DNA of 64,000 nt from Clostridia bacterium (lineage in GTDB: Bacteria > Bacillota > Clostridia > Christensenellales > CAG-917), in assembly GCA_900763875.1 (NCBI GenBank), contig CAAFLX010000038.1, positions 18,429 to 82,428 of the forward strand. Direction: 5' to 3'. Each line of letters opens with the position of its first letter. Within the stretch, counting starts at the first letter, position 1. Of this stretch, positions 1 through 64,000 are shown in pieces. The notes beneath the pieces were generated by a model. It searched no databases, was not told where the DNA came from, and saw only the letters and a program-made list of their open reading frames with translations. A program made the translations under genes and the position numbers.

Positions 1-47
1 TTCGAGCTTCTCGCGCGAATTTTGTGCAATTTTTTCTCTTTCTATCA

Positions 48-76
48 TTGACTTTGACGCGCGATAATAATATAAT
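48..76 (+). promoter_or_regulatory. Candidate sigma-A promoter (TTGACT, 17-nt spacer, TATAAT)
   Basis: ttgact at 48-53 and tataat at 71-76. An aaggag RBS at 95-100 and the ATG at 108 follow. Confidence 0.5.
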
Positions 77-107
77 ATCAAAAGAATAGTTTTTAAGGAG
101 ATGAACT

Positions 108-914
108 ATGTACACTAGATGTCCCAGCTGCAGAGCCGAAATCAGTTTCGAGCCTCCTGCGAATATGGAATCGCTTCCCGACGGCTACAAGCATCGCATC
201 AAATGCCCCAGCTGCGGAGTGACCATTGGCGTTAAAATCAACAAAATCGACACAACTCCCGCCACTTTGGTGCAACAAGCGCCGGCATATACACAACCAC
301 AAACCAACTTCGAGCCGGTTTATACCAACGAAAACGAGGATTTCGTCCCCCAAAAGAAGGTCAAAGCAAAACGCAGCGGCGTTGGCAGAAACGTCACTAT
401 GATGATTATGTCGCTCATTTTCATCGCTTTGAACGTTGTGGGCTATCTCGTCACCATCGGCACAATCAAAGTCGATGGCACGTTGTTTGGAATGACTTCA
501 TTTAACGGCATTGCTTTGTGGGCGGTGCTCTGTACATCACCTGAATCTTTTGCCACCTTATTTGAAATGGGCGTTGCTGTTGGCATCTTGTCAATCATTC
601 CTATGATTGTGTTCACGCTTGCTTGTGTCAACTTCCTTGTTGCATTCATTTCCGCTTGCGGCAAAAAATACGGCAGAGCCTACAACCTTGTGTCAAGCCT
701 TCTCTTGGCGGCAGGTTCAATCGTTATGCTTTTCAGCCCGTTTTTGGCAGCCAAAGAGCTTTGGGACAACAACTTGCTCACATACTTTGCCGAAGAAATA
801 ATTGGCAAAGGTTTATATATGCTCTTTGTGTCGGCAGGTCTTGGCTTGATTCAACTCATTCTCGGTCTTTGCTTCTGCAAGTCCTTGAAAATCAAACAAC
901 CCAAAGTCAAATAA
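108..914 (+). CDS. Hypothetical membrane protein with an N-terminal zinc-ribbon (CxxC..CxxC) and a multi-pass TM domain
   Basis: The N-terminus reads MYTRCPSCRAE...KCPSCGV. The C-terminal half has four to five hydrophobic helices. A good RBS and promoter lie upstream. Confidence 0.75.
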   Translation: MYTRCPSCRAEISFEPPANMESLPDGYKHRIKCPSCGVTIGVKINKIDTTPATLVQQAPAYTQPQTNFEPVYTNENEDFVPQKKVKAKRSGVGRNVTMMIMSLIFIALNVVGYLVTIGTIKVDGTLFGMTSFNGIALWAVLCTSPESFATLFEMGVAVGILSIIPMIVFTLACVNFLVAFISACGKKYGRAYNLVSSLLLAAGSIVMLFSPFLAAKELWDNNLLTYFAEEIIGKGLYMLFVSAGLGLIQLILGLCFCKSLKIKQPKVK

Positions 915-984
915 GCAAAAGCAACAACAATCAAAATCCATCGGCAACCCCGATGGATTTTTTTTACAACTGCGTTGCTCATTA

Positions 985-1338
985 ATTACGCCCTGAATGA
1001 GTGTGATTTCTTCCTCTACAAGGGTTGAGCGGCATGTACTCTTAAATGCAACTTCCCCTTTCCTCACGTGTTTTCCCTATCACCGTTCCCCCTCTGCGTG
1101 CCTTGAGGGAACCCACGGTGACCGCGTAGCGGGGGACAACACTCAGCACTCACATAGATTGCTATCGTCCTCTTGTTATGCCACTGCGCTTTGTGCGCCG
1201 GCTTCGCAACAGAATGGCGCAGTCGCTTGTACTATCCGTCAAGTTCGGCGTTCGCTTTTCTCGCCGCCTTGCGGCTCGCACTTTGAATAGGCACATACCG
1301 TGTATAAGAACGCTCCGAATAAGCGTTCGTTTATCCGC
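985..1338 (+). repeat. R1 structured repeat, copy A
   Basis: The core ttcctcacgtgtt...gccactgcgctttgtgcgccggcttcgcaacagaatggcgcagtcgcttgtact...gccgccttgcggctcg is shared with four other loci in this window. Confidence 0.9.
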
Positions 1339-1375
1339 TACGCTTACGCTCGCAATGACAACGTTAGCACGTTTG

Positions 1376-1625
1376 CAAAAACGGGATATTGAGATGAAGA
1401 GCAAGGAAGTGGCGTTTGGGCGGCAACCCTAATGTACAATGCGTACATGAGTCGACGAACAAATGTCACTGACACAGCTATTCGCTCAATAGCACGTTTA
1501 TAAAACGGGATATTTGGATGAATAACAAGGAAGGTTGCGTTCTGAACAGACAGGAGCGTACTTGTTGTACGTGACTGTTTGGGCAGACGCACCTGACGAA
1601 GTTAGTCGCCAAATAGCACGTTTTT
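1376..1625 (+). repeat. R2 long-hairpin array, 2 units (1376-1499 and 1502-1625)
   Basis: Each unit has the conserved flanks attgagatgaagaRcaagg and tgacRcagYtattcgctcaat around a variable self-complementary stem. The 3' arm gcacgttttta contains the ypeB stop codon. Confidence 0.9.
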
Positions 1626-3027
1626 ATGCTGTGCGCGAGCCAAGAGCATCGTCAATAACGTAGAGAATATTGCACTCCTCACCCGTGCGCGCGTCAATAT
1701 AAATATAATAAGTGCCGTTTTGTTGGCATTCAAACTCATAGGTGAGAAGTTCGATGGTTTCACGCAGGGGAATGAGGGCGAGCCTACCCTCGCGAACGGG
1801 CGGAACGGATACGGCTTGAGTGGCTTGGGCAAGAGAGATTGCGGGAGTTGCCAGAGTGCGTGCGCAATGGTTGAAAGCATAGTGCGAGGCATCGAAACCC
1901 GTGACAAACAAGTCGCCCTCGCGCACTTTGACCTTGACAAGGTCGGGATAGAGAATTACGCCGTCCTGCACGGGGGCAAGGTTGACGACGCACTCACCCT
2001 CGGACGAGGACGACCACACGACTTGCATATCCTCAAAACCTGCCGACTTGGCAAATGCCAAGGCGCGAGATTGGCAAGTGTCGTGCGCCTCGATGACGCT
2101 TGCGCGCTGCGCATCGCCGTTTGAGTTGAGCGACACGAGCATTCCGCCCTGCTTTGCGATTTGCACATAGGCACTGCCGCCGTCCGTTTGGACGATATAG
2201 TCAAGGGTTTTTATATCTCCCTCTCCCTCGCAAGAAAAGCGCACGCTTTGGGGATTGAGGCTTGCAAGACGCTTTTTCAGTGCGATTGCGCCCTGCTCGG
2301 CGGTGAGATTTTCACCGTGCAAACCCTTGACTTGCCTATTTTCAAGCGCGGACGAAAAAGGCCCGTCATATATCATTTCGGGATAGTTGAAACTTGGCTC
2401 GGTGAACGCCGAAAACGACTTGACAAACACGTCAAGCGCGCCGTCGTCGGACAAGTTGAGATTTGCCTCGTCAAGATTTTTTTGCACGCTTTCAAGGGAT
2501 TGTTGAAAGACGTCGGCAATCTCGCCCATTTTGTAGAGCCGCTCCCTGTCCTCTTTGCAAAGTTCTTTGCCCCCTGCAAGTTGCAAGGCGAGGGTGTGCG
2601 AATAGTCTCCTAGTTGGTTGACAAACTTTTGCGCCCTCAACACGCCGTCGTCGTTTGACTTGAACGTGGCAAGGTTTCCGCCTGCAAGCTCGCACGCGCT
2701 CCACACGTCATAGAGCAAAGATTGTTGCATCGCCATTGAGTTCGACACGCTGATTTTGCGCAAGTTTATGCCCAAATCGCTTGCGCCGTCAAGCAAATCG
2801 TAGTAGGCGCGCTGATATATTGCGTCCATTTGGCGTTGGTAGGAAAGGTGGGAGTTTAGGCTGGATTGCGCATAGTAGAGGGCAACCGACAGCCCCACGA
2901 TTGCGCAAGAGAACAAACCCATAATCGTGCCCAAAACCGCAATTTTGACGGTATTCGTTGAAGATTTAGGCTTGTTTTCCGCTTGTTTTTTTGCGGTTTT
3001 TCGTTGGTTTTGGTCTGTGTTTTTCAT
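1624..3027 (-). CDS. ypeB: Germination protein YpeB (YPEB N-terminal domain plus PepSY-like repeats)
   Basis: Sits immediately downstream of sleB. It has an N-terminal TM anchor and a YpeB-like sequence. The start was moved to the ATG at 3027, which is preceded by aaggagaa. Confidence 0.85.
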   Translation of the reverse strand: MKNTDQNQRKTAKKQAENKPKSSTNTVKIAVLGTIMGLFSCAIVGLSVALYYAQSSLNSHLSYQRQMDAIYQRAYYDLLDGASDLGINLRKISVSNSMAMQQSLLYDVWSACELAGGNLATFKSNDDGVLRAQKFVNQLGDYSHTLALQLAGGKELCKEDRERLYKMGEIADVFQQSLESVQKNLDEANLNLSDDGALDVFVKSFSAFTEPSFNYPEMIYDGPFSSALENRQVKGLHGENLTAEQGAIALKKRLASLNPQSVRFSCEGEGDIKTLDYIVQTDGGSAYVQIAKQGGMLVSLNSNGDAQRASVIEAHDTCQSRALAFAKSAGFEDMQVVWSSSSEGECVVNLAPVQDGVILYPDLVKVKVREGDLFVTGFDASHYAFNHCARTLATPAISLAQATQAVSVPPVREGRLALIPLRETIELLTYEFECQQNGTYYIYIDARTGEECNILYVIDDALGSRTA

Positions 3028-3038
3028 ATATTTTCTCC

Positions 3039-3743
3039 TTAACAAAAGGCGTGATTGCCTATGGATAGTTTGACGGTGCGAGAGAGCATCCACTTGCTTG
3101 TTGCCGTGCGCGGATTGTAATAGAATAGGCAACCGTAGCTAGGATCCCAACCGTTGAGAGCGTCCCTTGCGGCGTTGTAGGCGGATTGGTTGGGCTTGAG
3201 ATTGATTTGTCCGTCGCTCACGCAATCGAACGCGCCTTGTTGATATACAACACCTGCAACACTGTTGGGAAAGGACGAGGAGCGCACTCTGTTGAGCACC
3301 ACCGCCGCAACCGCCACTTGCCCTGCGTACGGCTCGCCCCTAGCCTCGCCGTAAACAACCCTTGCAAGAAGATTGAGGTCGGTTGACGTTGCGCCGCTTG
3401 AAGAACTCGTCGGCTTGCTTGACAGACTTATGCCGAGTGCCTGCGCCGTGCGTGTGCCGACAATTCCGTCGGCTGCAAGTCCGTTTTTCTTTTGAAACGC
3501 TATGACCGCCGATTTGGTTTTTGCGCCGAAAATGCCGTCCGCACTGCCTTTGAGATAGCCCCATTTTATGAGCTTTTGTTGCACGGCTTTGACTTGCTCG
3601 CCCCTTGCTCCTTGCTTTAACGTTGCGGCATCGGCAACGTTTTCACCGCTCGTTTGGCACAAAAAACCTGCAAGGGTTGCAAGCACCAGCACGGTGGCAA
3701 AAACCAAAATCAAGCCTGTTGTTGCACTTGATTTGCAATTCAT
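3039..3743 (-). CDS. sleB: Spore cortex-lytic enzyme SleB (PG-binding domain plus Hydrolase_2 domain)
   Basis: Contains the VYGEARGEPYAGQVAVAAVVLNRV and GAFDCVSDGQ motifs, a PG_binding_1-like segment and a signal sequence. Confidence 0.9.
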   Translation of the reverse strand: MNCKSSATTGLILVFATVLVLATLAGFLCQTSGENVADAATLKQGARGEQVKAVQQKLIKWGYLKGSADGIFGAKTKSAVIAFQKKNGLAADGIVGTRTAQALGISLSSKPTSSSSGATSTDLNLLARVVYGEARGEPYAGQVAVAAVVLNRVRSSSFPNSVAGVVYQQGAFDCVSDGQINLKPNQSAYNAARDALNGWDPSYGCLFYYNPRTATSKWMLSRTVKLSIGNHAFC

Positions 3744-3827
3744 ATTTCACCTCTTTTGGTGCTAGTTTTTCTCACCGCTCGGTTTTTATGCAGGTATACG
3801 CTTTGAAATTCGGGCAATAATCTTGCT

Positions 3828-4379
3828 ATGAAAAAAAGATTGCGTATCACGTCGGTTTTGGTTTTGACAATGGTTTTGCTTGCCCTTGTGCTGTTTGGGT
3901 GCAGCCAACGCCCCTTGCAACAAACACTTGCAAAAGAGTGTATCCGAATACATATCCGCGCCAACTCTAACAGCGAGCAAGACCAAGCAATCAAGCTCAA
4001 AGTGCGAGATGAAATCACGTCGTATTTGACGGGTAGGCTTGAGGGGTGCAAGAGCAAAGCCGAGGCAAAAAGGACGCTTGATTGCGAAAAGGCAAATCTC
4101 GTGCAAATTGCAAATCAAGCACTTTATACAAACAATTTTGAATATAAAGCCTCGATTGCGCTGAAAAAGGAATATTTTCCCGACAAGCAATACGGCGGTT
4201 ACGACTTCCCCGAAGGCGAGTATGACGCGCTGATTGTCTACCTTGGCGAGGGCAAAGGCGACAACTGGTGGTGCGTTGCTTTTCCGCCGCTGTGCTTTGT
4301 GCCAAACACCTCAAACGGCGAGAGCATTGTGTATAAATCTTGGGTGAAAGAGATGCTTGACAAGTGGTTTGCAAAATAG
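3828..4379 (+). CDS. spoIIR: Stage II sporulation protein R
   Basis: Contains IRIHIRANSNSEQDQAIKLKVRD and DNWWCVAFPPLCF, which are typical of SpoIIR. It has an N-terminal signal or lipobox. Confidence 0.85.
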   Translation: MKKRLRITSVLVLTMVLLALVLFGCSQRPLQQTLAKECIRIHIRANSNSEQDQAIKLKVRDEITSYLTGRLEGCKSKAEAKRTLDCEKANLVQIANQALYTNNFEYKASIALKKEYFPDKQYGGYDFPEGEYDALIVYLGEGKGDNWWCVAFPPLCFVPNTSNGESIVYKSWVKEMLDKWFAK

Positions 4380-4431
4380 AATAACTCACCGATTTGTGCA
4401 AATACTAACAAAAACCAAAAAGGAGAAAACT

Positions 4432-4848
4432 ATGAAAATCTATAAAGAAATCGTGCGAAACACAGAGGCCGGTGTGCAATCTATCGACAATATTTTGAAC
4501 TACGTCAACTCTGAAAAACTGAAAAATCTCATCCTTGCGCAAAAGGAAACGATGGACGAATTCTACCAAAAAGCAAAGTCCGAGCTGTCGGAAAAAGATA
4601 TTGACGATTCAAAAACCAACCCCGTTCAACGTATGATGCTCAAAGCAGGGGTGAAAATGAACGCGGGTATGAACAACTCTCCCTCGCACCTTGCAAGTAT
4701 GCTTATCGACGGCTACAATATGGGCATCGAGAGCGTGCAAAAGTGCGTCAACGAGCTAAACCGCGACGGCGTGGACGTGCCCGACATCGCAAAAGACCTG
4801 ATGAAAGTCTACGACAAAAACATCAAGGCATTGCGCGCGTATTTGTGA
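4432..4848 (+). CDS. Hypothetical helical protein (138 aa)
   Basis: The ATG at 4432 is preceded by aaaggagaaaac and a terminator follows. I do not recognise a family. Confidence 0.6.
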   Translation: MKIYKEIVRNTEAGVQSIDNILNYVNSEKLKNLILAQKETMDEFYQKAKSELSEKDIDDSKTNPVQRMMLKAGVKMNAGMNNSPSHLASMLIDGYNMGIESVQKCVNELNRDGVDVPDIAKDLMKVYDKNIKALRAYL

Positions 4849-4913
4849 CAATGCGCCCCTAAAACCTATTGGAAACAGCGCGCAAAAATCTCTTTTGCGC
4901 CTAAATTCAAAAC

Positions 4914-4950
4914 GAAAACCGCCTAAATCAAGGCGGTTTCTCTTATGTTT
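4914..4950 (+). terminator. Rho-independent terminator
   Basis: The stem aaaccgcc/ggcggttt (4914-4937) is followed by a T-rich run. Confidence 0.6.
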
Positions 4951-5115
4951 TTCGTTTGCAAAAACAGCAATTTTTGAACGTAAATAACGGCATTTTTTTG
5001 CTTTTATTCAACTCTTTTGAATCGTGCGTTTACCGCCCATCCGCCACCTAATTACCAGCTAAATAATGCCGCTTGTCTGCCGTTTGTTTGTGAGGTTTGG
5101 ATGTCTTGAAAAGCC

Positions 5116-7419
5116 TCACGCGCGGGCGTATATGACGTATTGGTCGTTGCCGAGGGGGACGTAACCCCAACTTATAGGCGAAGGACCGCCTTTCAGAGCG
5201 GCGGCACTCATTTGGACGCAAAGTGCCAAATTGCCGTTGGTTTTGCTGTAGCTCAACAACTCGTTGCGCTCGGCAACCGAATCCACTTTCAAATCAACAG
5301 TGGTCAAGCCTATGGTGATAAAAGTGTTTTGGTACACGTTGAAGACGGTGGTTGCGGCAGGAGCTTGCGTGCGCGCGCTGTGAGTGCTTGCAACGTCTGC
5401 GTCGGTTTTGAGGAAATAGCAATAATTGAGATACTCGTGCGTGACAGGCGACGCGTCTCGGACTGCCAAATCGCCCCAAGTGGTGTCCACGACATACCAC
5501 TCGCGTATGCCGTCGCCGTCTGCATCGATGAGAACCTTGTTCCAAGCGTGTCCGCAGGACTTTTGCTCCTCTTCCGTCAAATTTTGCAAGTCTTTGTTGG
5601 CATAGCCCACAACTCTGACCGCTTTGATGTTTTCAATTCCGCAAAGGAGCGCGAACGCTTTGGACTTGCCGTCGCACACGGCGCGGTGGTCGTTGAATAC
5701 TCCCTCAAGATAGAACGCGTTGTATTGAGAGGAGCTTGTGCCGCCAAGAGAGGCAACGGCATAGTCGTAGTCAACGACGTTGATAATCCAATCGTATATT
5801 GCGGCGACTTTTTGATAGTCGCTCATATCGTCGGAAAGGAAAGTTGCAAGCACGTCGCGCGCCTCGTCGTAAAGAGCTTTTAGGGCAACGCCTGCCTCGT
5901 CCGAATCGAAAATCGGCTTATAGCCGCAAGATACCGCGCGATAAAGCTCGTTGGAATTGGCAACTTTTACGCTCTGCGTTGCGCTGTCGATCGGGAGCGC
6001 GGTGCGCTTTTGGGTTTGCTCGCTATATCTCAAATGCCCTTGCACTTGAGTGCTGTCGGCTTTCGGCTCGTACGCCTCGGCGGGAACGCCGAACACCGTG
6101 CCGTCAGAGAACGTCACCGAGCCTGTTGAGCCGCTTACCCTAATAGAATAGCTGAAATTGCCCGATTCGTCGCCGCCTTCTTCAACCGCTTTCGAGAGCT
6201 TTTCACTGAAAGTGGCGTTGTTGCACCAATCTCCTATTGCAAGGTATGCGTCGAAACTCACTCCCTTTTGGTGCTTGGATATTGCGTGTCCCATAAAGGC
6301 GTTGAGGTCGGTTTGAGAGGATATGAACGTGTCGTAATAGTTGCCAAGCCACAGGAATTTGTCCTCCATATGCGCTTTCATCTCGGCGGGGATTTTGCCA
6401 AGGTCATAGTCGAGCGCATAGACGATGATTTGTTTGCTTTCAACGTTTTGAATGGTGGCTTTAAGCACGTTTTTGCCATAGGACAATTTGACGGTTTGGG
6501 TGCGATTTTTGGATTCTAACACGGTGGTTTTGCCCGTCGAATCGGTGAGAGTCCAAACGCAAGCGGCGTTTTGGTCGGCACTCAACGGCATAAGCGACGT
6601 GGAAAAAGTTTTGGTTTTGTTGTCGCCATCGAGCGTTGTTTTGAAATAATAAGTGCCGTCGCAAAGCTCGGTGAGCGAATCGTCCGCGCTTATTGCAACG
6701 CTTTGCGCCATATCGAATTTTTTGACGAATACAAGGGTTAGTTCGCTTGAAGTCGTTTGAACGCCGTCGGTGATTTCAACCTTGATTGCAACTTGACGCT
6801 CGTCCTTAACGTTGCCAACGCCAAACGTAAATTGCGCGCTGTTCTCCTCTTGCTTTGTGCCGTCCACAAACCACGATACGCTCACAACCGTGCCGTCGGC
6901 AAGGTCGGATTGATTCCAATTTGCAACAAGCCGTACATCTTGCGCGCCCGACACGAGATTTTGTTGAATTATGCCGTCTGCCATCGGCAAATTGGCGGAT
7001 ATAGTCGGCTCGGACAGTTTGGCAACTTCAACCTTTACGGTGATTTTGCCCGACGTGATAAGTCCGTTGACAATGACGTAATACTCAAACTTTTTGTTGA
7101 GGTCGCTCTTTGTGAACGTCGTGCGGTAGGTTTTGTCGGTTGCGCCCTCAATTTTGTTGTCCTTGCCCTCGGACACGACGTGCCACTCGACGCGCGCGCT
7201 TGACACTCTGTTGTTGTGCCAGTTGACGGCAAGCACCGTTTCAACGCCCAGTTGCGCCTTATATACGCCGTCCTCGACCTTGTCCAAACCGCTTACAACG
7301 TCAACGTCCGCGCTCGTTATCACCTTTTGCGCGTCAAAAAGTCCGCACGCAACGAGGCTTGCCGACAACAAGGCAATCATAATCGTGAGCAATGCGACTT
7401 TGAATATCTTTTTGTTCAT
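5116..7419 (-). CDS. Lipoprotein with Ig-like repeats and a transglutaminase-like cysteine protease core
   Basis: Has the lipobox LLSASLVAC-G. The Cys/His/Asp core context is DHRAVCDGKSKAF...GHAWNKV...VVDTTWGD. Confidence 0.8.
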   Translation of the reverse strand: MNKKIFKVALLTIMIALLSASLVACGLFDAQKVITSADVDVVSGLDKVEDGVYKAQLGVETVLAVNWHNNRVSSARVEWHVVSEGKDNKIEGATDKTYRTTFTKSDLNKKFEYYVIVNGLITSGKITVKVEVAKLSEPTISANLPMADGIIQQNLVSGAQDVRLVANWNQSDLADGTVVSVSWFVDGTKQEENSAQFTFGVGNVKDERQVAIKVEITDGVQTTSSELTLVFVKKFDMAQSVAISADDSLTELCDGTYYFKTTLDGDNKTKTFSTSLMPLSADQNAACVWTLTDSTGKTTVLESKNRTQTVKLSYGKNVLKATIQNVESKQIIVYALDYDLGKIPAEMKAHMEDKFLWLGNYYDTFISSQTDLNAFMGHAISKHQKGVSFDAYLAIGDWCNNATFSEKLSKAVEEGGDESGNFSYSIRVSGSTGSVTFSDGTVFGVPAEAYEPKADSTQVQGHLRYSEQTQKRTALPIDSATQSVKVANSNELYRAVSCGYKPIFDSDEAGVALKALYDEARDVLATFLSDDMSDYQKVAAIYDWIINVVDYDYAVASLGGTSSSQYNAFYLEGVFNDHRAVCDGKSKAFALLCGIENIKAVRVVGYANKDLQNLTEEEQKSCGHAWNKVLIDADGDGIREWYVVDTTWGDLAVRDASPVTHEYLNYCYFLKTDADVASTHSARTQAPAATTVFNVYQNTFITIGLTTVDLKVDSVAERNELLSYSKTNGNLALCVQMSAAALKGGPSPISWGYVPLGNDQYVIYARA

Positions 7420-7555
7420 ATAGTCCTCGATTTACGCGCGGCAGAGCGCGCACGCGCCAAAGATTTTATGCTTTTATTTTATTCTATATATGCAATATTG
7501 TCAATAAACGCCTTTGCCGTTGCGATTTGCAAAATATTGTGCTACAATTCCATTT

Positions 7556-7981
7556 ATGACAGACAACTCGATTTTCACGCTCAATACCCCCGTATCCAAG
7601 CAAGAGGCTCTTGCGCTGCACCCCATGGCTTTGGCTTTTGTGGGGGACGCGGTGCAATCTCTCTACACTCGCACGAGAGTCACGATAGGCTCGAACCAAA
7701 AGACGGGCGCACTGCACCACGAGGTCACAAAAGTGGTCAAAGCCGTATCCCAAGCCGCCGAGGCGGAAAAACTCCTCCCCCTCTTTGACGAGGACGAGCA
7801 GGATATTTTTAGGCGCGCAAGAAACTGCAAAGTGCAAACGAGCGCAAAACACGCCGAAATGAGCGAATATAGACGTGCAAGCGGCTTTGAGGCTGTGCTG
7901 GGATTTTTGTATCTGACAGGCAACACTCAACGCCTCGAATCCTTTTTGAGCGTATGCTTTGAGGACAACATAAACAACTAG
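7556..7981 (+). CDS. mrnC: Mini-ribonuclease 3
   Basis: Contains the motifs LAFVGDAVQSLYTR and YRRASGFEAVLGFLYL. The mrnC-rlmB synteny matches Bacillus. The start is uncertain: TTG at 7514 or ATG at 7556. Confidence 0.85.
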   Translation: MTDNSIFTLNTPVSKQEALALHPMALAFVGDAVQSLYTRTRVTIGSNQKTGALHHEVTKVVKAVSQAAEAEKLLPLFDEDEQDIFRRARNCKVQTSAKHAEMSEYRRASGFEAVLGFLYLTGNTQRLESFLSVCFEDNINN

Positions 7982-7991
7982 GAAGGAAACT

Positions 7992-8714
7992 ATGTACATT
8001 TACGGACGAAACCCCGTCAAAGAGGCATATATCGCCGGCAAAACCGTTGACAAAATATTCGTGCAAAAGGGCGAATTCGACCCTATGCTGTCCCGCGTTT
8101 TGAAACTTGCAAAAGAGGCGCGCACCGTGGTGAGCTACGTTGACAAAAATATGCTCGACAAGCTCGCGAACGGAGGCAATCACCAAGGCATCGTTGCCGC
8201 CGTCACCGACTTTTCATACTGCGACGTCGAGGATATAATCAACCTCGCAAAGCAAAAAGACGAACCGCTTTTGATTGTCATTTTGGACGGCATCACCGAC
8301 CCTCACAACCTCGGCGCAATCATAAGAAGCGCAGAATGTTTCGGGGCGCACGGCATCGTCATTCCCAAGCATCGCAGTGTGTCCGTCAACGACACCGTTG
8401 TCAAGGTTGCTTGCGGCGCAACCGAGCATATGCTCATTGCAAAAGTCACCAACATCAACGACACGATTCGCGCGCTCAAAGAGCAGAACGTGTGGGTTTA
8501 TGCAACCGATTTTGACGGTAAAGCCCCGAAAGACGCAAATCTCAACGGAAATCTCGCGCTTGTGATAGGCAGCGAGGGAGAGGGGATTCATCGCCTCACA
8601 AAAGACCTTTGCGACGATACGCTCACCATTCCGCAATACGGCAACGTCAACTCGCTCAACGCTTCGGTGGCGGCAGGAATCGTGCTTTACGAGGCTGTAA
8701 GACAAAGAAAATAA
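7992..8714 (+). CDS. rlmB: 23S rRNA (guanosine-2'-O)-methyltransferase RlmB (SpoU/TrmH family)
   Basis: Has a SpoU_sub_bind-like N-terminus and the motifs ILDGITDPHNLGAIIRSAE, LVIGSEGEGI and SLNASVAAGIVLYE. Confidence 0.85.
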   Translation: MYIYGRNPVKEAYIAGKTVDKIFVQKGEFDPMLSRVLKLAKEARTVVSYVDKNMLDKLANGGNHQGIVAAVTDFSYCDVEDIINLAKQKDEPLLIVILDGITDPHNLGAIIRSAECFGAHGIVIPKHRSVSVNDTVVKVACGATEHMLIAKVTNINDTIRALKEQNVWVYATDFDGKAPKDANLNGNLALVIGSEGEGIHRLTKDLCDDTLTIPQYGNVNSLNASVAAGIVLYEAVRQRK

Positions 8715-8723
8715 AGCGTGCGT

Positions 8724-8946
8724 GTATTGTCCTTGCGGACAGTGATATTGCAACTTCGTTGCAGTGATATGCACGCAGTGCGTGCGTGATATTGTCCTTG
8801 CGGACAATGAGATTGCGGCTGTGCCGCAGTTGTGGATAAATGATATCACTGCGTGATGATATCGTGCAGGCACGATGATATCGCCTGCGGCGGTGATGTC
8901 CAAACATGGTTTGGATTGCGGAAGTAGTTTTGCGGCTGTGCCGCAA
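8724..8946. repeat. R4 array: about 10 tandem short hairpins separated by TGATAT(C)
   Basis: Each unit has a 5-7 bp stem and a 2-4 nt loop, for example atcgtgc-ag-gcacgat. Perfect GATATC sites lie at 8842, 8858 and 8877. The array fills the rlmB to sigma-factor spacer. Confidence 0.85.
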
Positions 8947-8959
8947 GCAAGGAAAAAGT

Positions 8960-9529
8960 ATGGATAAAGAGCAAGAAAAACAGCTTATTAGGCTCGCGCA
9001 ACAAGGCGACGTCGAGGCGGAAAACTCCGTCGCTTTGGCGTACCTCAATCTTGCAAAATCCATTGCGCGCTCGTTTGGCGTGGCAGGTGCGTACGACGTG
9101 GACGACCTTGCAGGCTACGGTATGCTGGGGCTTATCCGCGCAATTCACACCTACGACGAAAACGGCAAGGCAAACTTCAAAACATATGCCTCTCATTGCA
9201 TCAAAAACGCCATAGTTGACGCGGTGCGCAAGTCGGATTCGGGCGCAATCGAAATCAAGCTCGACAGCGTGGGCGACGAGATTCAAAGCGAAATGCAAGA
9301 GGCAAACCCCGAAAGCATATTTATTGAAAACGAAACGTCAACATTGCTGTTTGAGGCAATCTCCTCACTGCTCACCCCCACCGAACTCGACGTGTTGAAA
9401 CTGCATCTTGAATGTGTGAGCTATGCCGACATTGCAAAAGAACTGGGCTTGGAGCGCAAAAAAGTGGACAACACAATCTATTCGGCAAAGAAAAAAATCC
9501 GCAAACTTCTTGACAAGGAAAACGAATGA
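8960..9529 (+). CDS. RNA polymerase sigma-70 family factor, SigH-like
   Basis: Region 2 reads GMLGLIRAIHTYD and the region 4 HTH reads VSYADIAKELGLERKKVDNTIYSAKKKI. Its position after mrnC-rlmB matches Bacillus sigH. The start is the ATG at 8960. Confidence 0.8.
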   Translation: MDKEQEKQLIRLAQQGDVEAENSVALAYLNLAKSIARSFGVAGAYDVDDLAGYGMLGLIRAIHTYDENGKANFKTYASHCIKNAIVDAVRKSDSGAIEIKLDSVGDEIQSEMQEANPESIFIENETSTLLFEAISSLLTPTELDVLKLHLECVSYADIAKELGLERKKVDNTIYSAKKKIRKLLDKENE

Positions 9530-9586
9530 AACAGACAATCTAACCGTTTGAAATTGAAAGCATCAACTTTTTGGTATAACAAAAGC

Positions 9587-9618
9587 GCGACTCAATCGAG
9601 TCGCACTTTTGTTTTTTT
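9587..9618. terminator. Bidirectional rho-independent terminator
   Basis: The stem gcgactc/gagtcgc (9587-9604) is flanked by an A-run and ttttgttttttt. It lies between convergent genes. Confidence 0.75.
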
Positions 9619-9627
9619 AAGGTTTGA

Positions 9628-10716
9628 TTATTTGTTGTTTTTGTCTTCAACCTTCGTGAAGTTGATTGTGCCGTTGAGTTCGACGACTGCCTCGTCCTTG
9701 TTTGCATCGTAAACCGCTTTGCCGTTGAGGGTTGCAGTGCCCTTGTAAGAGCCGATCACGGGGACTGTTGCGTTGATTTCGAGGTTGCCGTTCAAAACGA
9801 ACTCGCCTGCGTTGTCAGTGCCTGCTGCATACACGTTGATGGTTGCAACAAAGTCAACGGAGGTGACACCGGTCACGCTTGCGCTGCCGTTGATGGTGAC
9901 GATTGCGCCGTATTTCTTGTTGTCGAGCTTGCCGACTTCAACAGAAAGACCTGCTTTTGCACCGAGCGTTTCACTGATGCCTGCGCCTGCGCCCATTTCG
10001 ATCTTGACAGTGCCTTTTGCGGTTGCGTATGCTTGGATGTTTGCAAATGCGTTTGCACTATCGTTTGCACCTGCGCTTGCGCCGAAGGTGAAGATGGTTG
10101 TGTCTTTTGCTTTGTCAAAGGATGCTTTGCCGCTGAAAGAGGTGAGGAAAACTTCTTTTGCCTCTGCATCGTCTGCGCCCTTGACAACGAGGGTCACTTT
10201 TGCGTCAAAGGAGTAATCCTTTTTGCCTTCAAGCTCTGCGCCTTCGGAAAGTTTGATGTAAAGAGCAAGCTCGCGAGTGGTTTCTTTGCCGGTCTTTTCG
10301 TCAACATAGGTGTAAGAGATTGAGTACTTTTCGGTGTATTCTGCATCGTTGGAATCAACCTTTTCAACCTTGATGCCGTTGTCGTTGAGGACGGTGTCGA
10401 GTTTGTCAACCATGCTTTGAATTGCGGGTTGGAGTGCTTTGCCGATGCCTGCTGCCATAAGTTCAGAACCAAAACTGAGGGAAGCTCCGTTGCTCACGTC
10501 GAGGTTGACGCCTGCTTTGAAGGTTGCGTCTGCTTTGTCGTCTGCCGCAGTTGTCGCACCTCCCGTCATTTGTGATGCCATGACGGCTACGGTTGTGCCG
10601 AGAACTTCTGCGTTGGATGCTTTGCCCGAATCCTTGGGGTTGCACGCTACGAATGCAACGAGAGAGAGGGAAACGACAAGTACAAGTGCCAATACTGATG
10701 CTGCTACTTTTTTCAT
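9628..10716 (-). CDS. Hypothetical lipoprotein (Ala/Gly/Thr-rich, beta-rich)
   Basis: Has the lipobox SLVAFVAC-N and a long ORF with consistent composition. Confidence 0.75.
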   Translation of the reverse strand: MKKVAASVLALVLVVSLSLVAFVACNPKDSGKASNAEVLGTTVAVMASQMTGGATTAADDKADATFKAGVNLDVSNGASLSFGSELMAAGIGKALQPAIQSMVDKLDTVLNDNGIKVEKVDSNDAEYTEKYSISYTYVDEKTGKETTRELALYIKLSEGAELEGKKDYSFDAKVTLVVKGADDAEAKEVFLTSFSGKASFDKAKDTTIFTFGASAGANDSANAFANIQAYATAKGTVKIEMGAGAGISETLGAKAGLSVEVGKLDNKKYGAIVTINGSASVTGVTSVDFVATINVYAAGTDNAGEFVLNGNLEINATVPVIGSYKGTATLNGKAVYDANKDEAVVELNGTINFTKVEDKNNK

Positions 10717-11032
10717 AATATGTCTCCTTTTTGTTTTTCACGTTTGGATTTGCAATTCCTGATTGCACCAATAGAATACGACGCGCAAGTAAATTTGGAC
10801 TAAAAGCAACATAAAGATTGTCTTAAAATCCGATTAAGCGCGCGGATTTTGGCAAATCTCCATATTTTTTTGCGCGTGCGCGAGCATGGAACGTCTACTT
10901 TGCAGATTGTTGGACACCAACTTGACAATTCCGTTTGACAAATATAATTTATTAATATATTATTATTTGAGCATCTAATGATGCGTTTTCCTTTCCCGAA
11001 AGGGACACAAGACCAAAAGGAGGTATAATATC

Positions 11033-11314
11033 ATGGATAAGTACGAGGTTCTCTACATCGTTCGCGGCGACCTTGACGACGACAAGAAAAATCAAGTTGT
11101 TGAAAAATTCGAAAACTTGGTTTCCACTCTCGGCGGCACTGTTGACAGCTTGGACAAATGGGGCATGAGAAAGTTTGCTTACGAAATCAACAAGCAAACC
11201 GAAGGCTACTACGTTCTTATGAACGTCACCTGCTCAATTGATGCTCAATCAGAACTTGACAGATACATGCGCAACGACGAAAACGTCGTCAGACAAATGA
11301 TCATCAAGAAGTAA
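11033..11314 (+). CDS. rpsF: 30S ribosomal protein S6
   Basis: Begins MDKYEVLYIV and contains WGMRKFAYEI. It is part of an rpsF-ssb-rpsR operon. Confidence 0.95.
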   Translation: MDKYEVLYIVRGDLDDDKKNQVVEKFENLVSTLGGTVDSLDKWGMRKFAYEINKQTEGYYVLMNVTCSIDAQSELDRYMRNDENVVRQMIIKK

Positions 11315-11332
11315 TCGACAAGGAGAAACACT

Positions 11333-11716
11333 ATGAACAAAGTTTTTTTGATCGGCAATTTGACAAAGGATCCGGAACTCGCATCCACAAACAGCGGCAT
11401 CAAATTTTGCAGATTTACACTTGCTGTGTCTCGTTCCTACTCTAAAGACGGCAAGAGAGAAACAGATTTTCTCCCCGTCGTGGTTTGGAGAGCGCAAGCC
11501 GACAACTGCGCACGCTACCTCAAAAAAGGCAGCAAAGCGGCCATCAGCGGCAGCATCCAAACAAGAAGCTATGACACGCAAGACGGTTCTCGTCGTTACG
11601 TCACCGAAATCGCGGCTGACGAGGTGCAATTCCTCTCCACCAAGAGTGACGAACAAAGCAATGACGACGTCGATTTCGACGACCTCAAGCCCATCGACGA
11701 AGACCTTCCATTCTAA
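11333..11716 (+). CDS. ssb: Single-stranded DNA-binding protein
   Basis: Has the OB fold sequence MNKVFLIGNLTKDPEL and an acidic tail ending in DLPF. Confidence 0.95.
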   Translation: MNKVFLIGNLTKDPELASTNSGIKFCRFTLAVSRSYSKDGKRETDFLPVVVWRAQADNCARYLKKGSKAAISGSIQTRSYDTQDGSRRYVTEIAADEVQFLSTKSDEQSNDDVDFDDLKPIDEDLPF

Positions 11717-11735
11717 TTTTTAAGGAGTATTGAAA

Positions 11736-11984
11736 ATGGCAGAAGAAGTTAAAGCACCCCGCGCTCCCAAGAGAGTGCCCAAAAAGAAAGTGTGCACGTT
11801 CTGCGTCGACCACATCGATGACATCGACTACAAGGACGTTGCAAAACTCCGTCGTTTCATCACCGAGAAAGGCAAAATCCTTCCCCGTCGTATGAGCGGC
11901 GTTTGCGCAAAGCACCAAAGAACTCTCGCTGTTGCAATTAAGAGGGCTAGAGTTATGGCTTTGCTCCCGTACAAAGCAGACTAA
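11736..11984 (+). CDS. rpsR: 30S ribosomal protein S18
   Basis: Contains KKKVCTFC and [21 protein letters not shown]. The ATG at 11736 follows aaggag. Confidence 0.95.
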
Positions 11985-12057
11985 AAGTTTTTGCAAGCTT
12001 ACAAAAGACACGCATTTGCGTGTCTTTCTTTTATTTGCAAAAACTTTTAGTCTTCTA

Positions 12058-12136
12058 CCGCGCAGAAAATCTTTGCTATCAGTTCGAGCACGGACAAAAA
12101 CTCCTGCCACAATTTCGCAAGATTGTCTGCTTGCTG
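12058..12136 (-). repeat. R3 hairpin repeat (isolated copy, inverted)
   Basis: The reverse complement matches caagcagaMaatcttgcgaaattgtggcaggagtttttg...aactgatagcaaagattttctgcg, which also occurs at 29079 and 34669. Confidence 0.85.
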
Positions 12137-12228
12137 CCCCCCTGAATTGGGGTTGCCTGTCAAGGGGCTTTTTCTTGCTCTTTATCCAATCTGTGGCGTT
12201 TAGTTTTTATATAATGATAACATATCGC

Positions 12229-12258
12229 AAAAACAGCACGCAGATTGCGTGCTGTTTT
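12229..12258. terminator. Bidirectional rho-independent terminator
   Basis: The stem acagcacgca/tgcgtgctgt has an A-run and a T-run on either side. Confidence 0.75.
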
Positions 12259-12277
12259 GTGATTGTGCGATTGTTTT

Positions 12278-13543
12278 TTATGTTTTGCTAGAGCCTGTCA
12301 GCCCTATCAGATTTTTCTCTTGCGACCACTCCTTTTGCGAATTGATTGCAAGTTTGCCGTCTTTGTCTACGCTTACAACAACATGTCCGTTGTTGTCGGT
12401 GCGATACACAAAAATGTTCCTTTCTTTAAATCTGTCAAGCGTGTTTTGACGAGGGTGATTGAACTTGTTGCCCACTGCATTGCAACTTATGATTGCGTAT
12501 TCAAACGTGTAGGCGTCCAAAAACTTGGGTATCGAGGACGTTTCGCTGCCGTGATGTCCCACCTTCAAAACGTCGCAATCAATTTTGCCCGTGCGTTGGG
12601 CAACAAGAGGTTCGTTTATCTCGTTGCTGTCGCCCGTAAGCACGATTCTTCGGCTGTTATACTCCAAAATTCCTATCGGCGAGATTGCATTTTTGCGTTC
12701 TGCCGTTGAGAGATTGGTGTCGTCATAATATTGTTGCGTTGGGCAATAAAACGTCAGTTTGTAGGTTGTTTCCTCAATCACGATTGCGTTGGTTGACTCG
12801 TCGGGATCAACGTTTAGCACTATTTCACAATTAGGCTCGGTGAGCGCGGCAATGAAAAACTCCGCATATGTTCTCGAATCCACGGTGTCTTTGTCCGTGA
12901 ACATATCGGTGTTGAGATTGTCTATTTGCTCTTGCAGTTGTGCCTTTATTGTCGAGTCTGTACCCGGTGCTGCCAACACGTTCGGCATAAAAATTTTGTT
13001 CACTTGATAGCGATCCAGCAAATTGTCCATATAGTAAACGTGGTCGCTGTCGCAATGGGTGAGCATAAGATATTCAATGGTGTTGTCGCTGATATACTTG
13101 TCAAGATAGTCAAAGGCTTGCGTTTGATAGGTGCGGTTATCATTGAAATTGCCGCAATCAATCACCATATCTTTGCCGTCGGGGAATTTGATGTAGATAC
13201 AATCCCCTTGCCCCACGTCAATCATATGCACAAACAAATCCCCTTCTCCTTGTGCAAGAGGCGGTGTATCGCCGCCGGGGGTGTCGCCGCCGGGGGTATC
13301 GCCGCCGGGTTTGTTGCCCTTTATGGACGAGATGATGCTATCCCAAGTGTCGGGGAATGCAAAATATACCACCGCCGTGGCGATTGCCGCAACAAGTATG
13401 ATTGCAACCACGGAGATGATAAACGCCTTCGGATTTGCCTTGTACGCCTTCTTTGCCGCCTTTTTGGCTTGGGTTGCCGCCGTCTTGGAAGATTGCGCTT
13501 TGCCGTTTGATTTCGAGTTTGTGTTTGTAGATTTCTTTGCCAT
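12278..13543 (-). CDS. ComEC/Rec2-related metallo-beta-lactamase fold protein, membrane anchored
   Basis: Contains HMIDVGQGDCIYI, LTHCDSDHV and KVGHHGSETSS, with a Lys-rich N-terminus and a TM helix. The start is the ATG at 13543. Confidence 0.8.
   Translation of the reverse strand: MAKKSTNTNSKSNGKAQSSKTAATQAKKAAKKAYKANPKAFIISVVAIILVAAIATAVVYFAFPDTWDSIISSIKGNKPGGDTPGGDTPGGDTPPLAQGEGDLFVHMIDVGQGDCIYIKFPDGKDMVIDCGNFNDNRTYQTQAFDYLDKYISDNTIEYLMLTHCDSDHVYYMDNLLDRYQVNKIFMPNVLAAPGTDSTIKAQLQEQIDNLNTDMFTDKDTVDSRTYAEFFIAALTEPNCEIVLNVDPDESTNAIVIEETTYKLTFYCPTQQYYDDTNLSTAERKNAISPIGILEYNSRRIVLTGDSNEINEPLVAQRTGKIDCDVLKVGHHGSETSSIPKFLDAYTFEYAIISCNAVGNKFNHPRQNTLDRFKERNIFVYRTDNNGHVVVSVDKDGKLAINSQKEWSQEKNLIGLTGSSKT
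13265..13309 (-). repeat. 15-bp tandem repeat x3 inside a CDS (encodes PGGDT x3 in the linker)
   Basis: The three units are gtatcgccgccgggg, gtgtcgccgccgggg and gtatcgccgccgggt. Confidence 0.9.
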
Positions 13544-13669
13544 ATTCACATTATATAAAAGATGTCGAAAAATGGCAATCCTCAAAATTACCTCTTGCAA
13601 AATTTTTGGTTTTGGCAATGCTATTTGCCCCGTTTCGACACGCTTTTGTCGTTTTTTCAACATTTTCGT

Positions 13670-13698
13670 TTTACAAGGCGAGATTTACAGTATATAAT
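13670..13698 (+). promoter_or_regulatory. Candidate sigma-A promoter for proS (TTTACA, 17-nt spacer, TATAAT)
   Basis: tttaca at 13670-13675 and tataat at 13693-13698. Confidence 0.5.
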
Positions 13699-13749
13699 AT
13701 CAACAAAGTATATTATATATATTATTATCCTTATGGATAGAGGCAGGCT

Positions 13750-15189
13750 ATGGCTAAAGAAAAGGAACAATTCGTCAAAGAAATCACGGATATGACCGTG
13801 AATTTCCCCCAATGGTACACCGACGTGGTGCTTAAAACAGAACTTGTGGACTACGGCCCTGTCAAGGGTACGATGGTCATTCGCCCATACGGCTACGAGA
13901 TTTGGGAGCATATTCAAGAGGAACTCAACGCAAGGTTCAAAGCAACGGGACACAAAAACGCATACTTCCCGATGTTTATCCCGTATAGTTTTCTCGTCAA
14001 AGAGGCGGATCACGTCGAGGGTTTTGCGCCCGAAGTCGCGCTCGTCACACATATCGGCAACACGCCCCTCGAAGAACAACTCGTTGTTCGTCCTACGTCT
14101 GAAACCATCATCTGCTCGATGTACGCAAAGTGGGTGAAGAGCTATCGCGATTTGCCCGTGCTCATCAACCAATGGGCAAACGTCGTGCGTTGGGAAAAAA
14201 CCACTCGTCCCTTCCTGCGTACAAGCGAATTCCTCTGGCAAGAAGGTCACACCCTTCACCAAACCGAGGAGGAGGCAAGAGAGGAAACCCTCAAAATGCT
14301 CGAAGTGTACCGTGAGTTTATGCAAAACGTGCTTGCGATCGACGTTTTGGTCGGTCAAAAATCCGAAAAAGAAAAGTTTGCCGGCGCGGTTGACACCTAC
14401 ACTATGGAGGCTATGATGCTCGACGGCAAGGCTTTGCAATCAGGTACGTCCCACTACCTCGGACAAAACTTTGCATCCGCTTTTGAAATCAAATATCTCG
14501 ACAAAGACGGTCAACTCAAAAACCCCTACCAAACAAGCTGGGGCGTGTCCACCCGTCTTATCGGCGCGCTCATTATGGCGCACGGCGACCAGCGCGGACT
14601 CAAACTCCCTCCGAGAGTTGCACCCTATCAAGTCGTGGTCGTCCCCGTCGCCGCTCACAAAGAGGGCGTAACCGAAAAAGCGCAAGAGGTTGCAAACACC
14701 CTTCGCAACGCAAACGTCAGAGTTATGCTCGACGATAGAGAGCAATCCCCCGGCTGGAAATTCAACGAATGGGAAATGAAAGGCGTGCCTGTGCGTCTTG
14801 AAATCGGGCCTCGCGACATAGAAAACGGGCAAGTTATGATTGCTCGCCGCGATACGCACGACAAATTCGCCGTCAAAATCGACGACCTCGCAACCGAAAT
14901 CCCCGCGCTTCTTGACGATATTCAACAAAATATGTTCAAGCAATCGCACGACTTTTTGCACTCGCACATCGTCACTTGCCACTCCCTCGACGAGATGAAA
15001 GACGCTCTTGACAACCACAACTTTGTCAAAGCTATGTGGTGCGGCGACCGCGCGTGCGAGGACAAAATCAAAGAGCAATTCTCCGCAACCTCGCGTTGTA
15101 TGCCCTTTGACCAAACTCCCGTCGGCGACGTATGCCCCGTATGCGGAAAGCCTGCTCACAAAGTGATTTACTTTGCACGCGCATACTGA
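13750..15189 (+). CDS. proS: Proline--tRNA ligase (archaeal/eukaryote-like short form)
   Basis: Contains FPQWYTDVVLKTELVDYGPVKGTMVIRPYG, class II motifs and a C-terminal zinc-binding domain. Confidence 0.95.
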   Translation: MAKEKEQFVKEITDMTVNFPQWYTDVVLKTELVDYGPVKGTMVIRPYGYEIWEHIQEELNARFKATGHKNAYFPMFIPYSFLVKEADHVEGFAPEVALVTHIGNTPLEEQLVVRPTSETIICSMYAKWVKSYRDLPVLINQWANVVRWEKTTRPFLRTSEFLWQEGHTLHQTEEEAREETLKMLEVYREFMQNVLAIDVLVGQKSEKEKFAGAVDTYTMEAMMLDGKALQSGTSHYLGQNFASAFEIKYLDKDGQLKNPYQTSWGVSTRLIGALIMAHGDQRGLKLPPRVAPYQVVVVPVAAHKEGVTEKAQEVANTLRNANVRVMLDDREQSPGWKFNEWEMKGVPVRLEIGPRDIENGQVMIARRDTHDKFAVKIDDLATEIPALLDDIQQNMFKQSHDFLHSHIVTCHSLDEMKDALDNHNFVKAMWCGDRACEDKIKEQFSATSRCMPFDQTPVGDVCPVCGKPAHKVIYFARAY

Positions 15190-15237
15190 TTCGTTTGGCA
15201 CATCGCCCCGACTAAAACCAAAAACAACTTGAAAAAA

Positions 15238-15261
15238 GGCACTCGGTTGAGTGCCTTTTTT
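15238..15261. terminator. Bidirectional rho-independent terminator
   Basis: The stem ggcactc/gagtgcc is flanked by aaaaaa and tttttt. Confidence 0.8.
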
Positions 15262-15275
15262 GTATGGGTTTGAAG

Positions 15276-18200
15276 TTAGCGGTCAAAATTTTTGATTATG
15301 CATGCGTCGCAAATTTCGTTGCCGTACGGTTTGAAAACGTCGCATACGTCCGCCGTTTCGTTGTCACCCTTGACAACTCCGTCACCGTCGTGGTCGTGCG
15401 CCTTGTCGGCACATTTGCACAGCGTGTAGGTTTTGCGCGCCGCAACTCCCAGATCCCAAGACAGTTCTCTCTTCACGTTGTCCCACTCTTTGTCCGAACC
15501 TTTGAAATAAATTGCCTTCAATCTCGTGCAACCTGCAAAAGCCTCTTTGTCAATATGTTTGAGCGAGGACGGGAGCGTAAGTTTTTTGAGGTTGTTCATT
15601 CTCAAAAACGCGTGAGTTGCAATGCCCACCGTGCCGTCCTTGATTTCAAGATCCACCACGCTCGACTTGTCCCCTCGATATTCATACGCAACCTTGCCGA
15701 TATACAAAATTCCGTTTTCGTTTTCTTTGTCGGCATAATACTTTGTGTGGGCAAACGCACTGCGCCCTATTGATTGCACGCTGTCCGCAACCGACACCGT
15801 TTGCAAATTTTCCGCCATATAGAACGCCTTTGCTCCAATGCTTTTCACACCGCTTTCGATGATGACTTGTTTGAGTGCGCTGTGCGCAAACGCAAACTCC
15901 CCGATTGTTTTGACATTGGACGGAATGGTCATGCTTTCGGCTTGAGTGTATGCAAACGCACCTTTGCCAACGGACGTGACGTCAAATATCTTGGTTTTTC
16001 CGTCGCTTCCGCCCCACACGAAGTCTTTTGAAATCGTGCCGTTGTCAAATGCGGCAACGAGCGTATGCGTGTTTTTGTCAATCAAGCAGTTGCTTTTGAA
16101 AATAAATGTTGCGTTGCCCTCTGCCACGACAAGCGTTTTAATCGGGCAGTGCCAAAACGCTCCTACCCCGATTTCTCGGACAGACGCAGGGATTGTCAGA
16201 CTTGTGATTTGCAACCCCTCGAACGCTCTATCGCCGATTTTCTTTACGCCCTCGCCTATGGTCAGGTCGGGAACTTTCATATCGGCTAACAGCCCTGCCT
16301 CTACATCCTCTCCAACAATTTCAACGTTTTGAACATAGGCAACACTGCCCTTTATTTTGGCAATCACTCCTGCAGGAGCAACGAGGCGTTGCAAACTCAA
16401 AGATTTGTCAAAAGCCGTATCGCCGATATTTTGCAAATCGTATGCTTGGCAATCGTTTTCCTTGCGTGTTTGGAACGTGATTTCCGTCAAATTTACGCCT
16501 GCAAACGCGCCGTTTTCAATGGTCGCGACTCTTGAGGGAATTGTGATTTTCGTCAACTGTGTTTTGCCAAATGCATTTTCGCCGATTTGGGTAAGTTGCG
16601 AATCCTCTCCGAACACCACTTCGCTCAAAGTCGAGCCGCTAAACGCGTCCTTGCCTATCGACGTCACGCTTGAGGGAATTGTGACGCTTGCAAGACCTCT
16701 GCTCTCCTGAAAAGCAGAATTGCCGATTTTTGCAATCGTCGCAGGCAAGCTGACGCCGGTGACGTCCAAACCGCTAAACGCATAATCACCGATTTCGGTT
16801 ATGTCGATTTCGTTGCCTTTGTCGTCTGTATATTTTGCAGGAATTTTGCTATTGCTTGCGCCAAGCACGACGGTGCTGCCCTTTATAAGGCAATTGTCGA
16901 TAAGTGTATAGTTTGTGTTCTCACTCGACAATTCGATATTTTTCAAGCCTCCGCCAAATGCGCATGCGCCTATACTCCTCACCCCTTTGGGCAATTTTAC
17001 GGTTTCGATTTTATCCGTCGGCAAAAATCTGCCAAATGCATAATCACCTATATAGGTCAATGATTCGAGCATACTCAAATCCAGCACTTTTTCATTTGTC
17101 GTATTGCCGTACTGCGCAAATGCGTTGTTGCCAATGGTCGTCAATTTGCTGCCCTCTTCAAAATACAAATTGGCAATGCCCGTCAAAAACGCATTATCTT
17201 TGATTGTCGTGACGTGTTGAGGAATTGTGAGCGTTATGTCTGCGCCAACCTGATTAAAACCAATGCTGAACGCCCCCGATTCGATAGTTTCAACTCCCGA
17301 GGGAATAATGCCGAAGCTACTTCCCAAAATCAAAGATTTTTCGTCATAAGATAGCAAACATGTGTCACTTGACTTGTACGCAGGATTGTTTTGCGAAACC
17401 CAAAAGCTCGCAATAAACGTGCCGAAAAACGCATTTTCTCCTATGTGGGTCAGCGTTGACGGAATAATGACGGAAATCGGGCTGACGGGGCGAATTGCGT
17501 TCAAAGAAAATGCCTCGTCTAAAATTCGGGTTGTGCCCTCTTTGAAGGTCAATTTCTTAACTCGAGATGAATCACCCTTAAAACCGCATGCGATATTGCC
17601 AAGATAGACAATGCCGTCAGGTTGGTTTTGATACCAAGCCGTATCGCTTATAAAATCGGATTCAAGCCGTACGTCTTGACCTATTTCAAGCGTAACGGTG
17701 GCAAGATTCTGCATCGTTTCTTTGGTTATCTTTCCACTCAAAATGGTAAGTTTTGAAAGATTCGCCACGGCTTTTGCGGAAAACACGTCTTCAAGCGTTC
17801 CGTTGTCAATGCTAAGCCCTGCAAAGGGTACGCACAATGTTTTTAACGCCGCTTTTTCACCGCCGACAAATGCGTCTTTGCCGATTGACGTGACGCCATC
17901 CAAAATGGTGATTTCATCAAAAGCATTGCCCAAAAACGCTTCGTTGCCGATGGAAGTCAAACTTTTCGGAAACGAAATCGCGCCCGAAAGTTTGTTATCC
18001 TTGAAAGCTCTGTCGCCGATTGATTGCAAGGTTTGAGGAAGCACAATTCTCTCTAGCGATTTGCCGTTGAAAGCGTCGTTTCCGATTCTTTTCACGCCGT
18101 CGGACAAAACCACCTCCGAAAGCGAATCGCAACCTACAAAATCGTTGCTTTTCACCTCGGACACCGAGGACGGAACAACCACCGATTTCAACTTTTTGCA

Positions 18201-18665
18201 ATCTTCAAAAGCCGCCGAACCGAAACTTTTGATTTTGCTTTGGTCATAAGATACTTTTTCCAGTGACGTACAACCCAAAAACGCGCGGCTTTCTATCTTT
18301 GAAACGGACGAGGGCAAATCGATGCTTTTCAAGGATACGCAACCGCGGAACGCGCACCATTTGATTTCGGCAAGTTTGCTGTTTTTGGCAAACTTCACTT
18401 CTTCAAGGTTGGTGCACCCATCGAATGCGCCCTCCGAAATGCTTGTAACGCTTGCAGGTATCGTTATGCTTTTGGAGTTTGGATTTTTTGGCGAAAGCAA
18501 CAAAACCGTTTTGTCTTTTGCATAATAGTTGAAATCGTCCATACCCTCAACCGTTTGCGACTGCACGGGCGGCTCGGTTGTCGACGAGGGTTTGTCGCAC
18601 GCAACAAGCGCAAGCGCAAGGGTCAAAACGGCAAGAAAAACAAGCACGTATGCAAACTTTTTCAT
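15276..18665 (-). CDS. Large BspA-type leucine-rich-repeat (LRR_5) surface lipoprotein, 1129 aa
   Basis: Has the lipobox LALVAC-D and dozens of repeats of the form IPSSVTSIGxxAFxxCxxL. The C-terminal tail is rich in Cys, Asp and His. Confidence 0.85.
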   Translation of the reverse strand: MKKFAYVLVFLAVLTLALALVACDKPSSTTEPPVQSQTVEGMDDFNYYAKDKTVLLLSPKNPNSKSITIPASVTSISEGAFDGCTNLEEVKFAKNSKLAEIKWCAFRGCVSLKSIDLPSSVSKIESRAFLGCTSLEKVSYDQSKIKSFGSAAFEDCKKLKSVVVPSSVSEVKSNDFVGCDSLSEVVLSDGVKRIGNDAFNGKSLERIVLPQTLQSIGDRAFKDNKLSGAISFPKSLTSIGNEAFLGNAFDEITILDGVTSIGKDAFVGGEKAALKTLCVPFAGLSIDNGTLEDVFSAKAVANLSKLTILSGKITKETMQNLATVTLEIGQDVRLESDFISDTAWYQNQPDGIVYLGNIACGFKGDSSRVKKLTFKEGTTRILDEAFSLNAIRPVSPISVIIPSTLTHIGENAFFGTFIASFWVSQNNPAYKSSDTCLLSYDEKSLILGSSFGIIPSGVETIESGAFSIGFNQVGADITLTIPQHVTTIKDNAFLTGIANLYFEEGSKLTTIGNNAFAQYGNTTNEKVLDLSMLESLTYIGDYAFGRFLPTDKIETVKLPKGVRSIGACAFGGGLKNIELSSENTNYTLIDNCLIKGSTVVLGASNSKIPAKYTDDKGNEIDITEIGDYAFSGLDVTGVSLPATIAKIGNSAFQESRGLASVTIPSSVTSIGKDAFSGSTLSEVVFGEDSQLTQIGENAFGKTQLTKITIPSRVATIENGAFAGVNLTEITFQTRKENDCQAYDLQNIGDTAFDKSLSLQRLVAPAGVIAKIKGSVAYVQNVEIVGEDVEAGLLADMKVPDLTIGEGVKKIGDRAFEGLQITSLTIPASVREIGVGAFWHCPIKTLVVAEGNATFIFKSNCLIDKNTHTLVAAFDNGTISKDFVWGGSDGKTKIFDVTSVGKGAFAYTQAESMTIPSNVKTIGEFAFAHSALKQVIIESGVKSIGAKAFYMAENLQTVSVADSVQSIGRSAFAHTKYYADKENENGILYIGKVAYEYRGDKSSVVDLEIKDGTVGIATHAFLRMNNLKKLTLPSSLKHIDKEAFAGCTRLKAIYFKGSDKEWDNVKRELSWDLGVAARKTYTLCKCADKAHDHDGDGVVKGDNETADVCDVFKPYGNEICDACIIKNFDR

Positions 18666-18714
18666 AATATCCTCCGATATGCCTTTTAATAAAGGTATAT
18701 TAACATAATAATAT

Positions 18715-18779
18715 GATGTATCACTTCATTTGTCAAGATGTAATACATCATTGTTGAGATGTGATACTTCATATATAAT
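18715..18779 (+). promoter_or_regulatory. Three operator-like repeats and a TATAAT box upstream of the XRE regulator gene
   Basis: The repeats are gatgtatcacttcat (18715), the palindrome gatgtaatacatc (18737) and gatgtgatacttcat (18758). tataat lies at 18774-18779. Confidence 0.5.
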
Positions 18780-18814
18780 CTAGTTTGCAACCTGCAAATT
18801 GACGGAGGCGTCTT

Positions 18815-19132
18815 ATGAAAGACGTAAATATCGTGCTTGGCGAAAGAACTCGCGCAAGACGGGCGATGCTGAAAATGACAAGGGAAAGTTTGGCGGAAAA
18901 AATCAACGTGAGTCCGCGCTTTCTTGCAGACGTCGAGGGCGGAAAAGTCGGCGTCTCGATTGAAACTCTCAAAAATTTGAGCGTCGCTTTGGGCGTTTCC
19001 TGCGACTATTTGCTTGGAATAAACGAACAAGACAATGCGTCCGAGCTTGTCAAAAACGAATTTTCAAAACTGCCGCCAAAATACGGCATTGCCGTGCTGT
19101 CGCTCATAAACGAGCTTGCAAAACTTGAATAA
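18815..19132 (+). CDS. XRE-family helix-turn-helix transcriptional regulator
   Basis: The HTH_3 segment reads RARRAMLKMTRESLAEKINVSPRFLADVEGG. Confidence 0.85.
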   Translation: MKDVNIVLGERTRARRAMLKMTRESLAEKINVSPRFLADVEGGKVGVSIETLKNLSVALGVSCDYLLGINEQDNASELVKNEFSKLPPKYGIAVLSLINELAKLE

Positions 19133-19143
19133 CAAAAACAAAA

Positions 19144-19165
19144 ACGCACCGAAAGTGCGTTTTTG
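19144..19165. terminator. Bidirectional rho-independent terminator
   Basis: The stem acgcac/gtgcgt is flanked by aaaa and ttttt. Confidence 0.75.
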
Positions 19166-19194
19166 CTTTATCTTGTGAATATTTGGCTTGGTTT

Positions 19195-19680
19195 TCAGTC
19201 TTTGTCGTCGAAGTCATAATCGTCGTCGTCTTCGTCATCGTTCTCGTCGTCATCGGCATAATCGTCGATGTCGCCAAGGTCGTCGTCAAAGTCGTCGGGG
19301 CAATGCTCCTCTTCCTCGTCCTCGAATTCCTCTTCCTCATCCTCTTGAAGTTGGTTGAGAGAAACCTCGTTTTCGTCGTCGGGCACGATAGGCTCGTCGT
19401 CTTCGACAAACTCTTGCCAATCGTCGTCGTCCTCATCGAGTTTGCTTTGAGCGGCGTTTGCTTGCTCCTCTCTGCACGCCGAACATACGTCCTCGCCGGG
19501 TTCAAGATAGTTGACCTTGCAAACGGGACATATTCTTTCTTCTTCCTCTATTTCGTCATCGTCTTCCAAAAGACAGATTTTGCTTGCTTTGCCGAGTTCC
19601 GCTTTGCAAACTTCGCACAATTCCTCTTCGACAGGAATCCAGTTCAGTTCACAGCGCGGGCATTTTTTGTACTTTCCCAT
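19195..19680 (-). CDS. Double zinc-ribbon protein with an extremely acidic (Asp/Glu) C-terminal half
   Basis: Contains CPRC..CEVC and CPVC..CSAC, followed by about 90 residues dominated by D and E. The start is the ATG at 19680, after gaggt. Confidence 0.7.
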   Translation of the reverse strand: MGKYKKCPRCELNWIPVEEELCEVCKAELGKASKICLLEDDDEIEEEERICPVCKVNYLEPGEDVCSACREEQANAAQSKLDEDDDDWQEFVEDDEPIVPDDENEVSLNQLQEDEEEEFEDEEEEHCPDDFDDDLGDIDDYADDDENDDEDDDDYDFDDKD

Positions 19681-20035
19681 AACAACCTCATCTAGGTTTT
19701 GATTCATATATTATATTGATAAGATGTGATTATGTAAACTATATTTTCATTTTTTTTGAAATTTTTTTCACAAAACCTTATCTTGTGTGAGCAAAAAATT
19801 TTTCAACAATATATTGTGTGTGAAAAAATTGGTGAAATTAATTGTTGAAAACACGACAAATTGCGCTTAAAATGGGCATTGTTAACCGAATTAATGCATT
19901 TATTTGGGAAAATCAAGCCTAATAAACAAATAAAAACATTCATCGACAAAAAATCGTGAAAACTGCGGTTTTCCCTTTGCCGACAAGATTTATAATGCAA
20001 ATTATCAAATATATTTTGTCACTTGGAGGAAAAAT

Positions 20036-20782
20036 ATGAACAAAACTATCCTAATTGCAGACGACAACGCAGCTTTATGCTCAAGTTTGAAAGACTTTCT
20101 CAACACACAAGACGGCTTCGAAGTGGTGGGTATTGCCCAAAACGGAAACGAGGCTTTGAAACTTATCGACCTCTACCGCCCCGATTTCGTGCTGCTCGAC
20201 ATTGTTATGCCCGAATTGGACGGGTTTGGCGTGCTCGCCGCTATGGAAAACAAATCGTCTATCGTCGTGATGACCTCGCAACTTGCAAGCGACGGTTTCG
20301 TGCAAAAAGCAATGCAGTACGGCGCAAGCTACTTCCTTGCAAAACCCTTTGACTACTCAACGCTGCTCAAAGTGCTTTGTGACTTCTCCACGCCGCGCCC
20401 TGCCGCACGCTCGCAAATCAACGTGCGCAAAAACAAAACCCTTGACGAACGCATCGCCAACCTGTTTATTTCCGTCGGTATCCCTGCTCATATAAAAGGC
20501 TACCAATTCCTGCGCGAGGCAATCAAAATGACAATCGAAACGCCCGAAATCATCAACTCTATCACAAAACAGCTCTACCCGGGCATAGCCCAACGCTATC
20601 AAACCTCGGCGTCCAAAGTGGAACGCGCTATCCGTCACGCAATCGAAGTTGCGTGGAACAGGGGCAAAATCGAGAATATAAACAACGTTTTCGGCATCAA
20701 AATATACGCACCCAACGAAAAACCCACCAACGGCGAATTTATCGCCCTCGTTGCAGACAAACTATTGCTCGAATGTGCCTAA
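20036..20782 (+). CDS. spo0A: Sporulation master regulator Spo0A
   Basis: The receiver domain carries DIVMPELDG. The Spo0A_C domain carries GIPAHIKGYQFLREAI and SKVERAIRHAIEVAW. Confidence 0.95.
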   Translation: MNKTILIADDNAALCSSLKDFLNTQDGFEVVGIAQNGNEALKLIDLYRPDFVLLDIVMPELDGFGVLAAMENKSSIVVMTSQLASDGFVQKAMQYGASYFLAKPFDYSTLLKVLCDFSTPRPAARSQINVRKNKTLDERIANLFISVGIPAHIKGYQFLREAIKMTIETPEIINSITKQLYPGIAQRYQTSASKVERAIRHAIEVAWNRGKIENINNVFGIKIYAPNEKPTNGEFIALVADKLLLECA

Positions 20783-20945
20783 ACAAAAATCGCCGTATTT
20801 TTACAACAATATACGTTTTTTGCATCGGCACGCTCCGCGGTCAAAAAAATCGACTTTATCGCCGCAAAATCGCGCATCTACGGCAGGCAAATACACCAAT
20901 CCTCTTTGCGCAAAAGCGCAAAAAGACTCCTTCTCTCCCAACAAA

Positions 20946-20981
20946 GGACAGGGCTACACGTCGTGTGACCCTGTCCTTTTT
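20946..20981 (+). terminator. Rho-independent terminator after spo0A
   Basis: The stem ggacaggg/ccctgtcc is followed by ttttt. Confidence 0.75.
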
Positions 20982-21066
20982 ATATAAACGCTCACGCCAA
21001 ATTCTCGCTATCTAAACCGCCGAATCCCTCGCAAAAAGAATTCAATCAAAAATTTGATAAAATCGT

Positions 21067-21095
21067 TTGACAAACATTCGGGTAAATGATATTAT
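21067..21095 (+). promoter_or_regulatory. Candidate promoter for the tRNA pair (TTGACA, 17-nt spacer, extended TG-TATTAT)
   Basis: ttgaca at 21067-21072, tg at 21087-21088 and tattat at 21090-21095. Confidence 0.6.
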
Positions 21096-21111
21096 CTTAT
21101 AGCATTCACGT

Positions 21112-21187
21112 GGGGATATAGCTCAGTTGGTAGAGCGCCTGATTTGCATTCAGGAGGTCCTCGGTTCGAATCCGTGTATCTCCACCA
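21112..21187 (+). tRNA. tRNA-Ala (anticodon UGC)
   Basis: I folded the cloverleaf by hand. It has a G3:U70 pair, the anticodon loop ttTGCat, the T-loop ttcgaat and an encoded CCA. Confidence 0.9.
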
Positions 21188-21195
21188 CTCAATAT

Positions 21196-21272
21196 TGGAT
21201 TGTAGCTCAGTAGGTTAGAGCACCACCCTGATAAGGTGGGGGTCGGTGGTTCGAGTCCACTCAATCCAACCA
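21196..21272 (+). tRNA. tRNA-Ile (anticodon GAU)
   Basis: I folded the cloverleaf by hand. The acceptor stem is tggattg/caatcca, the anticodon loop is ctGATaa, and CCA is encoded. Confidence 0.9.
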
Positions 21273-21336
21273 AAAGCACTCTCAAAAAGAGTGCTTTTTC
21301 TTTGCCTTTTCGTGTACTTTGACGATTGCATCGTCC
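21253..21336 (+). repeat. 84-bp direct repeat, copy 1 (last 20 nt of tRNA-Ile, its terminator, and 36 nt beyond)
   Basis: Identical to 21417-21500 except for one mismatch (cgtgTact versus cgtgCact). Confidence 0.95.
21275..21300 (+). terminator. Rho-independent terminator after the tRNA pair (duplicated at 21439-21464)
   Basis: The stem agcactct/agagtgct is followed by a tttt run. Confidence 0.8.
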
Positions 21337-21416
21337 ACCTGTCGATGGCAGTCGAACCACCTTTCGGTCTGCACGCTGCGCTCTTGCAAATTCCATTTGC
21401 TCGCTTGCTGTTGAGC

Positions 21417-21500
21417 GAGTCCACTCAATCCAACCAAAAGCACTCTCAAAAAGAGTGCTTTTTCTTTGCCTTTTCGTGCACTTTGACGATTGCATCGTCC
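21417..21500 (+). repeat. 84-bp direct repeat, copy 2 (orphan tRNA-Ile 3' end plus terminator)
   Basis: See 21253-21336. No tRNA body precedes this copy. Confidence 0.95.
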
Positions 21501-22063
21501 TCTGCCCAAGCAAAAATCGACGCTAAGGCAACGGCAACACGCATCTTGCGTATTGTCGAGTGCCTTGCTAGATTTTTGCTTCACTAACCGCGCAACCCCT
21601 CTTCACTCTCAAATCAAGACGGACAAAACTCATGCCGCAACTCCGTGCGTGGGCTTGCTTGGTGTTTAGCGTGCAACGCACGCAAGCGGATAAACGAACA
21701 CTCATTCAAGGCGTTCTTATACACGGAATTTGCTTATTCGGAGTGCGAGCCGCAACGGCGGCGAGAAAAGCGAACGCCGAACTTGACGGGTAGTACAAGC
21801 GACTGCGCCATTCTGTTGCGAAGCCGGCGCACAAAGCGCAGTGGCATAACAAGAGGACGATACTTATCTATGTGAGTGCTGAGTGTGTCCCCACGCGGAG
21901 CGGACGCCGTGGGTTCCCTTTTAAGGGGGAACGGCGGTGGGGGAAACACGTGAGGAAGGGGGAAATTGCATTTAAGAGTACACCCCACCCACCCCTTGTA
22001 GAGGAAGAATCTACACTTATTCGGGGCGTACTTATTAACGGAATGTGCTTATTCGGAGTGCGA
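21501..22063 (-). repeat. Inverted composite: R1 copy B (21686-22063) plus the downstream scaffold (21501-21685)
   Basis: The reverse complement aligns with 34281-34875. The R3 and R5 positions hold different sequence. Confidence 0.85.
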
Positions 22064-22099
22064 ATCGCAAAGCGGCGAGTAATTGATGCCGAGCGTTGC

Positions 22100-22972
22100 T
22101 CAAAGTCGGTGCAAAAACTCGGTGTATGCGCCCAAATACGCAAACGCAGAAAAATATGTGTCTAGGGATAGGGTTTTGTCAAGAAATAAGTCTGCATTTT
22201 CGGCATCGTGCGTGGCAAGGTAGAAAAGATGCGCGCCATAATAGAAAATGTGCTTTTGAAGTTCGTCCTCGACAGGGATATTGTCGCACGCATCAAATGC
22301 GTCACCTGCAAAAAGTTTGAGGGATTGCATATAGCCCGTGTGGTGTCCTATCTCCATATCGGGGTTGAATTTTGCCATATCCGAGGCAACGCTTTTGCCT
22401 TGACGAACGCTGCACGCAACCGTCCAATAGAGAGAGGCAACGTACATATCGCCGTCGTTTTTTGAAAGCTCCACACACTCGTCAAACAGAGTCTTTGCGT
22501 CGTCAAAATCGCCTGCATAATACCTGCAACAGCCGAGCATATACTTTGGATCGAGCACGTCGTTTGTATGCTCAACGCACCAAGAAAGCTCTCTGTCGGC
22601 ATCGGCAAGACGGAGAGTGGACAGATATCTGCCGGCGCGTTTTCTTCTTGCGCCGTAGTCGTCGGGGCGCAATTCCACCGCCTTGTCGTAGCACTCTATC
22701 GCCTCGTGATAGCGCATCTGAAAGGCGAGCGCATTGCCAAGGGCGATGAGGTTGTCAAAGCTCGCGTCCTCGCCCACCTTGACTCTTGCCGCGGCGGTTT
22801 GCTCGTCGTCGGGAATTGTGCGCGATTGCGCCCTGTCCCCCAACTCGTCATCGCGCAAAGCTCTCACGTCACTTATCAAATGAGTGTGGCTGTGAGAGTG
22901 CGTGTGGGTGTGACTATGGGTGTGCGTATGCCCGTCGGTATGGGTGTGTGCGTGGGTGTGAGTAGAACTCAT
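22100..22972 (-). CDS. TPR-repeat protein with an N-terminal (His-Thr/Ser)n tract
   Basis: The N-terminus reads MSSTHTHAHTHTDGHTHTHSHTHTHSHSHTH, followed by TPR-like helices. It is the last gene of the ABC importer operon. Confidence 0.75.
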   Translation of the reverse strand: MSSTHTHAHTHTDGHTHTHSHTHTHSHSHTHLISDVRALRDDELGDRAQSRTIPDDEQTAAARVKVGEDASFDNLIALGNALAFQMRYHEAIECYDKAVELRPDDYGARRKRAGRYLSTLRLADADRELSWCVEHTNDVLDPKYMLGCCRYYAGDFDDAKTLFDECVELSKNDGDMYVASLYWTVACSVRQGKSVASDMAKFNPDMEIGHHTGYMQSLKLFAGDAFDACDNIPVEDELQKHIFYYGAHLFYLATHDAENADLFLDKTLSLDTYFSAFAYLGAYTEFLHRL

Positions 22973-23012
22973 AATTTTCTCCTTGTGACCGAAACGGCAC
23001 TTTATCTGTACG

Positions 23013-23876
23013 TTAATCGCGGTTTATCGTTGCGGTTTGCACGATAACACGGCGAAATTCGATGAATTGCTGAATCATATAAAAGCTGATTTGTATGAGC
23101 ATTATGCAGATGCCGGGCGCAAAAAGCCAGTTGTATTTGGCAAGGCTGATGCCGCCGTAGGTGTAGGCATAATTTACCATAACGCCCCAGGTTTCTTGTT
23201 CAAGACTGCCCATGCCGAGGAAACTCAACGTTGCCTCAACCATAATGCAGCTTGCAACGGAGGGAATAAATTTTGCCGCCGCAACGTCAAGCACGTTGGG
23301 CAAAACGTGGCGGAAAAGTATGCGGCAGGGGCTGTATCCGAGCGTTTTGAGCGAGCGCACGAAATCGGAATTTTTGACGCTCATGGTTTTGGCGCGCACC
23401 GCTCTTGCGGTCGAGCACCAGCAAAGCAAGGATATTGTCAAAATGATGCTCATCGAATCGCCCTTTGTGTAGGTGGCAATGACAATCGCCATGGGAAGCA
23501 TGGGTATGAGCAAGAAAAAGTTGATGATTCCGTTGACAGCCTCGCCTGCAACCTTGCCGGCATAGCCTGCTATGACGCCTACCACGACGCCTATAATCAC
23601 GCATACGAGCGCGCTCGTCACCCCCACAACCAGCGTAGGTCTTGTGGCGATGATGATTTGCGACCATATGTCGTAGCCGATGTTGTTTGTGCCAAGCAGA
23701 TGCTCTTTTGAGCAGGGCAAGAATTTTTCAAAAACTTCATTTGTGCCGTACGGCGCGATTTTCTCGCCGAATATGGCAAATATCGCAAACACGAGCAAAA
23801 TTGCAATGCCCACAACAAACGCAACCGTCGAGAGCGTTCTTCTCGTTTTGTAGCCGATGTGCAAAGCAGGTTTCAT
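23013..23876 (-). CDS. ABC transporter permease (OppC/DppC/NikC family)
   Basis: BPD_transp_1 type with six TM segments. Its start overlaps the upstream permease gene by 4 nt. Confidence 0.9.
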   Translation of the reverse strand: MKPALHIGYKTRRTLSTVAFVVGIAILLVFAIFAIFGEKIAPYGTNEVFEKFLPCSKEHLLGTNNIGYDIWSQIIIATRPTLVVGVTSALVCVIIGVVVGVIAGYAGKVAGEAVNGIINFFLLIPMLPMAIVIATYTKGDSMSIILTISLLCWCSTARAVRAKTMSVKNSDFVRSLKTLGYSPCRILFRHVLPNVLDVAAAKFIPSVASCIMVEATLSFLGMGSLEQETWGVMVNYAYTYGGISLAKYNWLFAPGICIMLIQISFYMIQQFIEFRRVIVQTATINRD

Positions 23877-24832
23877 CCTCTCCTCCTTTGCGACGGGTCG
23901 TCAATGGTGCTTATTGCGTCTGCTATAAAGTTTGAAATTATCACGCTGAGCGCAATCACAAGCAATGCGCCTTGCAGCACGGGAAAGTCCTTGTTGTTGA
24001 TCGCCTCGTTGACGAGCATACCCACACCGTCGATTGAGAAAATCTTTTCGATGACGATCGAGCCTGCAATCATATGTCCGAAACTCGTGCCGAGCATAGA
24101 TATAAACGGCGCGGAAATGTTTGGGAAGATATGCGTGTTGCGTATTCTCGCCCCTTGAAGTCCCTTTGCGCGAGCATACACGACGTATCTGTTTTCGCAA
24201 ACGCTTGCCGCTTGGTTGCGAACGAGAAGATATTTTTTTGGCGTTGATACGAGCGTGAGTGTGAACACAGGCAAAATGAGGTGCAAAAGCCTGTCGCCAA
24301 AGCCGCTTTTGCCAATGGAATTGAGTGCTCCCGATGGCAAAATATGCCACTTGAACGCAAAAAGTATCAACAACATAATTGCCATAAGAAAGTTGGGGAT
24401 TGCGTCGACAAGCACCATTGCCGAGCTTAACCCGACGTCGGTGAATTGCGATTTTTTAGAGCCTGCCAAAAGCCCCAACCAATATGCCAAAAGCGCGGAA
24501 AAGAGCCACGCCGGAAGTGCTATTTGAATTGTGCGAGTGATTTTTTCGCCGATTACGCCGCCCACGTCGCATCCAAGGTGGTAGGAATATCCCCACTCCC
24601 CTTTGAACAAGTTTTTTACGTATAGCCCGAACTGCTCGCCAAGCGGCTTGTCAAGCCCCATTTTTGAATACAATTCGTCATACTCCTCTTGCGTCATAAC
24701 GGTGTCGTCAGAGCCGATGAGGTTGTCAAGAGGGTCGCCGGGCATAAGACGGGGCAAGAAAAAATTGAACACGAAAATTGCGACCAACGCCACAATGGAA
24801 AATATTGCGTTTTTTGCGAATTTTCTTGCCAT
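23873..24832 (-). CDS. ABC transporter permease (OppB/DppB/NikB family)
   Basis: Typical N-terminus with FLPRLMPGDPL, and an EAA-like loop. Confidence 0.9.
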   Translation of the reverse strand: MARKFAKNAIFSIVALVAIFVFNFFLPRLMPGDPLDNLIGSDDTVMTQEEYDELYSKMGLDKPLGEQFGLYVKNLFKGEWGYSYHLGCDVGGVIGEKITRTIQIALPAWLFSALLAYWLGLLAGSKKSQFTDVGLSSAMVLVDAIPNFLMAIMLLILFAFKWHILPSGALNSIGKSGFGDRLLHLILPVFTLTLVSTPKKYLLVRNQAASVCENRYVVYARAKGLQGARIRNTHIFPNISAPFISMLGTSFGHMIAGSIVIEKIFSIDGVGMLVNEAINNKDFPVLQGALLVIALSVIISNFIADAISTIDDPSQRRRG

Positions 24833-24975
24833 TTTGCCCTTTGTTTTTTTGAATAATATTGTTTTTTGGGGCGGACTGCTTACGCCGCCCCTTGTGATTT
24901 TGTTGCTTTTATCGTTTTATCGAGCCGTCGAAAAGGCGGCTCGATAAAAAGTGAGTATTACGCTTTGCGCGCGAC

Positions 24976-26598
24976 TTATTTTGCGCTGGCTTCGCTCTTG
25001 GTGAGAGTTTCAAAACCGACAACGTTGAGAAGTCCGAGCTTGGTGTCGAGCTTGAGTCCGTCAAGTCTTGAAGAATATGCTTGAGTGTACTCATCATAGA
25101 ACATAGGCACAAAGACAACGTTTTTGACCATAAAGTCTTGATATTTGCCTGCCGCGACTTTAAGCTCGTCATCCGTTCTTGCGCCAATCATTGCTTTGAG
25201 GACTTTGCCATACTCGGTGAGATTGCCGTCTTTGTCCTCAACAATCATTTGTCCGTGGCAAGCGGGATTCAACTTGCCGGGCATCATACTGGTGCTTGGC
25301 GCAAGAGTGTATCTTGTTGCGTATCCTGCCTCGAAGCTGTAGCCTGCGTCGGTGATGCCCACAAGGTCAGCCATATGCTCGCCTGCCTTGTATGTAGCAA
25401 CCCAGTCTTCTTTGCCCTTTTCGTCCAAGGTGACGTTGACCATGCCGTTTTCTTCGATTTGAGTTTTGAGAAGTTTGGCATATTGGGTGTCGTTTGCCGC
25501 TTTGTTGACGAGAAGGTGGAACTCGAATTTTTTGGTTTCGCTGTAACCTGCCTCTTTCAAGAGTGCCTTTGCGGCTTCAAGATCGCGTTGCCAAACATCG
25601 GTTTCTTTATATCCGAAGATGGTGGGCGCAACCACGCCTTGTCTTGAGGGCTTGCTTTGTTCAGAACCGAAAGTCGCACGAATCTTGTCAAAGTCGATGG
25701 AGAGCGCGATTGCCTTTCTAACTCTTGCGTCAGTCACTTTTTGGTTGTTGAAGAACAAAGATTTGGGGATTGCTCTTGTTGTGTTGTCAACGTAAAGTTT
25801 GACGTCTTCAACGGTTTTGAGCGATTCGACAACGGCGGGACTAAGACCTTTTGCATAGTTGTAAACCATATCGATTTCCTTGGCTTTGAGTGCGCCGACA
25901 AGAACTTCTTCGTTTTGGAAAATTCTGAAAACAACCTTGTCAAACGCAATCTTTTTTGCGCCGGGATATTTTGCGTACTTGGTGAAAGTCAAAGTGCCGG
26001 CATTTTTGTCGTAGTTTTCATACTTGAACGGGCCTGCGCCGATGACGGAATCCGTGTCGGAGAGCGTTTCTTTGGTTTTGCCATCAAAAAGATGTTTGGG
26101 GACGATGACTTTGGACGCTACCGTTTCAAGGAACTTGCTTTCGGGAGTGCAAAGAGTGTAGACGAGGGAGTTGCCTTCCTTTTTGACTTCCGCATAGTCG
26201 GCATCCTTGGTCAACTTGGAAAAACCTGTTGACAAGGTGAATTCCACGTCATCGATGGTGAGAGGTGTGCCGTCGTGCCAAGTGAAGCCTTCTCTTAGCG
26301 TAACGGTGACGGTTTTTGCGCCTTCGCTTGTTTTGTAGTCGCAAGCAAGCGCGCGATATTCGCCGTCGATTTTTGCAAACGGCGTGAGTTGAGATACTGT
26401 TGCCGAAAGCATACTGAAGTTGTAGCCGGGTTGACCGCCTGTTGCGTCAAGTCTATTGAGGGACTTGACGGGCATTGACGTGCCGACAATCAAGGTCTTG
26501 CTGTCGGAGCTATTGTTGTTGCACGCAACGAGCACAACGCTCATGATAACGAGCATTGCAAGTGCGAGCACAAACAAGATTCTTTTGCTGTTTTTCAT
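24976..26598 (-). CDS. ABC transporter substrate-binding lipoprotein, family 5 (peptide/nickel)
   Basis: Has the lipobox VLVAC-N and SBP_bac_5-like sequence throughout. Confidence 0.9.
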   Translation of the reverse strand: MKNSKRILFVLALAMLVIMSVVLVACNNNSSDSKTLIVGTSMPVKSLNRLDATGGQPGYNFSMLSATVSQLTPFAKIDGEYRALACDYKTSEGAKTVTVTLREGFTWHDGTPLTIDDVEFTLSTGFSKLTKDADYAEVKKEGNSLVYTLCTPESKFLETVASKVIVPKHLFDGKTKETLSDTDSVIGAGPFKYENYDKNAGTLTFTKYAKYPGAKKIAFDKVVFRIFQNEEVLVGALKAKEIDMVYNYAKGLSPAVVESLKTVEDVKLYVDNTTRAIPKSLFFNNQKVTDARVRKAIALSIDFDKIRATFGSEQSKPSRQGVVAPTIFGYKETDVWQRDLEAAKALLKEAGYSETKKFEFHLLVNKAANDTQYAKLLKTQIEENGMVNVTLDEKGKEDWVATYKAGEHMADLVGITDAGYSFEAGYATRYTLAPSTSMMPGKLNPACHGQMIVEDKDGNLTEYGKVLKAMIGARTDDELKVAAGKYQDFMVKNVVFVPMFYDEYTQAYSSRLDGLKLDTKLGLLNVVGFETLTKSEASAK

Positions 26599-26708
26599 AG
26601 TTTTCTCCTATATATAATTTTTATTTTTTATCGATTTATAGCGATTTTGCGAACGTTTTGCCACCATTTCGGCTTTTCACGCAATATCCTGTACGTTTTG
26701 AGCGCCGT

Positions 26709-27407
26709 TTATTGCTCCTTTTCGACAACGCCGTCTTTCAAAAGATAGATTTCGTCGCAAAAATCTTTGACCGTTTCAAGATCGTGAGAGATGAACAGCA
26801 CGGATATGCCCAACGTAGCCACAAGTTTGTCGTACAGGTCGAGTATGCTTTTGGTGGTGGCGGGGTCGAGCATTGACGTTGATTCGTCACTTATGAGCAA
26901 AGTCGGCTGAATGGCAAGCGCACGTGCTATCACAAGCCTTTGCACTTGTCCGCCGCTCAAATGCAGCGGAAGCCTGTTCCAAAGCGTGCGCTCAAGCCCC
27001 ACCGTATCAAACAGTTGCAACGCCTTCTCTTTTGCATCCTTGCCGAGTTTTGCGTGCTTGGTTGCAACAAGTGCCTCTTTCACCGTATCCCCCGCGCGCT
27101 GCATAGGATCGAGCGCAAGCAATGGCTGTTGCGGCACAATCTGAATCTCTTTTCCGAGCAACTTGTCATACTTGCCTTTGTCGCTCCAAAGCGATTTGCC
27201 GTCTTTGAGCGCAACTCCGCAATCGGGAGCAACCGCTCCGCAAAGCACGTTGGCTATTGTTGACTTGCCCTCGCCGCTCTTGCCGATAAGCCCGACTTTT
27301 TTGCCGTCGCCTATCTCAAACGACACGTCCGTGAGGGCAACCGTGGCCGTTGCGCTTTTGCCTTTGCCGACGGAGAAAGTCTTGGATATGTTTTGCAATT
27401 CTATCAT
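26709..27407 (-). CDS. ABC transporter ATP-binding protein (OppF/NikE-like)
   Basis: Walker A is GKSGEGKST and the signature is LSGGQVQR. The start is the ATG at 27407, in an ATGA overlap with the upstream ATPase gene. Confidence 0.9.
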   Translation of the reverse strand: MIELQNISKTFSVGKGKSATATVALTDVSFEIGDGKKVGLIGKSGEGKSTIANVLCGAVAPDCGVALKDGKSLWSDKGKYDKLLGKEIQIVPQQPLLALDPMQRAGDTVKEALVATKHAKLGKDAKEKALQLFDTVGLERTLWNRLPLHLSGGQVQRLVIARALAIQPTLLISDESTSMLDPATTKSILDLYDKLVATLGISVLFISHDLETVKDFCDEIYLLKDGVVEKEQ

Positions 27408-28177
27408 TGTTTCGCCGTCCTTTGCAAAAGCGATTTGGTGTAGTCGTGCTTTGGCGAGGCGACAATGTCTTTTGACAAACCGTACTCCACTTGCTCGCCG
27501 CCTTTTAGCACAAGCATTTTGTCGCAAGTGGTTGCAAGGCTCATATCGTGCGTGACAAAAATCTTGGCACTGTCTTGAAACTCTTGGTTGACGCATTGCA
27601 AAAATACGTCCGCCGTTTCGGCGTCTATGCCGCGCGTCGCCTCGTCGGCAACGATAAGTTTGGGTTGCGAGCAAAGCGCGATTGCAAGCACAACCCTTTG
27701 CGCCTGTCCGCCGCTTATCTCGAAAGAATATTTTTCAAGTACCCTTTCGTCCTCAAGCCCCACTTTTGCCAAATTGAAAAGCGCGTGCTCTTTTTTTTGC
27801 GCCCTGTTGAGTTTCAAACCGCTGCGAGCAAAAGCCTCGTAAATCTGCGTCTTGATTTTCAAAGACGGGTTCAACGATTCGCTTGCGCCCTGCGGAATGA
27901 AAGCTATGCTCTTGCCCAAATTCCGTTTGAGCGCGCGCGAGTTTTTAAGCACGTTTTCGCCGTCGAAAACAACCGCTCCCGTTGCAAAACAGTTGTCGGC
28001 AAGCGCGCCTATGAGTGCGTCAACAATCATAGACTTGCCCGAGCCGGACTCTCCAACGATAGCCAACCGCTGTCCGTCTTCAAGGCTGAAAGATACGCCC
28101 CCGACTATCTTTTCGGTCGAGCGCAAAAACTCTGCGTATACGCAAAGATTCTCAACTTGAAGCACGATTTCACTCAT
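27404..28177 (-). CDS. ABC transporter ATP-binding protein (OppD/NikD-like)
   Basis: Walker A is GESGSGKS and the signature is ISGGQAQR. The start is ATG at 28177, with TTG at 28198 as an alternative. Confidence 0.9.
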   Translation of the reverse strand: MSEIVLQVENLCVYAEFLRSTEKIVGGVSFSLEDGQRLAIVGESGSGKSMIVDALIGALADNCFATGAVVFDGENVLKNSRALKRNLGKSIAFIPQGASESLNPSLKIKTQIYEAFARSGLKLNRAQKKEHALFNLAKVGLEDERVLEKYSFEISGGQAQRVVLAIALCSQPKLIVADEATRGIDAETADVFLQCVNQEFQDSAKIFVTHDMSLATTCDKMLVLKGGEQVEYGLSKDIVASPKHDYTKSLLQRTAKQ

Positions 28178-28247
28178 ACCTAAATTATAACAGTTCAAAA
28201 CAGTTGAATCAAGCTAAATCGCACACTATTGTACGGCAAATTGTCAC

Positions 28248-28282
28248 AAAACAAAACAAATCGAAACAGTTTGTTTTGTTTT
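28248..28282. promoter_or_regulatory. 13-bp perfect inverted repeat in the divergent promoter region
   Basis: aaaacaaaacaaa, a 9-nt spacer, then tttgttttgtttt. It lies between the ABC operon start and the tetR start. Confidence 0.4.
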
Positions 28283-28306
28283 TTTAATAAAATCGTACTG
28301 TATGTC

Positions 28307-28336
28307 TTGACGAGCGTACATCGTGTTTGATATAAT
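28307..28336 (+). promoter_or_regulatory. Candidate promoter for the TetR gene (TTGACG, 18-nt spacer, TG-TATAAT)
   Basis: ttgacg at 28307-28312 and tataat at 28331-28336, with tg at -15. Confidence 0.5.
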
Positions 28337-28366
28337 TCAATCAGCAAAAAAAATGGAGCGGATATT

Positions 28367-28921
28367 ATGAACAAGAAAATCAGCGCAACAACCGAGAAGA
28401 TTTACAACGCTTTTGCAGAGGTCTTGCTTGAAAAAGAGTACTCCGACGTGCGCATACAGGACGTGTTGGACAAGAGCGGCGTGGCGCGCAGCACTTTCTA
28501 TGCCCACTACAAAACCAAAGAGGATTTGCTCAAATCCATTTGCACCACCATTTTCGGGCACGTCTTCTCCCACTCCCTCGAAGAGGAGCAAAGCCACGAC
28601 TTCTCAAAATCGTCAATCTTTGACTACAAGCACTTCATCACGCACATCTTTTACCACCTGCACGACGAAAAAACCCTCGTCCACGCAATTCTGCTCTCGC
28701 AAAGCAAGGATACGTTTCTCAACTACCTACGCGGCGAATTGAGAGAATTTGCAACCGCTTGCGTGGAAAACAACTTTGTCACGGGCAAAGATCTTCCCAA
28801 ACCGCTGAAAATCAATTCGGTCATCGAAAACTTTGTGCTCCTCGTCGAATATTGGGACTCCACCGCCTTCACCGACACCCCCGAACGCCTGACCGAATAC
28901 TTTTTGATCATGAACGAATAA
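28367..28921 (+). CDS. TetR/AcrR-family transcriptional regulator
   Basis: The N-terminal HTH reads IQDVLDKSGVARSTFYAHYKTKEDLL. Confidence 0.9.
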   Translation: MNKKISATTEKIYNAFAEVLLEKEYSDVRIQDVLDKSGVARSTFYAHYKTKEDLLKSICTTIFGHVFSHSLEEEQSHDFSKSSIFDYKHFITHIFYHLHDEKTLVHAILLSQSKDTFLNYLRGELREFATACVENNFVTGKDLPKPLKINSVIENFVLLVEYWDSTAFTDTPERLTEYFLIMNE

Positions 28922-28965
28922 CCGAAAAACCGCATAAAACATGCAAACGGAGTGACACGGGAAAA

Positions 28966-29078
28966 ATGATATCACTTTGTGATGATATCGTGCATTGCAC
29001 GATGATATCGCACTTGGTGCGATGATATCCAACCGATGTTTGGATTGTGGAATATTCCACTTGCGCCAAAGGCGCACA
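28966..29078 (+). repeat. R4 array of GATATC-separated short hairpins
   Basis: GATATC sites lie at 28968, 28984, 29004 and 29024. The hairpins are atcac/gtgat, atcgtgc/gcacgat, atcgcac/gtgcgat and atccaa/ttggat, followed by two further palindromes. Confidence 0.85.
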
Positions 29079-29158
29079 CACCAAGCAGAAAATCTTGCGA
29101 AATTGTGGCTGGAGTTTTTGCCCCTGCTCAAAACTGATAGCAAAGATTGTCTGCGCGG
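29079..29158 (+). repeat. R3 hairpin repeat
   Basis: The stem gcagaaaatcttgc/gcaaagattgtctgc encloses a conserved loop. Confidence 0.85.
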
Positions 29159-29187
29159 TAGAAATTGTGAGAACAAGTGCGGTCGGT

Positions 29188-29270
29188 GGCAACCGCCACT
29201 GCGTTTTCGTTTCTATTTGGGGGATTCCCACGTCGCTTTGCTCCTCTGAATGACAATCTGGGCGGTTGCC
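29188..29270 (+). repeat. R5 hairpin with a conserved 63-nt loop box
   Basis: The stem ggcaaccgcc/ggcggttgcc encloses tttgggggattcccacgtcgctttgctcctctgaatgaca. Confidence 0.8.
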
Positions 29271-29286
29271 ATAACCGCAACGCCGT

Positions 29287-29657
29287 TTGAGCAAGTGAGA
29301 TGAAGAACAAGAAAGAGCCTGCCAACATAGACAGGAGCGTACTCTGTGTACGTGACTGTTTATGGGGCAGACTCTGACACAGTTATTCGCTCAATATTTT
29401 ATAGAATAGTGTGCCAAATCGATAAAGAGCGAGGAAAAACCCCTTGCGCGGCAACCCTAATGTACATAAGGTACATGAGTTGACGAGCAAAGGGCTTTAA
29501 CAATGCTATTTGCAGAGATATTGTTTGTTGTAATAAAGCCGCTATTGAGATGAAGAACAAGGAAGAGCCTGCCAACATAGACAGGAGCGTACTTGGTGTA
29601 CGTGACTGTTTATGGGGCAGGCTCTGACACAGTTATTCGCTCAATAGCGGCTTTATT
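29287..29657 (+). repeat. R2 long-hairpin array, 3 units
   Basis: The units are approximately 29287-29396, 29406-29515 (variant apex) and 29533-29657. The last 3' arm, atagcggctttatt, contains the hypA stop codon. Confidence 0.9.
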
Positions 29658-29997
29658 CTACGGCGATTTCTTTGATAAGCATCTCGTTTCCACGCACCAA
29701 ATACGTCTTTTCACTGCCGCAATGGGGGCAGATTTTGCCGTATTGGACGGTGGGATATTCTTGCTTGCAAGACTCGCAGTAGGTGACGGCATTGATCGGT
29801 TCGATTTCAAGAATGCAACCGCGCAGAAGGTCGGTGCGGTTGGCATTCCAATTCCAACAATCTATAAGTTGCTCGTTCACAACGGTGGACACTTCGCCGA
29901 TTTGCAAGACAACTTTTTTGATTTTGGTCGCTTTGTTTTCGACGGCGACGTCGCGCACGATGTCCGCGATGTGAAAAACTACGCCCAATTCGTGCAT
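29653..29997 (-). CDS. hypA: Hydrogenase/urease nickel incorporation protein HypA
   Basis: Begins MHELGVV and has the zinc site CESC..CPHCG, at the typical length of 114 aa. Confidence 0.9.
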   Translation of the reverse strand: MHELGVVFHIADIVRDVAVENKATKIKKVVLQIGEVSTVVNEQLIDCWNWNANRTDLLRGCILEIEPINAVTYCESCKQEYPTVQYGKICPHCGSEKTYLVRGNEMLIKEIAVE

Positions 29998-30006
29998 TTC
30001 AACCTC

Positions 30007-32868
30007 TTATTTGTTGGCTTTCTTTGCCGCTTTTGCCGCTTTGACCGCCTCTTTATGTTTCTTTTGAGAGGCCTTTTCCTCGGCGGTTTTTTTGCCGAAC
30101 AAGATTCTCATGCCACGCTTGAATGCGTAAGGAAGAATGACTTTGAACTTGTCTTCACTGCGCACCATAGTGGAGCATTCGGGGTGTTCTCTGTGGAGCT
30201 TGATTGCGTCAAACTCGCACTTGGTGGTGCAGACACCGCAACCGATACACTTGTTTTCGTCCACGACGCTTGCGCCGCAACCGAGGCAACGTCCTGCCTC
30301 AATCTTGACTTGCTCGGCGGTGAGAGTGCCGTGCAAATCTCTGAAGGAGTGCTTGTCGCCATCAAGCTCTTTTGCCTCTTGTCTGCCTGCGGTGTCATAA
30401 CTGTCGATGACAAGGTTGTTTTTGTCAAGCTCGACAAATTGTCTGCGATTGCGACCGATTGTCATGCTTGTGCCCGGTTGCACGAAACGATGCAAAGATA
30501 CCGCCGCCATCTTGCCTGCCTCGATTGCGTCGATTGCAAATTTCGGGCCGCTGTACACGTCGCCGCCGACAAAGATGTCAGGTTCTGCGGTTTGATAGGT
30601 GAGTGAATCCGCAACGGGATAATTGCCGTGATGGAATTCAACCTTTGTGCCTTTGAGCAAGTCACCCCACACGATGGATTGTCCGATTGCAAAGATGACG
30701 TGGCTTGCCTCGACGGTGAGGGTTTCGTTTTCGTCATAAACGGGGCTGAACTTGTTGGTGGCGGGGTCAACAACACGCAAGCACTTCTTGAACACGACTG
30801 CCTTGACCGTGCCGTCGTCGTTTTTGAGGATTTCTTTGGGGCCCCAACCGTTGTTGATTGAGATTCCGTCTTCAAGTGTTTCCTCGATTTCGTTTTTGCT
30901 TGCAGGCATGGTATCTCTCGATTCGAGGCAATACATACCGACCTCTTCACTGCCGAAACGAACGGCGGTGCGAGCGCAGTCCACGGCAACGTTTCCGCCG
31001 CCGATGACAACGGTTTTGCCATCGAGTTTTCTGTCGTGATTCTCGGTTGCATCGTGCAAGAACGAAACAGCCATATCCGTGCCGATTGCGTCCTCGCCGG
31101 GGACTCCGGGGAGCCTGCCGCCTTGGCAGCCGATTGCAATGTAGAATGCTTGATAGCCTTGCTTTCTGAGGTCTGCAATGGTGACATCCTTGCCCACATC
31201 TACACCCGTCTTAAACTCAACGCCAAGCTCGCGCAAAACGTCGATTTCCGCATCGATAACGTCTTTTTCGAGCTTGTAGGACGGAATGCCGTAAGTGAGC
31301 ATACCACCGAGTTTCTCGTTCTTTTCAAACACGGTGGGAAGATAGCCCTTGGTTGCAAGATAGTAGGCGCAAGAAAGACCTGCAGGGCCTGCGCCGATGA
31401 TTGCAATCTTTTGTCCCCAATGCTTTTCGACGTTGGACGGAATGACCACTTCGGGAACGTATCTTGTTTCGGCGTGCAAATCTTGCTCTGCGATGAACTT
31501 CTTGATGTCGTCGATTGCAACCGCCTCGTCAATCGTGCCTCTGGTGCAAGCCGCCTCGCAACGCTTGTTGCAAACGCGACCGCAGATTGCAGGGAACGGA
31601 TTGTCCTTTTTGATGAGCGCAAGAGCCTCTCTGTATTTGCCCTCTTTTGCCTTGCGAATGTAGCCTTGGACGGCGATGTGCGCAGGGCATGCCGCCTTGC
31701 ACGGGGACGTGCCCGTTTCATAGCAGTTGATGCGGTTGTTGTCCCTGTAATCTTCGTCCCACTTGTCAGGGCCCCAAGAGAGATTGTCGGGAAGTTCGTG
31801 TTTCGGATATTTGATTTCGCCTTGCTTTGTGCAAAGTTTTTGTCCGAGCTTGACCGCGCCTGCAGGGCAGAATTCCACGCACTTGCCGCAAGCGACGCAC
31901 TTGTCTTTTTCAACGCGCGCGACGTATGCGCTTCTCGACATGTTGGGCGTGTTGAAAAGTTGCGACGTGCGAAGCGCGTTGCAGACGTTGAGGTTGCAGT
32001 TGCAGATTGCAAAAATCTTGTTTTCGCCGTCGATGTTGGTGATTTGGTGAACGAAACCGTTCTTTTCGGCGCGTTGGAGAATCTCCATTGCCTCTTCATA
32101 AGTGACGTCGCGACCCTTGCCCGTTTCGCGGCAGAAGTCCGCCATATCGCCGATGCCGATGCACCACTCTTCACAGCTGTCGCCGCAGCCCTCGCCGAGC
32201 TTCGATCTGCCGTAACGGCAAGAGCAAATGCCAACGCCGAGGTGTCCCTCGTATTTTTTGAGCCAGTAGGAAATATGCTCGATGTCCATCGTGCCGTTTT
32301 CCATCTCGATGGCTTTTTCAACGGGAATGACGTGCATACCGATGCCTGCGCCTCCCGGAGGAACCATGGGCGTGACCATTGTCAAAGGAAGATACGTCAT
32401 ACGCTCGAAGAACATCGCAAGTTCGGGGTGTTCGTCAAGCTGCTTTTTGATCATATTGGTGAACTCGGCAGAGCCGGGCACGAACATCGGCAAAACGTAG
32501 CGACGCTCTTTCTTTGCGCCGGGGATAGGCCCGTCATGATCGTAGTTGTTGCCGTAGTCGTACTCGATTACACCGACATAGCTCATCTTGTCGAGAAGTT
32601 CTTGCAACTTTTCGGCACTCAATTCGGGGTTCATCTTTTTGAGATCCTCGAACGTGTAGTGTTTGCGCACCTTCATTTTGAGAGCAACGTCCGCCATCTC
32701 GTCGGTGACAACGCAACGAAGCCCCCAGTACTCGGGGTCGTCTGCCGTCACACCTTTAATCTTGTGGTCGACGCAGTCCGTGATTTTTCTTGCTAATTTG
32801 AGGATTTTTTCACTCGGATTCTTCTCGCCCATATACTTGGGTTTGAACGCCTTGCTCATCTCAGCCAT
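30007..32868 (-). CDS. Multidomain Fe-S flavoprotein: Cys-rich N-terminal domain, 4Fe-4S ferredoxin, GltD/NfnB-like FAD/NAD(P) oxidoreductase, and a C-terminal 2x[4Fe-4S]
   Basis: Contains [43 protein letters not shown] and CLGCG..CIGCGVCTTKC. The start is the ATG at 32868, after ggagaaaac. Confidence 0.85.
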   Translation of the reverse strand: MAEMSKAFKPKYMGEKNPSEKILKLARKITDCVDHKIKGVTADDPEYWGLRCVVTDEMADVALKMKVRKHYTFEDLKKMNPELSAEKLQELLDKMSYVGVIEYDYGNNYDHDGPIPGAKKERRYVLPMFVPGSAEFTNMIKKQLDEHPELAMFFERMTYLPLTMVTPMVPPGGAGIGMHVIPVEKAIEMENGTMDIEHISYWLKKYEGHLGVGICSCRYGRSKLGEGCGDSCEEWCIGIGDMADFCRETGKGRDVTYEEAMEILQRAEKNGFVHQITNIDGENKIFAICNCNLNVCNALRTSQLFNTPNMSRSAYVARVEKDKCVACGKCVEFCPAGAVKLGQKLCTKQGEIKYPKHELPDNLSWGPDKWDEDYRDNNRINCYETGTSPCKAACPAHIAVQGYIRKAKEGKYREALALIKKDNPFPAICGRVCNKRCEAACTRGTIDEAVAIDDIKKFIAEQDLHAETRYVPEVVIPSNVEKHWGQKIAIIGAGPAGLSCAYYLATKGYLPTVFEKNEKLGGMLTYGIPSYKLEKDVIDAEIDVLRELGVEFKTGVDVGKDVTIADLRKQGYQAFYIAIGCQGGRLPGVPGEDAIGTDMAVSFLHDATENHDRKLDGKTVVIGGGNVAVDCARTAVRFGSEEVGMYCLESRDTMPASKNEIEETLEDGISINNGWGPKEILKNDDGTVKAVVFKKCLRVVDPATNKFSPVYDENETLTVEASHVIFAIGQSIVWGDLLKGTKVEFHHGNYPVADSLTYQTAEPDIFVGGDVYSGPKFAIDAIEAGKMAAVSLHRFVQPGTSMTIGRNRRQFVELDKNNLVIDSYDTAGRQEAKELDGDKHSFRDLHGTLTAEQVKIEAGRCLGCGASVVDENKCIGCGVCTTKCEFDAIKLHREHPECSTMVRSEDKFKVILPYAFKRGMRILFGKKTAEEKASQKKHKEAVKAAKAAKKANK

Positions 32869-33538
32869 TGTCGTTTTCTCCTTTGAAAATTTGTATTGTT
32901 TTGTATATTCTATCTTCAAGCACGTCAAGCCCCTCCCCCGTCTTTGCGCTCACGTAGAAGATTTGCGCGTCGGGATTGAGCCTTGAAATATGCTCTTCAA
33001 ATCTTGATTTGTCAAAGTCGAACGCTTCGAGCGTGTCTATCTTTGTGACGACGATAAGGTCGCACTTTTCAAACATCAAAGGATATTTGAGAGGCTTGTC
33101 GTCCCCCTCGGGTACGGACAAAAGCATCATATTGAGGTGCGCGCCCGTGTCGAACTCGGCAGGACATACAAGGTTGCCTATGTTTTCAAGCACGATGAGG
33201 TCGCAATCGTCAAACGCCGCTTGGTTGAGTGCCTCGCTCACCATATCCGCGTCGATATGGCAAAGTCCGCCGTTGTGAATTTGCACGCTCTCTATGCCTG
33301 CGCCCTCCGCTATGCGGCGCGCGTCAACGTCAGTTTCGATGTCAACGTCCATCGCAACCACTTTGAGCTTGGTTTTGACGCTCTTCAAAAGCGCGCTCAA
33401 AAGCGTGGTCTTGCCGCTGCCCGGCGAGGACATCACGTTGAGAAGGAACGTGCCTTTGCTTTTCAAAGTCGCTCTCAATGCGTCCGCTGTCTTTTCGTTG
33501 TTTGAAAATATACTCTCTTTGACGGAAATAACTCTCAT
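32861..33538 (-). CDS. hypB: HypB-family nickel metallochaperone GTPase, paralogue 2
   Basis: Contains SSPGSGKTT, GGLCHIDA, ENIGNLVCPAEFD, EGDDKPLKYP and VTKID. Confidence 0.9.
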   Translation of the reverse strand: MRVISVKESIFSNNEKTADALRATLKSKGTFLLNVMSSPGSGKTTLLSALLKSVKTKLKVVAMDVDIETDVDARRIAEGAGIESVQIHNGGLCHIDADMVSEALNQAAFDDCDLIVLENIGNLVCPAEFDTGAHLNMMLLSVPEGDDKPLKYPLMFEKCDLIVVTKIDTLEAFDFDKSRFEEHISRLNPDAQIFYVSAKTGEGLDVLEDRIYKTIQIFKGENDNG

Positions 33539-34209
33539 TTCAAGCCCCCTCTCCACTCGTTGTAATTGTCCAGCAGATAGTCCGAAAGCGCGCCTATACC
33601 CTCGCCCGTGCGCGCAGATACCTCAAATACCTTTGCGCTCGGATTGACTCTTGCGATATATTCCTTGCATCTGTCAACGTCAAAATCAAAATACTTTGCC
33701 GTGTCGCACTTTGTGAGCACCACCAAGTCCGCAACAGAAAACATAAGCGAATATTTGAGCGGTTTGTCGTCACCCTCCGGAAGTGCCAACAACACCATTT
33801 TCAAGTGCGCACCCGTGTCGAACTCGGCAGGACAAACGAGGTTGCCGATGTTTTCCAAAAATACCAGCTCCGCACCCGTTGCAAACTCCTTGAAACCTTG
33901 CCTCGACATATCCGCGTCCAAATGGCACATACCGCCCGTGTGAAGTTGGATTGCCTCCGCACCGGCCTCACGCACCGTGTATGCGTCCACGTCGCCGTCG
34001 ATATCCGCCTCCATAACGCCAACCTTGACCTTGTCTTTCAAAGTCTTGGTGAGCGCGCATAGCAGCGTCGTCTTGCCGCTGCCCGGCGCAGACATCACGT
34101 TGACGTAGTAAACCCCTGCCTCGTCAAGCTCGGCACGGAGTTTGTTTGCATCGGCATCATTGTTTTGAATGATGCTCTCTTTCAGTTCAATTGTTCTAAT
34201 AGAATCCAT
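33535..34209 (-). CDS. hypB: HypB-family nickel metallochaperone GTPase, paralogue 1
   Basis: Contains SAPGSGKTT, GGMCHLDA, ENIGNLVCPAEFD, EGDDKPLKYS and LTKCD. Confidence 0.9.
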   Translation of the reverse strand: MDSIRTIELKESIIQNNDADANKLRAELDEAGVYYVNVMSAPGSGKTTLLCALTKTLKDKVKVGVMEADIDGDVDAYTVREAGAEAIQLHTGGMCHLDADMSRQGFKEFATGAELVFLENIGNLVCPAEFDTGAHLKMVLLALPEGDDKPLKYSLMFSVADLVVLTKCDTAKYFDFDVDRCKEYIARVNPSAKVFEVSARTGEGIGALSDYLLDNYNEWRGGLK

Positions 34210-34280
34210 ACTAGCCTCTCTTTGGCTTTTATTGTAACACTTGTAAAATATATTTTCAATATATTTGAAAAATTTAAGTT

Positions 34281-34647
34281 TTGAAGTTGCACATACCGTG
34301 CATAATCACGCTACGAATGAGTGTAACTTCTTCCTCTACAAGGAGTTGGGCGTGAACCCTTAATTCAATTTCCCCCTTCCTCACGTGTTTCCCCCACCGC
34401 CGTTCCCCCTTAAAAGGGAACCCACGGCGTCCGCTCCGCGTGGGGCAACACTCAGCACTCGCATAGATTGCTATCGTCCTCTTATTATGCCACTGCGCTT
34501 TGTGCGCCGGCTTCGCAACAGAATGGCGCAGTCGCTTGTACCGTCTGTCAAGCTCGGCGTTCGCTTTTCTCGCCGCCTTGCGGCTCGCACCCTGAATAAG
34601 CACATTCCGTTAATAAGAACGCCCAGAATGAGTGTTCGCTTATCCGC
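34281..34647 (+). repeat. R1 structured repeat, copy C
   Basis: A full element including both flanking direct repeats, gcacataccgtgcataat... and gcacattccgttaataag... Confidence 0.9.
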
Positions 34648-34668
34648 TTGCGTGCAAAGCACGCTAAA

Positions 34669-34748
34669 CACCAAGCAGAAAATCTTGCGAAATTGTGGCA
34701 GGAGTTTTTGCACCTACCTAAAACTGATAGCAAAGATTTTCTGCGCGG
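34669..34748 (+). repeat. R3 hairpin repeat
   Basis: The stem is gcagaaaatcttgc/gcaaagattttctgc. Confidence 0.85.
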
Positions 34749-34778
34749 TTAGCAGACTGAAAACCTAGCAAGGCTCTT

Positions 34779-34860
34779 GGCAATCGCCACTATGCTTACG
34801 CTTCTATTTAGGGGATTCCCACGTCGCTTTGCTCCTCTGAATGACATTAGAGGCGATTGC
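34779..34860 (+). repeat. R5 hairpin with the conserved loop box
   Basis: The stem ggcaatcgcc/ggcgattgc covaries with the copy at 29188. The same loop box is present: tttaggggattcccacgtcgctttgctcctctgaatgaca. Confidence 0.8.
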
Positions 34861-34875
34861 AATTGCCTTAGCGAC

Positions 34876-35251
34876 GATTTTCAGTCGGATGAAGAACACG
34901 GAAAAGCCTGCCAACATAGACAGGAGCGTACTTGTCGTACGTGACTGTTTATGGGGCAGGCTTTGACAAAGTTATTCGCCAAATCATCTTTAATCTTGTA
35001 AAAACGCACTATTTGGATGAAGAACAAGAAAACGCCCTTTTGCGAACTCGCCTAGCGTACTTGAAGTACGTGACGGGTGAGCAAAAGGGCGTTGCCGCAG
35101 TTATTCGCCAAATCATTTATAACTTTGTAAAAACGCACTATTTGGATGAAGAACACGGAAAAGCCTGCCAACATAGACAGGAGCGTACTTGTCGTACGTG
35201 ACTGTTTATGGGGCAGGCTTTGACAAAGTTATTCGCCAAATAGTGCGTTTT
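34876..35251 (+). repeat. R2 long-hairpin array, 3 units
   Basis: The units are approximately 34876-34985, 35000-35115 and 35128-35251. The last 3' arm, atagtgcgttttt-a, contains the stop codon of the ABC/FtsX gene. Confidence 0.9.
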
Positions 35252-38200
35252 TAGTCTACGCGGAGAGCATCCACAACGTTCTTCCTCGACGCCATAATCG
35301 CAGGAATTATGCCTGAGATTATCGTCAGTGCCAAGCTGAGGCAGACGAGAATGAAGGCGTGGAGCGGATGGAAGTGCAACAGCGAGCCGATGCCTGCAAC
35401 TGCTTTGATGATGACGGACACGATTGGACAGAGAATGTAGGTGACGAGAATACCTATGAGCCCGCTTGTGAGTCCGATGAGCGAGGTTTCGGCGATAAAG
35501 ACGTTGCGTATATCCTGCTTTCGCGCGCCGATTGCGCGGAGTATGCCGATTTCACGAGTACGCTCGACAACGGAGTTGGAGGTGATGACGCCGATCATAA
35601 CGGTGGATACGACAAGAGATATTGCCGCAACCGCGATGAGCATTGCAGATACGAGGTCGAGCGTGCTGCGCATATTGACAAGGAACATTTCGGACACGTC
35701 AAAGTAGCCAATCTCGCCCTTGCCGTCGTGTTGCCATGCCTCGATATACTTGCCCGACTTAACCTTTTGATTGCTGTCGTTGGGGAACACGGTAACGTAA
35801 TACGGGCTTCTATCCGCTCCGATTGCTCTCATAAAGTAGGTGTATTGGAGCGCGGGAACGCCGCTCATTGCATAAAGTGCCGTCGAGCCTTGTTGCGAAA
35901 AGTCAACTTCGTTGTTCAAGCGCACGTTCTTGAAAACCGTCTTTTTGCCGGTGGTTGTGTTTTTGTCAAGTTCGAGTTGGCGTTTGACAAGAGTGCTCTC
36001 GCTCGCGCTCTTGAGGGTGCTTTCGGCAAGCGCGCTCGTATAGCATATGGACGAGGTGACGTAGGTGTGTTCGGTTTGCTTTTTCGCTCTTATAACGCCG
36101 ACAACTTTGATTTCATCGTTGGAATCCTCATACATCTTTTTGAGCAACGCTTGAGATTCGGTTGAATCGTCATAGCTCCACATCAACGTGCTGCTTGCTT
36201 TTTCGCTGAACGGGTCAAGAAAGCTGCTGCTACCGCCGTCTTCTTCCTCCGTTTTGCTTTTTCCGATGCCGACGTTGTTGAGATACTTGCCGCTTGCCTC
36301 GTCATAGACGTAATAGTTGTCGTTTCCCACAAGTTTGAAGGTTTGACCGAGGAAATATTCGTACGGCACGTTGTCGGTGTCCATTTTTTTGGGTTTGCCC
36401 TCGTCGTCAAAAACTATATTGCCGTTTGCGTCCTTTTCGTAAACGTCGATGCCAAATGCGTTCAGCACGTCTTTGGATATGGTGTTGTCGGAGTTTACGC
36501 AAAGCAAAACTTCGTTTTTGTTTTTGGGATAACGACTGCCCTCGCCCACAAAATCATAGGAGCGCATCGTGACTTCTTCGCTTGCGACAAGTTCTTGCCA
36601 ATACTTGGCTTGAAGTCCGTTTTCGCCGAGTACGGTGGTTGCAATCGCCGTGGTTGTCAAGGGCTTCGGTTGTTGCGATACGTCCTTGTAGGTGACGTTG
36701 CCGTCGGCGTCGTACGTCTTGCGCACAAGGTTGTACCTCAAGCCGTAGGAGATGCCGAGAGCAGTGTAATAATCCTTGGGCATCGCTTTCATATAATCGG
36801 CAAATTCCTCGGTCAACTCGTTCTTTTGAACGCCGTTCATAAAGGAAGTGACCATTGACAAAGTCATCTTTGCAATCATACTGTTTGCGCTGCCTGCGCT
36901 GCCCGACACTTTGATGTCGTCCGTATCGGGAGCGGGCTTTGTCGAGCCTTGACCGGACGGTCTTTCCATCATGCTGGACATCAAGTCCATAATCGCGCTG
37001 CTTGACACGTTGTATTGATAAACGCCAAGAGGCACGCCTGCGAGCAAGTCGTTTTCCATTCTTGCAAGGTAGAGATTGAATCCGTTGTAAATGGACAGCA
37101 CGAGCGCAAGACCTATTATGCCGATTGCGCCTGCAAAAGACGTGAGCAACGTGCGGCGTTTTTTGGACACGAGGTTTTTAAGGCTCAATCCAAACGCCAT
37201 ACCCGGACTCATAGACGTGGGCTTGAACGCCCTGTCCCTCTTCTTTTTCTTTTTGGAAAGGCTGTTGAGGCCGAGCTTGTCAAAGAGCGCGTCCGTCTCC
37301 TCTCCGACGTTTTTCATTGCGTTTTTACGCTTGCGATTCGACACCTTTTTCTTTTTGGGCGCGTCCTCGCAATGTTGTTCGGTTTGAGGGTTTATGCTGT
37401 CATTTTGAGCGGTTGGAGTGCTTGTTTGGACATTTTGTGCATCGTCAACGTCGTCTGTCGTAACGATGCCGAACACTGATTTTTCGTCGTCGCTTGCGAT
37501 TGAAATTTCCTCGTCTTGCACCGTGGACACGTCGTCCGTTTGCGCCGTTTCGCCGCTCTCGACGTCCTCTTTTTTCTCGATTTCGGGATAGAAAGGATTG
37601 GTATCTTCGATGAGCTGTCCGTCCTTAAAACGGCAAATACGCGTGGCGTATTGATAGGCAAGTTCGGCGTTGTGCGTGACCATAATGACGAGGCGATTTT
37701 TGGAAATCTCTTGCAATATATCCATAACCTGCACGCTAAGCTCGCTGTCCAACGCGCCCGTCGGCTCGTCCGCCAAAATGATTTTGGGGTCGTTGACGAT
37801 TGCACGCGCAATCGCTACGCGCTGCATTTGACCGCCCGAAAGTTGGTTGGGCTTTTTGTCAATCTCCTCGTGCATATTGACTTTGTGAAGAGCGGCAACC
37901 GCCTTTGCTCTTCTCGCCTTTTTCTTTTCGCCCACAAGGCTCAAGGCAAGCTCGACGTTTTCAAGTACGGTGAGGTGAGGAATGAGGTTGTAGCTTTGAA
38001 AAACAAAACCGATGGTTGCGTTGCGGTAGGCGTCCCAGTGCTCGTCGTCGAAATCGGCAGTGGAAACTCCGCCGATGACGAGATCGCCCGACGTATATCT
38101 GTCAAGACCGCCTATGATGTTGAGCATGGTCGTTTTGCCGCAACCGCTCGGGCCTAGAATCGCCACAAACTCGCTTTCGCGGAAGTTGAGTGACACGCTC

Positions 38201-38265
38201 CTCAGTGCGTGAACGGTTGTCGTTGCGGTGGGATAATCTTTTACTACGTCTTTTAGTTGAAGCAT
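35251..38265 (-). CDS. Fused ABC transporter ATP-binding domain and FtsX/MacB-type permease (1004 aa)
   Basis: The N-terminal ABC domain has GPSGCGKTT and LSGGQMQR. A low-complexity linker follows, then a large extracytoplasmic domain and a C-terminal FtsX 4-TM module. Confidence 0.9.
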   Translation of the reverse strand: MLQLKDVVKDYPTATTTVHALRSVSLNFRESEFVAILGPSGCGKTTMLNIIGGLDRYTSGDLVIGGVSTADFDDEHWDAYRNATIGFVFQSYNLIPHLTVLENVELALSLVGEKKKARRAKAVAALHKVNMHEEIDKKPNQLSGGQMQRVAIARAIVNDPKIILADEPTGALDSELSVQVMDILQEISKNRLVIMVTHNAELAYQYATRICRFKDGQLIEDTNPFYPEIEKKEDVESGETAQTDDVSTVQDEEISIASDDEKSVFGIVTTDDVDDAQNVQTSTPTAQNDSINPQTEQHCEDAPKKKKVSNRKRKNAMKNVGEETDALFDKLGLNSLSKKKKKRDRAFKPTSMSPGMAFGLSLKNLVSKKRRTLLTSFAGAIGIIGLALVLSIYNGFNLYLARMENDLLAGVPLGVYQYNVSSSAIMDLMSSMMERPSGQGSTKPAPDTDDIKVSGSAGSANSMIAKMTLSMVTSFMNGVQKNELTEEFADYMKAMPKDYYTALGISYGLRYNLVRKTYDADGNVTYKDVSQQPKPLTTTAIATTVLGENGLQAKYWQELVASEEVTMRSYDFVGEGSRYPKNKNEVLLCVNSDNTISKDVLNAFGIDVYEKDANGNIVFDDEGKPKKMDTDNVPYEYFLGQTFKLVGNDNYYVYDEASGKYLNNVGIGKSKTEEEDGGSSSFLDPFSEKASSTLMWSYDDSTESQALLKKMYEDSNDEIKVVGVIRAKKQTEHTYVTSSICYTSALAESTLKSASESTLVKRQLELDKNTTTGKKTVFKNVRLNNEVDFSQQGSTALYAMSGVPALQYTYFMRAIGADRSPYYVTVFPNDSNQKVKSGKYIEAWQHDGKGEIGYFDVSEMFLVNMRSTLDLVSAMLIAVAAISLVVSTVMIGVITSNSVVERTREIGILRAIGARKQDIRNVFIAETSLIGLTSGLIGILVTYILCPIVSVIIKAVAGIGSLLHFHPLHAFILVCLSLALTIISGIIPAIMASRKNVVDALRVD

Positions 38266-38340
38266 AATTCACCTCAAAAATGCAAGAATGTGTGTATCTA
38301 ACCTAGTATATTCCAATTTTTCAACGACAAAGAGAATGAC

Positions 38341-38363
38341 GACGCGTCATTCTCCTCTTGTGC
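38341..38363 (-). terminator. Rho-independent terminator after the TetR gene
   Basis: A 10-bp stem gagaatgacg/cgtcattctc is followed on the minus strand by tttgtcgtt. Confidence 0.6.
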
Positions 38364-38394
38364 GTTTCATCCTTTGCTCCCCTATTTTCTCGGA

Positions 38395-38988
38395 TCAGAG
38401 CGCTGTTTGATCCGTCATCAAGGAAATGCCCTTGCCCACTGCGTCTGAAATGTTTTTGCAAAGTTCCTCAAGAGAAAGCGAGCTCTTGTGGTTGAACCAA
38501 ATCTTGAAGCATTCCGTCATACCTGCCGCGGCAAACGCTACGATGTATTTCACCCTGCCGATGTCGCTCGTTGCGCCCTCGTGCTCGGAAAACCAGTGCA
38601 TGTACGCCTCAACGATGCGGTCGTTGATTTTGTCCATAAGCTGTCCCGAAGTGCTGGACGAAAGAATGTATCTGTTGTTTTGATCTTGTTTCAAAATCTC
38701 GTCGGCGAGCATGCTCAAAAGAGGATAAGGATTGGTGATGCTGTTGCGGATGTCCGTTTCGCTCATAATCCTGTCGATACGCGCCATAATGGTGTTTTCG
38801 ATGTCCGTGCGCACGTCGCTGACGGTGTCGTAGTACATATAAAAAGTGCTGCGCGTGATGTTGGCTTTTTGCGTCAGTTCGCTGATGGTGATGTCTGCCA
38901 TGTCCTTTTCTTGGACGAGTTGTTTGAACGCTTCAAAAATAGCGTTTTTGGTCTTGATGACTCTTTTGTCAATGCCGCCGTTTTTCAT
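38395..38988 (-). CDS. TetR/AcrR-family transcriptional regulator
   Basis: The HTH reads ISELTQKANITRSTFYMYYDTVSDV. Confidence 0.9.
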   Translation of the reverse strand: MKNGGIDKRVIKTKNAIFEAFKQLVQEKDMADITISELTQKANITRSTFYMYYDTVSDVRTDIENTIMARIDRIMSETDIRNSITNPYPLLSMLADEILKQDQNNRYILSSSTSGQLMDKINDRIVEAYMHWFSEHEGATSDIGRVKYIVAFAAAGMTECFKIWFNHKSSLSLEELCKNISDAVGKGISLMTDQTAL

Positions 38989-39157
38989 ATTTTTCTTCCT
39001 AATTGAATTGTTTTATATTGCAAAATGTATCATATCATATATTTGTGCGATTTTCTACCTTTTTATAAAATATTAATGAAATTAATAAATTATTAAGGTT
39101 TGAACATACTATTCACACAATATTACAATATGGGCAAAATCGCCCGAAGGAGACTGT

Positions 39158-39331
39158 ATGAAAATCAAAAAAGCAAGAAAAACTCCCCAATCTCACAGCA
39201 ATTTGTCAACGCACGAGAATATGCGCTCGCTCTACGACCCCAACGGCAGCTACACCGGCACACCCGAAGAGAACGGCTACCCCAAAACGCCTGACGGCGA
39301 CCTCCCCGTCCAAGACGCGGACGACTTGTGA
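39158..39331 (+). CDS. Possible small protein (57 aa), not in the ORF track
   Basis: The ATG at 39158 is preceded by gaaggagactgt. The translation is MKIKKARKTPQSHSNLSTHENMRSLYDPNGSYTGTPEENGYPKTPDGDLPVQDADDL. Confidence 0.45.
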   Translation: MKIKKARKTPQSHSNLSTHENMRSLYDPNGSYTGTPEENGYPKTPDGDLPVQDADDL

Positions 39332-39351
39332 TTTTGGCTTTGATAAATGTT

Positions 39352-39731
39352 TGGGGGGGGGTGAACTCTAAATTGCAACTTCCCCCTTCCTCACGTGTTT
39401 TGTTCGTACTCTACAAGAGTTGGGCGGGGTGTACTCTAAATTGCAACTTCCCCTTTCCTCACGTGTTTTCCCCATCACCGTTCCCCCTTAAAAGGGAACC
39501 CACGGTGACCGCGTAGCGGGGGACAACACTCAGCACTCACATAGATAAGTATCGTCCCCTTGTTATGCCACTGCGCTTTGTGCGCCGGCTTCGCAACAGA
39601 ATGGCGCAGTCGCTTGTACTATCCGTCAAGTTCGGCGTTCGCTTTTCTCGCCGCCTTGCGGCTCGTGTTCCGTCTTTGAAGTTACACATACCGTGTATAA
39701 GAACGCCCTGAATAATTGTTCGTTTATCCAC
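39352..39731 (+). repeat. R1 structured repeat, copy D (with an internal 68-bp tandem duplication)
   Basis: ctctaaattgcaacttccccYttcctcacgtgtttt occurs at 39366 and 39434. The core is otherwise as in copies A and E. Confidence 0.9.
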
Positions 39732-39732
39732 A

Positions 39733-39812
39733 ATCCAAACAAAGTTTGGATATCATCGTGCAACGCACGATATCATCACGAAGTGATATCACCGCAGCAG
39801 GCGATATCATTT
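39733..39812 (-). repeat. R4 array of GATATC-separated short hairpins (inverted relative to 28966)
   Basis: GATATC sites lie at 39749, 39769, 39785 and 39803. The linker is ATC rather than GAT. The array abuts the M28 peptidase stop codon at 39811. Confidence 0.85.
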
Positions 39813-41130
39813 ATTTTGTATGGCTTTGGTCGATTTTGTCGATTACTCGAAGGACGATATCCAGTCCAAGCCCAACCGTGTCGGCGGAAAAACGCTCGGG
39901 CACGTCGCGGAACGTGTGATAATAATCGCTCATAACGGGGTTTTGGGCGGCAAAAGTGATTGACTTTACGCCTGCTTTTTGGAAAGGCGTTGAATCGCAA
40001 CCGCCGACGGGATTGGCGATGTCGCCGGGATTTTTGATGCCTGCCTCGCGCATTGCCTCTTTGAACATACGCTCCAAGTCTTTGTCAAAATGAGGGCAAA
40101 GCCAACTGTCGCCGTGTATGACCTCGAAGTGGTCGGGGTCGGCGATTGAGTCGATGTTGATGTGATAGGCATTGTCGAGCATACCGTCGTTTTTATGCTT
40201 GCGCGTAAAGGCAATCGAGCCGCGCAGTCCCGACTCCTCCGCACCGACGTTGCAATCGACGATACGGCAGTTTTTGGGCATTCTATCGGGGTTTTCTTTG
40301 AAATATTTGACAACTTGATAGGCGATTGAAACGCCCGTTGCGTTGTCCATTGCGCCGGGAGAGGCGATTGCCTCGGTCTTTTCGTTGTACATCGTGAGCA
40401 AGAACGCGCACACTAGGGTGAGCGGCGACGAATACAACACGATTTGCGCAATCACGGAATACGCTTTTGCAACGCCGACAATGGTTGAGTATTCCATTGC
40501 GCTTGTTCTATAATAAAGCACCATTGAAAGAATGAGCAAAATCAAACTGAATATGCTCACAAGCGCGACCGCAAGCGCGCCTACTGCGATGCGCAACACC
40601 ACTCCTACAAAGCCGAGTTTGTGTTGTGACGCGCTCAGTTTGAGCGTCCAGCTGGTGTCGGTGTGCCCCGAAAGAAAAACGGTGTAGTCGTATTGTCCGT
40701 CTTCGGGGAGCAATTCGGCATACGTATTGTGGGACACTTTGTGCTTAAAGCACCAATCGAAACAGGTGTTGTACTTGAACACGCTCACAACAAGCCAAAT
40801 CCACACAAAAACCATATACATTGTGGTGACAAAATGCAACGCAAGCCCCGCAAAAGACGAAATGCTTGCAAGCATGGTTGCAATAATCGTAAGCACACAG
40901 CCGATTATGCCTGCCCACCCTGCATACGGCAAACCGCCGATTGACGAGTGTGGCGCAAAAACAAAACTCTCCGTGACGGGTTTCAGCCCGATTTCTTTGA
41001 GCTTGTCCGACATATAATCGTGATATTTTTTCTCGTTTTGAGAACCGGGAAGGCGAGGGCCAATCTCGCGCGCGGCATATTCAACCATTTCGTAGGCGTC
41101 GTCGCCGTACTTTTTGAGTTCTTCTCTCAT
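39811..41130 (-). CDS. M28-family metallopeptidase with an internal multi-TM insertion
   Basis: Contains GAMDNATGV and NVGAEESGLRGS, with about 5 hydrophobic helices between the N-terminal and catalytic parts. The start is the ATG at 41130. Confidence 0.8.
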   Translation of the reverse strand: MREELKKYGDDAYEMVEYAAREIGPRLPGSQNEKKYHDYMSDKLKEIGLKPVTESFVFAPHSSIGGLPYAGWAGIIGCVLTIIATMLASISSFAGLALHFVTTMYMVFVWIWLVVSVFKYNTCFDWCFKHKVSHNTYAELLPEDGQYDYTVFLSGHTDTSWTLKLSASQHKLGFVGVVLRIAVGALAVALVSIFSLILLILSMVLYYRTSAMEYSTIVGVAKAYSVIAQIVLYSSPLTLVCAFLLTMYNEKTEAIASPGAMDNATGVSIAYQVVKYFKENPDRMPKNCRIVDCNVGAEESGLRGSIAFTRKHKNDGMLDNAYHINIDSIADPDHFEVIHGDSWLCPHFDKDLERMFKEAMREAGIKNPGDIANPVGGCDSTPFQKAGVKSITFAAQNPVMSDYYHTFRDVPERFSADTVGLGLDIVLRVIDKIDQSHTK

Positions 41131-41199
41131 AATTATCCTTTCCTTTTCGTATTTGCTATAAAAAGGCAAAGCGATTGTACGCCTTGCCTTAAAGCCGTG

Positions 41200-42483
41200 T
41201 TATTTTGTGATTTTTTCCATACCGCCCATATACTTGCGCAGCACTTCGGGAATGGTGATCGAGCCGTCCTCGTTTTGAAATTGCTCCACGATTGCAGGGA
41301 TAAGTCTGCTTGTTGCAAGACCGCTGCCGTTGAGGGTATGCACAAAACGAGGTTTGCCCGTTTCGCTGTCGCGGAAACGAGTGTTGTTTCTGCGCGCTTG
41401 ATAGTCGTTGGCGTTGGAGACGGACGAACATTCCTTGTAGATGCCCATAGACGGAATCCAAAGCTCGACGTCATACGTTCTTGCCATAGAAGCAGAGCAA
41501 TCGCCGGCTGCAAGTTTGCTGACTCTAAAGTGCAAGCCGAGTTGCTCGACGAGCCTTGCCGCCTTGTTGACAAGCTCTTCAAAAGCCTCTTTGCTGTGGT
41601 CGGGGTGAGCGTATTGCACCATTTCGATTTTGTTGAATTGGTGACCTCTTATCATACCTCTCTCTTCCGCTCTTGCGCTGCCTGCCTCTTTTCTGAAACA
41701 GGGCGAATACGCAAAGAACTTCATAGGGAGCTTGCTCTCGTCGATGATTTCGCCCGCATACATATTCACGAGCGCGGTTTCGGCGGTTGGGAGCATAAAG
41801 CGGTTGCGCTTTCTGTCCTCGTCGCAATCGAGCCAATACACCTCGTCGCTGAATTTGGGGAATTGTCCCGCACCGTAGCCGCAGTTGTAGCCGAGTTGAT
41901 AGGGCGGCAAAATAAACTCGTAACCATCTTTCAAATGTTCGTCCACAAAGTAGTTGAGCAAAGCCCATTCGAGCCTTGCGCCCACTCCCCTATATATCCA
42001 AAAACCGTTGCCCGAAAGTTTGACGCCTCTCTCATAGTCGATTAAGCCGAGGTCGGTGCAAAGGTCAACGTGGTTTTTGAGGGGGAAGTCGAACTTGGGT
42101 TGCTCGCCCACGATTTTGATGACTTGGTTGTTTTCCTTTTCACCGGGGAGAAGGTCGGGGTCGGGAAGGTTGGGCATGCCTGCAAGCGCGTCGTTGATTT
42201 TTGCGATGAGGTCGTTGATTTTCGCGTCGCCTGCGGCAATTTCATCACCGAGCTTTCTCATCTCGTCAAAGATAGGCTCGACGGGTTGTCCCGATTTTTT
42301 GAGAACGGGGATTTGCGCGGAAACTTTGTTCTTTTGCGCTTTGAGTTGCTCGATTTCGGTTATCGTGGCCTTTCTTTCGTCGTCCCACTCGATGATTTCT
42401 GAAAAGTCCGCTTTGTAGCCTTTCTTTGCAAGGGCGTCAACCACCTCTTGCGGATTGTTTCTGATTCTTGCCAAATCCAACAT
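41200..42483 (-). CDS. serS: Serine--tRNA ligase
   Basis: The N-terminal coiled coil begins MLDLARIRNNPQEV, and class II motifs are present. Confidence 0.95.
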   Translation of the reverse strand: MLDLARIRNNPQEVVDALAKKGYKADFSEIIEWDDERKATITEIEQLKAQKNKVSAQIPVLKKSGQPVEPIFDEMRKLGDEIAAGDAKINDLIAKINDALAGMPNLPDPDLLPGEKENNQVIKIVGEQPKFDFPLKNHVDLCTDLGLIDYERGVKLSGNGFWIYRGVGARLEWALLNYFVDEHLKDGYEFILPPYQLGYNCGYGAGQFPKFSDEVYWLDCDEDRKRNRFMLPTAETALVNMYAGEIIDESKLPMKFFAYSPCFRKEAGSARAEERGMIRGHQFNKIEMVQYAHPDHSKEAFEELVNKAARLVEQLGLHFRVSKLAAGDCSASMARTYDVELWIPSMGIYKECSSVSNANDYQARRNNTRFRDSETGKPRFVHTLNGSGLATSRLIPAIVEQFQNEDGSITIPEVLRKYMGGMEKITK

Positions 42484-42576
42484 AGTTTTGTCCTCTATTG
42501 TCGATATTGTCGTTTATAATTTTTTATTTTCCAAAACGCGCGGTTTATCTTTCGATTTCGAGCGTTAAAGTGTCGA

Positions 42577-44997
42577 TTATGCGATTATATTCACAAGTCT
42601 GCCGGGCACGACGATGACCTTTTTGGGTGCGTTTGCAAGCTGGTCTTTGACCGCTTCGAGCGCAGCTTTTTCGATTTCCTCTTTGCTTGCAGAGGTCGGC
42701 ACGGTGACTTTGGCTCTCATCTTGGAGTTGATTTGAACTGCAAGTTCCACCTCGTCAAGCACCATTGCGGCAGGGTCGAAAGTCGGGTACGCTTGGTTGA
42801 ATACGCTGTATTTTTGACCGAGCATTTCCCAAAGCTCCTCGCAAAAATGGGGTGCGAACGGAGCAAGCAACAACACCAAATCTTTGGCGCAGTCCTTGTA
42901 GATTGCGTTCTTCCTTGCAACGTTTGCCTCGTAGTTGTACATTGCGTTGACAAACTCCATAAGTCTTGCAACCGCCGTGTTGAACGAGAATGCACCAAGG
43001 TCGTTCGTGACGCACTTTATGGTGTTGTGGCGCACGCGGTTGAGTTCCTTTTCCGCCTTGCCGAGGGGTGCGTTGTCAAAGTTGACTTCATAGCACTTTT
43101 TGACGATGCGCTCCACCCTGTCGAAGAAACGGCTGATTGATTCAAGTCCGTTGTCGTTCCAAGGGCCGCCCTCGACATAGTTGAAACCAAACATCAAATA
43201 CACTCTGAAAATATCCGCGCCGTACTTGGAAATCGAATCGTCGGGAGATACGACGTTGCCCTTCGATTTGGACATCTTGTTGCCGTCCGGGCCGAGGATT
43301 GTGCCTTGGTGGACAAGGGAGAGGAACGGCTCGTCAAAGTTGAGGTAGCCCATATCTCTCAATGCCTTGGTGAAGAAACGCGCGTAAAGAAGGTGCATAC
43401 AAGCGTGTTCCGCGCCGCCGATATACTTGTCAACGGGGAGCATTTTGTTTATCCACTCACTGTCAAAAGGATTGTCCGAATTGTTTGCGTCGGGGTATCT
43501 CAAGAAATACCAGCTCGAACACACAAACGTGTCGAGAGTGTCCGCGTCACGCTTTGCGGGACGACCGCATACGGGGCAAACCGTATTGATAAATTCGTCG
43601 CACTTTTTGAGAGGGGATTCTCCGTCGGGCGTAAAGTTGACGTTGTGCGGAAGTTGCACGGGCAAATCCTTTTCGGGGACGGGAACGTCGCCGCAGTGCT
43701 CGCAGTGAATGATGGGAATAGGCGCGCCCCAATAGCGTTGACGGCTCACGAGCCAGTCACGCAAACGGTAGTTGGTTTTCAAGCCGCCTTTGCCCTCTTT
43801 TTCGAGTTTTTTGAGTATGGCAAGTCTGCCTTCCTCGCTGCTCAAACCGTCAAACTCGCCGCTGTTGCAAAGAATACCGTCGTCGCAGAACGGCAGGGAA
43901 TCGTCCGCGCCCTCTGCGCCCTTGATGACTCTCTTAACGGGAAGTCCGAGCTTTTGAGCAAACACAAAGTCGCGCTCGTCGTGAGCGGCAACGCCCATAA
44001 CCGCGCCCGTGCCGTAGCTTGCGATAACGTAATCGGCAACGAGAACGGGCACTTCCTCGCCGTTTGCGGGGTTGATTGCATATGCGCCCGTCGGCACGCC
44101 CGTTTTCTCTCTTGTCGAGGACATACGGTCAATCTCGCTTGCCTTTGCGCTCTTTTCCTTGTACTCCTCGACCGCCGCCTTTTGCTCGTCTGTGACAACG
44201 AGGTCAACGAGGGGACTTTCGGGAGCAAGCACGACGTAGGTTACGCCGAAAACGGTGTCCGCTCTTGTGGTGAACACTTTGAAAGACACGTCGCTGTTTT
44301 TGACTTTGAACTCAACCTCGCCGCCAAAACTTCTGCCAATCCAATTCTTTTGCATAAGTTTGGTTTTTTCGGGCCAATCGAGCTTGTCGATGCAATCGAG
44401 CAATTCGTCGGCGTAGGCGGTGATTTTGAAAAACCATTGATTGAGGTTTTTGTGGGTGACTTGACTGCCGCATCTCTCGCAAACTCCGCCTTGAGCCTGC
44501 TCGTTGGCAAGCACGGTGTTGCAAGACGGACACCAGTTGACGGGAGCTTCTTTGCGATATGCAAGCCCCTTTTTGTAGAGTTGCAAAAACATCCATTGCG
44601 TCCACTTGTAGTAGTCGGGCATACAGGTTTTGATCTCGTAGTCCCAATCGTACATTGCGCCGATACGCTTGAGTTGCTCCTCCATAGTGGCAATATTTTT
44701 GAGAGTGCTCTGCTCGGGGTGAATGCCCGTCTTTATGGCGTAGTTTTCGGCAGGCAAACCGAACGCGTCAAATCCCATAGGTTGAAAAACCTCGTAGCCT
44801 TGCATACGCTTAAAACGCGCAAACGAATCGGCAGGGCCGTAGTTGTACCAGTGTCCTGCGTGCAGTTTTGCGCCCGAGGGATAGGAAAACATCTCAAGAC
44901 AGTAATACTTTTTGTCAACTTTGGAGCGGTCAAACTTATAAAGCCCGGTATCCGCCCAGATTTTTTGCCATTTGCTTTCAATTTGCTTATAGTCCAT
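42577..44997 (-). CDS. leuS: Leucine--tRNA ligase
   Basis: Contains [20 protein letters not shown] (the HIGH region) and KMSKSKGN. Confidence 0.95.
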
Positions 44998-45325
44998 AAG
45001 CCGTGAGGCACTCCTCTATGTTAAAATAATAATATTTAGTTTAATACCAATACAAAACATTGTCAAGCGCGGATAAAAACTCCGCCCGTTCAAAAGCGAC
45101 ATATTGTGCAAAAAAGTCCGTGTCCAAAGCGATTTTTTTCGCGTGTCGGCGCAGTTTTCAAAGGATTGCTATTGAATACAACAAAAAAAATTGCTATAAT
45201 CCACTTGCCGAAAAAAAGCCGATTTGTATCATTCGCCAAATCCGCAATCTAGGATTGAGCAACATCGTTGGACAGAACGGCTTTATCGTGGTATAATAAT
45301 CAAATCAACAAAGGCGAGGAACGTT

Positions 45326-45937
45326 ATGTTCGTATCATTTGAAGGTTGCGAAGGCGTTGGGAAATCCACCCAACTCAAACTTCTCAAAGACTATCTTGAA
45401 TCCACCAATCAACACGCGGTTTACGTGCGCGAACCGGGCAGCACCCATATATCCGAGCAAATCCGCAAAATCATTCTCAACCCCGAAAACAAAGAGATGA
45501 CGGGCATCACCGAGGCATATCTTTACGCCTCGTCAAGAGCGCAACTCGTGCGAGAGGTCATACGCCCCGCACTTGACAGAGGCGAGCTTGTGGTGTGCGA
45601 CAGATACGTGGACAGCTCCATTGCCTACCAAGGCTACGCACGCGGACTTGGCGCGGATTTGATACGCAAAATCAATGCTCCCGCAATCGACGGACTTTTG
45701 CCCGACGTCACGATTTTCCTTGACTTGAAGCCGAGCGAAGCGTGGCGCACTTTCCGCATCACCGACGATAGGTTGGAGCTTGAATCCGCCGACTTCCACG
45801 ACAGAGTATATGCAGGCTTTAATGCCGAAATGGACGGTTCAGACCCCCGTTTTGTGCGCATAAAACCCGATTTCGACAAAAACGTGACGTCGCAAAAGAT
45901 AATTGCGGCACTCAAAGAAAGAGGTGCGATAAAGTGA
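45326..45937 (+). CDS. tmk: Thymidylate kinase
   Basis: Begins MFVSFEGCEGVGKSTQ and contains the DRY motif as CDRYVDSS. The start is the ATG at 45326. Confidence 0.9.
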   Translation: MFVSFEGCEGVGKSTQLKLLKDYLESTNQHAVYVREPGSTHISEQIRKIILNPENKEMTGITEAYLYASSRAQLVREVIRPALDRGELVVCDRYVDSSIAYQGYARGLGADLIRKINAPAIDGLLPDVTIFLDLKPSEAWRTFRITDDRLELESADFHDRVYAGFNAEMDGSDPRFVRIKPDFDKNVTSQKIIAALKERGAIK

Positions 45938-46908
45938 GTGACATCACCTTTGAAAAAGCCTTGCGCGCCTCGCGCGCCTATGGCCTTATCAAAAACGACT
46001 TCTCTTCGGGGCTTGGTCATGCCTATATGGTTGTATCCCCCGACGACGAAATCGTTGACGAGTTTTTCACTCTCGTGGCGGCGAGCGTCTATTGCCAATC
46101 GGGCGACGCCTGCCTTGAATGTTCAGAGTGCAGAAAGGTGCTTCACAACAACCACCCCGACATATATCACGTCTTCCCCACAAAGGACAAAATCAAGGTT
46201 GACGACATAGAGCAAATGCTCGACACGGTTGCCGTCAAACCTCTTTCTGGACGAAAAATCTACTTTGTGCATCGCGCAGATCAAATGAACGCGCAGGCGC
46301 AAAACAAACTTCTAAAAACCCTCGAAGAACCGCCCAAGGACGTGACGATTTTCCTTGGCGTTGCCAACGAGGCGAGCATGCTCGACACCATAAAATCGCG
46401 TGCGAGAGGGGTTGCAATCGACGTTTTCGACGAGGACGTCGTATATCAATCCTTGCTTTCGCTCGGCATCGACAAGGACACTTGCGCCGTCGCCGCGGCG
46501 TGCAGCGAGGGACAGCTCGGCAAGGCGCACAAAATCGCGCTTTCGCCAAAATATGCCGACCTATACAAGTTGGCAATATATCTGCTCAACAACCTAAGCC
46601 GCAGCTCGGACGTCGTCAAAGTGGACGGACTCGTTGCAACCGAACAGGATTTGAGCGGACTTTTGGACGTGTTGTGCATAATTCTTCGAGATATGCTCGT
46701 GTGCAAACAAAATCAAAATCTAATGTTGTCCAAACACCTATCATCGGATATAATAAATTTGAGTGGTCGCTACTCGGAGCGCGCCTTGGCGGAGATTCTT
46801 TTTCACGTCAATGTCGCACGCAGAAAACTCTCGCTCAACGTCAACGTTATGGCGACGGTGGACGACCTTCTCTTTTCAATGCTGGAGGCAAAACACAAAT
46901 GGCAATAA
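45934..46908 (+). CDS. holB: DNA polymerase III subunit delta'
   Basis: Has the zinc module CLECSECRKV and the motif NKLLKTLEEPP. The GTG start overlaps the tmk stop codon. Confidence 0.85.
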   Translation: MSDITFEKALRASRAYGLIKNDFSSGLGHAYMVVSPDDEIVDEFFTLVAASVYCQSGDACLECSECRKVLHNNHPDIYHVFPTKDKIKVDDIEQMLDTVAVKPLSGRKIYFVHRADQMNAQAQNKLLKTLEEPPKDVTIFLGVANEASMLDTIKSRARGVAIDVFDEDVVYQSLLSLGIDKDTCAVAAACSEGQLGKAHKIALSPKYADLYKLAIYLLNNLSRSSDVVKVDGLVATEQDLSGLLDVLCIILRDMLVCKQNQNLMLSKHLSSDIINLSGRYSERALAEILFHVNVARRKLSLNVNVMATVDDLLFSMLEAKHKWQ

Positions 46909-47753
46909 TCGTAGGTATAAAGTTTAGAAACACCAACAAGGTGTATTATTTCGACCCCAAAGACCTCTCTTTTGAGGAGGGCGACGGCGTTATCGTGGAA
47001 ACGGCGCGCGGACTGGAATACGCAATTTGCGCAATAGCAAACAAGAGCGTTGACGACTCCGAAATCGTGCAGCCCCTCAAACCCGTCGTGCGCAAAGCCA
47101 CCGCCGAGGACTTGAAATGCGTGGAGAAAAACCTGCAAGACAAGGAGCACGCCCTCAAAGTCATTCGCGAAAAAGTGGCGGAAATGAACATAAATATGAA
47201 ACTTGTGGACGCAGAATATACCTTTGACCGCTCAAAGCTCATATTCTACTTCACCGCCGAGGGCAGAGTCGATTTTAGAGAGCTTGTGCGCGTGCTTGCG
47301 TCGATATTTAAAATCCGCATAGAACTGCGCCAAATCTATGAGCGCGACGACACAAAAATGCGAGGTGCGCTTGCGCCTTGCGGTCGCCCCTGCTGCTGCA
47401 CCACCCACCTGCCCGACTTTGAAAAAGTGTCCATAAAAATGGCAAAAGTGCAGGGGTTGAGCCTAAATCCACAAAAGATAAGCGGCGTGTGCGGCAGACT
47501 TATGTGCTGCCTCAAATACGAAAACGCCTACTACACCGAAACGTACAAACTTATGCCGAAAGTGGGCAGCAAGGTCAAAACACCGGACGGCGAGGGCACT
47601 GTTGAGTCAAACGACCTCATCAAGCAAACCGCTCGTGTGAAAGTAATGCTCAAAGACGGCAGTTTCGACGTGCGCACCTATCCCCTCGACGATATGAAAA
47701 TCGGCGAGAGGCAATCAACTGCCGAAATCGATTCGATGTCCGATTCCGAATAA
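46901..47753 (+). CDS. ricT: PSP1-domain regulator RicT/YaaT
   Basis: Contains MAIIVGIKFRNTNKVYYFDP and the Cys cluster GRPCCC..GRLMCCLKYE. The tmk-holB-yaaT synteny matches Bacillus. Confidence 0.9.
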
Positions 47754-47785
47754 AATCGCTCGTCAACAAATTCCCAAAAAACTAA

Positions 47786-47850
47786 AAGCCTCTGCCAAAG
47801 CAATTCGCATTTTCAATACGTTATGTTTGGCGGAGGCTTTTTTATTTTTC
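47786..47850 (+). terminator. Rho-independent terminator (long hairpin)
   Basis: The stem aagcctctgccaaa/tttggcggaggctt is followed by ttttttattttt. Confidence 0.65.
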
Positions 47851-47927
47851 AAATAGTTGCGTTTTTTGCGTGTTTTTGCGTGTTTTGCAGTTGCAAGGCA
47901 CAAATCGATGGCAACATCAACCGAACT

Positions 47928-49142
47928 TCATTCGACTTCTTTCAACAGTATATCTCCTTGGTCGAGAGGCAACGGACATTCAAACGAATAGACGTGTTGC
48001 ACAAGTTTTGCGTCGTCCGTGACGGTGTTGTCGTTTGTGTGCGTAAGCGCGCCGAGCGTAAACGTTTTGCCGTTGAGAGCGGACGGCGCAAGCACAACGA
48101 GCGTTTCGCCCGTTTTGAATCGGTTGCGCATCTCAACGGTTACAATGCCGTTTTCACACTTCTGCACAACGGCGGTAAAGACGTATTTTTCGGGAGATTG
48201 CCCCTCGTCCAAACATATCGTGTCAAGGTTGTCACCCTCAAAATATGCGTCGGTGTAGGTGCGGTGCGCCACGGTTTCGAGGTCTGCATTGTACTTGTCC
48301 GCATTTTGAATCGCACCCGTTGCGAGATATTCGTCAATTGCGTGACGGTAAGCATTTGCAACCGTCGCAACATAAAACTCGCTCTTCATACGTCCCTCGA
48401 CTTTGAGCGAAACTATTCCGCATTCGGCAAGGTCGGGAATGTGCTTTAACAGGCGCAAATCCCTGCTGTTCATAAAATACGTGCCGCGCGAATCTTCCTC
48501 GACGTCGAGGGGTTTTGAGGCGTGGCGTTCGGTTTCGGCAATACGGTATCCCCACCTGCAAGGCTGTATGCACGCGCCCCTGTTGGCACTGCGCCCTGCA
48601 AAATACGTGGACAAAAGACAGCGACCGCTGTAACTCATACACATCGCTCCGTGGACAAATGCTTCAAGCTCCATATCGGGCACGGCGGCGTGGATTTGTT
48701 TTATCTCGTCAAGCCCCAATTCTCTTGCAAGCACCACGCGCTTTACCCCCATACTCTGCCAAAACTTGACGGCGAGAAGATTTGTCGTATTCGCTTGCGT
48801 CGATAGATGAATTGCAAGATTCGGCGCAACTTCTTTGCAAAGCGCAACAAGCCCGACGTCGCTGACAAGCACGGCGTCAACGTTTGCCGATTCAAGAAAA
48901 ACAAAGTAGTCTTTGAGTGCGTCAAGGTCGGCGTTTCTTGCAAAAATGTTTGCCGTGACATAAACTTTTTTGCCAAGATTGTGCGCATAATTCACGCCCT
49001 CGACGATTTCGTCGTTTGAGAAATTGTCTGCAAAAGCGCGTAAAGAAAACGCTTTGCCACCGATGTACACGGCGTCCGCGCCAAAGTGAAAAGCCGTTTT
49101 GAGTTTTTTCAGGTTGCCTGCCGGCATAAGAAGTTCAAGCAT
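47928..49142 (-). CDS. Peptidase U32 family protein
   Basis: Contains MLELLMPAGN..GADAVYIGG, and ELEAFVHGAMCMSYSGRC. The start is the ATG at 49142. Confidence 0.85.
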   Translation of the reverse strand: MLELLMPAGNLKKLKTAFHFGADAVYIGGKAFSLRAFADNFSNDEIVEGVNYAHNLGKKVYVTANIFARNADLDALKDYFVFLESANVDAVLVSDVGLVALCKEVAPNLAIHLSTQANTTNLLAVKFWQSMGVKRVVLARELGLDEIKQIHAAVPDMELEAFVHGAMCMSYSGRCLLSTYFAGRSANRGACIQPCRWGYRIAETERHASKPLDVEEDSRGTYFMNSRDLRLLKHIPDLAECGIVSLKVEGRMKSEFYVATVANAYRHAIDEYLATGAIQNADKYNADLETVAHRTYTDAYFEGDNLDTICLDEGQSPEKYVFTAVVQKCENGIVTVEMRNRFKTGETLVVLAPSALNGKTFTLGALTHTNDNTVTDDAKLVQHVYSFECPLPLDQGDILLKEVE

Positions 49143-49269
49143 ATTCAGTCCCTTTCGCTTGCGCCGATTTTGCGCTTGCCAAAACCGATTGTTTTGGCAC
49201 AAAAAGCCTTTTATCAACACAAATCGGCATTGTAAAATGCCGATTTGGTGAGTTGTGTATGATTCTCGA

Positions 49270-49812
49270 TTAGTCAGTTATGATGGGAATTTGGGCAAGA
49301 TACACGATGTCGTCGCGCTCTGCCGCGTCACCCTCTGCAAGCACGAAAGCCTTTTTGCAAATGATTCCGCCTGCAAGATTGACGATTTGTTCAAGACCTC
49401 TGAGGCTGCCTCCCGTTGACACAACGTCGTCAACGATTGCAACTTTTTTGCCCTTGATGAGGTCTGCGTCGTGCTTGGACAAATAAAGCGTTTGCTCATT
49501 GCCCGTTGTTATCGACTTAACCGTCGTCGATATGCCGTCTTGCATATAGAGTTTCTTTGATTTTCTGCACACGGCGTAGTATCTTTGTCCAAGCTCACGC
49601 GCAATGACGTGGCTCAGTTGCAAGCCTTTTGATTCCGCCGTGATGACAACGTCGCAATCGCCAAGAAGTTTTGCAAGTTCCTTGCCGCAGTGCTCCGTCA
49701 GCGCGGAGTCGCCGTGAAGATTGAAAAAGCAAATGCTTATACCGTTTGGAAGCGGAAGTATTGGAAGCTCCGCCTCGAAGCCTTTGATGTCAACTTTGTA
49801 AATTCTGTCCAT
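49270..49812 (-). CDS. Phosphoribosyltransferase (purine PRT-like)
   Basis: The PRPP-binding loop reads KKVAIVDDVVSTGGS. Confidence 0.8.
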   Translation of the reverse strand: MDRIYKVDIKGFEAELPILPLPNGISICFFNLHGDSALTEHCGKELAKLLGDCDVVITAESKGLQLSHVIARELGQRYYAVCRKSKKLYMQDGISTTVKSITTGNEQTLYLSKHDADLIKGKKVAIVDDVVSTGGSLRGLEQIVNLAGGIICKKAFVLAEGDAAERDDIVYLAQIPIITD

Positions 49813-49869
49813 TGTATCCTCCGAAACTCAATCGTTTCGCAAAGTGTATTCGTTGCAAACAACCCGTAT

Positions 49870-49898
49870 ATTATATGATATACGCGCGCACTTTTCAA
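49870..49898 (-). promoter_or_regulatory. Candidate sigma-A promoter for the PRTase gene (TTGAAA, 17-nt spacer, TATAAT)
   Basis: On the minus strand, ttgaaa lies at 49898-49893 and tataat at 49875-49870. Confidence 0.5.
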
Positions 49899-49939
49899 GA
49901 CAAAAAGGAATATTCCTTGCAAGAAAATGAAAAGGCGAT

Positions 49940-50221
49940 TCAGTCCTCTTTTTTAGGGGCGCAATCCGTTGAAACACAAGCGTTCTGCTCGGCTGTGTCG
50001 CTGTCAATCTTGCTTTGGTCAACGTTGTTGTAGGCGGTGAGTTTAACCTTGTTTTCGTCTTTGTCCACAACGTAGGTGTTGTCAAGCTGCGCGCGAAGAT
50101 TGCCCACCACGCTTTGCACGTATTCCTTGCGGAGCTTTGCCTGCTCCTCTTTTTCTTCGGGAGTAAGTCCGACGGTTTTTGCTTTTTTTGCCAGTTCGTT
50201 GATTCTTTGAATGTTCAGCAT
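49940..50221 (-). CDS. UPF0291/DUF896 (YnzC-like) protein
   Basis: Contains RINELAKKAKTVGLTPEEKEEQAKLRKEY. Confidence 0.7.
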   Translation of the reverse strand: MLNIQRINELAKKAKTVGLTPEEKEEQAKLRKEYVQSVVGNLRAQLDNTYVVDKDENKVKLTAYNNVDQSKIDSDTAEQNACVSTDCAPKKED

Positions 50222-50222
50222 A

Positions 50223-50903
50223 TCATGCCTCCGAATATGTGTGCCAATCTATCGGCGTTTCGCCGTGAGATTGAAGAAAGTCGTTGCATTTTGAAAAGTG
50301 TTTGCACCCGAAAAACCCTGCGTATGCCGACAAAGGCGATGGGTGCGGACACTCCAAAATCAAGTGTTGCGGATTTGTTATCAACGCTTTTTTCGAGCGT
50401 GCGTTGCCGCCCCAAAGCATAAACACGATTGGCTCTTGGCGCGCGTTTAGCTTTTTGATGATGCTGTCCGTCAGCACTTCCCAGCCCTGCCCCTTGTGGG
50501 AGTTTGGCTGTCCCTCTCGCACGGTCAGCACCGTGTTGAGCAACAACACTCCTTGCTTTGCCCAGTTGACAAGATAGGGAGAGGTGTTTTTCACCCCGAC
50601 GTCCGCCGCGATTTCCTTGAATATGTTGACAAGCGACGGCGGAGCAGGCACGTTGGGCTTGACCGAAAAGCACATACCGTGAGCCTGTCCTGCGCCGTGA
50701 TAGGGGTCTTGCCCCAAAATCACGACCTTGACCTTTTCGTAGGGAGTGTATTTGAGCGCGTTGAAGATGTCGTGCATATCGGGATAAACCGCCCTCGAGC
50801 GGTATTCCGTCGCAAGAAACTTGCGCAAATTCTGATAGTTTTCGCTGTCAAAGTCCTCTTTGAGCACCTCGTCCCAGCTGTTGCCGATGTTCACCATATC
50901 CAT
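50223..50903 (-). CDS. ung: Uracil-DNA glycosylase
   Basis: Contains VVILGQDPYHGAGQAHGMCFSV and LLLNTVLTV. The start is ambiguous among 50915 (TTG), 50903 and 50897 (both ATG). Confidence 0.9.
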   Translation of the reverse strand: MDMVNIGNSWDEVLKEDFDSENYQNLRKFLATEYRSRAVYPDMHDIFNALKYTPYEKVKVVILGQDPYHGAGQAHGMCFSVKPNVPAPPSLVNIFKEIAADVGVKNTSPYLVNWAKQGVLLLNTVLTVREGQPNSHKGQGWEVLTDSIIKKLNARQEPIVFMLWGGNARSKKALITNPQHLILECPHPSPLSAYAGFFGCKHFSKCNDFLQSHGETPIDWHTYSEA

Positions 50904-51020
50904 ATTATACCACAATTTTTTTTGAGCGCAACTGTATATAACCGCAACCTTTTTCCCATACTATCATCAATCCGCAAGGATACACAAAAAAAGGCTATAC
51001 GCCAAAAAAAGGAGAACATT

Positions 51021-51152
51021 ATGGCAAAATCCGAAACCAAAACAAAACGCAACGGCGCATGTCATTGCGACGAACAAAAAGAAAGCAAAACAACCAAATC
51101 TCGTGCAAAGAGCGGCGGCAAAGAACCCACCGATTGCAAAAACTGCAAGTAA
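51021..51152 (+). CDS. Possible small basic Cys-containing protein (43 aa)
   Basis: The ATG at 51021 is preceded by aaaaggagaacatt. The translation is MAKSETKTKRNGACHCDEQKESKTTKSRAKSGGKEPTDCKNCK. Confidence 0.4.
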   Translation: MAKSETKTKRNGACHCDEQKESKTTKSRAKSGGKEPTDCKNCK

Positions 51153-51261
51153 TCGATTTTTGTAAATTTGAACAACTCACGCGGCTGTAAATCGGAGCGT
51201 TTAATCACTCCTGCTATCACAGCAGTTGATTAAAACTGCGCCAAATCTTGGTTAGAAAATG

Positions 51262-51384
51262 AAAACCGCGATATTGAGATGAAGAACAAGGAAAAACCGC
51301 TCGCACAGATAGGAGCGTACTTATCGTACGTGACTATTTGTGTGAGCGGTTTTGACACAGTTATTCGCTCAATAGCGCGGTTTT
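51262..51384 (+). repeat. R2 long hairpin, single unit
   Basis: The outer stem is aaaaccgcgatattgag/ctcaatagcgcggtttt. The 3' end contains the stop codon of the phosphoesterase gene. Confidence 0.9.
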
Positions 51385-52867
51385 AGTGTTGGGTGGCGTA
51401 ATCGTTTGCCCCCTCAAAATCCGCATAATAGTTCTTGGCGGCGCAATCAAAATTGCCTTGTGCGTCAAGAGTGATGACGGTGCAGCCGCGTTGAGCGGTC
51501 TGTTTGAAGATGCCGGGATAGGCAAGGTAGTCAACGGACATGCTGTAAGTCAAGCGAATGGAGCGGTCAGCACCGGCAGGAGTGTAGTTGACGGAGAAGT
51601 TGTTGAGGTGGTCGTGGCCGCAGAACACGCCTTGCATGCCGTGAGCAAGTCCTTTGGCAAAGAGGTCGTCCTCGCCGTAGCCGCAGGATACGCCGTAGGT
51701 GCGCACGCCGTTTTTGGGCTTGTCGGTTTCGTGCATTTCGCCGTAGATAAGCTCGGTCGTGCCTATGTCGGTGGTGATTTTGTCACCGGGTTTGACAGCA
51801 TAGTCCTTGTTGCCTGCCTTATGCTCTTTTTCGGTGGTGTCGATGACATTTGCCCACGCGTCACGGAACTCTCTGAGCGGAATGTGGAAGAAGGAAAGGT
51901 TTTTGACTTCCTTACCGTTGTTGGCGGCTTTGAGCTTGTCCATCTCGGTTGCGTACCAATCGGTTTGTTTTTGATGGATATTGTCGTATTTCCATGCCAT
52001 GCCGAGATAGTCGCCGTCGGTGTAGCTGTGGCTGTCGAACATAACGAGGGCTTGATTGATTGAGCCGTCGCTGTTTTTGACGACGATCATATCGTTGCCA
52101 AAGCCGATAGAGTCCTTGCTCATGACGTCCTTGGTGTCGCAAAAACCTGCTCTAAACAAGCAATATTTGAAGTTTTCATCGGCATAGTAGTTGCAGATTT
52201 CGTCACGAGAATAGAGGCTGTAAAGCTCGGTGTCGTGGTTGCCGAACGTAAACGTCCAGTACACGCCGAGGTTTTCCATCATCTTGGCAAAGATTCTCGT
52301 TGCGTTGAGGTTGTTGAACGTGCCTGCTTGCACGGGGACGGGATATGCGATATCGCCGGTGACGACCACGAGGTCGGGTTTAGTTTGGCGCACCATAGTT
52401 GCAACGGCGTTCATTGCCCAGTTGTCTTTCGAGCCAGAGAACGCGCCGCCGCCGATATGTACGTCGGTCAACTGCAAAATCTTAAATTCCCTGCCGTCGG
52501 GTTTTGTAAACGTCCAATAACCCAAGTTTTCGTCGTAAGTCGGCTTGAGTTGGTCGGTGTACTCAACCTTGTCAAAGCTGTCGGCGAGTTTGAGATGTGC
52601 GGTGGTGTAAACCGACGAAGCGATTGCACAGCCGCTGAAGAATATCACAAGCGCGAGAACCACGCATCCCGTGATAATCAACGCTTTTGCCGTTCTTTTC
52701 TTTTTCTGTTCGGGGGTGAGGTTTTTCTTTGCTTTTTTGCATTTTTTGGCTTTTTTGCCGTCAACGTCTTTGCAGACGTCCTCTTGCCCGTTTAGGTCTT
52801 GACTTTCGTCGCAGACTTGTTGTGATTCTTCTTGCGCGATTTCTGAATTTTTGATTTCGTCGCTCAT
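51383..52867 (-). CDS. Membrane-anchored metallophosphoesterase (calcineurin-like)
   Basis: Contains LTDVHIGG, VVTGDIAYP, GNHDTE and GHDH. Confidence 0.85.
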   Translation of the reverse strand: MSDEIKNSEIAQEESQQVCDESQDLNGQEDVCKDVDGKKAKKCKKAKKNLTPEQKKKRTAKALIITGCVVLALVIFFSGCAIASSVYTTAHLKLADSFDKVEYTDQLKPTYDENLGYWTFTKPDGREFKILQLTDVHIGGGAFSGSKDNWAMNAVATMVRQTKPDLVVVTGDIAYPVPVQAGTFNNLNATRIFAKMMENLGVYWTFTFGNHDTELYSLYSRDEICNYYADENFKYCLFRAGFCDTKDVMSKDSIGFGNDMIVVKNSDGSINQALVMFDSHSYTDGDYLGMAWKYDNIHQKQTDWYATEMDKLKAANNGKEVKNLSFFHIPLREFRDAWANVIDTTEKEHKAGNKDYAVKPGDKITTDIGTTELIYGEMHETDKPKNGVRTYGVSCGYGEDDLFAKGLAHGMQGVFCGHDHLNNFSVNYTPAGADRSIRLTYSMSVDYLAYPGIFKQTAQRGCTVITLDAQGNFDCAAKNYYADFEGANDYATQH

Positions 52868-52972
52868 AAATCCCTCCTTGATTGCTACAATTGTAGATAC
52901 ATTATATACTATTTTTGTGTATTTTCAATAGTCAATTTCGTCAATACTCGCATTTTTTGGCGGCATATCTCC

Positions 52973-53929
52973 CTATTTCTCTGCATTTTGAAACGGTTTT
53001 TCAACGCTATCGTCGGTTTTGCAATCGTTTGACGTCGCGCTGTCCTCACCGCCCGCGCTTGCATTGTCTTGATTTTTTTCATCTTCGCTTGCGCTTTGAC
53101 TTTGCACGGCGATAAACGTTATCTCGGCGTTGGTTGCCGCGCGCACCTCGTCGCTCATTTTGTCAAAGTCCGCCTCGCAAGGCGAAAGCACGTAGGCGTT
53201 GCCGATTTTTGCACCGTAGCCGTAGTCGTGAATATCCGTCTTGTCAAGAGTTGCGCCAAAGTTTCGGCAAGTTGTTTCGATTGCGGCAATCTCGTCCTTT
53301 GCGCCGTCGCCGACAACGATTGCGCGCACGTTTTCAACCACCATTTTGATGCCGAAAACAATGACGACAACGCTTATGACAATCCCGACTATTGCATCGG
53401 CGGCATAATTTATCCTTGACGTCACCGAAAACGCAACCACGCTCGTTGCGGTTATGCCGAGGTCGAGAAAACTGTCGAGCATCACCGCGCGCAGAGCTTG
53501 CGAACGGAACTTCTTGTTTGAAAAATAATACATCAATCCCATACCGAGTTTTATCGGCACGCACACGCTGATAAGCACCATATTTTGCCAGCCGTAAAAC
53601 ACGGGTTCGGGCATCGCCAAACGATTGATTGAGCGGAACAAAAACAAACCGCCCATAGCCACCGACACGACGGCGACGATAAAGCCTGCAAGATACTCGC
53701 CCCTGCCGTAGCCGTGCGGCGCACTCTCTTGCTTTGGCGCAAGCAAAACGAAAAACACGACGAGCGTCACTATGCAAGTGATAACGTCAAGAAAACTGTT
53801 GATTGAGTCAAGCATTATGCACAAACTGTTTGAGGAAAGCCCCACGTACATCTTGATTGCGGCAAGTGCAACGTTGATGAGAATGCCGATTGCTATGACC
53901 AAAATTGACTTTTTTACACGCGTTTTCAT
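52973..53929 (-). CDS. Cation diffusion facilitator family transporter
   Basis: Six TM segments. TM2 has the metal-site context LDSINSFLD, and there is a C-terminal cytoplasmic domain. Confidence 0.9.
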   Translation of the reverse strand: MKTRVKKSILVIAIGILINVALAAIKMYVGLSSNSLCIMLDSINSFLDVITCIVTLVVFFVLLAPKQESAPHGYGRGEYLAGFIVAVVSVAMGGLFLFRSINRLAMPEPVFYGWQNMVLISVCVPIKLGMGLMYYFSNKKFRSQALRAVMLDSFLDLGITATSVVAFSVTSRINYAADAIVGIVISVVVIVFGIKMVVENVRAIVVGDGAKDEIAAIETTCRNFGATLDKTDIHDYGYGAKIGNAYVLSPCEADFDKMSDEVRAATNAEITFIAVQSQSASEDEKNQDNASAGGEDSATSNDCKTDDSVEKPFQNAEK

Positions 53930-54027
53930 TTGTCGGATTTACGTTCGTTTTCGTTGGATTTGTCGGCGACAAACTCGCTGTCTTTTTGCGGCTCTGTTTG
54001 TCGATTGCTTTTTGTGTCTATCTCGCG

Positions 54028-54339
54028 CTACTCGTTTTTAGCTTTGGCGTTTTGCGCTTTTGCAAGTTTGTTCTTTTTGCCGTGTCGCGCTTTTTTTGAG
54101 GCGGAATCACCTTTCGATTTTCTATCCGAATTTGCGTCGGTTTTTGCAGAATCGGGGGTTTTTGTCCACGTTTCTTTGACATAAACGTGCTTTTGCATCA
54201 TTTTGATATCCGCTTTACGCCGTTGCAAAAGCATAAGCGACATCACGCAAACGGCAACCGCGAGCATGCCTGCAAGAGCAAGCAAAAAAGCAAACAGGAA
54301 GTTGGAAACGTCAAACGCGGCGCACACAAAAGTTGTCAT
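54028..54339 (-). CDS. Small membrane protein with a Lys-rich tail
   Basis: The ATG at 54339 follows aaggagg and forms an ATGA overlap with the upstream gene. There is one TM helix. Confidence 0.6.
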   Translation of the reverse strand: MTTFVCAAFDVSNFLFAFLLALAGMLAVAVCVMSLMLLQRRKADIKMMQKHVYVKETWTKTPDSAKTDANSDRKSKGDSASKKARHGKKNKLAKAQNAKAKNE

Positions 54340-56003
54340 ACGAGATACCTCCTTTGCTTTTTCCACGCAATGCAAAGCGCAACCAACACGCACGCAAGAG
54401 CCGAGCAAACGACAATGAGCGCAATGTTTGCAGGCGTCAATACGTCAGCGACTTTTTCGCCCTCGAACAAACACAGCACGTTGTTCGACTTTGACAAAGT
54501 TACGCCGCCAACGCTTATATCGAGCAAATCTTCAACGCCGTAAACCGCAACGTATTTTATGTCGTCAAACGCGCTTTTCCAGGACACGGAAAAGCCGTCC
54601 TCCGGGGTGACGTCGTTGCCGTTTTCGTCCAAAAACTCAAACTTATACGCCGCCGCAAGCGTTTTGCCATAGGTGTTTTCCACCTCGACTTTGCTCACGC
54701 GGATTTCAACGTCAACAAGTCCGTCACCGTAAAAAACGTAGAAAATTCGCCCGTCCTCGGTGACGATTTCGATTTGTTTCGCATACACGAAATAGCGGCC
54801 GTAATTGGCAAAATTACTCTCGAAAGAAAGGCAGTCCGCAACGTAGTTCGGGTTGTCGAAAACAACGTAGGTGCGATAGGACATACTTGCAACGTCCTTG
54901 TCGGCGCGGTGCTCGATTCTTGCACCCAGGCTCTCGACGGTGTCCCCTTCAACGAGCGGAGTATAAATCTTGTAGGTTGGAAAAACAAGCTCCTCTCCCA
55001 CAAGCGAATATGCGTCGTGAATACGCACAAACAGCGAGCGCGGACTGATCGTAACTTGCACGGGCAAGTCTTTGAGTCCGTTGTAGTTGGCATTGTCGGG
55101 GATAAAATCGTAAAAGACGGTGTGTCCGCCCTCGTTTACGCCGAGGTATATCGAGCTTTTGTCGGCGGCTGAGGATATTGCCTCGTCCGTTTGACTCTCG
55201 CTCGGCACAAAACGTCCCGATATATCCATGTCGGAAAAATCGGCAATTTTGAGGGTTTTTGCAATATCGGCAAGGCTTTGACCGTAAATCACGCTCTTTT
55301 CAACGCTTTTTGTTGCAGTTATATCCGCCTTATCCAAGGTACATTCGCAAGCCTCTCCATATCGTTTGACGGTGTAAGCGAACGGCTTGTCTTGCGAATC
55401 GCTCTCATAGTTGAACGATTCGGCGGACACAAGGCGCACCTCGTAAGTGCCGACACTCACGCCCCTGCCGAAATAATAGCCACCTGCCGTGGGAGTTGCC
55501 TTTGCCTCTTGCCACTCTCCGCCCGAAACTCTATACTCAAACGAAACGTTCGGCGTGGATATTATATCGCCGACGCTTGCGCTGAAAAACACTCCGTTTG
55601 CGCCGTAGATTGCAGTATTATCGGATACGGCCGAAGCGATTTGGGGCAAACTAAACTCTATGTCGCAGTACTCTGCAACGGCAAACTCTCCCGTGCTCGG
55701 CACTTGCGCCCCGATAGCGCGCAAATGGTCGCGCATCGCCTCGTACATCTTGCGCGCAACCGATTGACCGTCAAGCGAGCCGAATCGCCCAACGCACTCT
55801 TTTCCGTCAAGATTTTCACCGTTGAAAGACAACGTCCAGTTGTTGCCGTCCTCGGTTGCTATGACAAACTTGCCTCGCCCCTCGCTCGCGGCATCGACAA
55901 CAAGTCCGCCGTGCGGATACAACCCAAGCAATACGCAAACCGCCGCGCATAGCACGACGAGCAAACAGCATATAAGCATAAGCGTAACCTTTTTTGCGGA
56001 CAT
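54336..56003 (-). CDS. Cell-surface protein (N-terminal signal anchor, Ig/MBG-like repeats, C-terminal TM anchor)
   Basis: Both the N-terminus and C-terminus are hydrophobic. I cannot name a confident family. Confidence 0.75.
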   Translation of the reverse strand: MSAKKVTLMLICCLLVVLCAAVCVLLGLYPHGGLVVDAASEGRGKFVIATEDGNNWTLSFNGENLDGKECVGRFGSLDGQSVARKMYEAMRDHLRAIGAQVPSTGEFAVAEYCDIEFSLPQIASAVSDNTAIYGANGVFFSASVGDIISTPNVSFEYRVSGGEWQEAKATPTAGGYYFGRGVSVGTYEVRLVSAESFNYESDSQDKPFAYTVKRYGEACECTLDKADITATKSVEKSVIYGQSLADIAKTLKIADFSDMDISGRFVPSESQTDEAISSAADKSSIYLGVNEGGHTVFYDFIPDNANYNGLKDLPVQVTISPRSLFVRIHDAYSLVGEELVFPTYKIYTPLVEGDTVESLGARIEHRADKDVASMSYRTYVVFDNPNYVADCLSFESNFANYGRYFVYAKQIEIVTEDGRIFYVFYGDGLVDVEIRVSKVEVENTYGKTLAAAYKFEFLDENGNDVTPEDGFSVSWKSAFDDIKYVAVYGVEDLLDISVGGVTLSKSNNVLCLFEGEKVADVLTPANIALIVVCSALACVLVALCIAWKKQRRYLV

Positions 56004-56119
56004 ATTCCCTCTAATATCGATTTTGCGCCTACAATTATATCACGAAACCCACCCTTTCGCAATACGCGCGCAATATTATGTTATATTAAATATACATATA
56101 ATATGGTATTTTTATTGGC

Positions 56120-56560
56120 TTGAAGTTGCACATTGCGTGTATAAGTGCGCTTTGAATAGTGAAGATTCTTCCTCTACAAGGGGTTGGCGTTGTGCACCCT
56201 TAATTAGATGCGCCCCCTCTTTCCCTATCGGGCTTTGTTCGTCCTCTACAAGAGTTGGACGGCGAGAACTCTAAATGTAATTTTCCCCTTTCCTCACGTG
56301 TTTTCCCCATCACCGTTCCCCCTCTGCGTGCCTTGAGGGAACCCACGGTGACCGCGTAGCGGGGGACAACACTCAGCACTCACATAGATAAGTATCGTCC
56401 CCTTGTTATGCCACTGCGCTTTGTGCGCCGGCTTCGCAACAGAATGGCGCAGTCGCTTGTACTATTCGTCAAGTTCGGCGTTCGCTTTCTCGCCGCCTTG
56501 CGGCTCGTGTTCCGTCTTTGAAGTTGCACATACCATTTATAAATGCACTTTGAAAGTGTT
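56120..56560 (+). repeat. R1 structured repeat, copy E
   Basis: A full element with a partially duplicated 5' module. It has a 1-nt deletion (cgctttctcgcc) relative to the other copies. Confidence 0.9.
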
Positions 56561-56687
56561 ATAAAGCCCGCAAAATCGATGCATAACGCGAAAGCACCCT
56601 TTGATTGGCAAACCCAGCGTACAATGACGTACGTGGTTTGACAAGCAAAGGGTGCTGACAAAGTTAGGCGCGATTTTGCGGCTTTAT
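56561..56687 (+). repeat. R2 long hairpin, divergent single unit
   Basis: The outer stem is ataaagcccgcaaaatcg/cgattttgcggctttat and the inner stem is gcaccctttg/caaagggtgc. The 3' arm overlaps the SDR gene stop codon. Confidence 0.85.
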
Positions 56688-57406
56688 AAGCCGGCGGTGA
56701 GTGAAAGAATCGCCCCCACACAATACCCACTCTCCGCCAAATAAAGTATTCCGTTGGCTATTTCGGTGGGGGTGGCAAGTCTGCCGAGAGGAATGAAATC
56801 GCGACAGAGTTCGTCTTTTTCGGATTGGGTGTAAACGCTCATCATATCGGTGTCAACTGCGCCGGGGGCGACGGCGTTGACGAGAACGCCCATGGGGGCA
56901 ACCTCTTGAGCGAGAGCTTTGGTGAATCCGATGATTGCGGCTTTTGAGGCGGAATAGGCAACTTCCATGCTTGCGCCCTTCTCCCCCCAAACGGATGACA
57001 CGTTGACGATTGAGCCTTGTCCTCTTGAAAGCATATCGGGCAGAACGGCTTTTGTGACGAGGAACGTGCCGTTGACGTTGACGTCGAAAATGCGCTTGAA
57101 GTCGTCAAGCGACGTGTCGATGAGCAACGCGCTCTTGGCAACGCCGGCGTTGTTGACAAGAATATCTATCTTGCCAAAACGTTTTTTTGCGGCATCTACC
57201 GCACTCGATACGCTGCAAGGATTGGTGACGTCGCACTCGATTGCAAGCACTCCGCCGCAACGCGAATTTAGCTCTTCTTGCAAAGCAAGAGCTTTTTCTT
57301 TTGAGGAATTGTAAGTGAAAGCGACGTTGTATTTGCCTGCCGCCTCTCTCACCACTGCCTCGCCTATTCCTCGGCTTCCGCCCGTGATAAAAATGGTTTT
57401 CGTCAT
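56684..57406 (-). CDS. SDR-family oxidoreductase (FabG-like)
   Basis: Contains TGGSRGIG and YSASKAA, with NNAG present as VNNAGV. The start is the ATG at 57406. Confidence 0.9.
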   Translation of the reverse strand: MTKTIFITGGSRGIGEAVVREAAGKYNVAFTYNSSKEKALALQEELNSRCGGVLAIECDVTNPCSVSSAVDAAKKRFGKIDILVNNAGVAKSALLIDTSLDDFKRIFDVNVNGTFLVTKAVLPDMLSRGQGSIVNVSSVWGEKGASMEVAYSASKAAIIGFTKALAQEVAPMGVLVNAVAPGAVDTDMMSVYTQSEKDELCRDFIPLGRLATPTEIANGILYLAESGYCVGAILSLTAGL

Positions 57407-57467
57407 TCTAACCGCACAAAAAAACAAGGCTTGCCGAAATTTTTTCAACAAGCCTCGTTTGGTTTAT

Positions 57468-58865
57468 TTATTCTTTATCTTTTTTGTCGAGTCTGTCAAT
57501 CGGGCAGCCGACGTAGGTGCTTTTTGCGTCCTTTGCGTCCTTGTCAAAGGTGGAGAGGTTGATTGTGTGCATATAGTTGTCGTCATCGCTTGCAAAGAAG
57601 AAGAAATCGTCACCGACAAAGTCAAGTGCGAGCCAATCGGTCTTGATACCCTCTTCCATAATGACGGTTGCATTGTCCTTTGCCTCTTTGTAGGAGATTT
57701 TGGAAATGCTCTTTGCAGAGGAAGTTGCGGTGTAATACACAACGCCCTTTTGTGCGTCAACCTTCCAAATGGTGGTGGTCTTGCCCGTCACAACGGGAGC
57801 GTTTTGGGCATTTGTGCCGTTGTACCAAGCGTAAACGCTGTCGCTGTTGTAAGCAAGCGCGCCGTCCTCATATCCGAGGGGGAACAACGTTGTAGATGCA
57901 ATGGTGTTGAGCAATTTTTGAGTGCCCTTCACGTCGCTTGCCTTTGCCATAAACAAACCGTCGGTCACGTTGCCGTTGTTGAGGGTGTGCGTCTTGGTGT
58001 AGTAGAGAGTGCACTCGCCGTCCTTTTCGACAAACATACTCACGAGGTTGTATTTGAACACGTTGAGTTGGTCTTGCACGGGGTCTTTGCCCTCGGCGAC
58101 GAACGTATTTTGCGTTGCGAGCACTTTTTTGTCGCTGCCGTCGAAGTTTACGGAGCAGAGGTTGTTGTAGTTTTTGTAGCTATCCTCGCTCTTTGCGTTT
58201 TGGACGAAGAAGATTTTGCTTGCGGCATAGTCCCAAACGACGCTTGCAACGTTTTCCTCAAGCACGCCCTTGACCGCACCCTTTGCGCTGTTGGTGGGCT
58301 TGTTGCTCATACCCGAAAAGTCGATGTAGGAGATTGTGTTGTTGACGTAGTAGAGCACTCTTGACTCGGTGAAGAGATATTTTGCCGAACGAGAGCCGAT
58401 TGTGCCGATGAGTTGAGTCACCGAGCCGTCGGTTTTGGTGCGCATAAAGTCGGTATTGGTGGTGGACGCCGTGCCGCTCTTATCCTTGTCGGTGTTGACC
58501 GAGGTGTAGTAAATCCAGTCGCCGTGGATTGCGATGCCGCCGGCGGTCGAGGAGTTGTAAACGCTCTTGGGGACGACGAGTTTTGCCGATTTGGGGTCGA
58601 TAACGCCGTCTTTCATTTCTGCGCGAACGATGCCTTGTTTGGTGGCTTTGCCCCAAGCGTTGTCTGCGCTTTCGCCAACGAAACCGTTGATGAAGTAAAC
58701 AAATTTGCCTTGTCTTACGACGTAGCCGCCGTTTGATTCGACAGCGGCGTCGGAATCGCCTTTGCCGATAGAGTCCGCTTTGTACGGATTGCAAGCAACG
58801 AGTGCAGCGACGCAAAGCACGAGCACCAAAACTGCCGCAAATACGCTAAAAAGTTTCTTTTTCAT
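57468..58865 (-). CDS. Lipoprotein, DUF5050-like beta-propeller
   Basis: Has the lipobox ALVAC-N and repeated YYxN/W motifs. Confidence 0.8.
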   Translation of the reverse strand: MKKKLFSVFAAVLVLVLCVAALVACNPYKADSIGKGDSDAAVESNGGYVVRQGKFVYFINGFVGESADNAWGKATKQGIVRAEMKDGVIDPKSAKLVVPKSVYNSSTAGGIAIHGDWIYYTSVNTDKDKSGTASTTNTDFMRTKTDGSVTQLIGTIGSRSAKYLFTESRVLYYVNNTISYIDFSGMSNKPTNSAKGAVKGVLEENVASVVWDYAASKIFFVQNAKSEDSYKNYNNLCSVNFDGSDKKVLATQNTFVAEGKDPVQDQLNVFKYNLVSMFVEKDGECTLYYTKTHTLNNGNVTDGLFMAKASDVKGTQKLLNTIASTTLFPLGYEDGALAYNSDSVYAWYNGTNAQNAPVVTGKTTTIWKVDAQKGVVYYTATSSAKSISKISYKEAKDNATVIMEEGIKTDWLALDFVGDDFFFFASDDDNYMHTINLSTFDKDAKDAKSTYVGCPIDRLDKKDKE

Positions 58866-58903
58866 TATATTTCTCCTGGGGATAGCAATCCCTTTTGATA
58901 TGC

Positions 58904-60655
58904 TTATTTATTCTCTTGCGGCATATCGATTTTGATATGCACGTCTTTGAGTTGTTTTTCGGTGACGGTGCTAGGCGCGCCCATGAGGATATCGCGAGCG
59001 TTTCTATCCATCGGGAAAGTGATGATTTCTCTTATGCTCGGCTCGTTTGCAAGAAGCATAACGATGCGGTCAACGCCCGGTGCGATGCCTGCGTGAGGCG
59101 GTGCGCCGAATTTGAACGCGTTGTAAAGCGCAGAGAACTTCTCCTCGATGACGTCTTTGCCGTAGCCGACGATTTCAAAGGCTCTTTCCATAATTGCAGG
59201 CTCGTGGTTTCTCACCGCGCCCGAACTCAATTCCACGCCGTTGACAACGCTGTCGTATTGGTATGCAACGATGTCGAGGGGGTCTTTGCTGTTGAGTGCT
59301 TCAAGTCCGCCTTGCGGCATAGAGAACGGGTTGTGGCAGAATCCGAGCACGCCCTCGTCGTCGTATTCGTACATCGGGAAGTCCACAATCCAGCAGAAAC
59401 GGAATGCGTTTTTCTCAAGCAAATCAAGCCCCACGCCCAGCTCGGTGCGCACGTAGCCCGCTTGTTTTTCAACGCCCTTTTCTTCTGCAAGAACGGCAAC
59501 GAAAGTGCCTGCTTTCAAACCGAGGCGTTCGCAAAGAGCGTCTTTGCTGTCGGCAAGGAATTTGGAAATTCCGCCCGCAAGCTCGCCTTTTTCGTCGAGT
59601 TTGAACCAGAACATATTGCTTGCGCCGTTTTGTTTGGACTTTTCAACGAGAGCGTCAATCCACTTTCTCGTTTCCTTGAAGTTGTCAACGGCGATTGCTT
59701 TTATCGTCTTGCCTTTTTCGAAGAAAGGTGCTTTTTCGGTGAGGATATCCGTCACGTCCTTGACAATGAGCGGGTTGCGGAGGTCGGGCTTATCCGAGCC
59801 GTAATCTCTCATTGCGTCGCGATACGTTATGCGGCGGAACGGGCCTTGGTCAACTTTGTATCCTTCGGGGGAGAACTCCTTGAACACGCCGCTCAAAACT
59901 TCTTCCATAACCGCAAAAACGTCCTCTTGAGTTGCAAAGCACATCTCAGTGTCGAGTTGGTAGAACTCACCGGGGCTTCTGTCTGCGCGCGCGTCCTCGT
60001 CTCTGAAACAGGGCGCGATTTGGAAGTATTTGTCAAAGCCCGACGCCATAAGCAACTGCTTGTATTGTTGCGGTGCTTGCGGAAGGGCATAGAAATGGCC
60101 GGGATAGAGCCTTGACGGCACGATGTAGTCCCTTGCTCCCTCGGGTGAAGACGAGGTGAGAATAGGAGTTGCAATCTCCAAGAATCCGAGTGAAGTCATC
60201 TTGTTGCGCAGCCAGCTGACCACTTTTGAACGGAAGATGATTTTCGCCTTTACGTCGGGGTTTCTCAAATCGAGGAAACGATATTTGAGGCGCACGTCCT
60301 CTCTTGATTGAGTGCTTGTGGCAATCTCGAAAGGAAGTTGCTCATAGCACTTGCCCAAAACCTCGATGGTGTCGGGTTCGATTTCAATCATACCCGTAGG
60401 CATTTCCGAGTTGGGTGCGCTACGCAAAACGACTTTGCCCTCAACGCTTATCGTACTCTCGCGCGGGATAGCGCGAATTTGCTCTTTTTTCGCCTCATCG
60501 CTCACCACCGCTTGAGTGTAGCCGTAGTAGTCGCGCAAAACGAAAAAGATGACTGCGCCAAGGTCGCGAATGCTTGAAAGCCATCCGCAAAGTTTGACGT
60601 GTTTGCCTTCGTCTGATTGACGCAATTCTCCACAATTGTGTGTTCTGAGTTCCAT
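58904..60655 (-). CDS. aspS: Aspartate--tRNA ligase
   Basis: Contains RTHNCGELR, FRDEDARADR and GGLEALN..APGVDR. The start is ATG at 60655, with GTG at 60661 as an alternative. Confidence 0.95.
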   Translation of the reverse strand: MELRTHNCGELRQSDEGKHVKLCGWLSSIRDLGAVIFFVLRDYYGYTQAVVSDEAKKEQIRAIPRESTISVEGKVVLRSAPNSEMPTGMIEIEPDTIEVLGKCYEQLPFEIATSTQSREDVRLKYRFLDLRNPDVKAKIIFRSKVVSWLRNKMTSLGFLEIATPILTSSSPEGARDYIVPSRLYPGHFYALPQAPQQYKQLLMASGFDKYFQIAPCFRDEDARADRSPGEFYQLDTEMCFATQEDVFAVMEEVLSGVFKEFSPEGYKVDQGPFRRITYRDAMRDYGSDKPDLRNPLIVKDVTDILTEKAPFFEKGKTIKAIAVDNFKETRKWIDALVEKSKQNGASNMFWFKLDEKGELAGGISKFLADSKDALCERLGLKAGTFVAVLAEEKGVEKQAGYVRTELGVGLDLLEKNAFRFCWIVDFPMYEYDDEGVLGFCHNPFSMPQGGLEALNSKDPLDIVAYQYDSVVNGVELSSGAVRNHEPAIMERAFEIVGYGKDVIEEKFSALYNAFKFGAPPHAGIAPGVDRIVMLLANEPSIREIITFPMDRNARDILMGAPSTVTEKQLKDVHIKIDMPQENK

Positions 60656-60685
60656 ATACACCTTATAAAGTTTAGTTTTTGTATC

Positions 60686-61696
60686 TTACAGCAGGTGGAT
60701 ACCCGCTTTTTCACATTCGTCGTGCATCTCGTCGGGCCAGAGGCTTGATTGCACCTCGCCGACGTGTGCTTTTTGCAACAGCAGCATACAAAGCCTCGAT
60801 TGACCTATTCCGCCGCCTATCGTGAGAGGAAGATTGCCCTCGCTCACGTCTTTGTGGAATTGATTTTGAAGCCTGTCCTCGCACCCTGCGATTTTGAGTT
60901 GCTCGGCAAGGCTCTTTGCGTCCACGCGGATGCCCATAGACGAGATTTCCACACTCTCGTCAAGCACCTTGTCAAAGAAGATTATATCCCCGTTGAGATG
61001 CCAATCGTCATAGTCGGGAGCGCGTCCGTCGTGGGGTTTGCCGTTTGAGAGCGCGCCGCCTATTTGCATAAGGAATACCGTGCCAAACTCTTTTGCAAGA
61101 GCACGTTCTCTCTCGTGAGCGTCAAGGTTCGGATACCTATCCAACGCCTCTTGCGCGGTGACAAAAGTCACTTCCCTTTTCAAGTCCACGTCTATGCAAG
61201 GGAACGCCCTTTTCGTATCTTCCGCCGTGTCGCAAATCGCGCCTACAATCCGTTGCACGATCATTTTGAGAAAGTCGAGATTGCGTTGTTCTTTGCTTAT
61301 CACCATCTCCCAATCCCACTGATCGACGTAGATTGAGTGTTGGTTGTCGCACTTGTCGTCGCGACGGATTGCGTTCATATCGGTATACAAACCCTCGCCG
61401 CTCCTAAACCCGTAGCGTTTGAGAGCCATTCGTTTCCATTTGGCGAGAGAGTGGACGATTTCCACTTCAACTCCACCCTGCTCCTTGACGTCGAAACGCA
61501 CCGCGCGTTCAACTCCGTTGAGGTCGTCGTTTACGCCCGTCTTGCTCTTTACGAAAAGAGGCGCGGACACACGCTCGAAACCGAAGTTCTTGATAAAGTT
61601 GCGTTGAAAGCAGTCTTTTACAAATTTGATTGCCTTTTCGGTTTCGCGTATCGTCATTTTCGATTGATAATCGCTCGGAATCACAAGGCTATACAT
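60686..61696 (-). CDS. asnA: Aspartate--ammonia ligase (asparagine synthetase A)
   Basis: Contains TIRETEKAIKFVKDCF and GGGIGQSRLCMLLL. The start is the ATG at 61696. Confidence 0.9.
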   Translation of the reverse strand: MYSLVIPSDYQSKMTIRETEKAIKFVKDCFQRNFIKNFGFERVSAPLFVKSKTGVNDDLNGVERAVRFDVKEQGGVEVEIVHSLAKWKRMALKRYGFRSGEGLYTDMNAIRRDDKCDNQHSIYVDQWDWEMVISKEQRNLDFLKMIVQRIVGAICDTAEDTKRAFPCIDVDLKREVTFVTAQEALDRYPNLDAHERERALAKEFGTVFLMQIGGALSNGKPHDGRAPDYDDWHLNGDIIFFDKVLDESVEISSMGIRVDAKSLAEQLKIAGCEDRLQNQFHKDVSEGNLPLTIGGGIGQSRLCMLLLQKAHVGEVQSSLWPDEMHDECEKAGIHLL

Positions 61697-61802
61697 CGTT
61701 GTCGCTCCTTTTCGCTCTTGCAAAGTTTGCAAAACCGATTGATAAGTTTCCCCTCTTATCACAAGCGTTTATCTTTGTTGATTGCCAATTTTTGAAAATT
61801 TA

Positions 61803-63194
61803 TTACGCCATCAAGTCGCCCGCCGTCCTCGAGTAGAGTTGGACGTCGCGGATGTTGCCGATGCCCGTCACGTACATAAGAATACGTTCAAGTCCAAGCC
61901 CGAATCCGCTGTGAGGCACAGAGCCGTACTTTCTCAAATCCATATAGCCGGTGTAGTCGTCAAGGTTCATGCCTCTCTCCACCATAGCTTGTTTGAGTTT
62001 GTCGTAGTTCTCCTCTCTCTCGCTGCAACCGATGATTTCGCCAACGCCGGGCACGAGCAAGTCGGTTGCCGCAACGGTGAGTCCGTCGTCGTTTTGTTTC
62101 ATATAGAAAGACTTTATCTTCTTCGGATAGTTGATGACAAACACGGGCTTGTTGAACACTTGCTCGGTGATGTATCTCTCGTGTTCGCTTTGAAGATCAA
62201 GCCCCCACTCGACGGGATATGCAAACTCCACCTTGCTCTCTTTGAGGATGTCGATTGCCTTTGAATAATCGAGCACCACAAAATCGCTGTCCACAACGTG
62301 TTGAAGTTTGTCTTTAAGCCCCGGCTCGAATGCCTTTTCAAAAAACGCGATTTCGTCGGGACACTCGTCGATGACCGCCTTAATGATATATTTTATCATC
62401 TTGGTTGCAATCTCGATGATGTCGGGAAGTTTTGCAAAAGCCACTTCCGGCTCGACTTGCCAAAACTCCGCCGCGTGACGAGGAGTGTTGCTGTTTTCCG
62501 CTCTGAACGTCGGGCCGAACGTGTAAATCTTGCCCATAGCCATTGCCGCAACTTCGCCTTCGAGCTGTCCGCTGACGGTAAGCCCCGCCTTTCTGCGGAA
62601 GAAGTCGTTTGCGATATATTCCGCCTCGTCCTTTGCATGTTTTGCGTCTTGATAGCCTTGAGTCGTAACTCTGAAAATCTCGCCCGCCCCCTCGCAGTCG
62701 CTGCCCGTTATGATGGGCGTGTGAATATAAGTGTAGCCGTTCTCTTGGAAGAAACGATGAATTGCGAAACTGAGTTTCGAGCGCACGCGGAGCATTGCGT
62801 TCATAGTGTTCGTTCTGGGACGCAAGTGCGGAATGGTGCGCAAAAACTCCATTGTATGATACTTCTTTTGAAGAGGATAATCTCCGGGGCAATCACCCAA
62901 AAGTTCGATTGTGTCGGCGTTGAGTTCAACCTCGCCCTCTTTCATAGCAGGGACGATTACGCCCTCTGCAAGCACGGACGCGCCGTTTTTCATAACCGTC
63001 GCAAGTGCGTTTTGGTCAAACTTGGTCTTGTCGATGACAATTTGCAAGTGTTTGAGAGTCGTGCCGTCGTTGAGAGCCAAAAACGCCATTGTTTTGCTGT
63101 CGCGCGCAGTGCGTACCCAGCCTGCCACAGTGACGTGCTTGCCTTGGTACTCCGCGCCGTTTTTGAAAATTTCTGAAATGTCTACGTTTTGCAT
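61803..63194 (-). CDS. asnS: Asparagine--tRNA ligase
   Basis: Contains VTVAGWVRTARDSK, FRAENSNTPRHAAEFW and HSGFGLGLERI. Confidence 0.95.
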   Translation of the reverse strand: MQNVDISEIFKNGAEYQGKHVTVAGWVRTARDSKTMAFLALNDGTTLKHLQIVIDKTKFDQNALATVMKNGASVLAEGVIVPAMKEGEVELNADTIELLGDCPGDYPLQKKYHTMEFLRTIPHLRPRTNTMNAMLRVRSKLSFAIHRFFQENGYTYIHTPIITGSDCEGAGEIFRVTTQGYQDAKHAKDEAEYIANDFFRRKAGLTVSGQLEGEVAAMAMGKIYTFGPTFRAENSNTPRHAAEFWQVEPEVAFAKLPDIIEIATKMIKYIIKAVIDECPDEIAFFEKAFEPGLKDKLQHVVDSDFVVLDYSKAIDILKESKVEFAYPVEWGLDLQSEHERYITEQVFNKPVFVINYPKKIKSFYMKQNDDGLTVAATDLLVPGVGEIIGCSEREENYDKLKQAMVERGMNLDDYTGYMDLRKYGSVPHSGFGLGLERILMYVTGIGNIRDVQLYSRTAGDLMA

Positions 63195-63370
63195 AAGTTA
63201 CCTCATTATGTTTAATAATTATATAAGGCAATAAATTATTTGTAAAGTAAATTTTGCGCGTTTGTGCGCGCGCAAAGCCCAAAACTCCCAAAACTGCCGA
63301 AAAAAATCGTCTTGATTTTTAATAATTGACTACTTTCGACGCTCGCTATATAATCTTTTTGAGGTGAATT

Positions 63371-64000
63371 ATGTACGATACAATCATTATAGGCGCAGGG
63401 CCTGCAGGTCTTTGCGCAGGAATATACGCAACAAGAGGCGGTCTAAAAACCGCCGTTGTCGAATGCAAAAGCGTGGGCGGACAAGCCCAAACCGCCGCGG
63501 ATATCCAAAACTATCCGGGCATACCTTCGACGAGCGGATTTGACCTTTGCTATGCAATGATGAATCAATGCGAGCAATTCGGCGCGGAGTTTATCTTTGA
63601 CGAAATCTCGTCGCTATCGCTTGAGGGGAAGGTGAAAACCCTCGCCCTTTCGAGCGGACAAACTCTAAAAACCAAAACCGTGATAATCGCAAGCGGAGCA
63701 AGTTCGCGCAAGCTGGGCATTTCCAACGAGGATAATTTTATAGGAAAAGGCATAAGCTATTGCGCAACTTGCGACGGCGCGTTTTTCAAAGGCAAAACGG
63801 TTGCCGTGATAGGCGGCGGAAACACAGCGGCAGAGGACGCTCTCTATCTTGAAAAACTTGCAAAAAAAGTCTATCTCGTGCATAGGCGCAATGCGTTGCG
63901 TGCGGACAAAATCCTTTGCGACAGGCTTGAAAAAAGCAGTGTCGAAATTGTTTGGGACAGCGTTGTTGACAGCTTGCACGGAAACGACAAAATCACCGAA
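63371..64000 (+). CDS. trxB: Thioredoxin-disulfide reductase (3' end truncated by the window edge)
   Basis: Begins [20 protein letters not shown], with the redox site CATCDG and the motif [12 protein letters not shown]. The frame is still open at 64000. Confidence 0.9.

Follow-up and report, generated by a model that had tools for sequence, protein, structure and literature searches.

The spacer between hypB and the neighboring ABC-exporter gene is probably a strain-variable local pile-up of lineage-specific interspersed repeat modules rather than one gene. In the window, by which we mean the whole 64,000-nucleotide stretch of DNA that was analyzed, this spacer extends over 1041 bases from the hypB start (34209) to the ABC stop (35251), of which 930 are matched by six module families in an nhmmer profile search, and in a self-BLAST of the 64-kb window the interval 34281-35260 is wholly covered without a gap. 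That repeat content is far beyond chance, and because the same spacer DNA is present in independent assemblies it is not an assembly artefact. The near-total repeat make-up had been put forward in the original prediction and is borne out here, as are the single orientation of the modules, module coordinates that lie near those returned by nhmmer, and a module order that recurs elsewhere in the window, which is seen in colinear alignments: 34289-34784 aligns in inverted orientation with 22048-21552 (83% over 500 nt, E 8e-146) and 34643-35260 aligns with 29056-29662 (76.5% over 626 nt, E 2e-116). A third alignment pairs 34303-34648 with 983-1339 at 84% identity.

Read in gene sense, which is the minus strand for this spacer, the modules run R2x3-R5-R3-F-R1(I)-F. 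The R2 unit next to the ABC gene, R2c (35130-35256), is a complete hairpin of ~125 nt that overlaps the stop codon, and it is followed by the diverged unit R2b (35001-35124; nhmmer and fold) and by R2a (34882-34995; nhmmer E 3e-32), the third R2 counting from the ABC stop. Then come R5 (34771-34879, ~85-110 nt, nhmmer E 3e-35), R3 with its small hairpin (34648-34755, the nhmmer match being 34667-34755, E 9e-27), and R1, whose whole nhmmer profile match spans 34309-34652. The subtype I core of R1 (34328-34590, ~260-270 nt), structured and non-coding and assigned to the minus strand as the one favored by context, is held between two F hairpins, one on the ABC side, that is, 5' of the core in gene sense (34591-34645, nhmmer E 9e-15), and one of ~55 nt on the hypB side (34280-34334, nhmmer F profile E 2e-15). 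The sole long stretch of the spacer without a repeat match in either self-BLAST or nhmmer is the unique hypB upstream region (34210-34279, minus strand), which was covered by the promoter scan and is conserved in relatives. An 89-aa ORF at 34932-35201, inside the modules, had been called as a gene; it is spurious and made by the modules.

The R2 unit forms a hairpin of 125 nt, in which compensatory changes are found for 17 of the 25 consensus pairs. R2c reads TAAAAACGCACTATTTGG ... CCAAATAGTGCGTTTTTA, carries 17-bp terminal inverted repeats (AAAAACGCACTATTTGG / CCAAATAGTGCGTTTTT), and has the ABC stop codon TAA (35253-35251) as the first triplet of its base; in gene sense a 17-bp perfect basal stem lies inside a ~55-bp interrupted stem that is followed by TTTTT, and the flanking A-tract and U-tract give the unit the appearance of a bidirectional terminator. 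The R2 array folds to -176 kcal/mol (z = -13.3 against shuffles), which, with TTTTT after the last unit, upholds the earlier description of the R2 units as giant hairpins with a U-tract. R2a shares 98 nt with R2c at 100% identity and is without the full basal stem, and R2b keeps the R2 architecture with a mid-stem sequence that differs yet still pairs, and is 98% identical to the lone R2 behind the ABC gene in the relative L018. The terminal 15 bp of R2 are variable, while its sub-terminal and apical motifs are kept, namely GCGAATAAC and TTGTTCTTCATC in the sub-basal stem and TCACGTAC-N5-GTACGCT at the apex. Each R2 array sits directly at the stop of an upstream gene that runs in the same direction; in the window, arrays start in this way at the TAA of five different genes, and R2 starts at the stop codon in the same orientation at orthologous sites in L012, L018, L024, L025, and L026 as well. 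One R2 pair outside the window sits behind a promoter-bearing non-coding stretch and not behind an ORF. In gene sense, then, the stop codon opens a ~55-bp interrupted stem ending in a U-tract, an arrangement which suggests that R2 most likely serves the upstream mRNA as a terminator, long-stemmed and bidirectional, and as protection for its 3' end, the terminator function being one that we infer. The R2 hairpins were not listed by a consensus terminator scan because its pattern takes only short simple stems with loops of 3-8 nt, and the array was not detected by Tandem Repeats Finder because its units are too diverged; units may be gained and lost through unequal recombination between those that are near-identical. 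The compensatory changes in R2 could also come from arm-to-arm DNA conversion in a long palindrome, without selection on an RNA. An integron attC site was considered for R2 and F and rejected: R2 contains GAATAAC...GTTCTTC boxes, but these lie inside a further 15-bp stem, the units abut without an ORF between them, and an integrase is absent.

R1 is present in the window in five copies with 83-94% identity and has a homologue at 75-80% in another Clostridia MAG (L001). Its predicted pairs are 94% paired, against 42-49% when slid, one stem has three to four compensatory pairs with some covariation overall, and a 16-nt loop reads AUUCUGUUGCGAAGCC in gene sense. The lower stems of the two F hairpins in the spacer differ yet pair (GAAGTT/AACTTC at 34280-34334 and ATAAGC/GCTTAT at 34591-34645), and the F-core-F arrangement in direct orientation is found at 34280-34645, 21688-22054, and L018 5240-5909, with R1 flanked by other modules and without a common short target. 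Since the distant copy in L001 has only a single F, the counterpart of the one on the ABC side (ahead of the core when read in gene sense), F and core together make up the basic unit; R1 is thus a ~270-nt structured non-coding unit with an F hairpin before it. Protein-coding or type I toxin function was rejected, as the 127-aa plus-strand ORF (34385-34768) is broken between copies, and so are the short minus-strand ORFs that might have given small peptides; the indels of 1, 2, 8, and 10 nt between R1 copies, being frameshifting, rule out coding. Group II intron remnants, T-boxes, omega-RNAs, and type III antitoxin arrays were likewise rejected, their defining features missing or no Rfam match found. 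None of R1, R2, R3, R5, and F reached gathering score against Rfam 15 in the window, and permissive Rfam scans of 34150-35350, 39300-39830, 28900-29700, and L018 4950-6010 returned nothing for these modules beyond miRNA and other matches at chance level. Scans of public DNA queried with invariant R1 20- and 23-mers recovered one other species, the Clostridia MAG L001, and a few gut contigs; a 23-mer match in a Paenibacillus MAG and a 20-mer match in Ga0315281 were set aside as chance, both without wider similarity. The R1 k-mers were not found in viral contigs, blastn of the modules against plasmids and phages gave no real match, and the R1 core string was not found in the supplements of Fremin & Bhatt 2021.

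The R3 module consists of a small GCGTGC-AAA-GCACGC hairpin, previously taken for a linker, and then a ~80-nt hairpin closed by GCAGAAAATCTT.../...AAGATTTTCTGC, and R5 is closed by GGCAATCGCC/GGCGATTGC, the closing inverted repeats of the two modules measuring 9-15 bp. Other copies of R3 lie at 29077-29165, 12046-12138 (-), and 21575-21666 (-), and a further R5 at 29181-29289. Module R4, which is not among the modules of the hypB–ABC spacer, is by cmscan the Gut-1 RNA motif (Rfam RF01706). Relative to the gathering score of 50 bits, the site at 8740-8818 (+) lies above it with 56.9 bits, and those at 28964-29033 (46.7 bits, E 6e-8) and 39745-39812 (-) (41.8 bits, E 7e-7) lie below it and are homologous by the R4 profile. 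At each of the three window sites, the strand that Rfam assigns to Gut-1 agrees with the direction of the gene before it. Metagenomes of the human gut are the only known source of this orphan motif, and neither its genomic context nor its function was given in its description (Weinberg et al. 2010, PMC2864571). Here it is one mosaic module, always behind a co-directional gene.

Together the modules take up 6.4% of the 64-kb window, with five R1 and five R2 sites. On the minus strand, a second composite (983-1628) contains R1 (990-1342) and R2x2 (1379-1628) and ends at the TAA of a ypeB-like gene (1624); R3, R5, and R2x3 lie behind hypA (29077-29658), the first R2 starting at the hypA TAA (29653-29655); Gut-1 (39745-39812), F, R1 (39402-39734), and an R1 fragment (39354-39400) form a block behind an M28 peptidase gene (39354-39813); a single R2 (51263-51388) starts at the TAA of a metallophosphoesterase gene (51383); and a diverged R2 (56564-56688) at the TAA of an SDR gene is followed by F, R1 (56237-56559), an R1 fragment, and F (56119-56688). 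On the plus strand are two tandem Gut-1 units behind a SpoU methylase gene (8740-8923; cmscan, with an R4 profile match at 8835-8923), a solitary R3 (12046-12138; nhmmer) behind rpsR and the stop-codon hairpin of rpsR itself, an inverted composite behind tRNA-Ala/tRNA-Ile (21575-22094) with R3 (21575-21666), F, R1 (21681-22026), F, and the start of another R1 (to 22094), and Gut-1 in sense behind tetR (28960-29054; cmscan and nhmmer), where it meets the R3-R5-R2x3 set head-on. Modules thus also stand singly, as R2 at 51263 and R3 at 12046 do, and R1 occurs without R2 at 39402 and 21681. Exact look-up returned no record for the ypeB-like protein or the gene at 12278.

The original prediction saw in the hypB spacer one ordered composite, which could be read from the plus strand as a single ~1-kb RNA, and this is not supported by the relatives, whose module sets differ at the same spacer. 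In L012/L013 (HypB 98%) the spacer contains R2x1-R5-R3-F-R1(II)-R1 fragment, and its R3 and R5 are each 100% identical to ours while R1 is only 77% identical; in L018 (HypB 88%) it contains R2, a partial R2, and then F-R1-F-R1-F, with R3 and R5 absent; in L024 (HypB 76%) it contains R2x3 and reversed R1 fragments; and in L021 (HypB 79%) there is another upstream gene and a 203-nt spacer with zero modules. The number of R2 units is accordingly three in the window and in L024, one in L012/L013, where the lone unit resembles a fusion of R2a and R2c, and one or two in L018, and the gene-sense order R2-R5-R3-R1 recurs with a variable R2 number, as in the modular BOX repeats. Other spacers vary too: between hypA and tetR the window has 732 nt of modules versus a 71-nt plain terminator in L018, the M28 spacer differs between strains by an extra F-X-F block and by a ~85-nt replacement within R1, and L018 5238-5909 is an F-core-F-core-F array. 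Each module (F+R1, R3, R5, R2, and R4 = Gut-1) is a self-contained stem-closed unit, and in this uncultured, spore-forming lineage of gut Clostridia the modules occupy the 3' regions of genes, mostly in the direction of the gene that precedes them. We propose that recombination or gene conversion where sequences are shared (F and R2) may reshuffle the modules between loci and strains, which would account for module orders that are recurrent yet not fixed. This lineage was detected in Hadza, Nepali, and other human gut samples.

The modules probably spread by recombination rather than by transposition, and it is rather unlikely that they are instead non-autonomous mobile elements, MITE-like or PATE-like, moved by a transposase or recombinase whose gene lies in another part of the genome and which would recognize either the F hairpins, direct and on both sides of R1 in the manner of IS200/IS605, or the R2 terminal inverted repeats, and would target stop-codon or terminator regions. 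Such elements would fit the high copy number (five R1 and five R2 sites per 64 kb), the presence, absence, and orientation that vary among relatives, and the constant position of insertion relative to TAA, and they would fit the ends of the modules as well, since a MITE would have terminal inverted repeats like the 17 bp of R2c, with R3 and R5 likewise closed, and a PATE would carry at either end a similar sub-terminal hairpin, the two in direct orientation, as in the F-core-F(-core-F) arrays such as that of L018 5238-5909. However, no consistent target-site duplication was seen when first R2 units were aligned at 12 sites, there is no clean pair of filled and empty sites for a single module, and R2 has variable termini with conserved sub-terminal and apical motifs, where a MITE would usually show the opposite. 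Module orientation tracks the local gene on both strands, which does not suit the lagging-strand targeting of IS200/IS605, and no transposase lies in or near any locus examined, nor a TnpA/TnpB partner or a common flanking target; a Pfam scan of the ORFs in the window and its neighborhood, with the genes of L027 listed, found no transposase, integrase, or TnpB. There is also no Rfam HEARO or IS605-orfB match and no occurrence in plasmids or phages.

A more ambitious reading, to which we assign a low probability, is that R1, as an F hairpin and a ~270-nt core with optional expansion domains of ~85 nt and at least two subtypes, constitutes a new class of large structured non-coding RNA, and that together with Gut-1, R2, R3, and R5 it belongs to a set of 3'-UTR RNA cassettes shuffled by a dedicated, unseen mechanism, which could be site-specific exchange at the F hairpins or transcript-linked copying. 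If that were true, it would provide the first genomic context for Gut-1, an orphan since 2010.

For the interspersed modules that we favor, genomic context points to the gene (minus) strand as the transcribed one, inasmuch as R2 arrays abut co-directional stop codons and Gut-1 is sense to its preceding gene. In convergent spacers two module sets face each other (28960-29658; L027 6689-7419), and elsewhere R1 is found 3' of co-directional housekeeping genes, at whiA in L003/L004 and at the feoB locus in L001. Exceptions to co-directionality are the R1 fragments at L024 9426-9786, an L013 block beside a divergent gene, and a spacer at which R1 points one way in L018 and the other way in L024. 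Predicted structure is not decisive, in that neither fold energies nor z-scores nor the counts of G-U versus A-C tell one strand from the other: all 14 copies of R1 have the better fold on the minus strand, but with z-scores equal on both strands, G-U and A-C counts are similar on both, and R2 folds somewhat better on the antisense strand (for R2c, -56.9 kcal/mol in gene sense versus -69.9 antisense). If R1 is expressed at all, it would probably be as a gene-strand 3'-UTR or read-through RNA.

The opposite strand belongs to the model of the original prediction, under which R1 would be a plus-strand RNA gene, small or long, that reads through R3 and R5 and terminates at the R2 hairpins. In such a model, C-rich single-stranded stretches of R1 would pair with Shine-Dalgarno sequences in the way of Firmicutes C-rich sRNAs. 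The adjacency and co-orientation of R1 and R2 at three loci (983-1628, 34280-35256, and 56119-56688), the U-tract behind the last R2 on the plus strand, the greater stability of R2 on that strand, and the C-richness of the R1 plus strand all speak for it. Even so we regard it as quite improbable: the promoter scan found no sigma-70-like site on the plus strand ahead of R1, R1 stands without R2 at 39402 and 21681, where the transcript would enter a gene in antisense, R2 stands without R1 at 51263 and behind hypA, the Gut-1 strand and the abutment on stop codons indicate the other strand, and in relatives the order from R1 to R2 is broken.

The expectation that the region contains the hyp promoter, so that the composite could influence it, is not supported either, as the hyp operon has its own separate predicted promoter in the 70 unique bases by hypB. 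The best match there is TTGAAA-17-TGnTACAAT at 34259-34231 (-), with the -35 TTGAAA at 34259-34254 and TG-n-TACAAT extending to 34231, accompanied by an AGAGAGG ribosome-binding site and by a TTCAA-N5-TTGAA inverted repeat that spans the -35, and this promoter is kept in L012, L018, L021, L024, and L025, whatever modules, or none, lie upstream. At most, the composite insulates the hyp promoter from ABC transcription, and an indirect effect on hyp through such insulation, or through read-through of ABC transcription, is possible. That R1 is a cis-acting leader, akin to a riboswitch or an attenuator, of the hyp operon and of whatever other genes follow R1 copies is barely credible: R1 is structured and lies in gene sense directly upstream of hypB, of a 555-aa gene at 56003, and of a gene at 38988, but these downstream genes are unrelated, two of the five window copies (983-1342 and 21681-22094) have no downstream gene because their neighbors are convergent, the conserved promoter between R1 and hypB places R1 outside the primary hypB transcript, and orthologues of hypB function with a different R1 subtype or with no R1 at all.

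Among known systems the best reading by analogy is with BOX/SPRITE/BIME-like interspersed repeats. In Streptococcus pneumoniae, BOX has the form boxA-boxB(n)-boxC and occurs alongside RUP and SPRITE, the latter a ~105-bp terminator-like repeat biased to gene 3' ends (Delihas 2011, PMC3184786). BOX and the modules described here are both modular intergenic repeats of Firmicutes that form an ordered composite with a variable count of one internal unit, BOX being similar also in its predicted stable RNA structures and its transcription with neighboring genes, and SPRITE resembles R2 in terminator-like form and gene 3'-end bias. There is no sequence similarity with BOX, however, and the modules exceed it in size (~125 nt for R2, ~330 nt for R1 together with F); R2 begins exactly at the stop codon, and the mobility of BOX is ascribed to an IS transposase, no counterpart of which is seen here. 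The BIMEs and REPs of enterobacteria and pseudomonads are likewise mosaics of palindromic units and linker motifs in set order, extragenic and behind genes, where they affect mRNA 3'-end stability and termination; REP units, though, are 20-40 nt, GC-rich, arranged in inverted pairs, and RAYT-linked, whereas the modules are 55-330 nt and direct, with no RAYT in view. The NIMEs of Neisseria are made of repeat units that lie between copies of dRS3, an inverted repeat of 20 bp that phage integrases use. Like F-core-F-X-F, they are arrays of differing units split by one short conserved repeat, strain-variable and recombination-prone, but F, a directly oriented hairpin of 55 nt, has only a putative role as a recombination site. 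ERIC and the bcr1-bcr18 repeats of the Bacillus cereus group are also hairpin-forming intergenic repeats (~100-400 bp), often co-transcribed at gene 3' ends and some of them suspected structured RNAs; sequences and hosts differ, and some bcr/ERIC repeats have target-site duplications that are not seen here. Finally, the HEARO/IscB RNAs and the omega-RNAs of TnpB, which belong to IS200/IS605 transposons, are, like R1, multi-copy structured RNAs of ~300 nt, sometimes without an ORF and with direct hairpins at both ends, but R1 gives no Rfam HEARO or IS605-orfB match even at E<=10, has no IscB, TnpB, or TnpA nearby and no evident hypervariable guide-like segment, and tracks genes in its orientation.

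In practice the result for the hyp genes is a negative one, their promoter being separate and conserved. The modules matter to those who handle such genomes, as they break short-read assemblies, several Logan contigs stopping inside R1 or R2, and create spurious ORFs in annotation. For the lineage itself they amount to a dense, previously undescribed repeat system in uncultured spore-forming gut Clostridia, taking up about 6% of a 64-kb stretch, in which Gut-1 gains a setting as one of several structured modules behind co-directional genes, and which offers as candidates a 125-nt terminator-like hairpin fused to the stop codon (R2) and a large structured element outside Rfam (R1).

Upstream of hypB, whose start is at 34209 on the minus strand, a spacer of 1041 bases extends to the stop codon of the MacB-like ABC/FtsX gene (hereafter the ABC gene; 35251-35253). 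Nearly all of it is repeat, and self-BLAST of the window covered 34281-35260 with repeats without a gap. Module profiles derived from the window's own copies matched an F hairpin (34280-34334), R1 (34309-34652, including another F at 34591-34645), R3 (34667-34755), R5 (34771-34879), and R2 three times (34882-34995, 35001-35124, and 35130-35256); 930 of the 1041 bases fall within these matches, and 34210-34279 is the only long stretch without one. In a self-comparison of the window, 34289-34784 aligns inverted with 22048-21552 (83% over 500 nt), 34643-35260 with 29056-29662 (76.5% over 626 nt), and 34303-34648 with 983-1339, a recurrence that is colinear across modules and goes beyond single-module matches, and the ends of the long alignments coincide with module borders. 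Self-BLAST, profile matches, and colinear alignments together confirm the module coordinates and order of the original prediction, and because independent assemblies carry identical spacer DNA, the repeats are no assembly artefact. The R2 array has a much more stable fold than shuffled sequences (z = -13.3). An 89-aa ORF at 34932-35201 (+), entirely within this array and annotated as a gene in a public assembly (L008, 9009-9278), is almost certainly spurious.

The composite had been read as one ordered RNA unit, which is at odds with the differing module sets that the ABC-hypB spacers of relatives hold. From ABC to hypB, the 1041 nt of the window contain three R2 units (R2c, R2b, and R2a), R5, R3, F, R1 of subtype I, and F. 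Among the relatives, L012/L013 (HypB identity 98%) have an 810-nt spacer with one R2 that is an R2a/R2c fusion, R5, R3, an R1 of another subtype, and an R1 fragment that replaces the outer F; their R5 and R3 are 100% identical to those of the window, whereas R1 is only 77% identical. The 1020-nt spacer of L018 (HypB 88%) has one R2b-type R2, a partial R2, a tandem pair of R1, and neither R3 nor R5, that of L024 (HypB 76%) has three R2 units and then reversed R1 fragments, and L021 (HypB 79%) has another upstream gene and a 203-nt spacer without modules. The sister composite following hypA measures 732 nt in the window, and in L018 its place is taken by 71 nt with an ordinary terminator hairpin; in the M28-peptidase spacer three near-identical strains differ in an extra F-X-F block, in F-joined modules, and in an internal R1 replacement. 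Since relatives vary in this manner and alignments break at module borders, the modules are the units, and their recurrent order is frequent, not obligate.

R2 is an interrupted hairpin of ~125 nt, and in the alignment every first unit reads, in the sense of the upstream gene, TAA-AAACGCnCTATTTGG-CGAATAAC-...-TCACGTAC-N5-GTACGCT-...-TTGTTCTTCAT-CCAAATAGnGCGTTTTT, with the base of the stem opening with the stop codon as its first triplet. This stop-codon start is found at five unrelated window genes (ypeB-like, hypA, ABC, metallophosphoesterase, and SDR) and at orthologous sites in five relatives, and the orientation of R2 relative to the upstream gene is constant. Across 20 aligned units, compensatory double changes occur at 17 of the 25 consensus pairs, and the apex and two sub-basal motifs are invariant. 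The full basal stem with its A- and U-tracts is confined to the gene-adjacent unit, further units being connected through a ~30-nt linker. At the end of the rpsF-ssb-rpsR operon, a hairpin with 40-nt arms (11975-12056) also begins at the rpsR TAA and has no sequence similarity to R2; long hairpins anchored at stop codons may be a general feature of this genome. In flanking contig sequence about 2.3-2.6 kb past the window end (L027, 6560-6920), two R2 hairpins lie downstream of a C-rich-run-containing non-coding stretch of ~110 nt, which is itself preceded by a strong promoter match (TTGACG, 17 nt, TAATAT); together these may be a small RNA gene with R2 as its terminator.

Structure by itself leaves the transcribed strand unsettled. 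All 14 R1 copies have their more stable fold on the minus strand, a difference that reflects composition because both strands give equal z-scores (-2.0 and -2.3); the ratio of G-U to A-C is also similar for the two strands, and R2 is somewhat more stable antisense. Context is clearer, with R2 joined directly to the stop codon of the gene reading into it, and with R4, the Gut-1 motif, reading at each of its three sites in the direction of the gene before it, on the strand set by its discoverers' model. In one convergent spacer, tetR and then Gut-1 meet R3-R5-R2x3 from hypA head-on, and in another, in the flanking contig, R2x2 meets R1-R3-R5 from a phosphoglucomutase gene in the same way. The plus-strand minority genes (SpoU, rpsR, tetR, and tRNAs) carry plus-sense modules, so module orientation tracks transcription, not replication. 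R1 lies co-directionally after whiA and a feoB locus in other genomes. Exceptions to the co-directional placement of modules occur in L013, at L024 9426-9786, and as reversed R1 in L018 and L024. These lines of context make the gene (minus) strand the likely functional sense and disfavor the proposed plus-strand transcript from R1 to R2, ahead of which a promoter scan of the region found no promoter-like plus-strand site.

The same region's best sigma-70-type match is TTGAAA, 17 nt, TACAAT with an upstream TG (34259-34231, minus strand), which lies inside the 70 non-repeat bases and is followed by a good ribosome-binding site. This block is near-identical in L012 and L018, and the core (TTGAAA or TTGTAA ... 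GTGnTATAAT) is retained in L021, L024, and L025, where upstream modules are different or absent. There is therefore no support for the view that the hyp promoter has to lie within the composite, though the three strong hairpins may shield that promoter from ABC read-through. An inverted repeat, TTCAA-ATATA-TTGAA (34240-34270), overlaps the -35 element and may be an operator; L012 and L018 keep it, L021 and L024 do not.

R1 has a core of ~260-270 nt. In gene sense the F hairpin of ~55 nt comes before this core, and another F or a truncated R1 usually comes after it, giving F-core-F or F-core-F-core-F arrays (L018 5238-5909). At least two subtypes occur, and in some copies the mid-core is replaced by a structured ~85-nt segment containing the hairpin GCGATTG...CAATCGC (L013 820-910; L018 410-640; L025 5150-5240), which looks like an optional expansion domain. 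Predicted R1 pairs are 94% paired versus 42-49% with partners slid, and the stem closing a conserved 16-nt loop exists in three sequence versions with three to four compensatory pairs. Because indels of 1, 2, 8, and 10 nt disrupt every ORF, R1 is non-protein-coding. R3 (~90 nt) and R5 (~110 nt) are closed by 9-15-bp inverted repeats. R1, R2, R3, R5, and F match no Rfam 15 family, and Gut-1, with three or four hairpins each with flanking UGAUAU, is the only module of the set already catalogued, described without context or function (Weinberg 2010, PMC2864571); it occurs in sister composites and not in the ABC-hypB spacer. A tandem Gut-1 pair (8740-8818, RF01706, 56.9 bits; 8835-8923) directly follows a SpoU-type methylase gene ahead of an ECF-type sigma factor gene, its second unit overlapping the mechanically listed sigma ORF start (8906).

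The window genes (including Spo0A, SpoIIR, YpeB, a SleB-like hydrolase, rpsF-ssb-rpsR, and several tRNA synthetases), with mnmG, mnmE, jag, yidC, and rnpA in the following 9 kb of contig, place the window near the chromosomal origin of a spore-forming Clostridia bacterium; the sole named R1-bearing relative is an "uncultured Clostridia bacterium" MAG from the Hadza gut. Two tandem hypB paralogues (32861-34209) both pass TIGR00073, the model for HypB equivalogs (230 and 234 bits), and are followed in the operon by a 953-973-aa FeS/flavin oxidoreductase of GltD type and hypA, and the window holds no hydrogenase or urease structural gene. Elsewhere in the window, a BspA-type leucine-rich-repeat protein of 1129 aa (15276-18665, minus strand) is followed by a 530-nt spacer (18665-19195) with a 21-nt tandem repeat at 18715-18772. 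A 57-aa ORF without family match (39158-39331, plus strand) is kept in position in L012, L013, L018, and L024 (57-59 aa) and is followed by a co-directional R1 in L018 and L024. A segment made up of the final 21 nt of tRNA-Ile, the terminator hairpin of this gene, and a further 40 bases (21252-21336) recurs with 99% identity 164 nt downstream (21416-21500) with no element between the copies; integration or excision at the 3' end of a tRNA leaves scars of this kind.

With respect to mechanism, R2 would end and protect the upstream mRNA and, having an A-tract as well as a U-tract, could also block convergent transcription, while R1 would be a structured RNA on mRNA 3' extensions. Unit number may shift through unequal exchange among near-identical units, given that R2a and R2c share 98 nt at 100% identity and that relatives have a fused single unit, and the modules would spread and be homogenised through recombination or gene conversion where they have F and R2 sequences in common. 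The main rival is that the modules are actively transposed by a distant transposase, with which copy number and the F-core-F layout agree; however, neither target duplications nor a partner gene nor the strand bias it predicts is seen, and scanned or precomputed Pfam matches among window and flanking ORFs include no transposase, integrase, TnpB, or reverse transcriptase. Compared feature by feature with the modules, the MITE, IS200/IS605-PATE, integron attC, riboswitch, and sRNA-gene classes each fail at least one defining feature.

The spacer composite belongs to a known kind, the interspersed mosaic intergenic repeats, of which the Neisseria NIMEs are an additional analogue. The closest are pneumococcal BOX, whose ordered sub-units include an internal one that varies, and SPRITE, which resembles a terminator and sits at 3' ends, as well as enterobacterial BIME/REP, ERIC, and the Bacillus cereus-group bcr repeats (Delihas 2011, PMC3184786). 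The composite of the original prediction is real and was well described; reading it as a single RNA and as the seat of the hyp promoter is not supported. Self-contained structured modules accumulate behind genes, vary by unit number, and swap between strains, and the parts that deserve follow-up are the R2 hairpin with its stop-codon anchor and R1, which is structured and unclassified.
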